Source of the DNA: Macrostomum lignano
Taxonomy: Eukaryota
Direction: 5' to 3'
Length of the DNA stretch: 64,000 nt
Assembly: GCA_002269645.1 (NCBI GenBank)
Contig: NIVC01002087.1
Span: forward strand, 62,001-126,000
In this document: positions 1 through 64,000 of the stretch, piece by piece
Layout of the letters: every line of letters begins with the position of its first letter
Numbering within the stretch: the stretch's first letter is position 1
Notes under the pieces: model-generated
Told to the model about the DNA's origin: nothing
Seen by the model: the letters and a program-made list of their open reading frames with translations, nothing else
The model's database searches: none
Translations under genes and position numbers: made by a program

Positions 1-894
1 GATCTGATGCTGTCGCAGCGCAAGTTTTTCAACATATCCTCGGCGCTGAAAGTCTACGACCAGCTTATCTGCCGACTATTAGTGATGCACAAATACTCGG
101 TTATTCATGGCGACATCAATCCGTCGGCGTTATGTTTTGGCACCGGCGAGGCCGTCAATGTGCTCTATTTGAACAATTTCGAGGCCGCCTTGCTGGCGCC
201 CACATTCGGCCTACCGCTGCCTTTCTTTCACGACCGCTTCGTCTCGTACAGCCGTGTGAAGGACAAATCGGTCCACTTCGTCCACGACCTCGAGTCAGCT
301 TTCTACGTGTTCCTATACTTGATGCTTGGCCGACTGCCGTGGGACTCTCGTCTGGGCGTTAGCGAAACTGAGAGTTCGACTGTTGCGCCCGTTGGCGTCG
401 ACATCTCGGTCAATGATATCCGCTCAGAGAAGAGTCGCACCATGGAGGAGAAGGAAAAGTTCTGGCAGTCGTCTAATCAACTGCTGTGGATGGTGAAGTC
501 AATAGACACAGAGTTCAGGGACTCCATGTATCGGAACTTTGCGTCCGACATTGTGGAGGCGATCTATGCCAGAGTAAAGGAGAGCATGTCCACTTGCCAG
601 TCGCTGAGTCAGTCTGCCTACTCGAAGAGTGTCTTCATCACCGGCACGGCTCCTTACAATGCCTACTTTGGTGTTAGAAAGATAATTGCCAGTTTCTTCC
701 GCTTTGAGTCGCGAAGCAACGCCTTGAAAGATCCGGTGTGGTCGGCCAAGACCGACATGCTGTTTAAGGAGGACGCTAACGACCGTCGCATAGCCTGGGA
801 TTTGAGCTCCTGGTGCTGGAACTACTTGGACGCCGATGCCAATTCTGTTAAACGACAGTCGTCAAGAAAGTCGCAGATCGTCGTTAGTTCATAA
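1..894 (+). CDS. CK1/TTBK-like kinase-fold protein, probable pseudokinase (5'-partial, frame open at window edge)
   Basis: Paralog of 2630..4312 (SSALKVYDQL..HKY.V.H..NPS, FHDRFVSY, D.ESAFY.FLY.L.GRLPWD). Catalytic loop reads HGDINP and the DFG position reads NFE. Confidence 0.75.
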   Translation, partial: DLMLSQRKFFNISSALKVYDQLICRLLVMHKYSVIHGDINPSALCFGTGEAVNVLYLNNFEAALLAPTFGLPLPFFHDRFVSYSRVKDKSVHFVHDLESAFYVFLYLMLGRLPWDSRLGVSETESSTVAPVGVDISVNDIRSEKSRTMEEKEKFWQSSNQLLWMVKSIDTEFRDSMYRNFASDIVEAIYARVKESMSTCQSLSQSAYSKSVFITGTAPYNAYFGVRKIIASFFRFESRSNALKDPVWSAKTDMLFKEDANDRRIAWDLSSWCWNYLDADANSVKRQSSRKSQIVVSS

Positions 895-2629
895 TCAGAC
901 AGTTTGGTCAGAAAACCAGGTTCATTCGAACACTTCCGACGTCAGCTTTAGGATACTTTATTAGGTCTAGGACATTTCTTATCAGATGGCATACAAGTAG
1001 CGTGTCACAATGGTACCGATTCTGATTATTGCAGCTAAGCATAGGTTTTTTATTTAGAATCTCTGCGTCTAGAGCGTATATGCAGTCTTTTCTTCTAAGC
1101 TTTTTCTAAATATATGGTCAGTCTGATTCGTTTGAGAATCAGCAGCTAAGTAGCCATTTGAAATAGCGCTTATAAATCTAAAATTCATATTTTCCTGCAT
1201 TAACTATCTTGGATCTGTGGCTAATTTTTTATGCGTAATGTCAGAATGGAATGAAAATTGTCATTGTCCGGCGCTGTACGCTCATTAGTTAACTCTTGGA
1301 AATCATTGCGTACGGCTACTGAGTATTCATTCATGAGACAATGCGCTTGGTTATGAATGGTTTTGGTGGTTAACAGTATTTACCAGCCTGATTTTTCACG
1401 AGTGACTAGAATTAAGAATTAAGAGAATCACTCTCCAACCCTCAAAACCCAAAACCATATACAAAATCTACCATCGTTGGTTTGGTTCTTGCCCCTAGTT
1501 CACAATTGAACTCAAAAATGTTGAAAAAGTGTAAAAAGTACAAACTAAAATGAACCTAAAACAGTAGTAACCTTTTCCGAGGTTTAGTAAAGTAATTACT
1601 GGTTTCACTTGATTAAAAATCTACTTTTTTGTTTAGTTGAACCAAAATTGCCATACTGTATTTGCTAATATTTCCACTTCCGATGTGCCTCCCTACATGT
1701 ACCTCTCGCCTCTTTGCTATCGGCCTACTACAATTGACAGTTTAATTTGATTTATGGTTCTCCCAGTCTTCTCGCTTTTTGGTTACCTGGGTCCTCGTGA
1801 ATCTGTTGACTATTATGTAGATAAAATCTAATCCCTATAAATTTATCCCCACACTCAAACCCTGGTACTCGTAGATTTTAACATTTGTGACTAGATGGTC
1901 CCCTTGGCTAATATACCTGAACTTCAATAGGGCTCCATACTTCTATTAAAGATTACGTACGAGTATATATCAAGTCAATCCCCATGAAGAATCTTCCCAC
2001 TCTAAAACCCGTACCCGTATGCCCCGGTGTCTTGGTTTCAAGCTACATGGATTTGGATTGAAGCCACATCGAAATATGGCTTAAATTTGAAATCAGCAAC
2101 CCTCATAAACCACATTTATGTAAAACTGGAACTATTTTAAAATATATACCTTAAGTTTAAGCTTAAAATGCTCCGAATTCGGTCGGGGACGCGGCCTTTT
2201 GCAGCCTAAAAGACCATGACTATACCTTGCTAAGGTCGAGAAGAGTGCGTAAATTATTGTAATTTGAGGCTGACTTTATTCTCACCTTGAGAGGGCTTCA
2301 GGACATGACATCGTATTTTTTGTTGGTTTTTGTTTGGTTAAAGTATCCGATTCCATTATTTTTTACTTACAATTATTTACAACTGTGCATGGTCTCATAG
2401 AAGGTCAAAATCACAATTTACTGTAACTTTAGACTTGTCCACGCGACTTATTTTGCTTTGAGTTTAAGTAGCCGCCATAGACAATTCTGAACTTCTAACG
2501 AAGAGTCGAGGGAGCCTCATTAGGGGCGAAGCAATAAAAGCAGCACTTAGTAAAATCAAGCTCTTCGTCATCATTTAGTGCAGAGCCGTCAGAAAACAAC
2601 TGACAGATTAGTCGCAGCAAGCAAAACAT

Positions 2630-4312
2630 ATGGAAATGCACGAAGTCTTAACCCGAACCAACAGCATGATTCTGGGCTCAGAGGTCAGCCGGAGTACATT
2701 GCTCACTCGAAGCACTACTGCAGACATATCGGCCGTCGATTGGATTGCCCAACTGAATGCAAAATGCAAGACAATTTTGAGCGCCATGTGCTCTCATTCG
2801 GATCTGCTGCTCAAATACGACTTGACGTCAAGAGAACCGGACTCGCCGATGATCTACGTGAACACGCGTATGCCGTCAAAGTTCATGTTCAACATGGAAG
2901 CATTTCCCAGGCTGTCCAAACTGGAGAAGCTCAACGGCAAGCAGTTGCAAGTGGAAGAGCTGGTTTACCACAAAATGTTCGAGGCAGTGATTGAGCGGTA
3001 CACCAATTCCAATCAGAAGCCGAACCCGGTGCTGCGCGACACCCGATCGTCGGAGTTCTGCTACCGAATGGCCATCAAGGTAGAAGCGGTGCCTGCTCAG
3101 AAGGCTTTGAAGGCTAGAAGATTAATTCTTCTACGAGAATTTCTAATCTTACAACACTTGTGGGAGTGCTTTCACAGGGAAATGAAAGCCAAGGTCTGCG
3201 GCACGGATCAGCTGATCGGCTTTCCCATGCCGTTTGAGTTTAAAAATGTTGTCGGCTGTTCGGAATTCGATTTTACTGAGGACGGAATGACCTACATGCA
3301 TTACAATATCCACGGAGCAGAGGAGAAGGTACTGATCACCACTATTCCGCAGACTGTGCCGGATTCCACCAGTACTACTATTGGCTCATCGCTGAGCTAC
3401 ATGGCAACGGAGAGGCTGGGGCCCAGTCTTGGCTACCTCATCGATCTGATGCGATCGCAAGGCAAGACTTTCTCAGTATCCAGCGCACTGAAGATCTACG
3501 ATCAAATTCTCTGCAGAATGATGATCATGCACAAGTACGGCGTTGTGCACTGCAACCCGAATCCGTCCTGCTTCTATTTTGGTCCAGGTGAAAGCTGCAA
3601 CGTGCTCTATATCAGCGAGCTCGGCTCCGCTCTTGTGAAGCCGGAGTTTAACATGCAGGTGCCCAGATTTCACGACCGATTTGTCTCGTACCTGCGTTTT
3701 CGCGAGCGTCGCTGCCACTTTGTACAGGACGTGGAGTCGGCATTCTACATTTTTCTCTACATGCTTGTTGGCCGGCTGCCCTGGGATGGGCGCACCCTCG
3801 GCAATCTCAAGCCTGCTGAGGGGATGTCGATGGTTCAGCCAAGCGATGACCCGTACACAGATCGCAGCCTGACTATTGACGACAAGGAGAAGTTCTGGCA
3901 GAACCAGGACACGATAAGTCGCGCTATTCGCGTAGTTGAAATGGAAATTTACGATCCATTGTACGTCAGCTTCACCGCAGACCTGTTGGAAGCATTGTAC
4001 TCGCGTACTCGCGAATCGCTTCAGCTGAGCTCGTCAGTAGGCATTGCTAACTACATGAAGGACTGCTGCGTAGGCAACACTCAGGCTTACAATGTGTATT
4101 ACAATTTGCGCAGGGTCATTGCCACTTACTTCCGCTTCGAGATCCTTAACCAGCCACTCAAGGACCGGCAGGGCAGCGCGAGGCTGGAGCAGCTCAACCG
4201 CTCAAGTACAAACGATTTGAGGATCGCCTTCGACCTCAGCCATTGGTGCTGGAACCACCTCGATCCGAACCCGAATTCGAGCACTTCGAAAAGGATTTCT
4301 TTCAAAACGTAA
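2630..4312 (+). CDS. CK1/TTBK-like kinase-fold protein, probable pseudokinase, intronless, 560 aa
   Basis: AIKVE (beta3 Lys), ERLGPSL (CK1 ELLGPSL), DVESAFY, GRLPW. HRD is replaced by HCN and DFG by ELG. Confidence 0.8.
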   Translation: MEMHEVLTRTNSMILGSEVSRSTLLTRSTTADISAVDWIAQLNAKCKTILSAMCSHSDLLLKYDLTSREPDSPMIYVNTRMPSKFMFNMEAFPRLSKLEKLNGKQLQVEELVYHKMFEAVIERYTNSNQKPNPVLRDTRSSEFCYRMAIKVEAVPAQKALKARRLILLREFLILQHLWECFHREMKAKVCGTDQLIGFPMPFEFKNVVGCSEFDFTEDGMTYMHYNIHGAEEKVLITTIPQTVPDSTSTTIGSSLSYMATERLGPSLGYLIDLMRSQGKTFSVSSALKIYDQILCRMMIMHKYGVVHCNPNPSCFYFGPGESCNVLYISELGSALVKPEFNMQVPRFHDRFVSYLRFRERRCHFVQDVESAFYIFLYMLVGRLPWDGRTLGNLKPAEGMSMVQPSDDPYTDRSLTIDDKEKFWQNQDTISRAIRVVEMEIYDPLYVSFTADLLEALYSRTRESLQLSSSVGIANYMKDCCVGNTQAYNVYYNLRRVIATYFRFEILNQPLKDRQGSARLEQLNRSSTNDLRIAFDLSHWCWNHLDPNPNSSTSKRISFKT

Positions 4313-5099
4313 GCAGTCTGACTGTCGCCTACAGAAATGACAGTAATCTTTGGATAAAATTTTAATTCGTTATTATTTTTTAATCATTCCTTTGCTACTT
4401 ACTGTACTACTTAAAGTACTACGAAGTATTTTACCTGAACTAATTATCGATTTAATTTTGACTTGTATCTTTACTCAGCTGTAACGGTACGGTACGTAAG
4501 AGCAACGTAACATACTATAGTGACTTAAAAGCGTCGAAAAAGTATTCGTAATATTACAGTAACATAGAGATGCTACACGTACTACTACTACTTGTAACTC
4601 CGCAGCTTTTGTTATAACCGGTAAAAGTTGATATGCACGCGTTTTGCAATTGGTTCGCAGAGTAAACCGTATGTACGTATTGTAATATTCTACCAATGCA
4701 AGCCACTGTAATACCAAAATGGTGTTATGCCACAGTTCACTTCGCAGCAGTGCAGGCCAGCGCTGCAATTGCTACGAGTTTCGCTGCAGAATTCCGTACG
4801 ACTTTGCGTTAATTATTTGTTTAACTGTATAAGCTTTGAAAACATTGAACGAACGATTGAGATAGACACGGGAATTTATTTGATATGAATAAGCAGCATT
4901 GAAATACTGTTTTTCTATCGAGACTTTAGTAAGTTTACGGTGACTTCCAATTAGGAAATAATATGCAGTAGCAAAGCAAGTCAAGCGATACACTGTCCAG
5001 TAGAAGGTAAAGGATAGCTCGTATGGTAAAGTGTAGCAATACAGAGCGAAAAACATTGTTTGAAACGGTTTCGAAATTTATAGAGTACGAGTGGAACTA

Positions 5100-8000
5100 T
5101 GTCGCTGCCCTTAGTTATGTACTTGACGACATACTTAATCGCCTTGACTGTCGCGCAGATCTCGACGTTCAGGTGACACCTAAACTCGCGCAGCAGCGCA
5201 GGGCAGTACGGCACCACCCAGCGGTTGTCAAAGGTGAAATTCGCCTTGTGACCGCCGCGCAGCTTTGCGACCTTCGTCACCGAGAAGCCGCCCATCTCGG
5301 TTGATCTGCGACGATAGTGCGGGTAGCCGTCCTCTTGAATCATCGTCACTGCCTGGAACTCTCTCGGACAGCGCTTGCTGCATGCGCCATTCTCCATGCA
5401 CGACGCGGCTGGATTCAGCTGCATTCCACTGGGACCATCCATGCAGGAGATTCTCAGCGACCAGCTTGTGCAGGTCCGCGTCGGCAACGGGATCCGGGAG
5501 TTCTGCACTGATGATGGCGTCATACTGATCCGGCTTCAGCTTGACAGCCAACCAAAGCAGTGCGTGCACGTGGGGAAGACCTGTTTAAAGTGGGATTTGG
5601 TTCATAAATAAAAAGTTTATGAGCAAAAGTTTATCAGGAAATATAACTAATTTTTAATTGTCTCCAGGAATAGCATATTTAACAATTTTATTAGTACAGA
5701 TATTTAATTATGCAATAAATATTGGCATGATAGTAGTTACCTCGCTTTTGGTACTCCAGAGCGCAGACTCGAGCCAGCGTGTCCCCAAACAGACTCTTTA
5801 GCCTGTCGAGGAAGGCCTTCTTCTTCAGCATGAACACCCGGGCGGTGATGTCCGGCCGATCCACGGCAGTTTGGCCAGGCAGTAGCTCAGCAAGGATCTC
5901 AGGCCACTTCGGGTTACACGTCATCGTCGGGAACAGGTCTGGGCGGCCGAAGGCGTGCACATACGCCATGGCATCCTGCTGACGCTCCAGACGGTACCGA
6001 GGGCTAGACGTCAGGATGACGTGGTTCCCGATGTCGATCCCCATCGGGTCGATCTCGCTCGGGTCCCCGTCGTTCGCATGGAGGGCACCTCGCAATCCGC
6101 GCAGGCGCTCTGAAAGCAGATCCTTCTGGTGCAACCGGATGTAGTTGAGCCTCTCCGACTCAATCTTGGCAGCCTGGTCGACCAGATACTGCTGGAACAG
6201 CCGGCCTCCGTAGTGCAGGCTGTTGAACTGGCCTGGGCGCACCTGGATCATGAAGGCGTAATACTTCATGATAGTGATGCCACGATCCTGCTTGAGTCCG
6301 ATGCTCCAGCCGTCCTCACCAAATGGGAACAGCAGGACGTACTCCAAGGGATCGTAGGAGCGGTGGGTGTCACAGATGCTCTGGAGGCCTGTGAATTACA
6401 GAATCAAAAATGAATTCGTCTTTTCTTAATGCAAATACAGCAGTTATATACATCAAACAGAATGCTTGAATCTTCCAGTTCACAAAAAAGCAAGAGATAA
6501 TACATTGATTCAATAGATTTATTCGTTTGTATTAACAAATAAAAATAAGTTTAATATAAAGTTCGAGACGCAGAACTCACCACCGCCCCTCAGACGCAAA
6601 ATCACATCCCGCCGTCGCGTCTGGGCTGCGCCTTCGGTATCGTCAAGGTCCGTCAGGATGCCGACTTCACTGCACTCGGGCAAATTGAAGCGTCTGGCAT
6701 GCTCCCCAGATGGACGGGCATCGGGGTTGATGACGACCTTGGCGCTTTGCAGCTGAGGGTCGTTGCGGAGCAAGTCAACAGCGGACTTGAGGCTGCACAC
6801 GTAGCCGTTGCACGCATGCAGCATGGCTTGCAGCTCTTCCAGCAGACGACCGTTCAGTCCAGTGGCCCACTGCAGCCGGGTTTGCAGCTCTTGGTCCACA
6901 AAAAAGACCTGGCAGAACCTGGCCTCATTTCCGGGATCCGGCAACAGGCTGCCGATCCGATGGTGCATCTGACCTGGTATTATGGTTATGACCATGGAGG
7001 ATGAAGCTCGGGTTCCAGCCGGGCTGCTCACGCTGCTTGGCACCGAGCGACGTCATGTGGAGCGCGCCGTTGTACTTCCTGATGTCCTTCAGGAACTGAG
7101 AGCTGTCTGGGTGCTGGCCAGTCAGAAGCCGCTTCAGGACATCAGGGGGGTCACGGCGGGGCTCCAGGACGGTCTGAGTTGGATTAAAGTTGGATTAATC
7201 ACTTTCAGCAGCACATCACGCAATCGTCTATGACTCCATTGGTGGTCAGAGGTTTCATACTGTATACATTGATTAGTATAAAAAGCATTAATGAGGCAGC
7301 GATTCAAGTGAACTAAAGTAAAAAATGAACTCACCTTTCCAGCGTGGCAGCAAATGCTAGCTGGCTCGTCTTTCCAGCGTAGCGCGCTGCAGTGCGGACA
7401 TTGGCGGTCCATGCGACCGAGGACATGTGGCTGGTGTGCCAGCTCCAGCAGTCTGTGGCAACGAAAAAAGTGCATTTCAATCATTACTCATAAATGAATT
7501 ATAAAATTCAGTTGTACATGCATAAAGTTTATTAGTATCAGAGAAGAGATCAGTCTCGCACGTAAGAATAGTCTTTATCAAATATCAGTAATCTTTAATC
7601 GTAATCTTTATCAGTCTCGCACGTAAGAATAGCAGAATCAATAATCAGGAACGCCTACCTGTCTCGGCGCCAGCCTGCCTGTGCATTTAGACGGCGGTCG
7701 CGGTCATCAGCGGACTCAGCCGCGCGAATCTGGTTCTGGCGCTGCCGCTGCGCCTCCAGGCGATGCTGATGGACTGTCTCATCCTCGGCTTCACGGCTTT
7801 CAGCTGTGCGCTGCCGCTGCGCCTCCAAGCGATGCTGGCGCTCCTCGGGTGTCTCCGAGGCCCTGCGCTTCTTAGCTGCCGATGCAGCGCGTGTAGATCG
7901 GGAAATATTTCCGCGTTTGGGCATTTTCTTCCGCGTAGACAATAAACAATGAATAGGCAAAAATAAACAAAGCAAAAGTAAACAAATAGAAAGTAGAGAT

Positions 8001-8730
8001 GATGATAATAAGCAAAAATAAGATAATAGCCAATAGGAAAATAAGGAAAAATAAGCAAATGGAAATATCGCCAGATTCAGCAAATTGGAGAGAAATCTTT
8101 AGAGAATTGAAAATTCGCCTCCTTAAGAAGGGCCTAGTGTACACGATTTTTTGTCAGTAAAAATCAATAAAAAAGAACCTTAAGCCCCACCAGTCTGTCC
8201 ACTGCCCAGCCGATGCAATGGACTGACTACAGGCGCCAATAAAAAAACCAACTGAATCTCGGGCACAGTCCTATTTATCTGCTTATCAACTGCTATGTAC
8301 ACTCAGCCCAAGCCCAACCCCCCATTCCGGGGGAATCGTTAAATTTAATTGAACCTCCCAACACGCGGGGGGTTATTTGCATTGAACGCGGAACACGAGT
8401 ACCCAACCCCCCCCCCTCCCAAAACACAGCGACGTGAGGGCGGAGGTTGGGGTGGCTTTTTTACAAACAGACTGCAACCCCTCCACTGGAGAGGCAGAGA
8501 GGCCACAGAAGGGCCAAAGAAGGTTAGGAAATCAGTTTTCTGCTTTTTTAGGGATCTCAAATGAAAAAATGAAAGATTAAAATAGCTATAAACTCAATCC
8601 GGAAAATTTGCAGTTTTTCCCATATAAGTTTCAACGCTGACTTGCCAGTAGTCTAGGAGAAAAGTTGCAACAAACAAACATCGCGTCAGTTTTAGTATAA
8701 GGGGAGAGGGAGAGGAGAGGAGAGAGGGAG
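5100..8730 (-). mobile_element. Helitron, 5' part including Rep domain; helicase region and a clear 3' end not found
   Basis: Minus-strand start TTATACTAAAACTGACGCGATGTTTGTTTGTTGC..CTACTGG..TTGAAACTT resembles animal Helitron 5' ends, and a Rep gene follows in the same orientation. Boundaries approximate. Confidence 0.8.
5110..7924 (-). pseudogene. Helitron Rep (HUH endonuclease) gene, 5 exons (7924-7659, 7452-7335, 7173-6581, 6388-5741, 5580-~5110), frameshifted and truncated after KYITKGSD
   Basis: Spliced translation gives MPKRGNISRS.., CPHCSALRW..CCHAGK, IRKYNGALHMTSLGA, YDPLEYVLLFPFGEDGW, FPTMTCNPKWPEI, EYQKRG/LPHVH (HUH), DNRWVVPY..NVE, KYVVKYITKG. GT-AG introns at 7453-7658, 7174-7334, 6389-6580, 5581-5740. 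Frameshifting insertions near 6985 and 5437. Confidence 0.9.
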
Positions 8731-8749
8731 AAGAGAATAAAATATTTTA

Positions 8750-8979
8750 CTACACCTTTTCACGTTCAATTTTGAACAAAGTCCAGTTCCAAAAAAACTA
8801 GCGGAAATTCAATTCAGACAATTCAGACTGGGGACAATTTTGTCTATGGCTAAACCTCGCTTCCGTAGCAGAATGTTTTGAACTGGGGTTTGTTGCCCCA
8901 GTCTGAATTGTCTGAATTGAATTTCCGCCAGTTTTTCCAGAACTGGACTTTGTTCAAAATTGAACGTGAAAAGGTGTAG
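8750..8979. mobile_element. Foldback MITE, ~90-bp terminal inverted arms, TA flanks
   Basis: CTACACCTTTTCACGTTCAATTTTGAACAAAGTCCAGTTC... pairs with ...GAACTGGACTTTGTTCAAAATTGAACGTGAAAAGGTGTAG. TA at 8748-8749 and 8980-8981. Confidence 0.85.
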
Positions 8980-9167
8980 TATCACAGGTGCAGTGAAAAT
9001 ATTTAAAAACTAAACTAGCATGTTTCCTACAAAGTGTTCAGTGTGCTTTTTGCCTCTCACACCAGCTTGGCCGTTAAAGTTGGCAAAAATACTGTTGAAA
9101 TCAACACTTCTCGACCAATATCGACAAGTTGCCGAAGTTTTTATTAGAGGCAGGGGGTTGTCTGCAT

Positions 9168-9500
9168 CCTGCTGCACTTTAAGTGACATTGTCGCACAGC
9201 CGGCGAGAGGCATTACTGCCCATTCCGCCGACCCCATGAGCAGGCACACAAGCGCGCGGATACGTACGCAGTCATACGCATAGGCACACACTCACACAGG
9301 AGTGTACAGTGCGGTCCTAACTTTATTTATCGTTAGGCATGTACACTTCACTGTGCCTTGGGGGGTTGGCCTTCAAGGGCGTTAATGGCACGAGCAGAGA
9401 CAAGTCGAGATTCCAATTTAGCCACAAATTAATGTGACTGCACTTGGAATCGAGCCTGGGCCGCTGGCACACAGAGCGCCGCGCGAGACCACACGAGACC
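9168..9500 (-). repeat. Dispersed SINE-like repeat, copy 1 (copy 2 at ~42395-42700)
   Basis: About 300 bp closely similar in inverted orientation to 42428-42690. Head carries a B-box-like GGCTCGATTCC. Confidence 0.6.
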
Positions 9501-9661
9501 ATACAGGCTACGCCCTTGTCGTGTCCTGTTAGTGTAGGTAAAAATATTAAAAATCGAAAAACTTGACCTTGACCGACAAGCAGTTGTCCACTTTGTAAAT
9601 AGAAAAATATTTCGATAAAATCTGTGATCAGCAGAAACCCAGATGCTCGCACACAACCAGC

Positions 9662-12154
9662 TCACACTACGGACTTTTTCCCGAAAAAATCTACCGGCGG
9701 GTTCATCTGCGACGTTCGGCGCATAAAGTTTGCCGATGATCGCCGAGCACCGTTGGGCAACGCATTCGACGCCACGGCCTCCTCGGCGTCGCCGCCGCGG
9801 TACAATTTGTACAACTCCTCTACGATTTCCGCCGCGCACACGTCGCCGATATTTTCGGCAATCATCCGCAATAGAAAGATGCCGTCGTGCGACAGGAACT
9901 GGTTAACAAACTGCTTCCGCTTTTGTTTGTCTTCTTTGGATTCGTCGCATGCCGATCGGAGTACCATCAGGTAGCGCTTGACGAACGTCTGTCGGTTCTT
10001 ATACACCAGCAGGCGGATCAGCCAGACTATTGTAGAGCCGGCAGTCAGGGACAAGCACAGGATCGTCCAGAACCAAAGGAATATGTAGATCTTCTCGTTC
10101 AGAAGGTTGACTGGCAAGACGCACTGCACAGACCGGATGTTCCACTGGCCGACGTGTTTCGACGGCACGTCGCAGAAAGTGACCCTGGGAAACACCATGG
10201 TCTGCTCCCACTCGCGGCCGCGGAGCAGATTGCTCATACAGTGCCAGCCGAATGCCAGACTGTCGAAGCCTAAGAATGACTGCATAATAAACAAGTGAGC
10301 AACTCCCACCAAAGCGTACACCATCTTGTTCGTGATGTACAAAGCAAGCAGCATCGTGCCCGACCGTTTGCCGAACCAGAAACAGGGCAGGAACTTGTGG
10401 CAGGCTTGGTGCAGCTTTTGGCGCGGCTCCGTCTTAAATGTAACCTGGCGACCGCAGTCTGGCCCGGTCCTGCTGTCCTGGTAATGACCGCAGCCCCGAC
10501 AGTTGATTGTCTTCTCAATGTGTCTAGCCAGAAAGTTTACCAACTTCTTCTTTCGTTCCTGGTCCATTGTAGCGGTTTCTGCGGCAAACTTTACAATCGC
10601 GTTCGGATTGTAGCCAGTCTGCTGGGCCATGATCTTCCACACCAGGTGAGGTGTGTACACGAGCAGTGCCTCCAGTGCCAGCACGAATGGCACCCATTGG
10701 TAGTAGTCTGAAAAGGATCGGTGAGGTTGTTTAAGCTAGTTGTACACCATCGCAAGCAACGCGAGCTTGTGTCTTTTGGAGATTTTGATGGTGAATGCTA
10801 ATTCAGTTTTCGACGATGTGACTTTTCGAGCTTGTGATGTAGCCCTGTTTCGACGATGGGGTGATTTTTCGAGCTTATGATCGCGACCCATGAGTGTATT
10901 GTCTGTTTATGTGTATGTAATTTTCAAAGCTGCCAAACTGCAGACTATTTTTGTCTGCTACTTTGTCGAGACTATAGGAAACAATAGATGAACTTAATTT
11001 AGCTATGCAAGCAAAGGCTGAAGAGTAGACGTCAATCAAGGGTTAGATTAATTAAAACGAACCAATGTCACAAATATTCTTCTCCACAAAGCAACTATTT
11101 CAAAAATGTTTTATTATAAAATATATTCGTTTAAATATGAACTCTACCGCTTAAAATTGGCACTAGGACTCGCCACCACGCTGTGCAAAATAATTTAAAA
11201 GACTCTGTCAGTTCCCCTCTCGTCTCACGCCACAAGTTGGTTGCTTTACGAGCAGCTGCCATTAACCTCCCGCCTTTGCTTTTTTGTGGCCCAACTTCAT
11301 TCTGAGATATGCTGAGCATTTTTGTATATAGCATCTCGCCATGCGCCTTCGCCTTGAAAATTTGCACAGAAGAAGTATGGAAATTTCTTACTCTACGTGT
11401 GTAGAGTCTGCGTCTGGTAGATGCTTGTTTATTGAATCAAAGAGCATTACAGCAGAAATGTCTAAAGTTTGTATTTCACCATTGATGTGAAAGCTTAGTG
11501 TCAGTATAAAACGACCATCTCTATTTTGACGCTCTACCAAATATCTACCAATTCCAACTTTAATCCACCAATTCCAACTCCAATCTACCAATTCCAACTT
11601 TAATCCACCAATGCCAACTCCAATCTACCAATTCCAACTTTAATCCACCAATTCCAACTCCAATCTACCAATTCCAACTCCAATCTACCAATTCAAGCTA
11701 TAATCTATCGATCCCAACTCCAAATCTTCCAAACTGGCTACTCCAAATCTACCAAAACCGACTCCAGTCTATTCCAGCTCCAACAAATTTAAGGTAACAA
11801 CTGTTGTATCGAATTTCCATCACGGAAACCCCCTGTCCATATCAGTCAAGACTTACTCAGCTCCGACTTTCGCCTCGTGAGCATGTCGGGATGCGCCGGG
11901 TCCATGTGCGCCACGTGATAAGTGTTCTGAATCCAGCAATAGTTCTCAGTGTACTCTTCCCAAGGCCTGGGCCATTCGGGCGGCACCCAGCACTGGATGG
12001 GGGTGAAGATGTACTGCCTCATGGCGATCACGGCCGTGGATATGATGAGGAACGCCCCAGTCCATTGATAGTTGACCTTGTCAGCGAAGTCTTCTGCGTT
12101 AACCAAACTGCCAAATTTGAATTTGGTGAACCGAAAGAAGAAATCGGCGTTCAT
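9662..12154 (-). CDS. inx: Innexin (gap-junction/hemichannel protein), join(12154-11857, 10707-9662), 447 aa
   Basis: EDFADKVNY, RQYIFTPIQCW, YTENYCWIQNTY, spliced NYYQWVPF, FPRVTFCD, CVLPVNLLNEKIYIFLWFW, DGIFLLRMI. Canonical GTAAGT/CAG intron with compatible phase. Confidence 0.95.
11545..11790. repeat. Intronic degenerate tandem repeat (CCAATTCCAACT-based)
   Basis: Repeated ctaccaattccaactttaatccaccaattccaactccaat. Confidence 0.8.
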
Positions 12155-12506
12155 GCTGGCAAATTTCGGTTTGGAGCACAACTACTCCGATTCAACTCTT
12201 GAATCTGGTTCTGCTATGAGAGCAAATGTGAAATTATTTAACTAAGAAAGGCTGTTCGAGCGATGGCGAGGAGTGAGACCGAGCTCAGTTAACTGTACAG
12301 AGTCTACTCAAGAATCTGCTTGTGCTCACAATGGTTGCCATTTGCAAACAATGCTGTGCTGTTCTCTTTTCCAAATTGAACAACCAGTTTGAAAGCTTTC
12401 TCATCGCATGCAAGCCACCCCTCCCTCTCACCTCGCCTCACCTCCGCTCGCCCCGCAGTGGCAGTTACCCCATGACCCTCCTTATTATTTTGTCTTACAA
12501 AGTAAA

Positions 12507-13016
12507 GGGTGTTTCTCGAAACTCACGTAAGTTCTATGGTAAGAAAGAAATTTACGTGTAGCGTAAGTTTGCTCGTAAGACGCTTTCTCAAAACTCACTT
12601 AGACTTTGCGTGGCTTACGCTGTTCGTAAGTCGTATCTGAAACGAAAAGTTGCATGTCTATGGTCATAAATCTGTAAATATCTTTACTTTGTCTATCGTA
12701 AGTTGCTTTCGAGAAAGACCCACCTTCGATAAAGTTTAACTTGACTTGGCTTGACTAAAGCTTCACGTACTATGCGATTAGTGCTTAAGTGCGTCTTACG
12801 ACTGATACCGAGCAGTCGTAGGGTTAAGATCAACCTTACGAAAGACCATAGACATACGAACGTTTCGAGAAACAGTCTTTTGCGCAAAGTTACGAACTCG
12901 TAAAGTTGCGATCAATCTTACGCATAGCTAACTTGCGAGCCCTTCGAGCAACCCGTAAGTGTAGCTTACCCAACTTACGTCTATGGCCGATCGTAAGTTG
13001 CTTTCGAGAAAGACCC
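12507..13016. mobile_element. Probable MITE (Harbinger-like GGG termini), CGTAAG/CTTACG-rich
   Basis: GGGTGTTTCTCGAAA at 12507 matches the reverse complement of TTTCGAGAAAGACCC at 13002-13016 (14/15). A second copy of the right end lies at 12707-12721. No TSD recognised. Confidence 0.5.
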
Positions 13017-13033
13017 CCCCCCCCCCGAGGGTC

Positions 13034-13744
13034 AGTAGAATGCATGAGGGGGCTTCTGGGACAAAATTTTTCACCTCCTCCATAATCCGCCTAAATCCAT
13101 CCATATTATCCCTGACAGAATCAGAAAAAAAGGGGGGTCGCACTCGCTCCGAAAACGTCCTCCATAATCCACCTAAATCCATCCATATTATCCCCGACAG
13201 AATCAGAAAAAAAGGGGGGTCGCACTCGCTCACAAAACGTCCTCCATAATCCCATTAAATCCATCCATATTATCCCTGACAGAATCAGAGCATAACAGGT
13301 GTCCTACTTGTTCCGAAAACTTCGAATATAATCCCATTTTAATCCACCGACATCCACCCATAGCATGTTCGAAACAATCAGAAAATAATCTGCATTCTTC
13401 TCCCCACATTCAATTTGCAAAGCGAAACCAGATCCCAAAGACTTTAAATCATCAGCGCAGGGTCCTTACCCTTTGAAAAAAAAATTAAATTCTCAATAAA
13501 AATGTTTCCAGTTGTCTCTCCGGGTTCTTATTATACTCAGCCTAATCCATTGTACAAATCCAAGTACCAATGCAAACTTGAATGCAGCGAATACATGAGA
13601 AAATATTGGCCCAGCGTTGATATCAATGTCCCTAATATTAATCAAGCTCTCCAAAGACACTGGTTTCATAAGTATGGAGTAACCTACGTAAAAGATTACG
13701 ACAGCTACTATAACTTTGCAGAAATCATTAAGCAATTGCGTTAA
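13034..13744 (+). repeat. Left TIR with 82-bp subterminal repeats (starts 13080, 13162, partial 13244)
   Basis: Inverted match to 27844-28545. Outer ~275 bp nearly identical, inner part diverged. Confidence 0.9.
13502..13744 (+). CDS. Small TIR-encoded protein, 80 aa, unknown function
   Basis: ATG after an A-run. The paralog in the right TIR shows synonymous and conservative differences. Confidence 0.7.
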   Translation: MFPVVSPGSYYTQPNPLYKSKYQCKLECSEYMRKYWPSVDINVPNINQALQRHWFHKYGVTYVKDYDSYYNFAEIIKQLR

Positions 13745-14187
13745 AAAACATACTGAGTTCATTTATTCGCAAGTATATTTACATAAAACAGAAGGAAATA
13801 AGGAGGAAAGAGCAGACACTGAGTGTGCAGGGCTATCCGGCTGAGAATTTTCTTCCGCGACGTGCAAGCTAGTTGCAAGGTTGGAAATGAAACAATCCAA
13901 AATCGATATTCTTCGGATTCAGAATAATATTGATTTTCCTCCCGGTCATTTTGTGAACAGCACTTTCCTGTATTGTCAGGAATTGGCACGAGTTTAAAAA
14001 AAATCCTGGAGATCCAGGAAAGTGTTTAGAAGACTACTATGAGTAGCTTACATTGATAAAATCCTGAATAAATCGAGTAAAAAGACTTTCCTGTATTGTC
14101 AGGAATTCCTGTATTGTCAGGAATTGGCACGAGTTTAAAAAAATCCTGGAGATCCAGGAAAGTGTTTAGAAGACTACTATGAGTAGC

Positions 14188-14535
14188 TTACATTAATAAA
14201 ATCCCAGAAAAAAATTGTTGATAACTAAGAAGTGAATCTTCATCAGCAACAAATGATCGGCGAAGTTCGTCAAACACCATTTCGGTTCTCATGGCATAGT
14301 TGCGATCCTGGGTCTCCATGGCCGCTCTTGAACGAATTCGCTGGTTCTCAACTTTTTCATTGAAGAAATTGTGGAGAACTTCTTGAATTCGCTCTGATGC
14401 CTGCTCGTCGGCATCTAATCCTTCAACAAGGCGACCGTCGTGGAGATTTTCTAGGTCGGTCGAGTAGAACGTAATTTTTTTGTGAACTAAAAACAAAGAT
14501 TTAATTAAAATAAGAGATTTTTCAATTCTTAACAC
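14188..14535 (-). CDS. Polinton hypothetical protein (acidic, probably helical; start uncertain)
   Basis: 115-codon ORF from a non-ATG start; no motif recognised. Confidence 0.4.
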   Translation of the reverse strand: MLRIEKSLILIKSLFLVHKKITFYSTDLENLHDGRLVEGLDADEQASERIQEVLHNFFNEKVENQRIRSRAAMETQDRNYAMRTEMVFDELRRSFVADEDSLLSYQQFFSGILLM

Positions 14536-14832
14536 AGGATAGAATTTCAGTAAGTAAAAAAACGAATAAACTTACAACATAATGAAATCAGCAGCCACAA
14601 CGGTGCAGTATTGCGTGACGAAGAACGTGTGCGAGCAAACTGAGCTGAATTTTCTTGCTTGCTTTAACTAGCTTCCGAGCGATCGATTCCCTCCACCCGC
14701 TTCCTTCCCTCCGGTTGTCAAAGCGGAAAGGAATGCACGCGTGGAACTTTGCGCTCCCTCAGAAAATAGCAGTTACCCCCCCCCCTTTCAAAATGCAGCT
14801 GTTGCGCTTGGCTGCGAATAATCTTTCCCGAC

Positions 14833-15333
14833 TCAAGCGCCTCTCTCTACCCCCAGCTCTTTCAGCAGTCTTCCTAATACCTCGTTTGGAGCACACAAAA
14901 TAAACCCTGCTCCCGAGCGTCCGCCCTCTCTCCCAGTGCACCCGCCCTCTCTCCCCAAACACCCACCCTTGGCGTCCATTCCCAACCCTAACTTTGTTTT
15001 ACCAAAAATAACAGCTTTAACTAGCTTCCGAGCGATCGACTCACGAAATCCGCTTGAAGCCCCTATATTGTCTAGTCTCTTAAGCATTTCTTTGTCCCAG
15101 CGATTCTTCTCCTCAGGAAAATCTCTATACTTAACGTCGTGCCACATGCAGACAGAGTCTAGCTCGTTCACAGACTCATGCCCAGGATGTGGATTATTGT
15201 TTTTATCTAGCTGTATTTCAAGTGGATTCAAAGGCCCGCAATATTTATAGCCGGGAAGTGTCCAGCCTTTGTTCGGATGAGGAAGCTTTTCTATCAGTCC
15301 ATGTGAATCTAACTTACCACCAGAGCGTTGCAT
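14833..15333 (-). CDS. Parvovirus VP1u-type phospholipase A2 (adintovirus PLA2X-like)
   Basis: TLPGYKYCGPLN (Ca-binding loop), VNELDSVCMWHDVKY (HD dyad), downstream DKEM. Confidence 0.88.
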   Translation of the reverse strand: MQRSGGKLDSHGLIEKLPHPNKGWTLPGYKYCGPLNPLEIQLDKNNNPHPGHESVNELDSVCMWHDVKYRDFPEEKNRWDKEMLKRLDNIGASSGFRESIARKLVKAVIFGKTKLGLGMDAKGGCLGREGGCTGREGGRSGAGFILCAPNEVLGRLLKELGVERGA

Positions 15334-15363
15334 TATTTTATTTTAAATTTTCTTTTTAAAAAA

Positions 15364-16398
15364 ATGACAGATCAGAAACTTAAAAAACTCTACTACAGCG
15401 ACAAAGGATTCTTTGTAGGCAAAAATGCCGTTAGTAAACTCATGGAGCTGAGTAAGGAATCAAAAGCTACAGTAGAAAAATGGCTCTCTAAGCAGGCTGT
15501 CTTTCAAGTCTATTTCCCACCAGTAAAATTTGAAAGGCCCCATTTCAGTATTTATAAACCTAATGAAGCGCACCAAGCAGATCTTTTGTTTCTCCCCAAC
15601 GACTCAGGCTACAAGTATGCTCTTACAATTATTGACATTGCTTCCAGATATAAGGAAGCTCGCCCACTCAAGACGAAGAAGTCAGAGGTTGTTGCCAGCG
15701 CACTGCAAGATATTTATAAAAACTCTCCGCTCACATACCCCCAAATCTTTATGACCGACCCGGGTAAGGAATTCATGGGTGTAGTGAAATCCCTTATGGA
15801 AAAGAAAAACACAGAGATTCGCTATGGCAGAACAAACTTGCACAGAGACCAAGCGTACGTTGAGAGATTCAATCTAACTCTAGCCAAGAGGCTATTCACT
15901 AAGCAGACAGCGCAAGAACTCAAACTGAGTGCGGGGCAGTACTTTACCAAGTGGACAGACCGGCTCCCCACTGTTATAGAGCAACTGAACAATGAAGTCA
16001 CACGTATGACTGGATTGAAACCGTCCCATGCAATTAAACAAGACACTGTCGAACTTAAGGCATCTCATAAAACAGACAACACACACAACACACACAACAC
16101 ACACAACACAAAACACACCTCGAACTACCCTAAGCTTCCAGGAGTTGAATCACCATACATACTGACAAACTCTGAGTTTCTACGCTTTTTATATCTACCT
16201 GGAGAGCTAGAGAAAGACACCAAAAGAAGAGCTACAGATCCATACTTCAGCCTTGATGTACATAAAATAGACAGACATTTTACCTCCGACTCCGGTGACT
16301 ATTACTTTTTATCTCAAGCCTTTAACCCTAAATCCCCCACGCGGTCATTCACTAGAGCTGAACTCCTAGTGATACCAGCTGACACAGAAATTAATTAA
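15364..16398 (+). CDS. Retroviral-type DDE integrase
   Basis: HQADLLFL, IIDIASRY, TDPGKEF, VERFNLTL: catalytic D, D and E intact, ORF uninterrupted. Confidence 0.95.
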   Translation: MTDQKLKKLYYSDKGFFVGKNAVSKLMELSKESKATVEKWLSKQAVFQVYFPPVKFERPHFSIYKPNEAHQADLLFLPNDSGYKYALTIIDIASRYKEARPLKTKKSEVVASALQDIYKNSPLTYPQIFMTDPGKEFMGVVKSLMEKKNTEIRYGRTNLHRDQAYVERFNLTLAKRLFTKQTAQELKLSAGQYFTKWTDRLPTVIEQLNNEVTRMTGLKPSHAIKQDTVELKASHKTDNTHNTHNTHNTKHTSNYPKLPGVESPYILTNSEFLRFLYLPGELEKDTKRRATDPYFSLDVHKIDRHFTSDSGDYYFLSQAFNPKSPTRSFTRAELLVIPADTEIN

Positions 16399-16414
16399 AA
16401 TATTAAAATAAAAA

Positions 16415-16869
16415 ATGACAAAGATTGAAACCAGAACCATCAATAAACTCAATAAAATCATTGAATCAAAGAAACCAGGTCTTATATCAATAAAAGGTGC
16501 CAAAGTAAAAATCGATCCCACGCAGCAAATACTTCAGTGTAATGAGCAAAGACACAGCATCACAGATGAAAAGTCAGGAGGAATCCTACCATTAGCAGCT
16601 CTTATCCGATCATTGCAGGCGCTGTAAGTGCCGCAGGTGGTGTAGCTGGAGGTGTAGCAACTGCTGTTAAAGCTGGTAATGATAGAGCCCACCAGCTTGA
16701 ATTGCAAAAGATTGCAAGAGACAAAGGTATAACAATTAAGGCAGGAGAGGGCTGCCCCGATTGTGATGATCGTGATGATTGTGAGCATGAAAATTCTATA
16801 AGCAAGTCTGACATTGTCAAAGCAATCATGACACTACACAATGCTGGGTTTACAATAATGCGGATGTGA
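16415..16869 (+). CDS. Small Gly/Ala-rich amphipathic virion protein candidate (1-nt frameshift near 16606)
   Basis: Adding one C at ATCCG gives GGILPLAALIPIIAGAVSAAGGVAGGVATAVKAGNDRAHQLELQK...MRM*, a motif typical of small Polinton proteins. Confidence 0.7.
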
Positions 16870-16992
16870 TGAGGTTTAAAACCTCACTTTATCCAGCTTC
16901 ATAAACCTAAAGCTACTGATAGGATGTAGAAACAGTTCAACTTTTCTATCAGGGTGGTCACCCTCAAATTTTTTTTATATTTTAGAGAAAAA

Positions 16993-19900
16993 ATGCCCAA
17001 AGCCAATCCAGCAAAAGATTTAGTCAACAAATTTTCAAAAGGCGTCTCATTTCAAGACAAAAGTAATTTACTAAGAGAAGCATGTAAACAAAAGTTTAAC
17101 ACCGACCCCGGTCACCTGGGAAGCTATGAAAAACAGTTGGAAATCATCAATCAATTAGAATCCAACCAGTATGTGCCTATACAAAATCCTGCAAAAGAAC
17201 ACCAAGAGAGGAGTCGCAACTTAGTTAACAAATACGAAACTCTCACTGGTGAAAAAGCAAAGTACCCACAAAATAAGCAGGAACAAGAGAAATTAGAGCA
17301 ATTAATCCATTTAAAAGAGTCGGAGCTTGCCATTGAAGAGATTAATTTTGCACAGAGGAAGTTTACAGAACATTACATAGAGTACACAATCCCAATTAAC
17401 GGCACCAACGGCACCACCGCAAACATCTACGACTATAAAGACAGCATCCAATCAGTTGTTGATCACACACTCAAAACACGCAAGACCTTTAAACTACAGA
17501 TATCATTCAAGATTGCGTTTTATATGCCTGCGAAACCCACTGAGCATCTCGAGTATTACATGACAACAAAGGCAAAGCCATTCACCCCTACAGACACACT
17601 GGATCCTTTCCTTCAAGATGTCAATAAGAAAATTGAAGCGTTTACATCCAGAGGTTCCGGATGGGTCGTGGGAGGGATTCAAAGAGCGACTGTCATGGTC
17701 ATGAAATATGACCCACTTAAAGCCTCCTCTTATATAGAGCTCCCGCATAAGCTAGCCGGCAAAAAAGCTTGCATAAATGTTAAAAATAAAGACAATTGCT
17801 GTGCTCTATGGGCAGTTCTTTCTGCACTTTTTAGTGTACCTCACCACCCCGAAAGAACCTCAAATTATCAAAATTATTTCAAACTATCTCATCGAATGCG
17901 AAAAGAAGGGAATCAGGTTTGACAAAGGAGGCTTGGCGATCTCTCAGATCCCAAAGCTAGAAGAAGTGTTTAATAACAAAATTAGAATCACAGTCTTTGA
18001 GTGGAGTGAAAAACTGAGAAAGTTCAACCGGTCAGATGTAGCAAAGACGTTTTAGATCCTGAGGGGAAAAGGCGGACTGAAGTGGATCTTCTAGTGATTG
18101 GTAATTTACTAGAGGAGGCTCACTATGTTTGGATTAAAGATCTTTCAAGACTCATTCACAAGCAGTTGAATAATCATCACGAGGCTGTTGCCATCTGCCG
18201 CTTGTGCCTTAAGCATTACAGTGGACCTGAACGCTTTGAAAAACTAACAGAGCATGAATTATCATGCGAGGATCACCCAACAAACTGCTCTCTTCCTTCA
18301 GCTGAAGAGAAGTATCTCCGGTTTAAGAACTATCACAAGATGGAGAAGCTCCCATTTGTTGTATATGCTGATTTCGAATGCTCAATCATGCCAGAAACTC
18401 AAAAACAAACTCAAACTCAAAAACATGTCCCCAATTCAGTAGCATATGCCTTTATTAATACAAAAGGACTTGTTGAGTATAATTATTTCTTTGGAGAGCA
18501 GTGTGTGGAGCAGTTTATTGCCAGAATGTTAGAGTTGCAAAAAGTGATTAGCACCCTTCAACCTGTTCCAATAATGATGACTGAGGAGGATGAAAGCAAT
18601 TTCCTATCAGCAACTCATTGCCACATCTGCAGGAAACATTTAACTTGCACTAATATTAAAAACCCCACCGTTAGGGACCACTGCCACTTTACTGGGAAAT
18701 TTAGAGGTGCAGCGCATAACACCTGTAATCTAAAGCTAAAATCGAACATTCATGATCTAACGATATTTTGTCACAACGCAAAGAACTATGACATGCATTT
18801 AATAGTTGAAAAAATCGGCATGATTCCAGACATACACCTTGACTGCATCGCAGAGAACAAGGAGAAGTTTAAGTGTGTTGATATTAAACAGGATAATTCG
18901 GGTAAAGGTGAAGGTACAGGTAAAATAAGACTGAAGGATTCATATCAATTTCTAGCTGCCAGTCTAGACGAACTAAGCAAGAATCTAAAAGATGAACAAT
19001 GTACATATACAAAGATGTTTGCAAGTAAAATTACAACAGTGATGAATCATTTAAACTCCTGAGAACCAAAGGCTTCTACCCCTATGAAAATATTACTGGG
19101 TATCACGTATTTGAAGAAGGTTTACCACCACAAGAAAAGTTCTTTTCAAAGCTAACAGACTCTGGAATCTCTGACAAAGACTATGAGCACGCGAAGCATG
19201 TCTATAATTACTTTAATTGTCAAAACTTTTTCCAGTATCACCTGCTTTACCTCTTCACAGATGTGTTTCTGCTGGCCGATGTGTTTGAAACCTTCAGATA
19301 CACCTGGTACACAGCATATGGCCTCGATCCAGCACATTATGTGTCTCTGCCTGCCACTAGCTGGGAATCTTTGCTTAAAATGAAATGGGATCAAGATCCA
19401 GATTGGTACATTGAACTTCTTACAGACATTGACATGTACAATTTTGTCGAATCGTCAAAGCGAGGGGGAATCTCAATTTGCGTTAACAGGTATGCAAAAG
19501 CAAACAATCCCTACATTGAATCTTACAATAAGGAGCAGCCCTCAAACTACATTACTTACTTGGACGCTAATAATCTCTACGGGTGGGCGATGAGTCAAGA
19601 TCTTCCAGTTAGAGATTTTCGATGGCTACCCTCATCAGAATTCAAACGGGACTTTTCATTGGCTGCCATTTATGAGGTTGATGTTTACATTCCACCAGAG
19701 CTTCACGACTATTTCTCTGACTTTCCACCCTTCCCAGAGAACATCAAGTGCCCGAAAATAATCGAAACTCCCAATGATAATAATGGAACTTGGCACCTGT
19801 CAGGAACAGAAAAAGAACATACAGAGAAACTAACACAGAATCTAAACAACAAGACACGTTACAAAATCCATTACAAACTGCTTCAGTATTTTATCTCACT

Positions 19901-20837
19901 TGGTTGCAGGGTCACCAAAGTTCACAGGGCTCTTACATTTACAGAGGAAGCGTGGATGAAACCCTACATTGATAAGAACACCCAGTTTAGGACCAAAGCA
20001 ACCAACGACTTTGACAAGAACCTCTTTAAGTTGGCCAACAACTCTGTCTATGGCAAGACTCTTGAGAATGAGCGGAAAAGAACAAACCTGAAACTTGTTA
20101 CCTCATCAGAGCCTGCTGTTATTCAGGCAAATATGTCAAAGCCAACATTCAAAGAACTCCATATCTTTAATAGCTACTTAGGTGTGATCATATTTTACAA
20201 AACCAAGGTGACGCTGCGCAAGCCGATCTATACAGGTGTCACTGTTCTCGACGAATCAAAACGTCTGATGTACCAGTTCTTCTATGGCATGAAGCAGCAG
20301 TACAAGGATAAAATGAAACTCTTGTACACTGACACAGACAGTTTTATTATGGACATTCAAACAGAAGACATTTATCAGGACATGCTGCAGCAAAAAGATT
20401 TGTTTGACTTGTCTGAGTATGATGAATCTTGCAGGACACAGAATGGCGATCAAGTGTTTGACGCCACTAACAAGAAAGTGATTGGGAAAATGAAGGACGA
20501 GATTGCTGGTGACATAATCACTGAATTCATTGGGTTGAGAGCAAAGTCCTATTTTGTAAAATGTGAGTCGTCAGACCCAATCAAAAAATCAAAGGGAATT
20601 CCGAAACGTGTGGTTAGGAAGGAAATTAATGAAGCTGAATACAGAGACGCCTTGAATTGCAACAAAAAGACATCACATGAGTTCTCAAAGCTACAATCTA
20701 AAAACCACATTATTCACACAATTCAGCAAAAGAAGATTGGACTGTCAGGTGCAGATAACAAAAGATTCATTTTTGATGACAACATTAACAGTCTACCGTT
20801 CGGGCACTGGAGATTAGGTTTAGGAGGTGGAGGTTAG
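16993..20837 (+). CDS. Protein-primed DNA polymerase B (~1280 aa) with inserted endonuclease VII-like Zn module; three 1-nt frameshifts (~17875, ~18010, ~19028)
   Basis: ExoI YADFE, ExoII HNAKNYD, ExoIII YLFTDV, YLDANNLYGWAMS, KLANNSVYGK, YTDTDSF, FIGLRAKSY. The four frame segments join seamlessly. Confidence 0.95.
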
Positions 20838-20889
20838 GAGGTGGAGATTAGGTTTAGGTTTAAGAGAAAGTTTAATAAAACTCAAAAAA

Positions 20890-21290
20890 ATGACGACAAA
20901 TAACTTTCTTGAAGATTTGGCTAACGAACTGGAAATCCCAAACTTTAGAGGAATATTTATGAGGGACACTCTGCCTGATTTTCCTCTAAGAAAAGAATGC
21001 GGCATCATGAACTTTGACACCACTGATAAGCCAGGATCTCATTGGGTTTGCTGGGTGATTGATCCCGATCGCAAGCACAAGTGTTATTACTTCGATAGCT
21101 ATGGGACGGCAGTACCAGAAGAGCTAAGAAATTATATGAAGGGAAAAAAAATAAAAAAATTTATCGCTCAGACTTTATTCTCCAAGGTCTTAGCAGTGAT
21201 ATTTGCGGTGAGCTGTGCATGACTGTTTTGTATGCAATGACCAAAACACGAAAGACCTACAAGGAAATTATTCGTACCTGTGTTTCATAG
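20890..21290 (+). CDS. Adenain-like cysteine protease (1-nt frameshift in A-runs at 21144-21159)
   Basis: GSHWV (His), YYFDSYG (Asp). The -1 frame continues IYRSDFILQGLSSDICGELC (Gln, catalytic Cys) to TAG at 21290. Confidence 0.92.
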
Positions 21291-21293
21291 GGT

Positions 21294-21949
21294 TCATTGT
21301 GCATTTCTCGTTGTCCTTACCGAATTTCTCGTTGTCCTTCTTTCCGCATAATGTTGAAGAACTTTCTCGAGTTCATTTCTCAGCTGACTCATGTCATCAG
21401 TACCGACCATGTTCAAGTTCATTCGAATTGATTGTTCATAAAGATCCTGAATGGTTTTGAACTCATCCTCTGAAATGAACTTATCCTCGATTGCCCTTGA
21501 AATGTACCCTATGATTGATGTGTGCACCCCTTTCTCTTTTACTTGCTTCTCCTGTAGCTGCTTTAGTTTTTTCGCCTGTTTCGCGCTAATGCTCCAGTAA
21601 TTGCTGAAATAAGTCCACATGCAGCACCTACTGAACCAAGTGGAATTGCGATTGGGGCTGTGATGACTGGCAACATTGAGACAGCTGCAGCAGATCCAGA
21701 TAGAACAGACACAGATCCTAGAATCATATTGCTGTAGTCGAAAAATTTACAGTGGCTGTTATAGCGCTTAATTTTCTTTGTGTTGTGGAAAATATTTTTT
21801 TCAAGATCATCTCGCATTTTTTGAATCTCCACTAGTCGAAACTGCTGAGAGTTACAAGTAATGACGGGGTGGAGTTTTTGTTGCTCATATTGGGGTGCAC
21901 TAGGTGCTGTGGGAGCATTCTGATCATAAAGAGAATTTTGAGCATCCAT
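21294..21949 (-). CDS. Polinton membrane protein with hydrophobic hairpin and coiled C-terminus (1-nt frameshift at 21567-21572)
   Basis: FRLVEIQ..KRY, two Gly/Ala-rich hydrophobic segments, then ISRAIEDKFISEDEFKTI in the -1 frame. Confidence 0.75.
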
Positions 21950-22065
21950 TTTTAAGGGAATTTTTTTTAAAAAAATCGGCAACTAGTTGGTGGTGGTTAG
22001 ATTTGTTTTACGTTTGATTGTTTCGTCTGCAGTTGGCGCCAGCAGGTCTCTTCGAATCTACCTAT

Positions 22066-22869
22066 TTATTTGTCTATGCGCTCCATTCTACACTTGATCT
22101 CAAACAAACCGGTTGGCTCACGAAATTTTGGGTTAGTGGTCAAACTGGTTGGCTCACGAAATTTGTGGTCAGTGGTCAAGTCGGTTGGATCACTTATTTC
22201 CCTTGTGGTCTGTGGTGCCTCTTCAACAGGATCAATATCAGGAAGATTGTGTACTCCCTCAAGACGACTGATTCTTCTCAACGATTTCTGCCATTCGGTA
22301 AAAATTAAATCTAAATAGACTTTAATTGCATCAAGTCTTTCTTTAATTCTATCATGCAACGATGTTGACTGAGTCATGAACTCTTCTAAATTCCTCACTT
22401 TACCTGTGTTGGTTGCGACGTTTTCTTTAATTCTATCATGCAACGCTGTTGACTGGTTCATGAACTCTTCTAAATTATTTACTTTAGCTCTGTTTGTGAA
22501 AACTCCTTCTTCAAGAATACGCATCCGTCTATCAGTGGAATTTCTCAGAAGATTAATTGTCGATGTTAACCCATTGATTTGCGAGACTGCCGAAGTTATT
22601 TCTGACCTTAGTTCATTAGTTGCGTGTACAACCTGTACATAAAGCTTATCACTTTCAAACTTCTGCCTAGCTACTTTAAGCCTGAGATCTTCCATGTTTA
22701 TTTGCAACTGGTGCATGGAGCGCTCTAGGGCTTTCAGTCTGTTTTTATTCAGTTTGATCTCTGGGATCTCTTCGTCGCTGTTGATATATCGCCTGTCAAG
22801 GATGGATATTTGAGCTGATGTAAGAGCGCTGTTGCCAGAAATGGATTCACCTGCAAAGTTTATCGACAT
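22066..22869 (-). CDS. Coiled-coil, fibre/spike-like protein candidate, 267 aa
   Basis: Long heptad pattern, duplicated NLEEFMxQSTxLHDRIKE, C-terminal LTTxxKFREPT repeats. Confidence 0.65.
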   Translation of the reverse strand: MSINFAGESISGNSALTSAQISILDRRYINSDEEIPEIKLNKNRLKALERSMHQLQINMEDLRLKVARQKFESDKLYVQVVHATNELRSEITSAVSQINGLTSTINLLRNSTDRRMRILEEGVFTNRAKVNNLEEFMNQSTALHDRIKENVATNTGKVRNLEEFMTQSTSLHDRIKERLDAIKVYLDLIFTEWQKSLRRISRLEGVHNLPDIDPVEEAPQTTREISDPTDLTTDHKFREPTSLTTNPKFREPTGLFEIKCRMERIDK

Positions 22870-22885
22870 CTTTTAATAGCAAATT

Positions 22886-23686
22886 TTAAATTACAGTTCT
22901 TTTTTCTTTGCTGATAATCACAAACTGGTAAGGCTGATTCCACTTGTCATAGCAAAGATTAACGAATTCTTCTTGTGAAATCTTTCTGCTTGAGTTTTTT
23001 GTTGGATTTATGAAATAGGCAGGCGCAATGACCTCATTGTAAAATCTTTTTAACCTGTCCTGTGGAATGGTTGGAAACAGGAGAATCAGATTGCAGTTCC
23101 CGCGAATTGTTTTGTTCGGGAGCTCGAACCAATTCTGTGCAATGTAAATTACATTGCAATTGTTATGTCGCCCTCTTGTAAAATAGTTTTCTATCTGCTT
23201 CTGTGGGCCTGTCATACAATCATCAAAGACGATCAAATGCTTTCTCCCATTTTCTAGCTCATCTGGTTGGGGTAGAAGTTTGGTCTTTGGATCAGCCTGT
23301 GGATCTCCATAGGTGAACACTTTAATGTTCTGCCATTTTTCATTGTCTTTGAGGTGCTTTGCATATTCGGCAGCTACAATTTCAGGGTTACTGGGAAGGC
23401 TCATTTGGTTATTAAAACATGCAATAATGTCCTCTTTGTTCAGCTTGTTTTGAAGCCCTGCAATCAGCATTCTATACTCATCTTGATACAGTGTGGGAGA
23501 GTAGATGTGCAGAGTGTCATAGTCGATAAATCCAGGTCTAAGAAGCATGTTAAAGACTCTGAATGTTTTACCTGAACCTGACGAACCAACAACAATGCAT
23601 CTGAAGTGACTCGGGATTGACTCATGATGAGAAAACTTAATCTGATTACGCGTCCAGTGAGGATTGAAGTCGTTTGAAAAGTCCAT
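22886..23686 (-). CDS. A32/FtsK-like genome-packaging ATPase
   Basis: Walker A GSSGSGKT, Walker B LIVFDD, FTRGRH, IYIAQ, IRGN. Intact. Confidence 0.95.
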   Translation of the reverse strand: MDFSNDFNPHWTRNQIKFSHHESIPSHFRCIVVGSSGSGKTFRVFNMLLRPGFIDYDTLHIYSPTLYQDEYRMLIAGLQNKLNKEDIIACFNNQMSLPSNPEIVAAEYAKHLKDNEKWQNIKVFTYGDPQADPKTKLLPQPDELENGRKHLIVFDDCMTGPQKQIENYFTRGRHNNCNVIYIAQNWFELPNKTIRGNCNLILLFPTIPQDRLKRFYNEVIAPAYFINPTKNSSRKISQEEFVNLCYDKWNQPYQFVIISKEKRTVI

Positions 23687-23726
23687 TTTTTTCTATGATG
23701 AAAAAAATAATTAAATAATAAATAAT

Positions 23727-23910
23727 TTAGATGTGTCATTTCGGGACTTAGATGTGTCATTTTGGGACTTAGATGTGTCATTTTGGGACTTAGATGTGTC
23801 ATTTTGGGACTTAGATGTGTCATTTTGGGACTTAGATGTGTCATTTTGGTACTTAATTGTGTCATTTTGGGACTTAGATGTGTCATTTTGGGACTTAGAT
23901 GTGTCATTTT
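23727..23910. repeat. 21-bp tandem repeat x~9 inside the Polinton
   Basis: (TTAGATGTGTCATTTTGGGAC)n between the ATPase start and the neighbouring gene. Confidence 0.95.
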
Positions 23911-23958
23911 GAGACTAGTCTTGTACCTTTACATTTCTTGTACCCTCGGAAAGTACCT

Positions 23959-24348
23959 TTAGTCAAATTTGAAACCACTTCCTTTTTTAATGCTAGCTCT
24001 CATCTTCTCATAGACTGCAGGGTCCACACTGTCTGGATTTGGGGCCAGCGGGGCCAGCGGGGCCAGTGGAGGTTGAATCTCTTGTTTAGGTGTTACAGTA
24101 TCCTTTATCTTTTTGGCTGCTGTGGCTACACTGCCAGCCGCTTCGGCAACGTTCTTGATGTTCTCTTTGTTCTCTCCAATGACCTTAAAAATCTTGGCCC
24201 CCTGAGCGATCAAATCAGCAAGGCCATTCCCAGAGCGTTCTTTTCTTGGATAGTGGCCTGCAGGGAAAAGTCCAGATCCGCGTTTAATGAGATTAAGTTC
24301 CTCTTTGTCATAGTATTTGTCAATGTCTTTTTCGAAAATAAGAGGCAT
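23959..24348 (-). CDS. Small basic core-protein candidate with three GxG motifs, 129 aa
   Basis: ATG after an A-run; KRGSGL, RSGNGL, KKGSGF. Confidence 0.7.
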   Translation of the reverse strand: MPLIFEKDIDKYYDKEELNLIKRGSGLFPAGHYPRKERSGNGLADLIAQGAKIFKVIGENKENIKNVAEAAGSVATAAKKIKDTVTPKQEIQPPLAPLAPLAPNPDSVDPAVYEKMRASIKKGSGFKFD

Positions 24349-24364
24349 TTTTACTTGAAATAAA

Positions 24365-25576
24365 TTATTTTTTGTTGAACCGCGAAAGCAGAAGCTCTCT
24401 CGCCCTCTTATCGATGTATTTTCTCTCAAGCATTTTGTCCAGGATGTTGACAAATTCTTTTCTATTCTCGTCTTTCATTCCGGTCTTTGCCGCTCCTAGA
24501 AGAACAGCTAACCGCTTGTAGAATTCAGGCATGCCTTTTCCGGAAGAGCTTGGTGGTGATTCGAATGATTGGTCAGAGAAGGATGTTCCTGGTGAGGGTT
24601 GCTGTAGCCTAGGTGTGAATACTCTGTCATTGATTCGCTTCATTCGTTCTGGGGAGAACTGTTCTAATTGTCGCCAAGTATCAGGGTTTGTATCTTTGTA
24701 CTGCGAAACAAGAATCGGGTCTACAGTGTCAAGTTGATCAAGTACTTGTTCAACCTGGGTTTTTTGTTGCTGTGGCGGTGGAGGTTGTTGTGGTTGTGGT
24801 TGTGTTTGTGGTTGCTGCTGTTGTGGTTGTTGTAGTTGTTGTTTTGGTTGCTGTTTTGGTTGTTGTGGCGGTTGTGGTTGTTGTGTTTGTTGTCTTATGA
24901 CCTCTTCTTGATCCGGCAAACCAAACCATTGTTTAAAGTATTTATATTTTTTACAATTGTTCAAGACAATCCCGTTTTCATGTAAAATTTTCAAAACACC
25001 GTTGTTCTTGAGAATGTCTATGTCCCTATCGAGAGCAAAGGTAACAAGATCTTTGTAATTTTTTAGCTGCTTCTCGGATCTTTTTTCCTGATTTTTAGTC
25101 ATGTAATCAAGTAAAGTTTGAGTGAAGGGGATTCGTTTAGTTTCTGCGCCTTTATTGATTGAAATAGTTTCCTTCGTCACTTCAATGTTGTAATCCGCCG
25201 GTTCCCCGGTAATATTTTTTCGCCAGTCGCTAATTCCAAAAATATATTTTCCATCATCCAATACGGGGCCAAAAAAGTTATCCTTCACATTCATCTGCAC
25301 TGGTTGTCCTGGTTGCTGAGCCTGTGGTTGTCCCGGTGAAGATGGGATTTTACCCAATGTGTTTTGCAAGTGGCTCTCTTGAATATCATCAACTGCTTCC
25401 TTCACAGTGTCGAGGTTTTTCTTCGCTTCTGTGTATCCGGGTTTGTGAAATTCGGTGGCTGCTTGGACGAATTCATTGTAGGATTGTTGCTCCTTATTTA
25501 TTAGCCCGGTAACTCGTTTCTCTGCTTGTGCTAGCTTCTCCAATTCAGATATCTGCTGTGTACTTTTTCGCTTCAT
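24365..25576 (-). CDS. Polinton conserved protein, 403 aa, Q/P-rich linker
   Basis: C-terminal GKG...KRLAVLLGAAKTG...EFVNILDKM resembles a helical motif common in Polinton accessory proteins. Confidence 0.75.
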   Translation of the reverse strand: MKRKSTQQISELEKLAQAEKRVTGLINKEQQSYNEFVQAATEFHKPGYTEAKKNLDTVKEAVDDIQESHLQNTLGKIPSSPGQPQAQQPGQPVQMNVKDNFFGPVLDDGKYIFGISDWRKNITGEPADYNIEVTKETISINKGAETKRIPFTQTLLDYMTKNQEKRSEKQLKNYKDLVTFALDRDIDILKNNGVLKILHENGIVLNNCKKYKYFKQWFGLPDQEEVIRQQTQQPQPPQQPKQQPKQQLQQPQQQQPQTQPQPQQPPPPQQQKTQVEQVLDQLDTVDPILVSQYKDTNPDTWRQLEQFSPERMKRINDRVFTPRLQQPSPGTSFSDQSFESPPSSSGKGMPEFYKRLAVLLGAAKTGMKDENRKEFVNILDKMLERKYIDKRARELLLSRFNKK

Positions 25577-25606
25577 TTCTTATTTTATTTTATTTTTAGT
25601 TAAAAA

Positions 25607-26902
25607 ATGAACGACCCACTGACACCAGTTTTCTACAAAATTAACAAGCCTATTTTGAGTGATGATAGCACAATCAAAGCGACTCAGGTAAGAGTTCCCA
25701 GTCAGGAAAATCAGAATGAAACTAATCTTGGTCCTGGTCAAACACTGACATTTACATACAATGGATGTTCGTCTTTGGTTAGTGTGCACAGTCTAAGGAG
25801 CGGCTTCTATATGACGTATCAATTCAAAACTAAAGGAGGCGCAGACGCCGCTCATGCTAATGATGATCTACACAATGCGGATGTCGCACTAACCAGTAAT
25901 TTCTGGGCTTATATGTTCAAAGAGTTTAATGTGTCCAATGGAAGTACAGAGTTGGAAAGAATAGCAAACTTTGGTGTGGTCTATGATACCCAGTGCTTGA
26001 TTGAGAACCCGGATTTTATTCAGATGGGGAGCGGTGCTGGATTCATCCCCAATGAACAGACAGGAGATGAGAATGACCCTGGTTACAAAAAGAGAAAGGA
26101 GAGATACAACTATGCTCTTGTTGGTGAGAACGATGCTGCTAAGAATCCGCTGTTTAGGTCTGTAGATATTTTTGTACCTTTGAGGTTTATGAGTGGTTTC
26201 TGTAATAGTTTCAATCGGTTGACAAGCAACTTTAGCTACACATTTAGACTGACTAGAGATGATCGGAATAGAGGAATTTGGTCGGGGGCCAATCATACAT
26301 CGATGGAGATTAAGCTAACTGGCGTGGAGCTGTACTTAGAAATTATTGAGCCCAAGACTGCACTCAAAGCTGAATACTTGAAGGCGATTGAGAAAGACAT
26401 TGATGTTGCTTATACAGCTTATATGTGCAGAGATGAGCGGAATGACGCAAGACACAATATTTGCATTAAAGAAGGCTCCTGTAGCAATCCAAGGTACATT
26501 ATTGTCACTATGAGGAATACAACTAATGTAGGTAGATATCTACATGGAAACATTCGATCGATTCAACATGAGATCAGTGACAATTTATACCCTGCATTGC
26601 CACAAAATGGGAATTTCTCGGAGAACAAGATTAGTAAGTTTTACAATGAACTGTCGGACTTGGCTGTCAAAGAGAATAACGGTATTGTTTTGACAACATT
26701 GCAGTATAAAAAACTATATCCAATATTTGGTGTTGATGTGACTGCTAGACAAATGCCTACAGACAATAGCCCTGTTAACATTGTGACTAATATCGAGCGG
26801 AAAGAATTTGGTGCCGCAACGGCTGTTGATCTGTTTATTATCTATGCATTTGAGAGGAAGATCAAGGTCAATATGATCAACAACTCGTCTAGTAAAGTTT
26901 GA
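25607..26902 (+). CDS. Major capsid protein (double jelly-roll, hexon-like)
   Basis: 431 aa, beta-rich; DDSTI, VPLRFMSGF, PRYII, LYP, YPIFGVDVTARQ match the Polinton MCP pattern; adjacent to the mCP. Confidence 0.85.
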   Translation: MNDPLTPVFYKINKPILSDDSTIKATQVRVPSQENQNETNLGPGQTLTFTYNGCSSLVSVHSLRSGFYMTYQFKTKGGADAAHANDDLHNADVALTSNFWAYMFKEFNVSNGSTELERIANFGVVYDTQCLIENPDFIQMGSGAGFIPNEQTGDENDPGYKKRKERYNYALVGENDAAKNPLFRSVDIFVPLRFMSGFCNSFNRLTSNFSYTFRLTRDDRNRGIWSGANHTSMEIKLTGVELYLEIIEPKTALKAEYLKAIEKDIDVAYTAYMCRDERNDARHNICIKEGSCSNPRYIIVTMRNTTNVGRYLHGNIRSIQHEISDNLYPALPQNGNFSENKISKFYNELSDLAVKENNGIVLTTLQYKKLYPIFGVDVTARQMPTDNSPVNIVTNIERKEFGAATAVDLFIIYAFERKIKVNMINNSSSKV

Positions 26903-26924
26903 ATAATTTTTTTTCAATAAAAAA

Positions 26925-27782
26925 ATGGAAGCCATAGCCGAAAGACTAAACAACATTGTTTCACACTCTAAGGAGAGCATTCCAATCACTGTAGCGGGTC
27001 GCATTACTGAGTCAAACGGAATCTTCATTCAAAAATTGGAGCAACCACTTCGTTTGGATCCCGAGGCGAATTACCACGTCTATCTCAATGATTTCACTGG
27101 GTGGTCAAATGTTCCCAATGTGACAGCGGAAAATAACAAGTTTTATTACAAATGGAAGCGTACTACAACAGAGGTTGTGATATTTCCTGTCAGCACACAG
27201 AGCGTGGATACTTATAATTACTTCTTGGAGAACGTCTTCACTAAACGAAAGCATTTTGAGATACCGGATGAAAGCAAACCAGAAAATAAACTGTTCCCTG
27301 TTAGATTAACTTATGATCTAACTGTCATGAGAGTTGTCTTGCAAGTTCATAAGGACGCAGAGGTAGAGTTTAAAGATGACACTTGGTATCGCGAGTTGGG
27401 ATTTGAAAAGAGAGTTTATGGTGGCGCCACAGACCAAAGCCCGCTGCAGGCGCCTGGCACTGTTGCTGTGTCCCGGCTAATATCCGGTATGTACTTGGCG
27501 CCAAATATCGCTGACATTGTCAAAGGTTTGAATATATTAATTCGTAGCAATCTGAGCCATGATTGGATATTCAAAGGCAAACGAACCAACATACTTTTTA
27601 ACATTTCAAACTCTGTTGCTGGTGGCAAAATGCTTGTGCAAAAGCCAAACCCCGTGAAAAGAGTGATTCTGAGTAATAGAGAGATACATGAAATCGTTCT
27701 GCAGTTTGAAACAGAGGATGGAGTTGGTGTCGATTTTAACGGGGAAGAGTTTGTGCTAACAATTATTATTGAGAGAATGTGA
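26925..27782 (+). CDS. Minor capsid protein (penton, single jelly-roll)
   Basis: PNVTAENNKFYY, ELGF, ILIRSNL, VDFNGEEFVLTIII match the Polinton mCP pattern. Confidence 0.85.
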   Translation: MEAIAERLNNIVSHSKESIPITVAGRITESNGIFIQKLEQPLRLDPEANYHVYLNDFTGWSNVPNVTAENNKFYYKWKRTTTEVVIFPVSTQSVDTYNYFLENVFTKRKHFEIPDESKPENKLFPVRLTYDLTVMRVVLQVHKDAEVEFKDDTWYRELGFEKRVYGGATDQSPLQAPGTVAVSRLISGMYLAPNIADIVKGLNILIRSNLSHDWIFKGKRTNILFNISNSVAGGKMLVQKPNPVKRVILSNREIHEIVLQFETEDGVGVDFNGEEFVLTIIIERM

Positions 27783-27843
27783 GTCGTCTTCAGACTTGTA
27801 AAATTACGATATAAGCCGCCAGGTACAACCGTGTAGTTGGCTA

Positions 27844-28080
27844 CTACAACTGCCTTATAACTTCAGCAAAGTTATAGTAGCTGTCAAAATTGTTAATGAC
27901 TACTCCGTGTTTTTCAAACCAGTGAGATTTAAGTGCTTGATTAATATTAGGGACATTGATATCAACGTCGGGTCAATATTTTCTCATGTATTCGCTGCAT
28001 TCTAGTTTGCATTGGTACTTACTCTTGTAATTAGGCTCGTGCGCTTTGTAATAAGAACCTGGAGAGACAACTGGAAACAT
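27844..28080 (-). pseudogene. Right-TIR paralog of the 80-aa protein with an in-frame TGA at codon 36
   Basis: Manual translation MFPVVSPGSYYKAHEPNYKSKYQCKLECSEYMRKY*PDVDINVPNINQALKSHWFEKHGVVINNFDSYYNFAEVIRQL*. Not in the ORF track. Confidence 0.85.
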
Positions 28081-28545
28081 TTTTATTGAGAATTAATTTT
28101 TTTTCAAAGGGTAAGGACCCTGCGCTGATGATTTAAAGTCTTTGGGATGTGGTAGCACGTTGCGGATTGAATGTGGGGAGAAGAATTCAGATTATTTTCT
28201 GATTGTTTCGAAGATGCTATGGGTGGATTTGGAGCTGTTATGCTCAGAGCATAAACCCTCAGAGCATAACAGTAGGACACCTGTTATGCTCTGATTCTGT
28301 CAGGGATAATATGGATGGATTTAATGGGATTATGGAGGACGTTTTGTGAGCAAGTGCGACCCCCCTTTTTTTCTGATTCTGTCAGGGATAATATGGATGG
28401 ATTTAAGTGGATTATGGAGGACGTTTTGTGAGCGAGTGCGACCCCCCTTTTTTTCTGATTCTGTCAGGGATAATATGGATGGATTTAGGCGGATTATGGA
28501 GGAGGTGAAAAATTTTGTCCCAGAAGCCCCCTCATGCATTCTACT
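27844..28545 (-). repeat. Right TIR of the Polinton
   Basis: Inverted counterpart of 13034-13744. Confidence 0.9.
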
Positions 28546-29248
28546 AGGGTCAGGCGGACTGACGTCCATCTGAAAAACAATTAGAAATTTCCAAGGGCCA
28601 AATTAAGCTTATATCATAAATACGTATATTGTGGGCGTTGGGTCCGTGGGTTGAATGCAATGACAGATACGCTCGTAAAATCCAATTTCATCTTAAATAT
28701 TTTTATAAAACCATAATTCAAGACAAGTCGTTTCGTCCCAAGCTGCACTTACAAGTTTATCAAGCTAGACTACTTCCATGAACTGCTACCCATCAAACTT
28801 CAGCTGTTTTTCTCTGTTTTTTGTTATAATTTTTTCTAGCGAGAATTTTCCGGATTTAATTCTTGATAAAACTTGTCTATGGCCAAAGCCCCTTTCAGCT
28901 CTGCGAAAAATAACAAGTCCTTGCAAAAAACTGCTGTATTATGAGTGATGTCGTTCTCCGATAGTACTCTTAGACTTTTTCAATTTTATTTGTAATAATA
29001 ATTATTATTAATTAACATGCTTAGTGAAATAACGTTCACTGAAAGGGTGCTGATTTTTTATATTTTATGCCATTCGATACTCGACCCACTCGGAAAAATT
29101 TGTGTCCTTCAGCAAAACGCTTAACTCTGCATTGCTTCAGTTCACCCAGCTGCAAAATGGGTGCCAGCATTAGCTGGGGTAATTGAGAGTGTGTGTGGCG
29201 ACCTCATAGTCCTTGGACTGAACAGCCGTACGCAGCCTTCAGATGCGC

Positions 29249-29300
29249 CTCGCAATAGCTGCGGCTGAGCTGTCGGTTGCACATCAGACCATTAAGGGAA
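29249..29300 (+). repeat. Fragment of the SINE body seen at 41480-41624
   Basis: CGCAATAGCTGCGGCTGAGCTGTCGGTTGCACATC is shared. Confidence 0.65.
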
Positions 29301-29938
29301 GGTGCAGTCAATGTCAAATTCTTGATAGACAATTTCTCGGGCATACTTTCGGTTGAGTTGTAGCATTTGAAGCTGCAGTAAAATTGACTCCAGCATTGCA
29401 AAACTCTCTACCATTTTCCCTCCAGTGTCTCGTAAATCCCAGTTCAAAACTGGCTTGGTGTAAACCTCACTTAAAACTGAGTCTCCGACAAGTCTTGAGA
29501 TGATGGAGTCTGGGCAACTCATGCTTTTCATTCGGAATTCAAGAGGTTTGATGTATTGAACTTAGTGCGTTTGTAGCGTCCTCTAAATTCAGTTGTTGAA
29601 GCCTGACGTAACAGTAATTTAGTTTTAATTAGCTACTTGTACTGTAAAATAACAATTTATCAATAATATAGTCACAACACATGGGGAGAGAGAATCGCCA
29701 TTAAAAAATTAGATGTTTCTTAGAATGCGATACGGTATTTAGGAGCAGGCGTGTCGTTAAAATTCAATTCACCTGATTAAAGCTGGATAATAGTATCGTA
29801 GTAAATAGTCAGTTCTTTAGAATTCTACAAGCGTAACTCGTAAGTAGTCCGCTGTTGCCAAGGATATTGATGCGCATCACAGACAGCTTTGGGTTATTTC
29901 ATCCTGAATGGGAGAAATGTGAGCATTGCGAGATCTAA

Positions 29939-30703
<765 letters not shown>

Positions 30704-30772
30704 CACTCACCAAATCGCATCCCTCATCTCTTTCCTCTTCATCTCGCAGTCCATGATGCTGTAGCAGCCGCT

Positions 30773-33700
30773 TCAACATGACAGCCTGGTAGTTACAAAC
30801 TGACTCGATGTGGGACAGCCTGTTTTTTGTAGTCAATTGGCGGTACATTTATTTAACCCGGATTTTTCGCACCTGTGCTAAACTATTAACTCAAAGAAAA
30901 TTCTTTTCTATGCTTCAACATGCCTATGTTTAGCTCGCACCTGCTCTGCTGATTCTGCAGCTCCGACAGGTAGCGCCGATTCAGGCTCATCTCGGCCTGA
31001 AAGTTGGTCCGCTGAAACTCCTCTAACAGCTGCATGCGTTGAAGACGCCGCTCTGTGCTTTCCATGACTACCTGCTCAGCATCGGTGGCCTGATGCTGCT
31101 GCTGTGACTCCGTCTGAGGTCCACCGCTACCTCGTGCGGACTTCTTGACAGAACGACCGATGCGACGGGCGAAGCATAGAATACGGTTCCACAGGCTGGC
31201 CATCTGGGGAGAGGCAGTGAGAGAAGCATTGCGAAGGGGTAGCTCAGCGACCATTGGGGTAGCTCAGTGACCATTGGGGTAGCTCAGTGACCATTGGGGT
31301 AGCTCAGTGACCATTGGGGTAGCTCAGTGACCATTGGGGTAGCTCAGTGACCATTGGGTAGCTCAGTGACCATTGGGGTAGCTCAGTGACCATTGGGGTA
31401 GCTCAGCGACCATTGGGGTATCTCAGTGACCATTGGGTAGCTCAGTGACCATTGGGGTAGCTCAGTGACCATTGGGGTAGCTCAGTGACCATTGGGGTAG
31501 CTCAGTGACCATTGGGGTAGCTCAGTGACCATTGGGGTAGCTCAGTGACCATTGGGGTAGCTCAGTGACCATTGGGGTAGCTCAGTGACCATTGGGGTAG
31601 CTCAGTGACCATTGGGGTAGCTCAGTGACCATTGGGGTAGCTCAGTCCAGTGTCTAGTCCAGTGTCTAGAGTCCAGTGTCTAGAGTCCAGTGTCTAGAGT
31701 CCAGTGTCTAGAGTCCAGTGTCTAGAGTCCAGTGTCTAGAGTCCAGTGTCTAGAGTCCAGTGTCTAGAGTCCAGTGTCTAGAGTCCAGTGTCTAGAGTCC
31801 AGTGTCTAGAGTCCAGTGTCTAGAGTCCAGTGTCTAGAGTCCAGTGTCTAGAGTCCAGTGTCTAGAGTCCAGTGTCTAGATTCCAGTGTCTAGAGTCCAG
31901 TGTCTAGAGTCCAGTGTCTAGAGTCCAGTGTCTATAGAGTCCAGTGTCTAGAGTCCAGTGTCTATAAACTCCAGTGTCTAGAGTCCAGTGTCTAGAGTCC
32001 AGTGTCTATAGAGTCCAGTGTCTAGAGTCCAGTGTCTAGAGTCCAGTGTCTAGAGTCCAGTGTCTAGAGTCCAGTGTCTAGAGTCCAGTGTCTAGAGTCC
32101 AGTGTCTAGAGTCCAGTGTCTAGAGTCCAGTGTCTAGAGTCCAGTGTCTAGAGTCCAGTGTCTAGAGTCCAGTGTCTAGAGTCCAGTGTCTAGAGTCCAG
32201 TGTCTAGAGTCCAGTGTCTAGAGTCCAGTGTCTAGAGTCCAGTGTCTAGAGTCCAGTGTCTAGAGTCCAGTGTCTAGAGTCCAGTGTCTAGAGTCCAGTG
32301 TCTAGAGTCCAGTGTCTAGAGTCCAGTGTCTAGAGTCCAGTGTCTAGAGTCCAGTGTCTAGAGTCCAGTGTCTAGAGTCCAGTGTCTAGAGTCCAGTGTC
32401 TAGAGTCCAGTGTCTAGAGTCCAGTGTCTAGAGTCCAGTGTCTAGAGTCCAGTGTCTAGAGTCCAGTGTCTAGAGTCCAGTGTCTAGAGTCCAGTGTCTA
32501 GAGTCCAGTGTCTAGAGTCCAGTGTCTAGAGTCCAGTGTCTAGAGTCCAGTGTCTAGAGTCCAGTGTCTAGAGTCCAGTGTCTAGAGTCCAGTGTCTAGA
32601 GTCCAGTGTCTAGAGTCCAGTGTCTAGAGTCCAGTGTCTAGAGTCCAGTGTCTAGAGTCCAGTGTCTAGAGTCCAGTGTCTAGAGTCCAGTGTCTAGAGT
32701 CCAGTGTCTAGAGTCCAGTGTCTAGAGTCCAGTGTCTAGAGTCCAGTGTCTAGAGTCCAGTGTCTAGAGTCCAGTGTCTAGAGTCCAGTGTCTATAGAGT
32801 CCAGTGTCTAGAGTCCAGTGTCTATAAACTCCAGTGTCTAGAGTCCAGTGTCTAGAGTCCAGTGTCTATAGAGTCCAGTGTCTAGAGTCCAGTGTCTAGA
32901 GTCCAGTGTCTAGAGTCCAGTGTCTAGAGTCCAGTGTCTAGAGTCCAGTGTCTAGAGTCCAGTGTCTAGAGTCCAGTGTCTAGAGTCCAGTGTCTAGAGT
33001 CCAGTGTCTAGAGTCCAGTGTCTAGAGTCCAGTGTCTAGAGTCCAGTGTCTAGAGTCCAGTGTCTAGAGTCCAGTGTCTAGAGTCCAGTGTCTAGAGTCC
33101 AGTGTCTAGAGTCCAGTGTCTAGAGTCCAGTGTCTAGAGTCCAGTGTCTAGAGTCCAGTGTCTAGAGTCCAGTGTCTAGAGTCCAGTGTCTAGAGTCCAG
33201 TGTCTAGAGTCCAGTGTCTAGAGTCCAGTGTCTAGAGTCCAGTGTCTAGAGTCCAGTGTCTAGAGTCCAGTGTCTAGAGTCCAGTGTCTAGAGTCCAGTG
33301 TCTAGAGTCCAGTGTCTAGAGTCCAGTGTCTAGAGTCCAGTGTCTAGAGTCCAGTGTCTAGAGTCCAGTGTCTAGAGTCCAGTGTCTAGAGTCCAGTGTC
33401 TAGAGTCCAGTGTCTAGAGTCCAGTGTCTAGAGTCCAGTGTCTAGAGTCCAGTGTCTAGAGTCCAGTGTCTAGAGTCCAGTGTCTAGAGTCCAGTGTCTA
33501 GAGTCCAGTGTCTAGAGTCCAGTGTCTAGAGTCCAGTGTCTAGAGTCCAGTGTCTAGAGTCCAGTGTCTAGAGTCCAGTGTCTAGAGTCCAGTGTCTAGA
33601 GTCCAGTGTCTAGAGTCCAGTGTCTAGAGTCCAGTGTCTAGAGTCCAGTGTCTAGAGTCCAGTGTCTAGAGTCCAGTGTCTAGAGTCCAGTGTCTAGAGT

Positions 33701-36700
33701 CCAGTGTCTAGAGTCCAGTGTCTAGAGTCCAGTGTCTAGAGTCCAGTGTCTAGAGTCCAGTGTCTAGAGTCCAGTGTCTAAAGTCCAGTGTCTAGAGTCC
33801 AGTGTCTAGAGTCCAGTGTCTAGAGTCCAGTGTCTAGAGTCCAGTGTCTAGAGTCCAGTGTCTAGAGTCCAGTGTCTAGAGTCCAGTGTCTAGAGTCCAG
33901 TGTCTAGAGTCCAGTGTCTAGAGTCCAGTGTCTAGAGTCCAGTGTCTAGAGTCCAGTGTCTAGAGTCCAGTGTCTAGAGTCCAGTGTCTAGAGTCCAGTG
34001 TCTAGAGTCCAGTGTCTAGAGTCCAGTGTCTAGGGTCCAGTGTCTAGGGTCCAGTGTCTAGTGTCCAGTGTCTAGAGTCCAGTATTCACTGTCACAGATT
34101 CCAGCACCTTGAACCCCATTGTCCGCAGCCTCACCAGCAGGTTCACTAGCAGAATGGGCATCAGAGTGATAAACACAGCCAGCATAGACAGTGTAACCAC
34201 CGGATGATGTAGCGTCCGCTTATCTTCGTCAAATATCTTAGATACAAACGTGCTCAAGTAGTCGTACTCGCCAAGCATCATGAGGGCGGTCTTCAGGAAT
34301 GCTAGACTCGGTCTGCTCCAAGCGTCCAAGGCTGTGTCTTGGTGCAGCGCTTCACTCTCGCTGTAGTAAGCTGAGTAGCTTGCAGCAGCTCGAGACCTGG
34401 CTTTGGCGAACAGTGAGTCAGCTGTGAGCTGCGAGCGATCAACTTCATCGCTACTGAAATTGCCACCGCTCAGAGTGACGTTGCCGACTTGCTGCTCAAA
34501 GAGGCTTTGCTCAGTTGATGTCTACGTTGATTGTTAAAATATATTTGATTGGTTATCGTCTTAGATAATCTCAGTCATCTTATCATGCTTTGCTTACCAT
34601 ACAGCCAAGCACCAGATTCCGCAGAGATGAGGGCTCCTGAAAATTAGAAAAGCACTCATGGCTACTAACGGAATACCAGTAGTTGCCATGGAAACTGATA
34701 TTGAGGCAGAGAAACAGCGGTTTTTGGACGAGTTCGCCGAAGACGTAAATCCAGGGTGGACACAGGCCTCCTGCGAATATTTATATTTCTCAATACTTGC
34801 AGACTCACAGTTAAACTGACGTCTTTCAACGCAGGCATGGGCTCATACTGCAGCAGCATGTGAAAGGACAGTCCAAATCCAATCACCAGAATGGAGAACA
34901 GCATTAGCACCCTGATGAGGGTCTGCAGAATCTCCGTGAACATGATTACGTATAGGCCGAACATTTCGTAGCTAAGGGTTTGGGGGTTGAAATCGGATTA
35001 TTTTCTGTTGAAAGACTTTGTCATGCTAGAATGCATTACATTCTAGGAGCTAGGAATACGAGCGTATGTACACTCTGACATTCATTCATGACCTTTTGTA
35101 TTAAGACACTTCTATAGTAAGATCTTATGACTATTTGGGGTAGCCATGGGTAGCTCAAGATGACCCTCTGTAAAATGACCTGTAGGATGACCTTCTGTAG
35201 GATGACCTTCGGTAGGATGATCTTCCCTTCTGTAGGATTACCTTCTGTAGGATGACCTTCGGTAGGATGACCCTCTGTAAGATGACCTTCGGTAGGATGA
35301 CCTTCTGTAGGATAACCTTCTGTAGGATGACCTTCTGTAGGATGACCTTCTGTAGGATGACCTTCTGTAGGATAACCTTCTGTAGGATGACCTTCTGTAG
35401 GGTGACCTTCTGTAGGATGACCCTCTGTAAAATGACCTGTAGGATGACCTTCTGTAGGATGACCTTCGGTAGGATGATCTTCCCTTCTGTAGGATTACCT
35501 TCTGTAGGATGACCTTCGGTAGGATGACCCTCTGTAAGATGACCTTCGGTAGGATGACCTTCTGTAGGATGACCTTCTATAGGATACCCTCTGTAGGATA
35601 CCCTCTGTAGGATAACCTTCTGTAGGATGACCTTCTGTAGGATGACCTTCTGTAGGATGACCTTCTATAGGATACCCTCTGTAGGATACCCTCTGTAGGA
35701 GTACCTTCTGTAGGAGTACCTTCTGTAGAATGATCTACTGTAGGATGACCTTCTGTAGGATGACCTTCTGTAGGATGACCTTCTGTAGGATGACCTTCTG
35801 TAGGATGTCCTTCTGTAGGATGACCTTCTGTAGGATGACCTTCTGTTGGATGACCTTCTATAGGATACCCTCTGTTGAATGACCTTCTATAGGATACCCT
35901 CTGTAGGATGACCTTCTGTAGGATACCCTCTGTAGGATGACCTTCTATAGGATACCCTCTGTGGGATGACCTTCTGTAGGATACCCTCTGTAGGATGACC
36001 TTCTGTAGGAGTACCTTCTGTAGAATGATCTACTGTAGGATGACCTTCTGTAGGATGACCTTCTGTAGGATGACCTTCTGTAGGATGACCTTGAGTAGGA
36101 TGACCTTCCCTTCTGTAGGATGACCTTCTGTAAGATGACCTTCTATAGGATACCCTCTGTAGGATACCCTCTGTAGGATGACCTTCTATAGGATTACCCT
36201 CTGTAGGATTACCTTCTGTAGGATTACCTTCTGTAGGAAGACTTTTACTCAAAAATAGTTTTCTAGAAACTTTAAAGGTAACGTGGGAATGCGAGAAGGA
36301 TCTTTTTAGGGAGCCTCGCGCTTTGAGGACATGGGCTTACCGTTGAAAGAACAGAAGGAAGTTAAACCAGGCGAGGAACACTGCAACAGATCCAGCAGCC
36401 TGTTGGTAAAGCTGGCCTTCTCCTGTCAGGTGCGATAGAGCGTAGACTAAGGTTACGCAATAGAGAGCATTTTCCAAATAGTTCACTGCATCGGTCAGGT
36501 AACGTAGGCGCTGAAATGCATATCAGGTGTTTCTTGTGGCTAACAGGGAGGAGGGGGTGATTCTGCCTTTGTCTATTTATGATTCAATCTAATAAATGGT
36601 GATTCCAGGTAGTGGGTGGTGATTTTAATCAGCAGGCGATGATTTTAGCTAAAAAGTGATGATTCTAATCAACAGGTGATGATTCTAATAAACAGGTAAT

Positions 36701-39700
36701 GATTTTAATCAACAGGTAATGATTCTAAATAACAGGTAATGATTCTTATCAACAGGTGATGATTCTTATCAACAGGTAATGATTTTAATCAACAGGTAAT
36801 GATTCTAATAAACAGGTAATGATTCTTATCAACAGGTGATGATTCTAATCAACAGGTAATGATTTTAATCAACAGGTAATGATTCTAATAAACAGGTAAT
36901 GATTCTTATCAACAGGTGATGATTTTAATCAACAGGTAATGATTCTAATAAACTGGTAATGATTTTAATCAACAGGTAATGATTCTAATAAACTGGTAAT
37001 GATTCTAATAAACTGGTAATGATTCTAATAAACTGGTAATGATTCTAATAAACTGGTAATGATTCTAATAAACTGGTAATGATTCTAATAAACTGGTAAT
37101 GATTCTAATAAACTGGTAATGATTCTAATAAACTGGTAATGATTCTAATAAACTGGTAATGATTCTAATAAACTGGTAATGATTCTTATCAACAGGTAGT
37201 GATTCTAATCAACAGGTGATGATTTTAATCAACAGGTAATGATTCTAATAAACTGGTAATGATTTTAATCAACAGGTAATGATTCTAATAAACTGGTAAT
37301 GATTCTAATAAACTGGTAATGATTCTAATAAACTGGTAATGATTCTAATAAACTGGTAATGATTCTAATAAACTGGTAATGATTCTAATAAACTGGTAAT
37401 GATTCTAATAAACTGGTAATGATTCTAATAAACTGGTAATGATTCTAATAAACTGGTAATGATTCTAATAAACTGGTAATGATTCTTATCAACAGGTAGT
37501 GATTCTAATCAACAGGTGATGGTTCTATTCAGCAGGTGATGGTTCTAAGGAACAGGTGATGATACTAACCAACAGGTGATAATTCTAATCAACAGGTGAT
37601 AATTCTAATCAGCAGGTGATAATTCTAATCAGCAGGTGATGATTCTAATCAGCAGGTGATGATTCTAATCAACAGGTGATAATTCTAATCAGCAGGTGAT
37701 GATTCTAATCAGCAGGTGATGATTCTAATCAGCAGGTGATGATTCTAATCAGCAGGTGATAATTCAAATCAGCTGGTTATGATTCTACCCAACAGGGGGT
37801 AATTCAAATTAACAGGTGATGACTCTAATCAAAGGGTGATAATTCTAGATATCTAGCGGAGATAAAACATTCCTCAAAGACGCTGACCCAGTAACACATA
37901 CCTGATGGTACAGCTGCATCAGCTCCTTGATCCAGTTGACAATGCAAAATACAACGATAAAAATTGGTGGAACTAGACGCTCCCAGGTTGGCTCCTACAA
38001 AAGCATCAATAAAGCGTGTTGAAAAATCTAATTTATCGTTTCTTTGAGCACGATAATTCTAAAATTCAAACTCACCACGGCCATTGAGCACTGGTTCTTA
38101 GCCGGCACATCAGTATGCTGAGGCTGTTTGCGGATGGCCAGCCAGGAGAGCATGGCTAAGAACACGGTGTAAACCAACAGGCTGAAGTTGTGAATCCAGC
38201 AGCCATACTGACGCCTGTAAGACCGTAAATCGATTGTAGCCGAACAATAAATGGTGTAGAATGGTGTGAAATCTGTCTAAACACTACTATGTAGCAAGAG
38301 AGAATATTTTTATAATGGAATTTCTCAAGCAAGGCCTTCTGTAGGAAGACCTTCTGTAGGAAGACCATCTATAGGAAGACCTTCTGTAGGATGACCTTCT
38401 GTAGGATGACCTTCTGTAGGATGACCTTCTGTAGGAAGACCTTCTGTAGGATGACCTTCTGTAGGATGACCTTCTGTAGGATGACCTTCTGTAGGATGAC
38501 CTTCTGTAGGATGACCTTCTGTAGGATGACCTTCTGTAGGATGACCTTCTGTAGGATGACCTTCTGTAAGATGACCTTCGGTAGGATGACCCTCTGTAAG
38601 ATGACCTTCTGTAGGATGACCCTCTGTAAGATGACCTTCTGTAGGATGACCTTCTGTAGGATGACCTTCTGTAGGATGACCTTCTGTAGGATGACCTTCT
38701 GTAGGATGACCTTCTGTAGGATGACCTTCTGTAGGATGACCTTCTGTAGGATGACCTTCTGTAGGATGACCTTCTGTAGGAAGACCTTCTGTAGGATGAC
38801 CTTCTGTAGGATGACCTTCTGTAGGATGACCTTCTGTAGGATGACCTTCTGTAGGATGACCTTCTGTAGGATGACCTTCTGTAGGATGACCTTCTGTAGG
38901 ATGACCTTCTGTAAGATGACCTTCGGTAGGATGACCCTCTGTAAGATGACCTTCTGTAGGATGACCCTCTGTAAGATGACCTTCTGTAGGATGACCTTCC
39001 GTGGGATGACCTTCTGTAGGATGACCTTCTGTAGGATGACCTTCTGTAGGATGACCTTCTGTAGGATGACCTTCTGTAGGATGACCTTCTGTAGGATGAC
39101 CTTCTGTAGGATGACCTTCTGTAAGATGACCTTCTGTAGGATGACCCTCTGTAAGATGACCTTCTGTAGGATGACCTTCTGTAGGATGACCTTCTGTAGG
39201 ATGACCTTCTGTAGGATGACCTTCTGTAGGATGACCTTCTGTAAGAAGACCATCTATAGGAAGACCTTCTGTAGGATGACCTTCTGTAGGATGACCTTCT
39301 GTAGGATGACCTTCTGTAGGATGACCTTCTGTAGGATGACCTTCTGTAGGAAGACCATCTATAGGAAGACCATCTATAGGAAGACCTTCTGTAGGATGAC
39401 CTTCTGTAGGATGACCTTCTGTAGGAAGACCATCTATAGGAAGACCTTCTGTAGGATGACCTTCTGTAGGAAGACCATCTATAGGAAGACCATCTATAGG
39501 AAGACCTTCTGTAGGATGACCTTCTGTAGGATGACCCTCTGTAAGATGACCTTCTGTAGGATGACCCTCTGTAAGATGACCTTCTGTAGGATGACCTTCC
39601 GTGGGATGACCTTCTGTAGGATGACCTTCTGTAGGATGACCTTCTGTTGGATGACCTTCTATAGGATACCCTCTGTTGGATGACCTTCTGTAGGATGACC

Positions 39701-42700
39701 TTCTGTAGGATGACCTTCTGTAAGATGACCTTCTGTAGGATGACCCTCTGTAAGATGACCTTCTGTAGGATGACCTTCCGTGGGATGACCTTCTGTAGGA
39801 TGACCTTCTGTAGGATGACCTTCTGTAGGATGACCTTCTGTAGGATGACCTTCTGTAGGATGACCTTCTGTAGGATGACCTTCTGTAGGATGACCTTCTG
39901 TAGGATGACCTTCTGTAGGATGACCTTCTGTAGGATGACCTTCTGTAGGATGACCTTCTGTAGGATGACCTTCTGTAGGATGACCCTCTGTAGGATGACC
40001 TTCTGTAGGATGACCCTCTGTAAGATGACCTTCTGTAGGATGACCTTCCGTGGGATGACCTTCCGTGGGATGACCTTCCGTAGGATGTCCTTCTGTAGGA
40101 TGACCTTCCGTGGGATGACCTTCCGTGGGATGACCTTCTGTAGGATGTCCTTCTGTAGGATGACCTTCTGTAGGATGACCCTCTGTAAGATGACCTTCGG
40201 TAGGATGACCCTCTGTAAGATGACCTTCTGTAGGATGACCCTCTGTAAGATGACCTTCTGTAGGATGACCTTCCGTGGGATGACCTTCCGTGGGATGACC
40301 TTCTGTAGGATGTCCTTCTGTAGGATGACCTTCCGTGGGATGACCTTCCGTGGGATGACCTTCTGTAGGATGTCCTTCTGTAGGATGACCTTCTGTAGGA
40401 TGACCTTCTGTAGGATACCCTCTGTAGGATGACCTTCTGTAAGATGACCTTCTGTAGGATGACCTTCTGTAGGATGACCTTCTGTAAGATGACCTTCTGT
40501 AAGATGACCTTCTGTAGGATGACCTTCTGTAGGATGACCTTCTGTAGGATGACCTTCTGTAGGATGACCTTCTGTAAGATGACCTTCTGTAGAATGACCT
40601 TCTGTAAGATTACCTTCTATAAGATGACCTTAGTAAGATGACCTTTTGTAACATGACCTTCTGTCGTAATACCTTCTGACCTTCTGACCTTATAAAATTA
40701 AATGAAGACACCATAGAGGTAGACATAATGAAGGAAGAAATTTTAGCGGAAGACGTTCTGTGGGAATACCTTCGTAGGTGGAAATATTTTAAGAGGGACT
40801 TTATTTTGCAGGAAACCTACAGAAGTTGTAATTGGGAAAAATATGCTGGTTAAAGTTTCACTATGCACGAGCTGGGGAAAAGTGTTTCCGCGGAAGACAC
40901 CAACCGTAGGAAAACACAGAAAATGTACGTAGAATAATGAGAAATAAAAGTATATCATGGTTTTGAAATTTTGAAATTATGGTACCATAAAGTAAAAAAT
41001 CGTAAAGGTTAAGAAATTAACAACGGATTCATTCTGAAAGAAAATTGCCTTAATTGTACTTTTTAATGAATCTAACAACTGAAAAATCTATATTATCGTC
41101 ACGCCCTTACCACTTCATCTGTAGGTAATTCTCCACAACAGGATGAATCAACAGGTTCGTTCGTTGTAGCTTCACCATCAGCTGAAGTTGAAATGCGTGT
41201 TTTATAGTATCTTATACTTTTTAATGAAGTTCGAACCCAAAACCTGATTGAAATGATGAAGCAACGGGTTTCTGTGTTGGTAAAACAAAGATTTTACCTG
41301 CACGGACGGTAAATAGTCGTAATTACGACCGGTTCTCTGTTCGATGTCCGCTATTTGAGTTGGATCTGCTTGTAGCATTGAGAAATCGTAGACTTTCTGA
41401 AATTAAAGAAAATCAATAAATCAATAAAACGCCTTAGACCGTTAGAAGAAAGTCAGCTATTCAATAATTATAATATATTAATAATTGATTACGCCTGCCT
41501 TAATGACCAGATGTGCAACCGACAGCTCAGCCGCAGCTATTGCGCGGCCCATTTGAAGTCAAGAATCGAACCCCCGACCTTTCAGTCGCGAATCCGACGC
41601 TCTAACCTCAAGGCTACAACCCCCCTAGTTATTCATCAATTTACGTGCATTAATCTGCGCTCACCTTTCCGGCAGACTCCGTGATGCAGCGGTCCAGCAG
41701 AGGCTGTTTTTATAGAGGAAACAATTTACAAATTCTGTGTTACATGACTTGTACAAGTGACATGCAAAAACAGATCAGTTTCTTGTACTTTGCAGCGCTG
41801 CGGAGTAAATGTATTGATTTTTTGGTACATCAATATCTCAGCTTGCATCCCTGCTAAATTTCATTGGAAGGTCATGTACAAAAATGCCGTAAATGAAAGA
41901 TGAACTTTTCCGTTTTCCAATGACTCAGTAAAAGAACTACCTCAGTACACTCGGGCATGCGCCTGATGGTCTCAAACACGGGCCACTTGGTGCTGTATTG
42001 GCAGTGCATTATCTCCTTCCATCGGCTGTGGGCAATGCAGGCTTTCACAACAGACTCCTGGCCTTTGGCGATGGCGCAATTAATGAAGCTGTCGCCTCGT
42101 ATGTCTGACTGGAGCTTGGCGTTCTCGCTCAACAGGTAGAGCAAGGCGTCGATCTGACCCTGCTCGGCTGCGTAGTGCAGTGGCGTTTTCTGGATTTGAG
42201 CATGAAATTCAACAGGGTTTCATTAGTTCGAAACGCTTCGAAAGCTTCTATACAATCAGGATAAATTTAACTAAGTAAACAGAGTAAAATGAGAATTTAG
42301 AATTTTTACTTCAGTTTATATGGGTTTGCATTAAAAAAAAAACGACCCGACCTTGATTGAAACGAGTCCACAATAAAAGGACAATCCCCCCAATAGCGTG
42401 GTGCTCTGATGTACCAGCATTCCAGGCTCGATTCAAAGTGCAGTCACATTAATTTGTGGCTAAACTGGAATCTCGACTTGTCTCTGCTCGTGCCATTAAC
42501 GCCCTTGAAGGCCAACCCCCCAAGGCACAGTGAAGTGTACATGCCTAAAGATAAATATAGTTAGGGCCGCTGAAAACTCCTGTGTGAGTGTGTGCCTGCG
42601 CGCATGACTGCGTACGTATCCGCGCGATTTTGTGCCTGCTCAGGGGAGTCGGCGGAATGGGCAGTTGTGTGACAATGTCGCTTAAAGTGCACCAATGTGC

Positions 42701-45700
42701 ACACAGCCCCTTGACTATAACATAAAACAATAAATAACAGGAGGCCATTAATTCTACGGTAAGAGTGATACTCTATTATGACGTCATTCTAGCCTGGGCA
42801 GCCCCTCCGAAGACTTCAACTCAAGACTTGACAAAGTGCTTCAATAGTACATGTAGACTGCGAGACTCACCCCGCATTTGGTGCACGCGTCGATGCCTGA
42901 CCTGTTGACACTGACCAACAGTTTGAGTATGTCGGCGTGACCAAACTCGGCAGCCACGTGAACGGGCGTTTTGCCGCAGAAGCCTCTGCAATTTCAGACA
43001 GACTACAATTTGAATACCTCGATTCAAAATACACTACGGAGACAGGAGATTTTCATTTTTCAGCACAAAAATTGTTATTGATTTCGATCGGAGGCGGACC
43101 CAATGTTCATCTTTGATATGCTGTGCTTTTCTTTATACGACGTAGCTTTATTGATATTTATAAAGCTTTTCGTTCAGAAAATTAGGATTCAATGTTAATT
43201 TTCATTCTACCTACATTTGCACATATCTATCCTGTGCCTAAAAAACATTAAAATGACACGGCTCAGCTCATTGGTTTTATGAATCTGTTTTGTCATTCTT
43301 AGCTGACTGCAGTGTAACAATGTGGGTAACAGAGATGACAAAATGGACTCATAAAACCAAATGAGTCGAGCTGAGCCATGCGTTTTTTCTTTAGTTACAG
43401 GGAACATTGAATCTTAATTTTAATAAGCGCTAAGTTTCATAAGCGCGAAACTTCACAACCGCGAAACTTCACAAACGCGAAACTTCACAACCGCTAAATG
43501 TAATCTACTTTCACAACCGCGAAACTTCATAACCGCTAAATGTAATCTACTTTCACAACCGCGAAACTTCATAACCGCTAAATGTAATCTACTTTCACAA
43601 CTGCGAAACTTCATAACCGCTAAATGTAATCTACTTTCACAACCGCGAAACTTCATAACCGCGAAACTTCACAACCGCTAAAATTTTTGCACTTACTTTC
43701 ATATACAACAGTCCTTTTAGCGGTTGTGAAGTTTCGCGGTTGTGAAAGTAGGTGATTTAGCGGTTGTGAAGTTTCGCGGTTGTGAAAGCAACCCGTGCCA
43801 CAGCATATCAAATGACAAACACTGGGTCTGCCTCCTATCAAAAGCATTAACCATTTTTGTGCTGAAAGAATGAAAACTTTCTATCTCCGTAGTGTATTTT
43901 TCGGCGAAAACCAGTCTCATAAACATTTCTAAGAAACATATAGTTCCCGTCCTTCTACTTGAGTGGGCCTTGGCAACTAGTTGGGCAATTTACGCTTTTT
44001 TAGGTATTTGAGGTGTGTGTGAGAAACTCAGGGCCGCTGCGCACCCTGCTATTGATCCTGCTATAGAATCAGTGAAATAACATCGTTTATCGCCATGAAT
44101 TAACTAACACACACACACACACCTGTTGAACTGAGATCCCTTGCTAAGCAGGTAGGACACAATCCGATGATGTCCAAACATGCAGGCGATGTGCAGAGCC
44201 GAATAGCCAACGACGTCTTTGTGGTTCATCTCCGAAGGATGCAGCTCGATGATGTTTCGACAGGTCTTGAGACGGCCGTATCTGGCGGCGTAGTGAATTG
44301 GCGCCTGTTTCTCATTGTTAGACACGTTGCAGATGGCGCCTGCGGCCAGGAACAGCTGCAGGAAGCGCAGATCGCCCTTCTTAGCTGCATAGTGCAATGG
44401 TGTGCTGCCGCTCTGGTCTCGCTTGTTAATGAGAACTGAAATTTCCTGGCCCTGGCGATTAGGAATGCTCGGAAATTTATCATTGAGCAGTGCAAGGGTT
44501 TGAAACAGCAATGCATAAAAATGCTGGAAAAGTTGCAAGGATATAAATTGTTGAAAGGTACAAAGACGCTGACGGTAAGGTTTCAGGGATCCAAAGGGTA
44601 GAGTTGTAGGAACCAAAGGGTATGGTTGCAGGGACCCAAAGGGTAGGGTTGCAGAGACCCAAAAGGTAGGGTCGCGGGGATCCATAGGGTAGGGTTGCAG
44701 GGACCCAAAGAGTAGGGTTGCAGGGGAACAAAAAAAGGTAGGGTTGCGGGGATCTATAAGGTAGGGTTGCAGGGACCCAAAGAGTAGGGTTGCAGGGATC
44801 CAAAGGGTAGGGTTGCAGGGACCCAAAGGGTAGGGTTGCAGGGACCCAAAGGGTAGGGTTGCAGGGACCCAAAGGGTAGGGTTGCAGAGACCCAAAAGGT
44901 AGGGTCGCGGGGATCTATAGGGTAGGGTTGCAGGGACCCAAAGAGTAGGGTTGCAGAGGGAACAAAAAAAGGTAGGGTTGCGGGGATCTATAAGGTAGGG
45001 TTGCAGGGACCCAAAGAGTAGGGTTGCAGGGATCCAAAGGGTAGGGTTGCAGGGACCCAAAGGGTAGGGTTGCAGGGACCCAAAGGGTAGGGTTGCAGGG
45101 ACCCAAAGGGTAGGGTTGCAGGGACCCAAAGGGTAGGGTTGCAGGGACCCAAAGGGTAGGGTTGCAGGGACCCAAAGGGTAGGGTTGCAGGGACCCAAAG
45201 GGTAGGGTTGCAGGGACCCAAAGGGTAGGGTAGCAGGGACCCAAAGGGTAGGGTTGCAGGGATCCAAGAAGTAGGGTTTTCAATCTGGTTTTCAATAGAG
45301 ATCGAAGAATCTCCAACGGTTTCTTTAAGTCACCGGTGAGTGTCTGCATTCAGAGAAACCATTAAATGCATTAGTTTAGTAAAAGTGGCATCCAGTTGTT
45401 AAACACCTTGTTCTTGTGCAGATAGTCCAAGCACCCGGAACCACCACAGAGCACAATCAGATGCAGAATGTTCCTCTTTTGTTCGTCTTCAACTTGCACG
45501 CAGCTGCCAGCCTGCAGTAGCGCCTTCAGAGCTGACAAAGAGTTCTTCTGAGCGGCTATCAGTAGCGGAGTGAAGCGCTGGTAGTCGATCGTCTCCTTGT
45601 TGGCGCCCTGCGGTTAAGAACAGCTTCATCAAATCATGACAGGTAGCTGTGGGACTCCAATGGGATACTGTGTCGGCTACTATTCTGATAATTGAGAAGT

Positions 45701-48700
45701 GCCTGTTCAACGGTTGTCTGTTTATGAGAATGTTTTTGGTAACTGTCTTTTGTTATGGAGTGTTGTTGGTAACTGTCTATTTGCAATGGAGTGTTGTTGG
45801 TAACTGTCTATTTGCAATGGAGTGTTGTTGGTAACTGTCTATTTGCAATGGAGTGTTGTTGGTAACTGTCTATTTGCAATGGAGTGTTGTTGGTAACTGT
45901 CTATTTGCAGTGGGTGTTGTTGGTAACTGTCTAATTGCAATGGAGTGTTGTTGGTAACTGTCTATTTGCAGTGGGTGTTGTTGGTAACTGTCTATTTGCA
46001 GTGGGTGTTGTTGGTAACTGTCTATTTGCAGTGGGTGTTGTTGGTAACTGTTTATTTGCAGTGGAGTGTTGTTGGTAACTGTCTAATTGCAATGGAGTGT
46101 TGTTGGTAACTGTCTATTTGCAATGGAGTGTTGTTGGTAACTGTCTATTTGCAATGGAGTGTTGTTGGTAACTGTCTATTTGCAATGGAGTGTTGTTGGT
46201 AACTGTCTATTTGCAATGGAGTGTTGTTGGTAACTGTCTATTTGCAATGGGTGTTGTTGGTAACTGTCTAATTGCAATGGGGTGTTGTTGGTAACTGTCT
46301 ATTTGCAATGGAGTGTTTTTGGTAACTGTCTATTTGCAATGGAGTGTTGTTGGTAACTGTCTAATTGCAATGGAGTGTTGTTGGTAACTGTCTATTTGCA
46401 GTGGGTGTTGTTGGTAACTGTCTATTTGCAGTGGAGTGTTGCTGGTAACTGTCTATTTGCAGTGGGTGTTGTTGGTAACTGTCTAATTGCAATGGAGTGT
46501 TGTTGGTAACTGTCTATTTGCAGTGGGTGTTGTTGGTAACTGTCTATTTGCAGTGGGTGTTGTTGGTAACTGTCTATTTGCAGTGGGTGTTGTTGGTAAC
46601 TGTTTATTTGCAGTGGAGTGTTGTTGGTAACTGTCTAATTGCAATGGAGTGTTGTTGGTAACTGTCTATTTGCAGTGGGTGTTGTTGGTAACTGTCTAAT
46701 TGCAATGGAGTGTTGTTGGTAACTGTCTATTTGCAGTGGGTGTTGTTGGTAACTGTCTATTTGCAGTGGGTGTTGTTGGTAACTGTCTATTTGCAGTGGG
46801 TGTTGTTGGTAACTGTCTATTTGCAGTGGGTGTTGTTGGTAACTGTCTATTTGCAGTGGGTGTTGTTGGTAACTGTTTATTTGCAGTGGAGTGTTGTTGG
46901 TAACTGTCTAATTGCAATGGAGTGTTGTTGGTAACTGTCTATTTGCAATGGAGTGTTGTTGGTAACTGTCTATTTGCAGTGGGTGTTGTTGGTAACTGTC
47001 TATTTGCAATGGAGTGTTGTTGGTAACTGTCTATTTGCAGTGGGTGTTGTTGGTAACTGTCTATTTGCAATGGAGTGTTGTTGGTAACTGTCTATTTGCA
47101 GCGGGTGTTGTTGGTAACTGTCTATTTGCAGTGGGTGTTGTTGGTAACTGTCTAATTGCAATGGAGTGTTGTTGGTAACTGTCTATTTGCAGCGGGTGTT
47201 GTTGGTAACTGTCTATTTGCAATGGAGTGTTGTTGGTAACTGTCTATTTGCAGTGGGTGTTGTTGGTAACTGTCTATTTGCAATGGAGTGTTGTTGGTAA
47301 CTGTCTATTTGCAGCGGGTGTTGTTGGTAACTGTCTATTTGCAATGGAGTGTTGTTGGTAACTGTCTATTTGTATTTTTACTGGTGACTCTGGCTCATGA
47401 CTCTTCACGCCAGAATGTAATATACAAGTCGCACCTTCTGAATAAGCCAGGTGACCAGCTTGGCATGGTCAAACATGGCGGCCTTGTGCAACGGTGTATG
47501 CCCGTTCTTGTCCGCGGCGGCCAGCACTGTGACCACCCTGGTCTCTGTTTGATCGCGCAGCATAGTTTCCAGCAGTCCCAGCTCGCCTTTGGTGCACGCA
47601 AAGTGCACGGGAGTTGAGCCGTCCTCCTGTTTATAGTCTATGTCGGCCCCTAAGCTGAGGCACAGCTCCAGCATGCGAGCATCGCCTGAGCAGGTTTGAG
47701 TTACATGTAGGTAGCACTTAGTGCGGTCTTTTAGTAGTTGCAAGTACAAAGAACTAACACTAGGTTTAAGTCTGAAGACACTGCACACTTCACCCTGGAC
47801 CCTGAACAATGGAATAATATAGCCTCAGGACTCTGACACTGGACTCTAGACACTGGACCCTGAACAATGGAATAATATAGCCTCAGGACTCTGACACTGG
47901 ACTCTAGACACTGGACCCTGAACAATGGAATAATATAGCCTCAGGACTCTGACACTGGACTCTAGACACTGGACCCTGAACAATGGAATAATATAGCCTC
48001 AGGACTCTAGACACTGGACTCTAGACACTGGACTCTAGACACTGGACTCTAGACACTGGACTCTAGACACTGGACTCTAGACACTGGACTCTAGACACTG
48101 GACTCTAGACACTGGACTCTAGACACTGGACTCTAGACACTGGACTCTAGACACTGGACTCTAGACACTGGACTCTAGACACTGGACTCTAGACACTGGA
48201 CTCTAGACACTGGACTCTAGACACTGGACTCTAGACACTGGACTCTAGACACTGGACTCTAGACACTGGACTCTAGACACTGGACTCTAGACACTGGACT
48301 CTAGACACTGGACTCTAGACACTGGACTCTAGACACTGGACTCTAGACACTGGACTCTAGACACTGGACTCTAGACACTGGACTCTAGACACTGGACTCT
48401 AGACACTGGACTCTAGACACTGGACTCTAGACACTGGACTCTAGACACTGGACTCTAGACACTGGACTCTAGACACTGGACTCTAGACACTGGACTCTAG
48501 ACACTGGACTCTAGACACTGGACTCTAGACACTGGACTCTAGACACTGGACTCTAGACACTGGACTCTAGACACTGGACTCTAGACACTGGACTCTAGAC
48601 ACTGGACTCTAGACACTGGACTCTAGACACTGGACTCTAGACACTGGACTCTAGACACTGGACTCTAGACACTGGACTCTAGACACTGGACTCTAGACAC

Positions 48701-51700
48701 TGGACTCTAGACACTGGACTCTAGACACTGGACTCTAGACACTGGACTCTAGACACTGGACTCTAGACACTGGACTCTAGACACTGGACTCTAGACACTG
48801 GACTCTAGACACTGGACTCTAGACACTGGACTCTAGACACTGGACTCTAGACACTGGACTCTAGACACTGGACTCTAGACACTGGACTCTAGACACTGGA
48901 CTCTAGACACTGGACTCTAGACACTGGACTCTAGACACTGGACTCTAGACACTGGACTCTAGACACTGGACTCTAGACACTGGACTCTAGACACTGGACT
49001 CTAGACACTGGACTCTAGACACTGGACTCTAGACACTGGACTCTAGACACTGGACTCTAGACACTGGACTCTAGACACTGGACTCTAGACACTGGACTCT
49101 AGACACTGGACTCTATAGACACTGGACTCTAGACACTGGACTCTAGACACTGGAGTTTATAGACACTGGACTCTAGACACTGGACTCTATAGACACTGGA
49201 CTCTAGACACTGGACTCTAGACACTGGACTCTAGACACTGGACTCTAGACACTGGACTCTAGACACTGGACTCTAGACACTGGACTCTAGACACTGGACT
49301 CTAGACACTGGACTCTAGACACTGGACTCTAGACACTGGACTCTAGACACTGGACTCTAGACACTGGACTCTAGACACTGGACTCTAGACACTGGACTCT
49401 AGACACTGGACTCTAGACACTGGACTCTAGACACTGGACTCTAGACACTGGACTCTAGACACTGGACTCTAGACACTGGACTCTAGACACTGGACTCTAG
49501 ACACTGGACTCTAGACACTGGACTCTAGACACTGGACTCTAGACACTGGACTCTAGACACTGGACTCTAGACACTGGACTCTAGACACTGGACTCTAGAC
49601 ACTGGACTCTAGACACTGGACTCTAGACACTGGACTCTAGACACTGGACTCTAGACACTGGACTCTAGACACTGGACTCTAGACACTGGACTCTAGACAC
49701 TGGACACTAGACAATAGACGATTGAAAATAGACAACACCGCATCAAACACTGGATTACAAGGCATAAAACGCAATAAATCACAAAGTCACTATAAATTGA
49801 CCAACGCCTCACCTGAACTGATAGCGGCGTGTAGCGGCACATTTCCCTCAACATCCGGAATGTTAACAACATCCTTAGCCGAGTGACTCTTCTTAGCAGA
49901 GCAGAACTCAACCAGCAGTGGCACCGAGCGAAGACTTCCGCTAGCAACGGCCAGGTGAATCGGATATAAACCTGTCTCTTCCGGTTTACAAGGGCTCAGG
50001 TTGTGTCTCATCTGAAAAGTTCACAGGGTAGATGATGTACATGTAGTGGCGTTCGCAAAGGATTGACAAGAGAGCGGCCTCCGAATTCTCTCACAAACAT
50101 CTCGCTTCTCCAGAAACTACGGTAAAAACAGGCAACCAAGCTCGACCTATGACAGGAGCTCTAATTTTTCCGAGTCTTGGACTTGACATCCACCGGATTA
50201 CGAAACAGGGGTAGGGGCGCTCATCTGAAGAGACAGGGGCCACGTACCTGAAGAGACAGGGGCTATTCACCTGAAGAAACAGGGGCTATTTACCTGAAGA
50301 GACAGGGGAGCCTACCTGAAGAGGCAGGGACTATTCACCTGAAGAGACAGTGGCTATTCACCTGAAGAGACAGGGACTATTCACCTGAAGAGACAGTGGC
50401 TATTCACCTGAAGAGACAGGGACTATTCACCTGAAGAGACAGTGGCTATTCACCTGAAGAGACAGTGGCTATTCACCTGAAGAGACAGTGGCTATTCACC
50501 TGAAGAGACAGTGGCTATTCACCTGAAGAGACAGGGACTATTCACCTGAAGAGACAGTGGCTATTCACCTGAAGAGACAGGGACTATTCACCTGAAGAGA
50601 CAGTGGCTATTCACCTGAAGAGACAGTGGCTATTCACCTAAAGAGACAGTGGCTATTCACCTGAAGAGACAGTGGCTATTCACCTGAAGAGACAGGGCGC
50701 TCACCTGAAGAGACAGGGACTATTCACCTGAAGAGACAGTGGCTATTCACCTGAAGAGACAGGGCGCCCACCTGAAGAGACAGGGACTATTCACCTGAAG
50801 AGACAGGGACTATTCACCTGAAGAGACAGTGGCTATTCACCTGAGGAGACAGGGCGCCCACCTGAAGAGACAGGGACTATTCACCTGAAGAGACAGGGAC
50901 TATTCACCTGAAGAGACAGTGGCTATTCACCTGAAGAGACAGTGGCTATTCACCTGAAGAGACAGGGCGCTCACCTGAAGAGACAGGGACTATTCACCTG
51001 AAGAGACAGGGACTATTCACCTGAAGAGACAGGGGCTATTCACCTGAAGAGACAGGGACTATTCACCTGAAGAGACAGGGGCTATTCACCTGAAGAGACA
51101 GGGCGCCCACCTGAAGAGACAGGGACTATTCACCTGAAGAGACAGGGGCTATTTACCTGAAGAGACAGGGCGCCCACCTGAAGAGACAGGGACTATTCAC
51201 CTGAAGAGACAGGGCGCCCACCTGAAGAGACTCAACACTGCCCCACCAAGATGCCAAACATAGGCGCTCCTTAGGTTCCTGACGTCTGTAATGTGGACAT
51301 TGCGTATCTTGTAGTACAGCTAGAGAGTATGCATTGCCTGATGCTGGGAATGTCAGGGTGAACGTGCGTGCTCATCGACATCACAGCTGCTTGTCTTGAC
51401 TTACAGTAGCAATATGGCAGTGCACACAAAACTTCTCCGGAGAACTAACTACTCAGCAATAAGCACAGCCAGAAAGGTAGCCAGCAGTTTTAGTTGTCTC
51501 ACCAGCAACTGCAGGCACTCGACGCTGTCCCTGCTGCAGGCGAAATGCACCGGCAAGCAGCCCCTGTGTCCGGGTATGTCCGGTCTCAGTCTTGGACAGG
51601 CCAGCAGCTCGGCCAGGCATTGGTGCCGGTTGAGCTCGGCGGCCAGATGTAGCGGTGACATCCTGATCCGATGTGTCAGCAGGTTCGGATTGGCTCCCAG

Positions 51701-53351
51701 TGACAGCAGCTCCGCCACAGCGGCTGGTCGGTCTGCTTCCACGGCGACGTGAAGCGGCGTAACACCCTGCTTGTCCTGCTGGTCCGGGTCTAAGAGTAAG
51801 ATTGGAGATCTGAGCGTGAGATTGGAGATTTGAGAGTGAGATTTTAAGAGTGAGATTGGAGATCTGATAGTGAGATTACAGATCTGAGGGTGAGATTGGA
51901 GATCTACAAGTGAGACTGGGGATCTGAGAGTGAAATTTAAAAAAAGAAATCCAGCATCCGAGAGTGAGATTTGTCCATTCAGAGTGATTTAAAAGTCTGC
52001 TCAGGGACAACTAAAACTACCAGGTAGTTTTAGCTGTCCCTGAGTCTGCTAGCTAATATTTTAATTAATGAGCGAGTGACCACGGTCGAACGAAACCCCC
52101 TTACCGAGTTCCAGCCGTATCAGCAGTCGAATCGCTCCCACGAACCCGTGCCTGGCAGCGGAATGGAGCAGTGACTGGCCCTGCTTGTCAATCCGGTTGT
52201 AGGTGCACCGGGTGTCGGTTGCACAGGCCGCTTCGAGTTCGGGTAACCTCCCGTCTTCTAGTAACTGCAGTTGATAAATTGTGACATTGTGACACTGTGA
52301 GACAGGTGTTATTATGCTACGTATATGTATAAGAGATATCTTTGAGACGTCATTCCTGAAAAATCTGACACGCCGTTCCTGAAGAACCTGAGACGTCACT
52401 CCTGAATAATCTGACACGCCATTCCTGAATAATCTGAGACGTCATTCCTGAATAATTTGAGACGTCATTCCTGAATAATTTGAGACGTCATTCCTGAATA
52501 ATTTGAGACGTCATTCCTGAATAATCTGAGACGTCATTCCTGAATAATCTTAGACGTCATTCCTGAATAATTTGAGACGTCATTCCTGAATAATCTGACA
52601 CGCCGTTCCTGAAGAATTTGAGACGTCATTCCTGAAGAATTTGAGACGTCATTCCTGAATAATCTGAGACGTCATTCCTGAATAATCTTAGACGTCGTTA
52701 CTGAAGAATCTGAGACATCATTACTGAAGAATCTGAGACGTCATTCCTGAATAATCTGAGACGTCATTCCTGAATAATCTGAGACGTCATTCCTGAATAA
52801 TCTTAGACGTCATTCCTGAATAATTTGAGACGTCATTCCTGAATAATCTGACACGCCGTTCCTGAAGAATTTGAGACGTCATTCCTGAATAATTTGAGAC
52901 GTCATTCCTGAATAATCTGACACGCCGTTCCTGAAGAATTTGAGACGTCATTCCTGAATAATCTGAGACGTCATTCCTGAATAATCTTAGACGTCGTTAC
53001 TGAAGAATCTGAGACATCATTACTGAAGAATCGGAGACATCATTCCTGAAGACAGTTTAGCGTGTCGTGTTATTTTGTAATTTACATGCTGTAAAACAAA
53101 GATCCAAAGCAATCAGAAATATATAATCGCACCTGCTGATAATCTAACTCGCTAGTTGTCTCGTCGAACGCCACCTCCTGTACAGCAGAATGTTCAATGG
53201 CGGTCACAGCCGCCTCTCTAGCCAAACGTCGGCGCCTTTGAAAGTGCTGTTTGATCTTGCCGCCACTGCTTAGCATGGCCTTATTAGCTGGTATGGCGCG
53301 CGTAGAATCAAAGCTACCAGTTCCAGCAGCTCTTATCCTGAGCTTGTCCAT
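30773..53351 (-). CDS. TRPA1: TRPA1-like ankyrin-repeat cation channel (multi-exon gene span; ends approximate)
   Basis: Ankyrin exons near 52.1-52.3, 51.5-51.8, 49.8-50.0, 47.4-47.7, 45.4-45.6, 44.1-44.5 and 41.9-42.2 kb; LLDRCI; [15 protein letters not shown]; S1-S4 exons at 38.1-38.2, 37.9 and 36.3-36.5 kb ([11 protein letters not shown]); [12 protein letters not shown]; pore [12 protein letters not shown]; S6 [13 protein letters not shown] junctions are in phase. The last exon is tentative. Confidence 0.9.
31250..31645. repeat. 20-bp intronic minisatellite
   Basis: (CCATTGGGGTAGCTCAGTGA)n. Confidence 0.95.
31646..34083. repeat. 14-bp intronic satellite
   Basis: (AGAGTCCAGTGTCT)n. Confidence 0.98.
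35155..36240. repeat. 15-bp intronic minisatellite
   Basis: (ATGACCTTCTGTAGG)n. Confidence 0.95.
36600..37840. repeat. 20-bp intronic minisatellite
   Basis: (AATAAACTGGTAATGATTCT)n and variants. Confidence 0.95.
38330..40690. repeat. 15-bp intronic minisatellite, same family as 35155-36240
   Basis: (ATGACCTTCTGTAGG)n. Confidence 0.97.
41480..41624 (-). mobile_element. tRNA-derived SINE-like element
   Basis: Minus strand GGGGTTGTAGCCTTGAGGTTAGAGCGTCGGATTCGCGACTGAAAGGTCGGGGGTTCGATTC has A- and B-box-like motifs but no acceptor-stem closure. The body recurs at 29249. Confidence 0.65.
42395..42700 (+). repeat. Dispersed SINE-like repeat, copy 2
   Basis: Inverted homolog of 9168-9500. Confidence 0.6.
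43440..43790. repeat. Foldback element built from TTCACAACCGCGAAAC subrepeats
   Basis: Direct subrepeats at 43440-43680 and inverted copies at 43718-43790. Confidence 0.7.
44575..45270. repeat. 23-bp intronic minisatellite
   Basis: (GGGTAGGGTTGCAGGGACCCAAA)n. Confidence 0.95.
45735..47372. repeat. 31-bp intronic minisatellite
   Basis: (GTGTTGTTGGTAACTGTCTATTTGCAATGGA)n. Confidence 0.97.
47780..49710. repeat. 14-bp satellite, inverted relative to 31646-34083
   Basis: (AGACACTGGACTCT)n preceded by a few longer units. Confidence 0.97.
50222..51232. repeat. 23-bp intronic minisatellite
   Basis: (CACCTGAAGAGACAG(T/G)G(G/A)CTATT)n. Confidence 0.95.
52002..52042. mobile_element. 41-bp palindromic hAT-type micro-MITE with 8-bp TSD
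   Basis: AGTCTGCT at 51994-52001 and 52043-52050 flank CAGGGACAACTAAAACTACC-A-GGTAGTTTTAGCTGTCCCTG. Confidence 0.8.
52345..53052. repeat. 23-bp intronic minisatellite
   Basis: (GAGACGTCATTCCTGAATAATCT)n. Confidence 0.95.
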
Positions 53352-54854
53352 GTCCACGCTAAACGCTACCTGATAGACCTAGCGGACTGCAGGTCCCAGC
53401 TCCCGTATTTATAGAGCTTTCAGCAAGATTGCTTGCCGCTATCAGACCAAATATGGATCATCGATTTCTAGTCGGGAGCTGAAAAATCCAATCAGTGTCA
53501 CACCTTGGCCTGCAGACCAGCTCTGTTTAATCTCTGATAAGAATGGAGAGACTTGGCGGTCATGAAATATGAGCTATACCTCCAGATGGCGAAGTTTTGT
53601 TGACCTTGCTAGGTAAGCTGGTGCTCAGGATTTGCGAATTTTTTATTGCCAATACGAGCTAAGAGTTGATTGGCGAGTAGTCGTTGTAACTACTCGATAA
53701 TTGAACATGACAGGTATTGTTTGCTCAAATGCAATTGCTTCCAGCTTCTGCTAATCCTATAATTAGTTATCGAAAGGTCACGAGAAGGCACATTATTGGG
53801 CAGGCACTTGCTTTTAATCAAAAGATTAACACTGTACTTTTCATGAACTTTTACATGTACGAACTGGCTGTCAGTTGAGACATCAAAAACCAGAATTGCA
53901 TGACAGCATGGGTGACATCATTGCAGAGGGGTTTCAGAGCACGGGAAAACATTAAAGCAAAGCAAGGACAGGTGATACTCAAAAGTGAGCACGAATAACG
54001 CAATAGATTGTACTCGAGCACACTAAATAATGACTGCGGTCAAAAAAGTATTTCGAATCAATCTTTACGTACGCAGGATAGTTAATTAGCTAGCAGATTT
54101 GCTGCGCGTGCAAACGGTAGCTCAGCAGTTTTCGAGGACACTGATACGGTACTCAGGTGCAATGCGTAATTAAAATAGCACTACCAGGTAAAGGACTAAT
54201 CAAAGAAGTGATTAATTTTGGAAGAAAAGAAATAAGACAAGTTGAGTTGTAAGCAATAATTGAGTCGCAATGCTAGATTCTATAGTATGGTGCGGAGTTG
54301 CAGAATGGCCAAAACACGGGTCTTTGTTCGATTTTTTTTCTATGAAACACACTGTTGAGCGGCCATGATTTTACGCCTCTAAAATTTGATTTGATTGGAC
54401 GAGAGATGGGGGTGGGTGAGCTAATTTGTCACTCAGGCAGAGAGTATGATGTACATTGATTAGGCGTGGCGAGGACAGATTGAACTGACAATCAGATAAG
54501 ATATAATAGGCGATTTTTGATTAGTTTAATAAAATAATAGCAGTATGCCTGCTCTTATCAATTGGAAAAATCTGTTGGAGTCACTGTATGGTGTAAATGC
54601 CCGTTTTGACTTTTTAGTGTGTCTGGGGTAAAAGCTCTTTACAATGGGGATATGACGAGAGAAATCATTACGAAACTTCACGTGGAAGATGAGAAAGCGT
54701 GTTTAAATTTAACCGTGTTTTACCAGCTATCAGCAGTTAGAAGTTGATGCAGCTATAGCATTGTATAAAACAAATAATAGGCCTAGAAATTAAAACGAGA
54801 AAAAAATGGCATGAAGAGTCACAGTAACGGTAAGGCAACAACAGCAGCAGCAGG

Positions 54855-57800
54855 TCAGTCCGTCTCATCCGGAGCCGCCAGAAGACTGATGAACAGCACA
54901 GCCAGCCCGGTGTTAATGATGAACACAAAGAGCAGCAGAAGGTGCTCCTTGCACCAGTCCTGTCGGCGGGAGACAATCATATAGAGGTGAGATTCAGTGA
55001 AGGTCAGCAAAAAAACAGAGGGTCAAATGGTAGGCTGCTAAGTGTCTTGTAGCCCCCGTCAAATTCTATGATAGAATAGTATTAATAATAACAGAAAATT
55101 TCAGAAGAGCTGAGAGGAACTTTGCATGGTCAGCACTGAGGCACAGGGTGTACAGCTCACACAGGGTGTACAGCTCACACAGGGTGTACAGCTCACACAG
55201 GGTGTACAGCTCACACAAGGTGTACAGCTCACACAGGGTGTACAGCTCACACAAGGTGTACAGCTCACACAGGGTGTACAGCTCACACAAGGTGTACAGC
55301 TCACACAATGTGTACAGCTCACACAGGGTGTACAGCTCACACAGGGTGTACAGCTCACACAAGATGTGCAGCTCACACAGGGTGTACAGCTCACACAGGG
55401 TGTACAGCTCACACAAGGTGTACAGCTCACACAATGTGTACAGCTCACACAAGGTGTACAGCTCACACAGGGTGTACAGCTCACACAGGGTGTGCAGCTC
55501 ACACAGGGTGTACAGCTCACACAGGGTGTACAGCTCACACAGGGTGTACAGCTCACACAAGGTGTACAGCTCACACAAGGTGTACAGCTCACACAGGGTG
55601 TACAGCTCACACAGGGTGTACAGCGGCCTCGACTTTCTAATCGTCAGGGCATGTACACTCTGTGTGCCTAGGGGATGTCTTCATGGCTTTGAATCGCACG
55701 ACAACTCCGTGCTAACTTCTTGGACAACAAGTTGAGGGTAGAAATGACAGAGATAGTACGTTACTTGATGTAGTAGAAATCATTTTTTCAACTGAATAGA
55801 ACTGAATAGAACTTTTAGAACTTTTAGAAGATACATGTTGGGCAACAAGCATATTATACACGTGTATATATTGCTACACTTGGACACCACCGAAGTTAAA
55901 CACAAAATAACAGCAATTATTTCCGTTACCAAACTGCAGTTTATGCTGAAACTGTTCTCCTGAGTCGTACAGTTAGAAAAATTCAAACTTCAGGGTTTAC
56001 CTGAGCACCAGATGACCACCGATGAATGTTAAGCATTACTCGACTGAGAACAGTCTCAACAATTAGTTGACCTGCCAGCTTCATTACTTGTTCAAGTTGT
56101 TCAAATCGCTGCTCTTCGTTGTACTCAAATTCTAAGGGAGCCTCCTGGGAGGGCCGGGCCATTTAGGTTGTTTAGTGTTGGTTTCAGTGTGCACTTTTAG
56201 CATATTGGTTATAAGTTGGATATTCAGGGAAAATGTGGCAATGGTCGAGCCGCATTGTGCATTGACCGCTGAACTCACAGTGAATCGCACGAACAAATGC
56301 CTACTCATGCCTACTCTACGAGCTACTCGAGGTCCGGTATGAAATACCCCACTTAATTATCTGAAACAGATCGACTTTCGCTAAACGCGTCGGACAAATT
56401 GACCAATTACGAATGAAGCAATCAGAATAATGCAGAACAACCCATTACTACAAAAAATGCATTGTCTGTAGGATCGTCAAGCAGCATAACAATGCAAAGA
56501 ATCAGCGGTCGCAGCACGTGACAACGATTTGTCTATGGCTCGCGCCTACCGGCGCTCGCCAGACAATCGTTGTCACGCACTGGGACCGCTGATTATTTAT
56601 CCATTGTGGCGCCGCAGGCACTCATTTTGTCTATGGCCAGACCCCATTTAATGCTGCTCATTAAAGCAACTCTGTGCGAAATCTAGTTCCATTTAAAAAG
56701 CTCTAATTAACGTTACCACTCTACATTTATTAGTATACTATTTTCATGACAAACTTGTGAGCGCAACGCCCTGACTTTGTTGTTCATATGGCAGCTCACA
56801 GATTCAAACTCCAGGTAGCTACACCTGTAGCTACATGTACGAGCAAAGAACCACTAGAAGTTGTCGTTGCATCACCGTCAACCAATATTTTGGATCTGCG
56901 ATAGTTACGAGTGTTAGCTCGTACATCCTGACACAACAGCAGAACAGCTTTGGGGCGTTCTCACCTTGAGATCCGCCAGCCTAATGATAATCTCGCCCTG
57001 GCGTCGCCTCTCCTCCAGTCTCAGAAGCTCAAGTCGTCTTGCCTCGCTCAAACGCGACACTTCCTCGCGCGACATCATTCCGTGACGCTGAATCTGCTGG
57101 CAGACTGTGACGTCTGGTAGGCTGCCTTCGCCGAGGTCCTTAGCCAGTTGGGCCTGCGATTCAATGCGGTACTGCCGAGGCAGCGGCTGCTGCAGCTGCT
57201 GATGCTGCTGCTGCTGCCTCCGGTTACCGGACTCGAGCTGGACTCGCTTTCGAATGCCGTTCTCAATGATGTAGGAGAAGTCTGTGTCTTTTAGATTTTC
57301 GACGCTGAAAGTTCAACGATGTCTTTGGTGAGCAACGGATGGGAGAAAATTATTAACTGAGCAGCTAACCCAGTTTTTTGGGTCAGCAGCCCTCCCCATC
57401 AAAATTTCTACTGTCAACAGGTAGCTACAATGTCCATCCTTGATACCCTGTAGCTATTCGTTCTTTCGAATATAGACAATATCTATTGCCAATTGTTTTG
57501 TACTTTATTCGTTTCACAAACGGTAAAATTGCTAACTAAATGCGAATAGTTCATGTCTGCGTCAAGCACAGAAAGGCTTGGCGAAAGAGGAACAGGCAGG
57601 GGAGAGAGAGGGGAGAACCAGCAGAGACATTTCTGCAATTTTCCCTCTTCCTGGCTACACTCTCTCACTCTCTCTTCCCCTCAGTGATATTTGCATCCGT
57701 TGTTACCTAAAAAGGTACTGGACGAACGCAGAATGCCAATGGCATGCCAGTGTTTAAGCGCGGGGCTTCCTTTTCCCAATTCTCTATGAAGCGATTCCAA

Positions 57801-60800
57801 AACCTCCGTCTCGCTTGATCCCTTGATTTCTCTAAAGGATCCTGTTTTGGGGGCAGCTCTGAGTGGGCGCGCGACATACGAGCTTTGTTTTTGTATCGTG
57901 AAATCAACACTTTTAAGAAGTTTTACCTATCTTTGACGCCTATTAATTTTAATTTGAAGCCTTTGTCCCGACATTGGCTCCCCTTATCCCGACATTGGCT
58001 CCACTTATCCCTACATTGGCGCCCCTTATTCGGACATTGGTGCCCCTTATTCCGACATTGGCTCCCCTTATCCCAAAATTGGCGCCCTTATCCCGGCATT
58101 GGCGCCCGAATCCCGACCTTGGCGCCCCTTATCCCGATATTGGCGCCCCTTATCCCGATATTGGCTCCCCTTATCCCGACATTGGCGCCCGAATCCCGAC
58201 ATTGGCGCCCGAATCCCGACATTTGCGCCCGAATCCCGACATTGGCGCCCCTTATTCGGACATTGGCGCCCGAATCCCGACTTTGGCGCCCCTTATCCCG
58301 ACATTGGCGCCCGAATCACGACATTGGCGCCCGAATCCCGATATTGGCGCCCGAATCCCGACATTGGCGCCCCTTATTCGGACATTGGCGCCCGAATCCC
58401 GACTTTGGCGCCCCTTATCCCGACATTGGCGCCCGAATCACGACATTGGCGCCCGAATCCCGATATTGGCGCCCGAATCCCGACATTAACGCCCCTATCC
58501 ACCAACCTCTTCGTCATGTCGTCTATCGCAACCGATTGCGCAGCGGCCGCGCCGACTGACGCCGGCTTAACGGGCGGCGCGCTCAGCAGCGACGGCATCG
58601 TGCGTCGACGACTACGCGACAGCGAGGAGCCTCCGGCGCTGCCGCTGGTGGCTTCGCTCAGGCCGCTGTCAGAGTCGCCGCCGCCTGCCGGCCCAGTTGC
58701 GCCCCCGTTTCCTCGACTGTTGGCGTCAATTGAGTAGTCGTCTCTGCCCAGGCCGCTGTCCCGCTTGCGGCTGGAGGCTGGCAGAACCGACCTGTTTGTG
58801 GTGTTGAGTTAGGGTCGGGGTTCGTTCACGGTTAAGGGCCTGGTGTAGGGTTTGATATAAAGGTATCGATTGAAGGTCAGGTAGGTCATAGCTATTTGGT
58901 TATAATGTGTCAGGTTGAGTCAGTGAGGGTCAGGTTGAGTCAGTGAGGGTCAGGTTGAGTCAGTGAGGGTCAGGTTGAATCAGTGAGGGTCAGGTTGAAT
59001 CAGTGAGGGTCAGGTTGAGTCAGTGAGAGTCAGGTTGAGTCAGTGAGGGTCAGTGAGGGTCATTGAGTCAGAGAGGGTCAGAATAAGTCAGTGAGGGTCA
59101 GATTGAGTCAGTGAGGGTCAGGTTGAGTCAGTGAGGGTCAGGTTGAATCAGTGAAAGTCAGGTTGAGTCAGTGAAAGTCAGGTCGAGTCAGTGAGGGTCA
59201 GGTTGAGTAATTTAGGGTCATGTTGAGTCAGTGAGGGTCAGGTTGAGTCAGTGAGGGTCAGGTTGAGTCAGTGAGGGTCAGGTTGAATCAGTGAAAGTCA
59301 GGTTGAGTCAGTGAAAGTCAGGTTGAGTCAGTGAGGGTCAGGTTGAGTAATTTAGGGTCATGTTGAGTCAGTGAGGGTCAGGTTGAGTCAGTGAGGGTCA
59401 GGTTGAATCAGTGAAAGTCAGGTTGAGTCAGTGAAAGTCAGGTCGAGTCAGTGAGGGTCAGGTTGAGTAATTTAGGGTCATGTTGAGTCAGTGAGGGTCA
59501 GGTTGAGTCAGTGAGGCTCAGGTTGAGTCAGTGAGTGAGGAACGGATAAAGTCCTGAGCAGCACCCACCGGTACTGATCGAAGTGATCACTGCTCGACAC
59601 ATTACTCAGTGCGCTAGTCAGCGGCTCAATGTGAGAAGCCAGCATCTGCTGCTGCTGCTGCGTCAGAAGCTGATGCTGGCTTGGGTTGCCGTGCATACCA
59701 CGGCGGGTCTGAAGCCCTACGGCCGAGGCAGCGGCCGAGGCAGCCGCCGCCGGTGCGGCGTGCAGCTTTGTGATGGTCTCCGCCACAGTGACAGGCGGAG
59801 CGGTTGATGACGCTGAAGCAGGAAATGCTGGCTGCTGCTGCTGCTGCTGCTGCTGATGGTTGGGCTGCGGCGTTGGCGGCTGCTGGCGAATCTCCGGTCT
59901 TTCGCCGCCGCCGCCGCCTCCGACGCTACCGCGACGCACAGCTCTGAAGCTGCCGCGACGGCTGCCACCGCCGCCAACTTGCAGGGTGCCGTCGACTTGC
60001 AGTGAATTGCCGCTTGAAACGCCGCCGCCACTGCCGCCTCTTGATGGAATCTCCTCCGTCATGCCCCGTCTCGCCTGCCTGCCGCCCATGCCACCGCCGC
60101 CGCCGTTGCCGCCGCCGCCTCCGGTGGTCAGCGTCAGCGTGTTGAACACGTCGGACTCCATGCGTCGTTTTAAGAACTCAACCCCTGCCGGATACGGTTA
60201 GATAAGGTCAGGGGTCAGTTAGGGTCATTTAAGGTCAGTTACGGTCTGTTTCGGTCAATTTGGGTCATCTAGGGTCAGATAGGTCAGGTAGGGTCAGTTT
60301 GGGTCCGTTAGGGTCAATTAGGGTTAGCTAGGGTCAGCTAGGGTCATTTAGGGTCAGGTTGGGTCACGTTGAGTCACATTGGGTCAGGTTGGATCATGTA
60401 GGGTCAGGTTGGGTCAGGTTGGGTCAGGTTGGATCAGGTTGGGTCAGGTTGGGTCATGTAGGGTCAGGTTGGGTCAGGTTGGGTCAGGTTGGATCAGGTT
60501 GGGTCAGGTTGGGTCATGTAGGGTCAGGTTGGGTCAGGTAAAGTCAGGTATGCTCAGATAGGGTCAGGTAGGGTCAAGTAGGGTCAGGTAGGGTCAAGTA
60601 GGGTCATGTAGGGTCAAGTAGGGTCATGTAGGGTCATGTAGGGTCCGGTTGGGTCATGTAGGGTCGGGTTGGGTCAAGTTGGGCCAGGTTGGGTCAGGTT
60701 GGGTCAGGTTGGGTCGGTTAGGGTGGGTTAGGGTCGGTTAGGGTCAGGTAGCCTCAGCTTGGCTTATTGTAAAAGAATTACTTGAGAGCTGTCAGAAACC

Positions 60801-63560
60801 TCCCCATCCAGCAATTTTCTCACCTGGCTGATGGAAATCTGGCGCGTATTCTTTGGCCAGCTTCCTCGCCATCTCCGCATCTTGGCGAGCCTTCTCAGCC
60901 GCTGTGCAAGCTAAATCTGCTTTCTGACGGCTTGCCTGCTGCCTGCAGAGGTGAGGTGGAGAGACCAGCTCAGGTCATCGCACTCCATCTGGTCATACAC
61001 TCACCTGGTCATCGCACTCCATCTGGTCATACACTCACCTGGTCATCGCACTCTATCTAGTCATACACTCACCTGGTCATCGCACTCTATCTGGTCATCC
61101 ACTCACCTGGTCATCGCACTCCATCTGGTCATACACACCAGGTCATCGCACTCTATCTAGTCATACACTCACCTGGTCATCGCACTCTATCTAGTCATAC
61201 ACTCACCTGGTCATCGCACTCTACCTGGTCATACACTCACCTGGTCATCGCACTCTACCTGGTCATGCACTTACCTGGTCATCGCACTCCATCTGGTCAT
61301 ACACTCACCTGATCATGGCATTCTCGGCCTTCTTCACCGCTTCCGCCCGAGCATTTCTCGCTTCCCTAACCGCCGTCTCGACCCGTTCTCGAAGCCTCGA
61401 ACTCTTTATTAGGAACAACTTGCTTCGTTTGGCTGTATTGGCAACCAGCAGGTTCTGTTTGTACTTTCCGGACTCAACGGAGCCGTCAGGGAAAGTGGTC
61501 GCCCCGTAGCCGTGCTTCTTGTTGCCGTCCCATTCGCCTTCGTATTTGAGGCCGTCGCTTCTTTCGGCAACTCCTAAACCGGCGCGTTTGTCCTGCTTCC
61601 AGTCACCTGCGAACATTTTCAGTTAGCTTCCGGTTATTTTGGTGAACTAGCTTCCGGTTATTTTGGTGAACTAGCTTCCGGTTATTTTGGTGAACTAGCT
61701 TCCGGTTGTTTTAGTGAATTAGCTTCCGGTTTTTTTAGTGAATTAGCTTCCGGTTTTTTTAGTGAATTAGCTTACGGTTATTTTGGTGAACTAGCTTCCG
61801 GTTATTTTAGTGAATTTGCTTTTGGTTACTTTGGTGAAAGTAGCTTCCGGTTATTTTGGTGAACTAGCTTCCGGTTATTTTGGTGAACTAGCTTCCGGTT
61901 ATTTTGGTGAACTAGCTTCCAACTAGGTTCTAGGTTCTAGGTCCTAGCTTCTAACTAGGTTATTTTAGTGTTGATTAAATCTCCAAACAAACCGAAATAA
62001 GCTTCTGTAGTTGCCGGGTCGACAATTTCTTCGAAATAGTCGGCCGCCGCAAGCGACGAATGGTCGGTGGCCACGCTGCTCTGCATGCTGTAGGCCGACC
62101 TCATCGACCCGGCATAACGGCCTGGCGACCTGCGCTGATCGGAAACGTCCCCGGCTGACCTCTGGCGTCGGAGCTTGTTCATCAGTGTCCTTGTCAAGCT
62201 CCGTTTGCCCGAGGCCGTCGCAGCCGTCGACCCAGCCGCTCCGGAAGTTGTCCCGGCGTCGATTACGCGGCCTCGTAGGACAAATCCGCCTCGGGATTCG
62301 TCGAGACGTCGAGCGGCCGCAGCGGCGGCGGCGGCGGCCGAATCGGCGCCAATCGCTGCCCCGGTGCTGCCGCCGGCACCACCGCCGGTGCCGTCCTCGT
62401 CCTGGGAGCGCAGGGATGTCAGCGATTCGCGCAGCCGCCGTTCGTCCTTGTAGTGAGCGGCCAAGCCGTAGGAGACCGACTGCCGGATGCCCAGGCCGTG
62501 CCGGGTGCCGTGAAACCAGCAGCCGGAGTAAGTGCCTGAGCGGTGAGGAGACAGTAGGTCACATGGAGAGTCAGTAGGTCACATGGAGAGTCAGTAGGTC
62601 ACATGGAGAGTCAGTAGGTCACATGCGAAAGTCAGTAGGTCACATGGAGAGTCAGTAGGTCACATGGAGGGTCAGTAGGTCACATGGAGAGTCAGTAGGT
62701 CACATGCGAGAGTCAGTAGGTCACATGTGAGAGTCAGTAGGTCACATGGAGAGTCAGTAGTACACATGTGAGAGTCAGTAGGTCACATGTGAAAGTCAGT
62801 AGGTCACATGTGAGAGTCAGTATGTCACATGTGAGAGTCAGTAGGTCACATGTGAAAGTCAGTAGGTCACATGTGAGAGTCTGTAGGTCACATGCGAGAG
62901 TCAGTAGGTCACATAGGTCTCATGGAGAGTGAGTGGATCAAGGATGGAGAGTCAGCAGATTCACATGTAGAGAGTCAGCAGATTCACATCGAGAGTGAGC
63001 AGATTCACATGTAGAGAGTGAGCAGATTCACATGTAGAGAGTCAGCAGATTCACATGTAGAGAGTCAGCAGATTCACATCGAGAGTGAGCAGATTCACAT
63101 GTAGAGAGTGAGCAGATTCACATGTAGAGAGTCAGCAGATTCACATGTAGAGAGTCAGCAGATTCACATGCAGAGTCAGCAGCGCCACTCACTGCCATCC
63201 GAGTAGGTCTCCACTCCGGCTCCGTCCTGCATCCCCAGTTGCCAGGTGCCCTCGTACCTGGCGCCGCTCGCCTCACTCTCCCTGACGCCGTAGCGGCCCT
63301 TGAAGCCGGTCATCCACTCGCCCCTGTACACCCAGCGGCCTTTCACCTCCACGCCGACTCCGTGCCGCTTGCCGTGTCGCCATTCGCCTTCGTAGGTATT
63401 GCCGCTCGGCCAGATGTACACACCGGAGGCCTCGAAGCCGTCCTCCCAGTAGCCAGCGAACTCTCCTTGACCGCGCGGCCCCGTGACCAGGCCCAAGCCG
63501 TGAGCCTTGCCTTCGCTCCAGCCGCCCACGTAGGCCCCGCCGTCCTTGTAGAGATCGAAT
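54855..63560 (-). CDS. JPH: Junctophilin (MORN repeats, C-terminal TM anchor); multi-exon, 5' end garbled
   Basis: [83 protein letters not shown]; last exon 54959-54855 reads [27 protein letters not shown]. Confidence 0.93.
55143..55623. repeat. 18-bp intronic minisatellite
   Basis: (GGGTGTACAGCTCACACA)n. Confidence 0.95.
56500..56594. repeat. Short foldback (~35-bp arms)
   Basis: AATCAGCGGTC-GCAGCACGTGACAACGATTTGTCT ... AGACAATCGTTGTCACGCACTGGGACCGCTGATT. Confidence 0.8.
57965..58495. repeat. 20/21-bp intronic minisatellite
   Basis: (CCCGACATTGGCGCCCGAAT)n variants. Confidence 0.93.
58905..59535. repeat. 20-bp intronic minisatellite
   Basis: (GAGTCAGTGAGGGTCAGGTT)n. Confidence 0.95.
60205..60752. 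repeat. 10-bp intronic minisatellite
   Basis: (GGGTCAGGTT)n variants. Confidence 0.93.
60968..61310. repeat. 34-bp intronic minisatellite containing donor sites
   Basis: (CACCTGGTCATCGCACTCTATCTAGTCATACACT)n; the sense strand carries CAG|GTGAGT in most units. Confidence 0.95.
61622..61925. repeat. 24-bp intronic minisatellite
   Basis: (TAGCTTCCGGTTATTTTGGTGAAC)n. Confidence 0.95.
62552..63180. repeat. Two related 20-23-bp intronic minisatellites
   Basis: (GAGAGTCAGTAGGTCACATG)n followed by (AGAGAGTCAGCAGATTCACATGT)n. Confidence 0.93.
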
Positions 63561-64000
63561 TATATATGAGTGAGAATATCAATGAAAACTGCCGATTATC
63601 GATTTTGTTGGGCTGCGCCCTTCTAGTTTACTAGTGCACCTTGCCCTTCAGTTGCCCTTGTTTTTTTTGCTTTCTTGCCACCGCACCGTCCCGTCCCCCG
63701 TCTGGGCTCCGGGCCAGGGTTTGTGAGAGGCGTAGGCCTCAACCCTGGCCTAGCCTTTTCTGCACCCACCCAGCCCCCTGTCCAATCTGGGTGCTTGCCC
63801 TACCCCCCTCCCTCTTTGCCCCGCCTCACCCTGGGGCTGCTCGCATTGGCTGGCAGGCTGATAAGCCGCCTGGGCCCCAGGGTTTGGCTCGCCCCTCTCC
63901 TTTCCACCCCACCCCTCCCCCCTTTTGTGCGGTCTTATTTAGGGCCCCGCCCTGGGCGTTCTTTTGGTGTCATCTGCATTCTGCTCATTGCGCGCCTGCA

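Follow-up and report, generated by a model that had tools for sequence, protein, structure and literature searches.

The two genes at the ends of the focal element are probably pre-existing alleles of two virus lineages. Recombination would have united them in one genome, and end correction would then have evened only the outer 275 bp of the terminal inverted repeats (TIRs). As a Polinton the element is ordinary; it belongs to a large family of such virus-like elements in an animal genome.

Structure of the Focal Element

The window, defined here as the whole 64,000-nucleotide stretch of DNA analysed, contains the element at positions 13034 to 28545. The element is 15,512 bp (15.5 kb) in length, begins with AGTAG on the left and ends with CTACT on the right. 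A perfect copy of a 6-bp target-site duplication, AGGGTC, borders both ends. The earlier note on this DNA had started the TIR-borne gene pair at 13502; the TIRs in fact begin at 13034, outside that span. The features, in window positions, are listed below.

13028 to 13033, unstranded: left target-site duplication AGGGTC (flank comparison)
13034 to 13308, plus strand: left outer TIR, near-identical to the right outer TIR (arm alignment)
13309 to 13501, plus strand: left inner arm, non-coding, with patchy likeness to the right arm (arm alignment)
13502 to 13744, plus strand: left TIR gene, 80 aa, intact, allele type A in 5 of 5 blocks (ORF, block typing)
13745 to 14832, unstranded: left-inner segment, common to a subset of family members, with no homology to the right arm
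14833 to 15333, minus strand: PLA2-like gene (PF08398, E 2.8e-12)
15364 to 16398, plus strand: rve integrase (PF00665, E 1.6e-8, above cut-off)
16930 to 20837, plus strand: likely protein-primed B polymerase, broken (size and position fit; weak PF03175)
20824 to 21222, plus strand: likely adenain-type protease (PF00770, E 0.003, below cut-off)
22886 to 23686, minus strand: A32-like packaging ATPase (PF04665, E 4.4e-6, above cut-off)
25607 to 26902, plus strand: double jelly-roll major capsid protein (PF21738, E 9.5e-9, above cut-off)
26925 to 27782, plus strand: putative minor capsid (penton) gene, named by position and size, with no Pfam match
27844 to 28080, minus strand: right TIR gene, 78 codons, type B in 5 of 5 blocks, premature stop at 27973 to 27975
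28081 to 28270, minus strand: right inner arm, non-coding (arm alignment)
28271 to 28545, minus strand: right outer TIR (arm alignment)
28546 to 28551, unstranded: right target-site duplication AGGGTC (flank comparison and junction contig)

The TIRs, 6-bp duplication, rve integrase, packaging ATPase and double jelly-roll capsid are hallmarks of Polintons/Mavericks. The PLA2-like gene is a feature of the adintovirus Alpha-type virion module (PF08398; PMC8502044). The left outer TIR contains three 82-bp sub-repeats, with the anchor motif at 13077, 13159, and 13241. The polymerase is divided into three open stretches (16930 to 17919, 18010 to 19059, and 19029 to 20834), of which the middle one alone matches PF03175 (E 1.8e-4, below cut-off). 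The family has two capsid types, and the focal element carries the rarer one. An Rfam search returned no match.

The Terminal Arms and Their Genes

The outer 275 bp of the two TIRs differ at 5 sites. Inside this region, identity in 50-column windows falls from 94% to about 56% until the ORFs end, and left/right homology stops beyond the ends of the two inward-facing ORFs. Near-identical outer ends and patchily diverged inner arms, as described in the earlier note, are thus both present. The gene pair of about 80 aa is also as described (80 aa and 78 codons), while the identity of its proteins is slightly higher than the roughly 70% given there: 60 of 77 aligned sense codons are alike (about 78%), or 61 of 75 when the alignment is guided by the DNA. 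The synonymous changes CCG/CCA, CTT/CTA, and GCT/GCA lie at codons 7, 26, and 49, and the stop at 27973 to 27975 in the right copy is present in the assembled sequence.

Whole-codon gaps suffice in the codon alignments of the two genes. Differences at the three codon positions number 13, 10, and 23, with dS 0.51, dN 0.17, and dN/dS 0.34 (rough Fisher p 0.002). The DNA-guided alignment gives 12, 7, and 19, with dS 0.47, dN 0.13, and dN/dS 0.28 (rough Fisher p 0.001). Divergence is therefore skewed across codon positions, with dN/dS of about 0.3, and is not neutral. This signal of purifying selection is real, and alleles would show the same signal. Selection between the two genes would likely have acted while the alleles were in separate lineages.

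Family Census

The exact 20-base terminus pattern occurs 485 times in the genome. Arm searches of the genome, one per arm query, gave 592 and 580 candidates, and 40 were scored for each. The examined loci yielded 153 termini and 43 facing pairs. Target duplications in the facing pairs are perfect 6-bp copies in 31, have one mismatch in 4, and two or more mismatches in 8. Gene-bearing termini number 143, or 126 once termini with the same flank are merged; the gene is intact in 101 of these, broken in 16, and without a start found in 9. This gene-bearing sample was drawn mainly through gene matches and is not random.

A second set of 15 pairs, 12 of them long, was chosen by terminus alone. Matching target duplications are missing from 4 of the 12 long pairs. 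The unmatched duplications in the two sets (8 of 43 and 4 of 12) indicate that post-insertion rearrangement or assembly chimeras occur in the family. In one element, C716, inverted identity extends into the flanks.

Distribution of the Two Gene Types

The two focal genes differ from each other at 53 bases, but each has relatives of about 98% identity in other insertions. Those nearest to the left gene, at 4 differences, are in the right arms of C14, C739, and C869 and in the C869 left arm. For the right gene, five other arms lie at 5 differences, two of them belonging to one insertion. Among the 27 elements with a gene in both arms, five have identical genes, and the focal element ranks second in difference. 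The differences between the focal genes form five blocks, and all four allele combinations are found at 10 of 10 block pairs. The focal combination of all-A and all-B was seen in no other insertion among the elements examined.

The exact type-B motif is present at 38 sites in the genome. The 36 examined comprise 25 right arms, 5 left arms, and 6 unplaced copies. Type A was found in 25 right arms and 21 left arms among the sites examined. Mirror-image elements, in which the left arm carries type B and the right arm type A, were also found (C570 and C317).

A tree was constructed from 110 arms (62 right and 48 left), with 16 arms of unknown side left out. Separate left and right clades were not found on it. 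The number of side-label changes is 31 for the whole gene vs 35.0 in shuffled trees, 38 vs 34.9 for the outer gene half, and 21 vs 30.3 for the inner gene half, where 0 of 300 shuffles were as low. The inner gene half is partly tied to side, yet is far from forming two clades.

The focal genes are thus likely family-wide alleles rather than arm-specific paralogs. The alternative is that an ancestral TIR contraction left a left and a right paralog diverging under selection, with later inter-arm conversion spreading the types. It would account for the dN/dS of about 0.3 between the focal pair, the right bias of type B, and the arm signal in the inner gene half. This alternative is unlikely, given that type A is equally common on both sides, that the nearest relatives of the focal left gene are three right arms and one left arm, and that mirror elements exist. 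Both sequence types are found across the family on either arm. The earlier note had proposed a contracted TIR that freed a duplicate to diverge under selection, which finds no support in genes so close to those of other insertions, or in an arm tree that shows no arm clades. Its other proposal, a recombinant of two related viruses, is supported by the mirror elements, the recombination of blocks, and the close relatives in other insertions.

Location of the Gene and Linkage to the Capsid Module

Eight of the nine gene-less termini are left arms. In the terminus-picked set, the penton-side arm carries the gene in 12 of 12 long elements, and the integrase-side arm in 2 of 8 identified. The normal place of the gene is the right (penton) end, and it is on the left arm in some copies only. 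That most left arms chosen by terminus lack the gene also argues against a pair of arm-specific paralogs.

Among right arms, the type-B inner block is present in 22 of 22 that have the focal penton type vs 6 of 38 that have the other. The two penton types differ with a dS of 1.8 to 2.1 and the two capsid types with a dS of 1.2 to 1.3, both with dN/dS of 0.06 to 0.09. Among 14 loci, each of the four possible pairings of ATPase type and capsid type is seen (9, 3, 1, and 1). Because type B tracks the penton type, and the capsid and penton types are divergent, type B likely arrived together with the divergent capsid module. An old paralog pair blurred by conversion would fit the inner-half arm signal and the right-biased type B; physical linkage to the penton gene would fit them too. 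The dependence of type B on penton type counts against the paralog alternative.

Gradient from the Tip Inward

The likeness of the two arms of one element was measured in 27 elements selected by gene match, as the ratio of within-element to between-element distance. From outside to inside, the ratios are 0.19, 0.29, 0.38, 0.38, 0.72, and 0.83; the first lies 135 to 70 bp before the start codon and the last at the gene end. The outer block is discordant in 5 of 25 elements vs 12.4 when shuffled, and the inner four blocks are like the shuffled ones. The first 60 bases are identical between left and right in 19 of 35 elements vs 40 of 1190 cross pairs. The depth of TIR identity varies by copy, from about 300 bp to more than 2.3 kb. 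In the terminus-picked set, three elements have both genes, with ratios of 0.63, 0.83, 0.19, 0.31, 1.11, and 1.05, which are not monotonic.

Among 136 termini, the one closest to the focal right tip is the focal left tip, at 5 differences; the next best has 9. Further neighbours of the right tip are mostly left arms of other copies. The tip sequences hint that copying may have run from left to right in the focal element.

The gradient fits the premise of the earlier note that the tips are homogenised. It is the outcome expected of end correction after recombination, which likely took place by panhandle repair or crossover. Panhandle repair is a proposed route in protein-primed genomes (PMC11886824), and the same pattern would be expected if the left arm of one genome crossed over with a sibling's right arm.

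The following history is proposed. The right-end gene would have been copied onto the left end via TIR expansion, and arms and modules would have been swapped by recombination among replicating genomes. Correction starting at the tip, by panhandle repair or inter-arm crossover and to a depth differing per genome, would have preceded insertion by the integrase. The stop in the right gene and the breaks in the polymerase would likely represent decay of the focal copy only.

A different order of events would place the mismatch after insertion, with host gene conversion or a double crossover with another integrated copy replacing an arm or the element interior. The non-matching duplications and the identity of C716 into its flanks show that rearrangement (or misassembly) happens. 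This is nonetheless quite improbable for the focal element. Its perfect duplication excludes a single crossover, and a tip-anchored gradient over many copies would be unexpected from ectopic conversion. In addition, C14 and C739, whose arms were typed together with those of C4346 by a word-cover method, share the asymmetric layout but have different target duplications, so asymmetric genomes were copied prior to insertion. An empty allele of the focal site was sought and not identifiable because the left flank is a high-copy repeat.

Soundness of the Assembly

The premature stop is present in 1 of 143 arms examined, that of the focal right arm. The right junction contig (28522 to 28624) shows no differences in 4 of 4 runs. 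The depth of the stop allele, obtained by subtraction and only suggestive, is 46.5, 90.6, 20.2, and 27.1 in these runs, and the junction depth, in the same order, is 46.4, 18.5, 9.6, and 32. For the TGA noted earlier, the reads are thus suggestive at most, with stop-allele depth near junction depth in two runs (46.5 vs 46.4 and 27.1 vs 32) and 2 to 5 times above it in the other two.

In a further run, the focal penton type and the type-B gene end are connected on one contig of 1011 bases. One asymmetric element was assembled in two contigs, and its left arms are identical at 900 of 900 positions. No splice-like joint into the gene was found in the contigs of four runs guessed to be RNA; these contigs cover the gene and are blind to strand and level.

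It is very improbable that two loci were joined into a chimera in assembling the window: the repeat is multi-copy, many contigs terminate within elements, and no read from flank to gene across the focal arm was found in the runs searched, but the matching 6-bp duplication, the difference-free junction contig, the stop-allele depth in two runs (2 to 5 times off in two), the 1011-base contig, and the twice-assembled asymmetric element all speak against it.

The Arm Protein and RNase T2

The earlier note left the protein uncharacterised, and it still has no clear homolog; this is refined here to a weak resemblance to segment II of RNase T2. In the ESM Atlas, RNase T2 clusters are reached at 0.90, at a recognition value that falls short of the trusted level. 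PF00445 is matched in 10 of 26 copies at profile positions 66 to 101 of 188, with a best E of 0.0027 and a score of 18 bits where the cut-off is 26. When an intact type-B copy was compared with the PDB, the sole matches at E up to 10 were three T2 proteins (0.014, 0.033, and 0.033). These three pointers are all sequence-based and not independent of one another.

Type-B copies align over about 36 to 44 residues, ending in the segment II-like H-W-F-E-K-H-G. Among 115 arms matched, HWFEKHG is present in 33 and HWFHKYG in 71, so the commoner allele has a Tyr in place of the aligned KHG histidine. Active-site segment I with its histidine is absent from 13034 to 28545 in a six-frame motif scan, and the same scan led to the rejection of a two-part enzyme whose segment I would lie elsewhere in the element. 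Catalysis by RNase T2 requires histidines in segments I and II (PMC2720953, PMC10452627). Since segment I is absent, a stand-alone nuclease would be extremely improbable. Catalysis-independent activities of T2 proteins are known (PMC10452627), and for this reason a small non-catalytic accessory with a putative binding or decoy role is likely the best-fitting mechanism.

Three results weigh against the RNase T2 link: the fold searches, the A1 profile search of the PDB, and the profile-profile comparison. The structure models of the arm protein are of low confidence (pLDDT 63.6 and 55.4), and four fold searches with them gave no fold match. No real homolog was found with P0001 in a set of 5.8 billion proteins, nor with alignment A1 among its longer proteins, nor in viral contigs, phage records, or NCBIfam. 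Three matches in the representatives set were rejected, all being repeat proteins matched in several stretches. The A1 profile found 0 sequences in the PDB, and P0001 alone had no Pfam match at E 0.1.

Profile-profile comparison (hhalign) with four host RNase T2 rows gave a probability of 1.9%, the profiles being shallow. The score against one host RNase T2 paralog was reached by 23 of 3000 shuffles for type B and 190 of 3000 for type A. A recent capture of host RNase T2 is unsupported, as identity is 33% over 39 aa with one paralog and the other paralog shows nothing. Host RNase T2 proteins that match exons in this genome, one of them at 100%, carry the source label of the flatworm Macrostomum lignano.

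On the sequence matches, the chances that the arm protein derives from RNase T2 would be about even. A broader proposal, that half of an RNase T2, the part with segment II, was captured by the family, that this half was selected in His and Tyr forms as a terminal non-catalytic decoy or RNA-binding accessory, and that the integrated copies are a frozen record of panhandle correction, would be doubtful. If the RNase T2 link were true, this would be a type of accessory gene not found in the Polinton literature searched. If the capture and the panhandle record both held, the lengths of correction tracts would be directly readable from integrated copies.

Comparison with Known Systems

Divergence between the genes in an element's two TIRs can reflect alleles instead of paralogs, and the length of a TIR belongs to the individual copy. 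With its hundreds of copies, the family provides natural snapshots for gauging the reach of end correction in a protein-primed genome. Direct evidence on end-correction panhandles is called lacking in PMC11886824.

Polintons/Mavericks and adintoviruses (PMC8097293, PMC8502044) share with the focal element the TIRs, 6-bp duplication, rve, ATPase, double jelly-roll capsid, and PLA2-like gene, and probably also the pPolB, protease, and minor capsid. TIR size is also variable in vertebrate Mavericks (46 to 1,447 bp; PMC8097293, PMC8502044). Unlike these systems, the focal family has a coding gene inside the variable part of the TIR, where it segregates as recombining alleles. No report of an adintovirus in Macrostomum was found in the literature searched, and the species name is absent among the matches listed.

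The RNase T2 family (PF00445; human RNase T2 3t0o and Actibind 3d3z) shares the segment II-like stretch with type-B copies. Its members are 25 to 40 kDa, whereas the arm protein is 78 to 80 aa, has no segment I, and falls below the Pfam cut-off. RNase T2 in Polintons is not mentioned among the literature matches listed, from a search that lay outside most subscription journals and supplements.

EMALEs of Cafeteria (PMC8547959) have TIRs of 0.2 to 2.3 kb, regenerate the TIR after truncation, and exchange modules by recombination. They differ in being virophages of a protist, and the part of PMC8547959 consulted describes no allele gradient along the TIR. Adenovirus and PRD1 (PMC11886824) share the proposed panhandle restoring homology between the ends of a protein-primed genome; here, end correction is inferred from a natural population of integrated copies. 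In mosaic Polisuviricotina (bioRxiv 10.64898/2026.10.13.758929; PMC11296320), replication and capsid modules are likewise reassorted, within genes as well. Those studies, in the parts consulted, compare distant viruses, whereas the present comparison is of nucleotide blocks in one family in one host genome.

Recombination followed by end correction is an already known kind of process. What is added here is a gradient seen at nucleotide level across a natural population and, possibly, a half-RNase T2 cargo.

Inverted Fragments and Duplications at the Element Ends

Left arms L069, L070, L085, and L079 of the family contain an inverted fragment of 173-541 bp from the other of the two penton types. 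These fragments are likely relics of earlier TIR expansions.

Very long inverted duplications are present in the elements on host genome contigs C2140, C276, C975, and C869 of G000. Penton-side sequence occupies both ends of the elements at C2140 and C276 (over 2.3 kb) and at C869 (1.6 kb), and the element at C975 carries PLA2 and integrase on both ends.

Short derivatives of the family, 640-870 bp in length, retain both termini and have no gene match. They are located at:

G000:C32:1150965-1151833
G000:C124:22982-23697
G000:C289:58541-59180

Insertion within a Host RNase T2 Gene

One insertion of the focal Polinton family sits inside a host RNase T2 gene, in a tandem-repeat intron that separates the exons for segments I and II.

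G000:C4945:2334-23466, also C2606 and C3540, Polinton insertion, a single one with the same flanks in all three contigs
G000:C195:555294-564900, the same intron site without the insertion

Given the weak RNase T2 resemblance of the TIR cargo gene, this location is odd, but the observation is post hoc and involves a single event.

Focal Element and Its Flanks

The polymerase middle piece of the focal Polinton contains an endonuclease VII-like zinc motif, and an innexin-like host ORF lies approximately 0.9 kb to the left of the element.

18340-19062, endonuclease VII-like zinc motif (PF02945, E 4.1e-5)
11846-12154, minus strand, innexin-like ORF (PF00876, E 1.5e-20)

The left flank at 12560-13020 is a high-copy host repeat, with 97-100% identity at the 40 places scored among 201 candidates. 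To the right, positions 31500-49700 contain long satellite arrays with 14-bp and 15-bp units. Of these, the 14-bp array near 31.6-34.1 kb and its counterpart near 48.0-49.7 kb match each other at 97-100% in inverted orientation.
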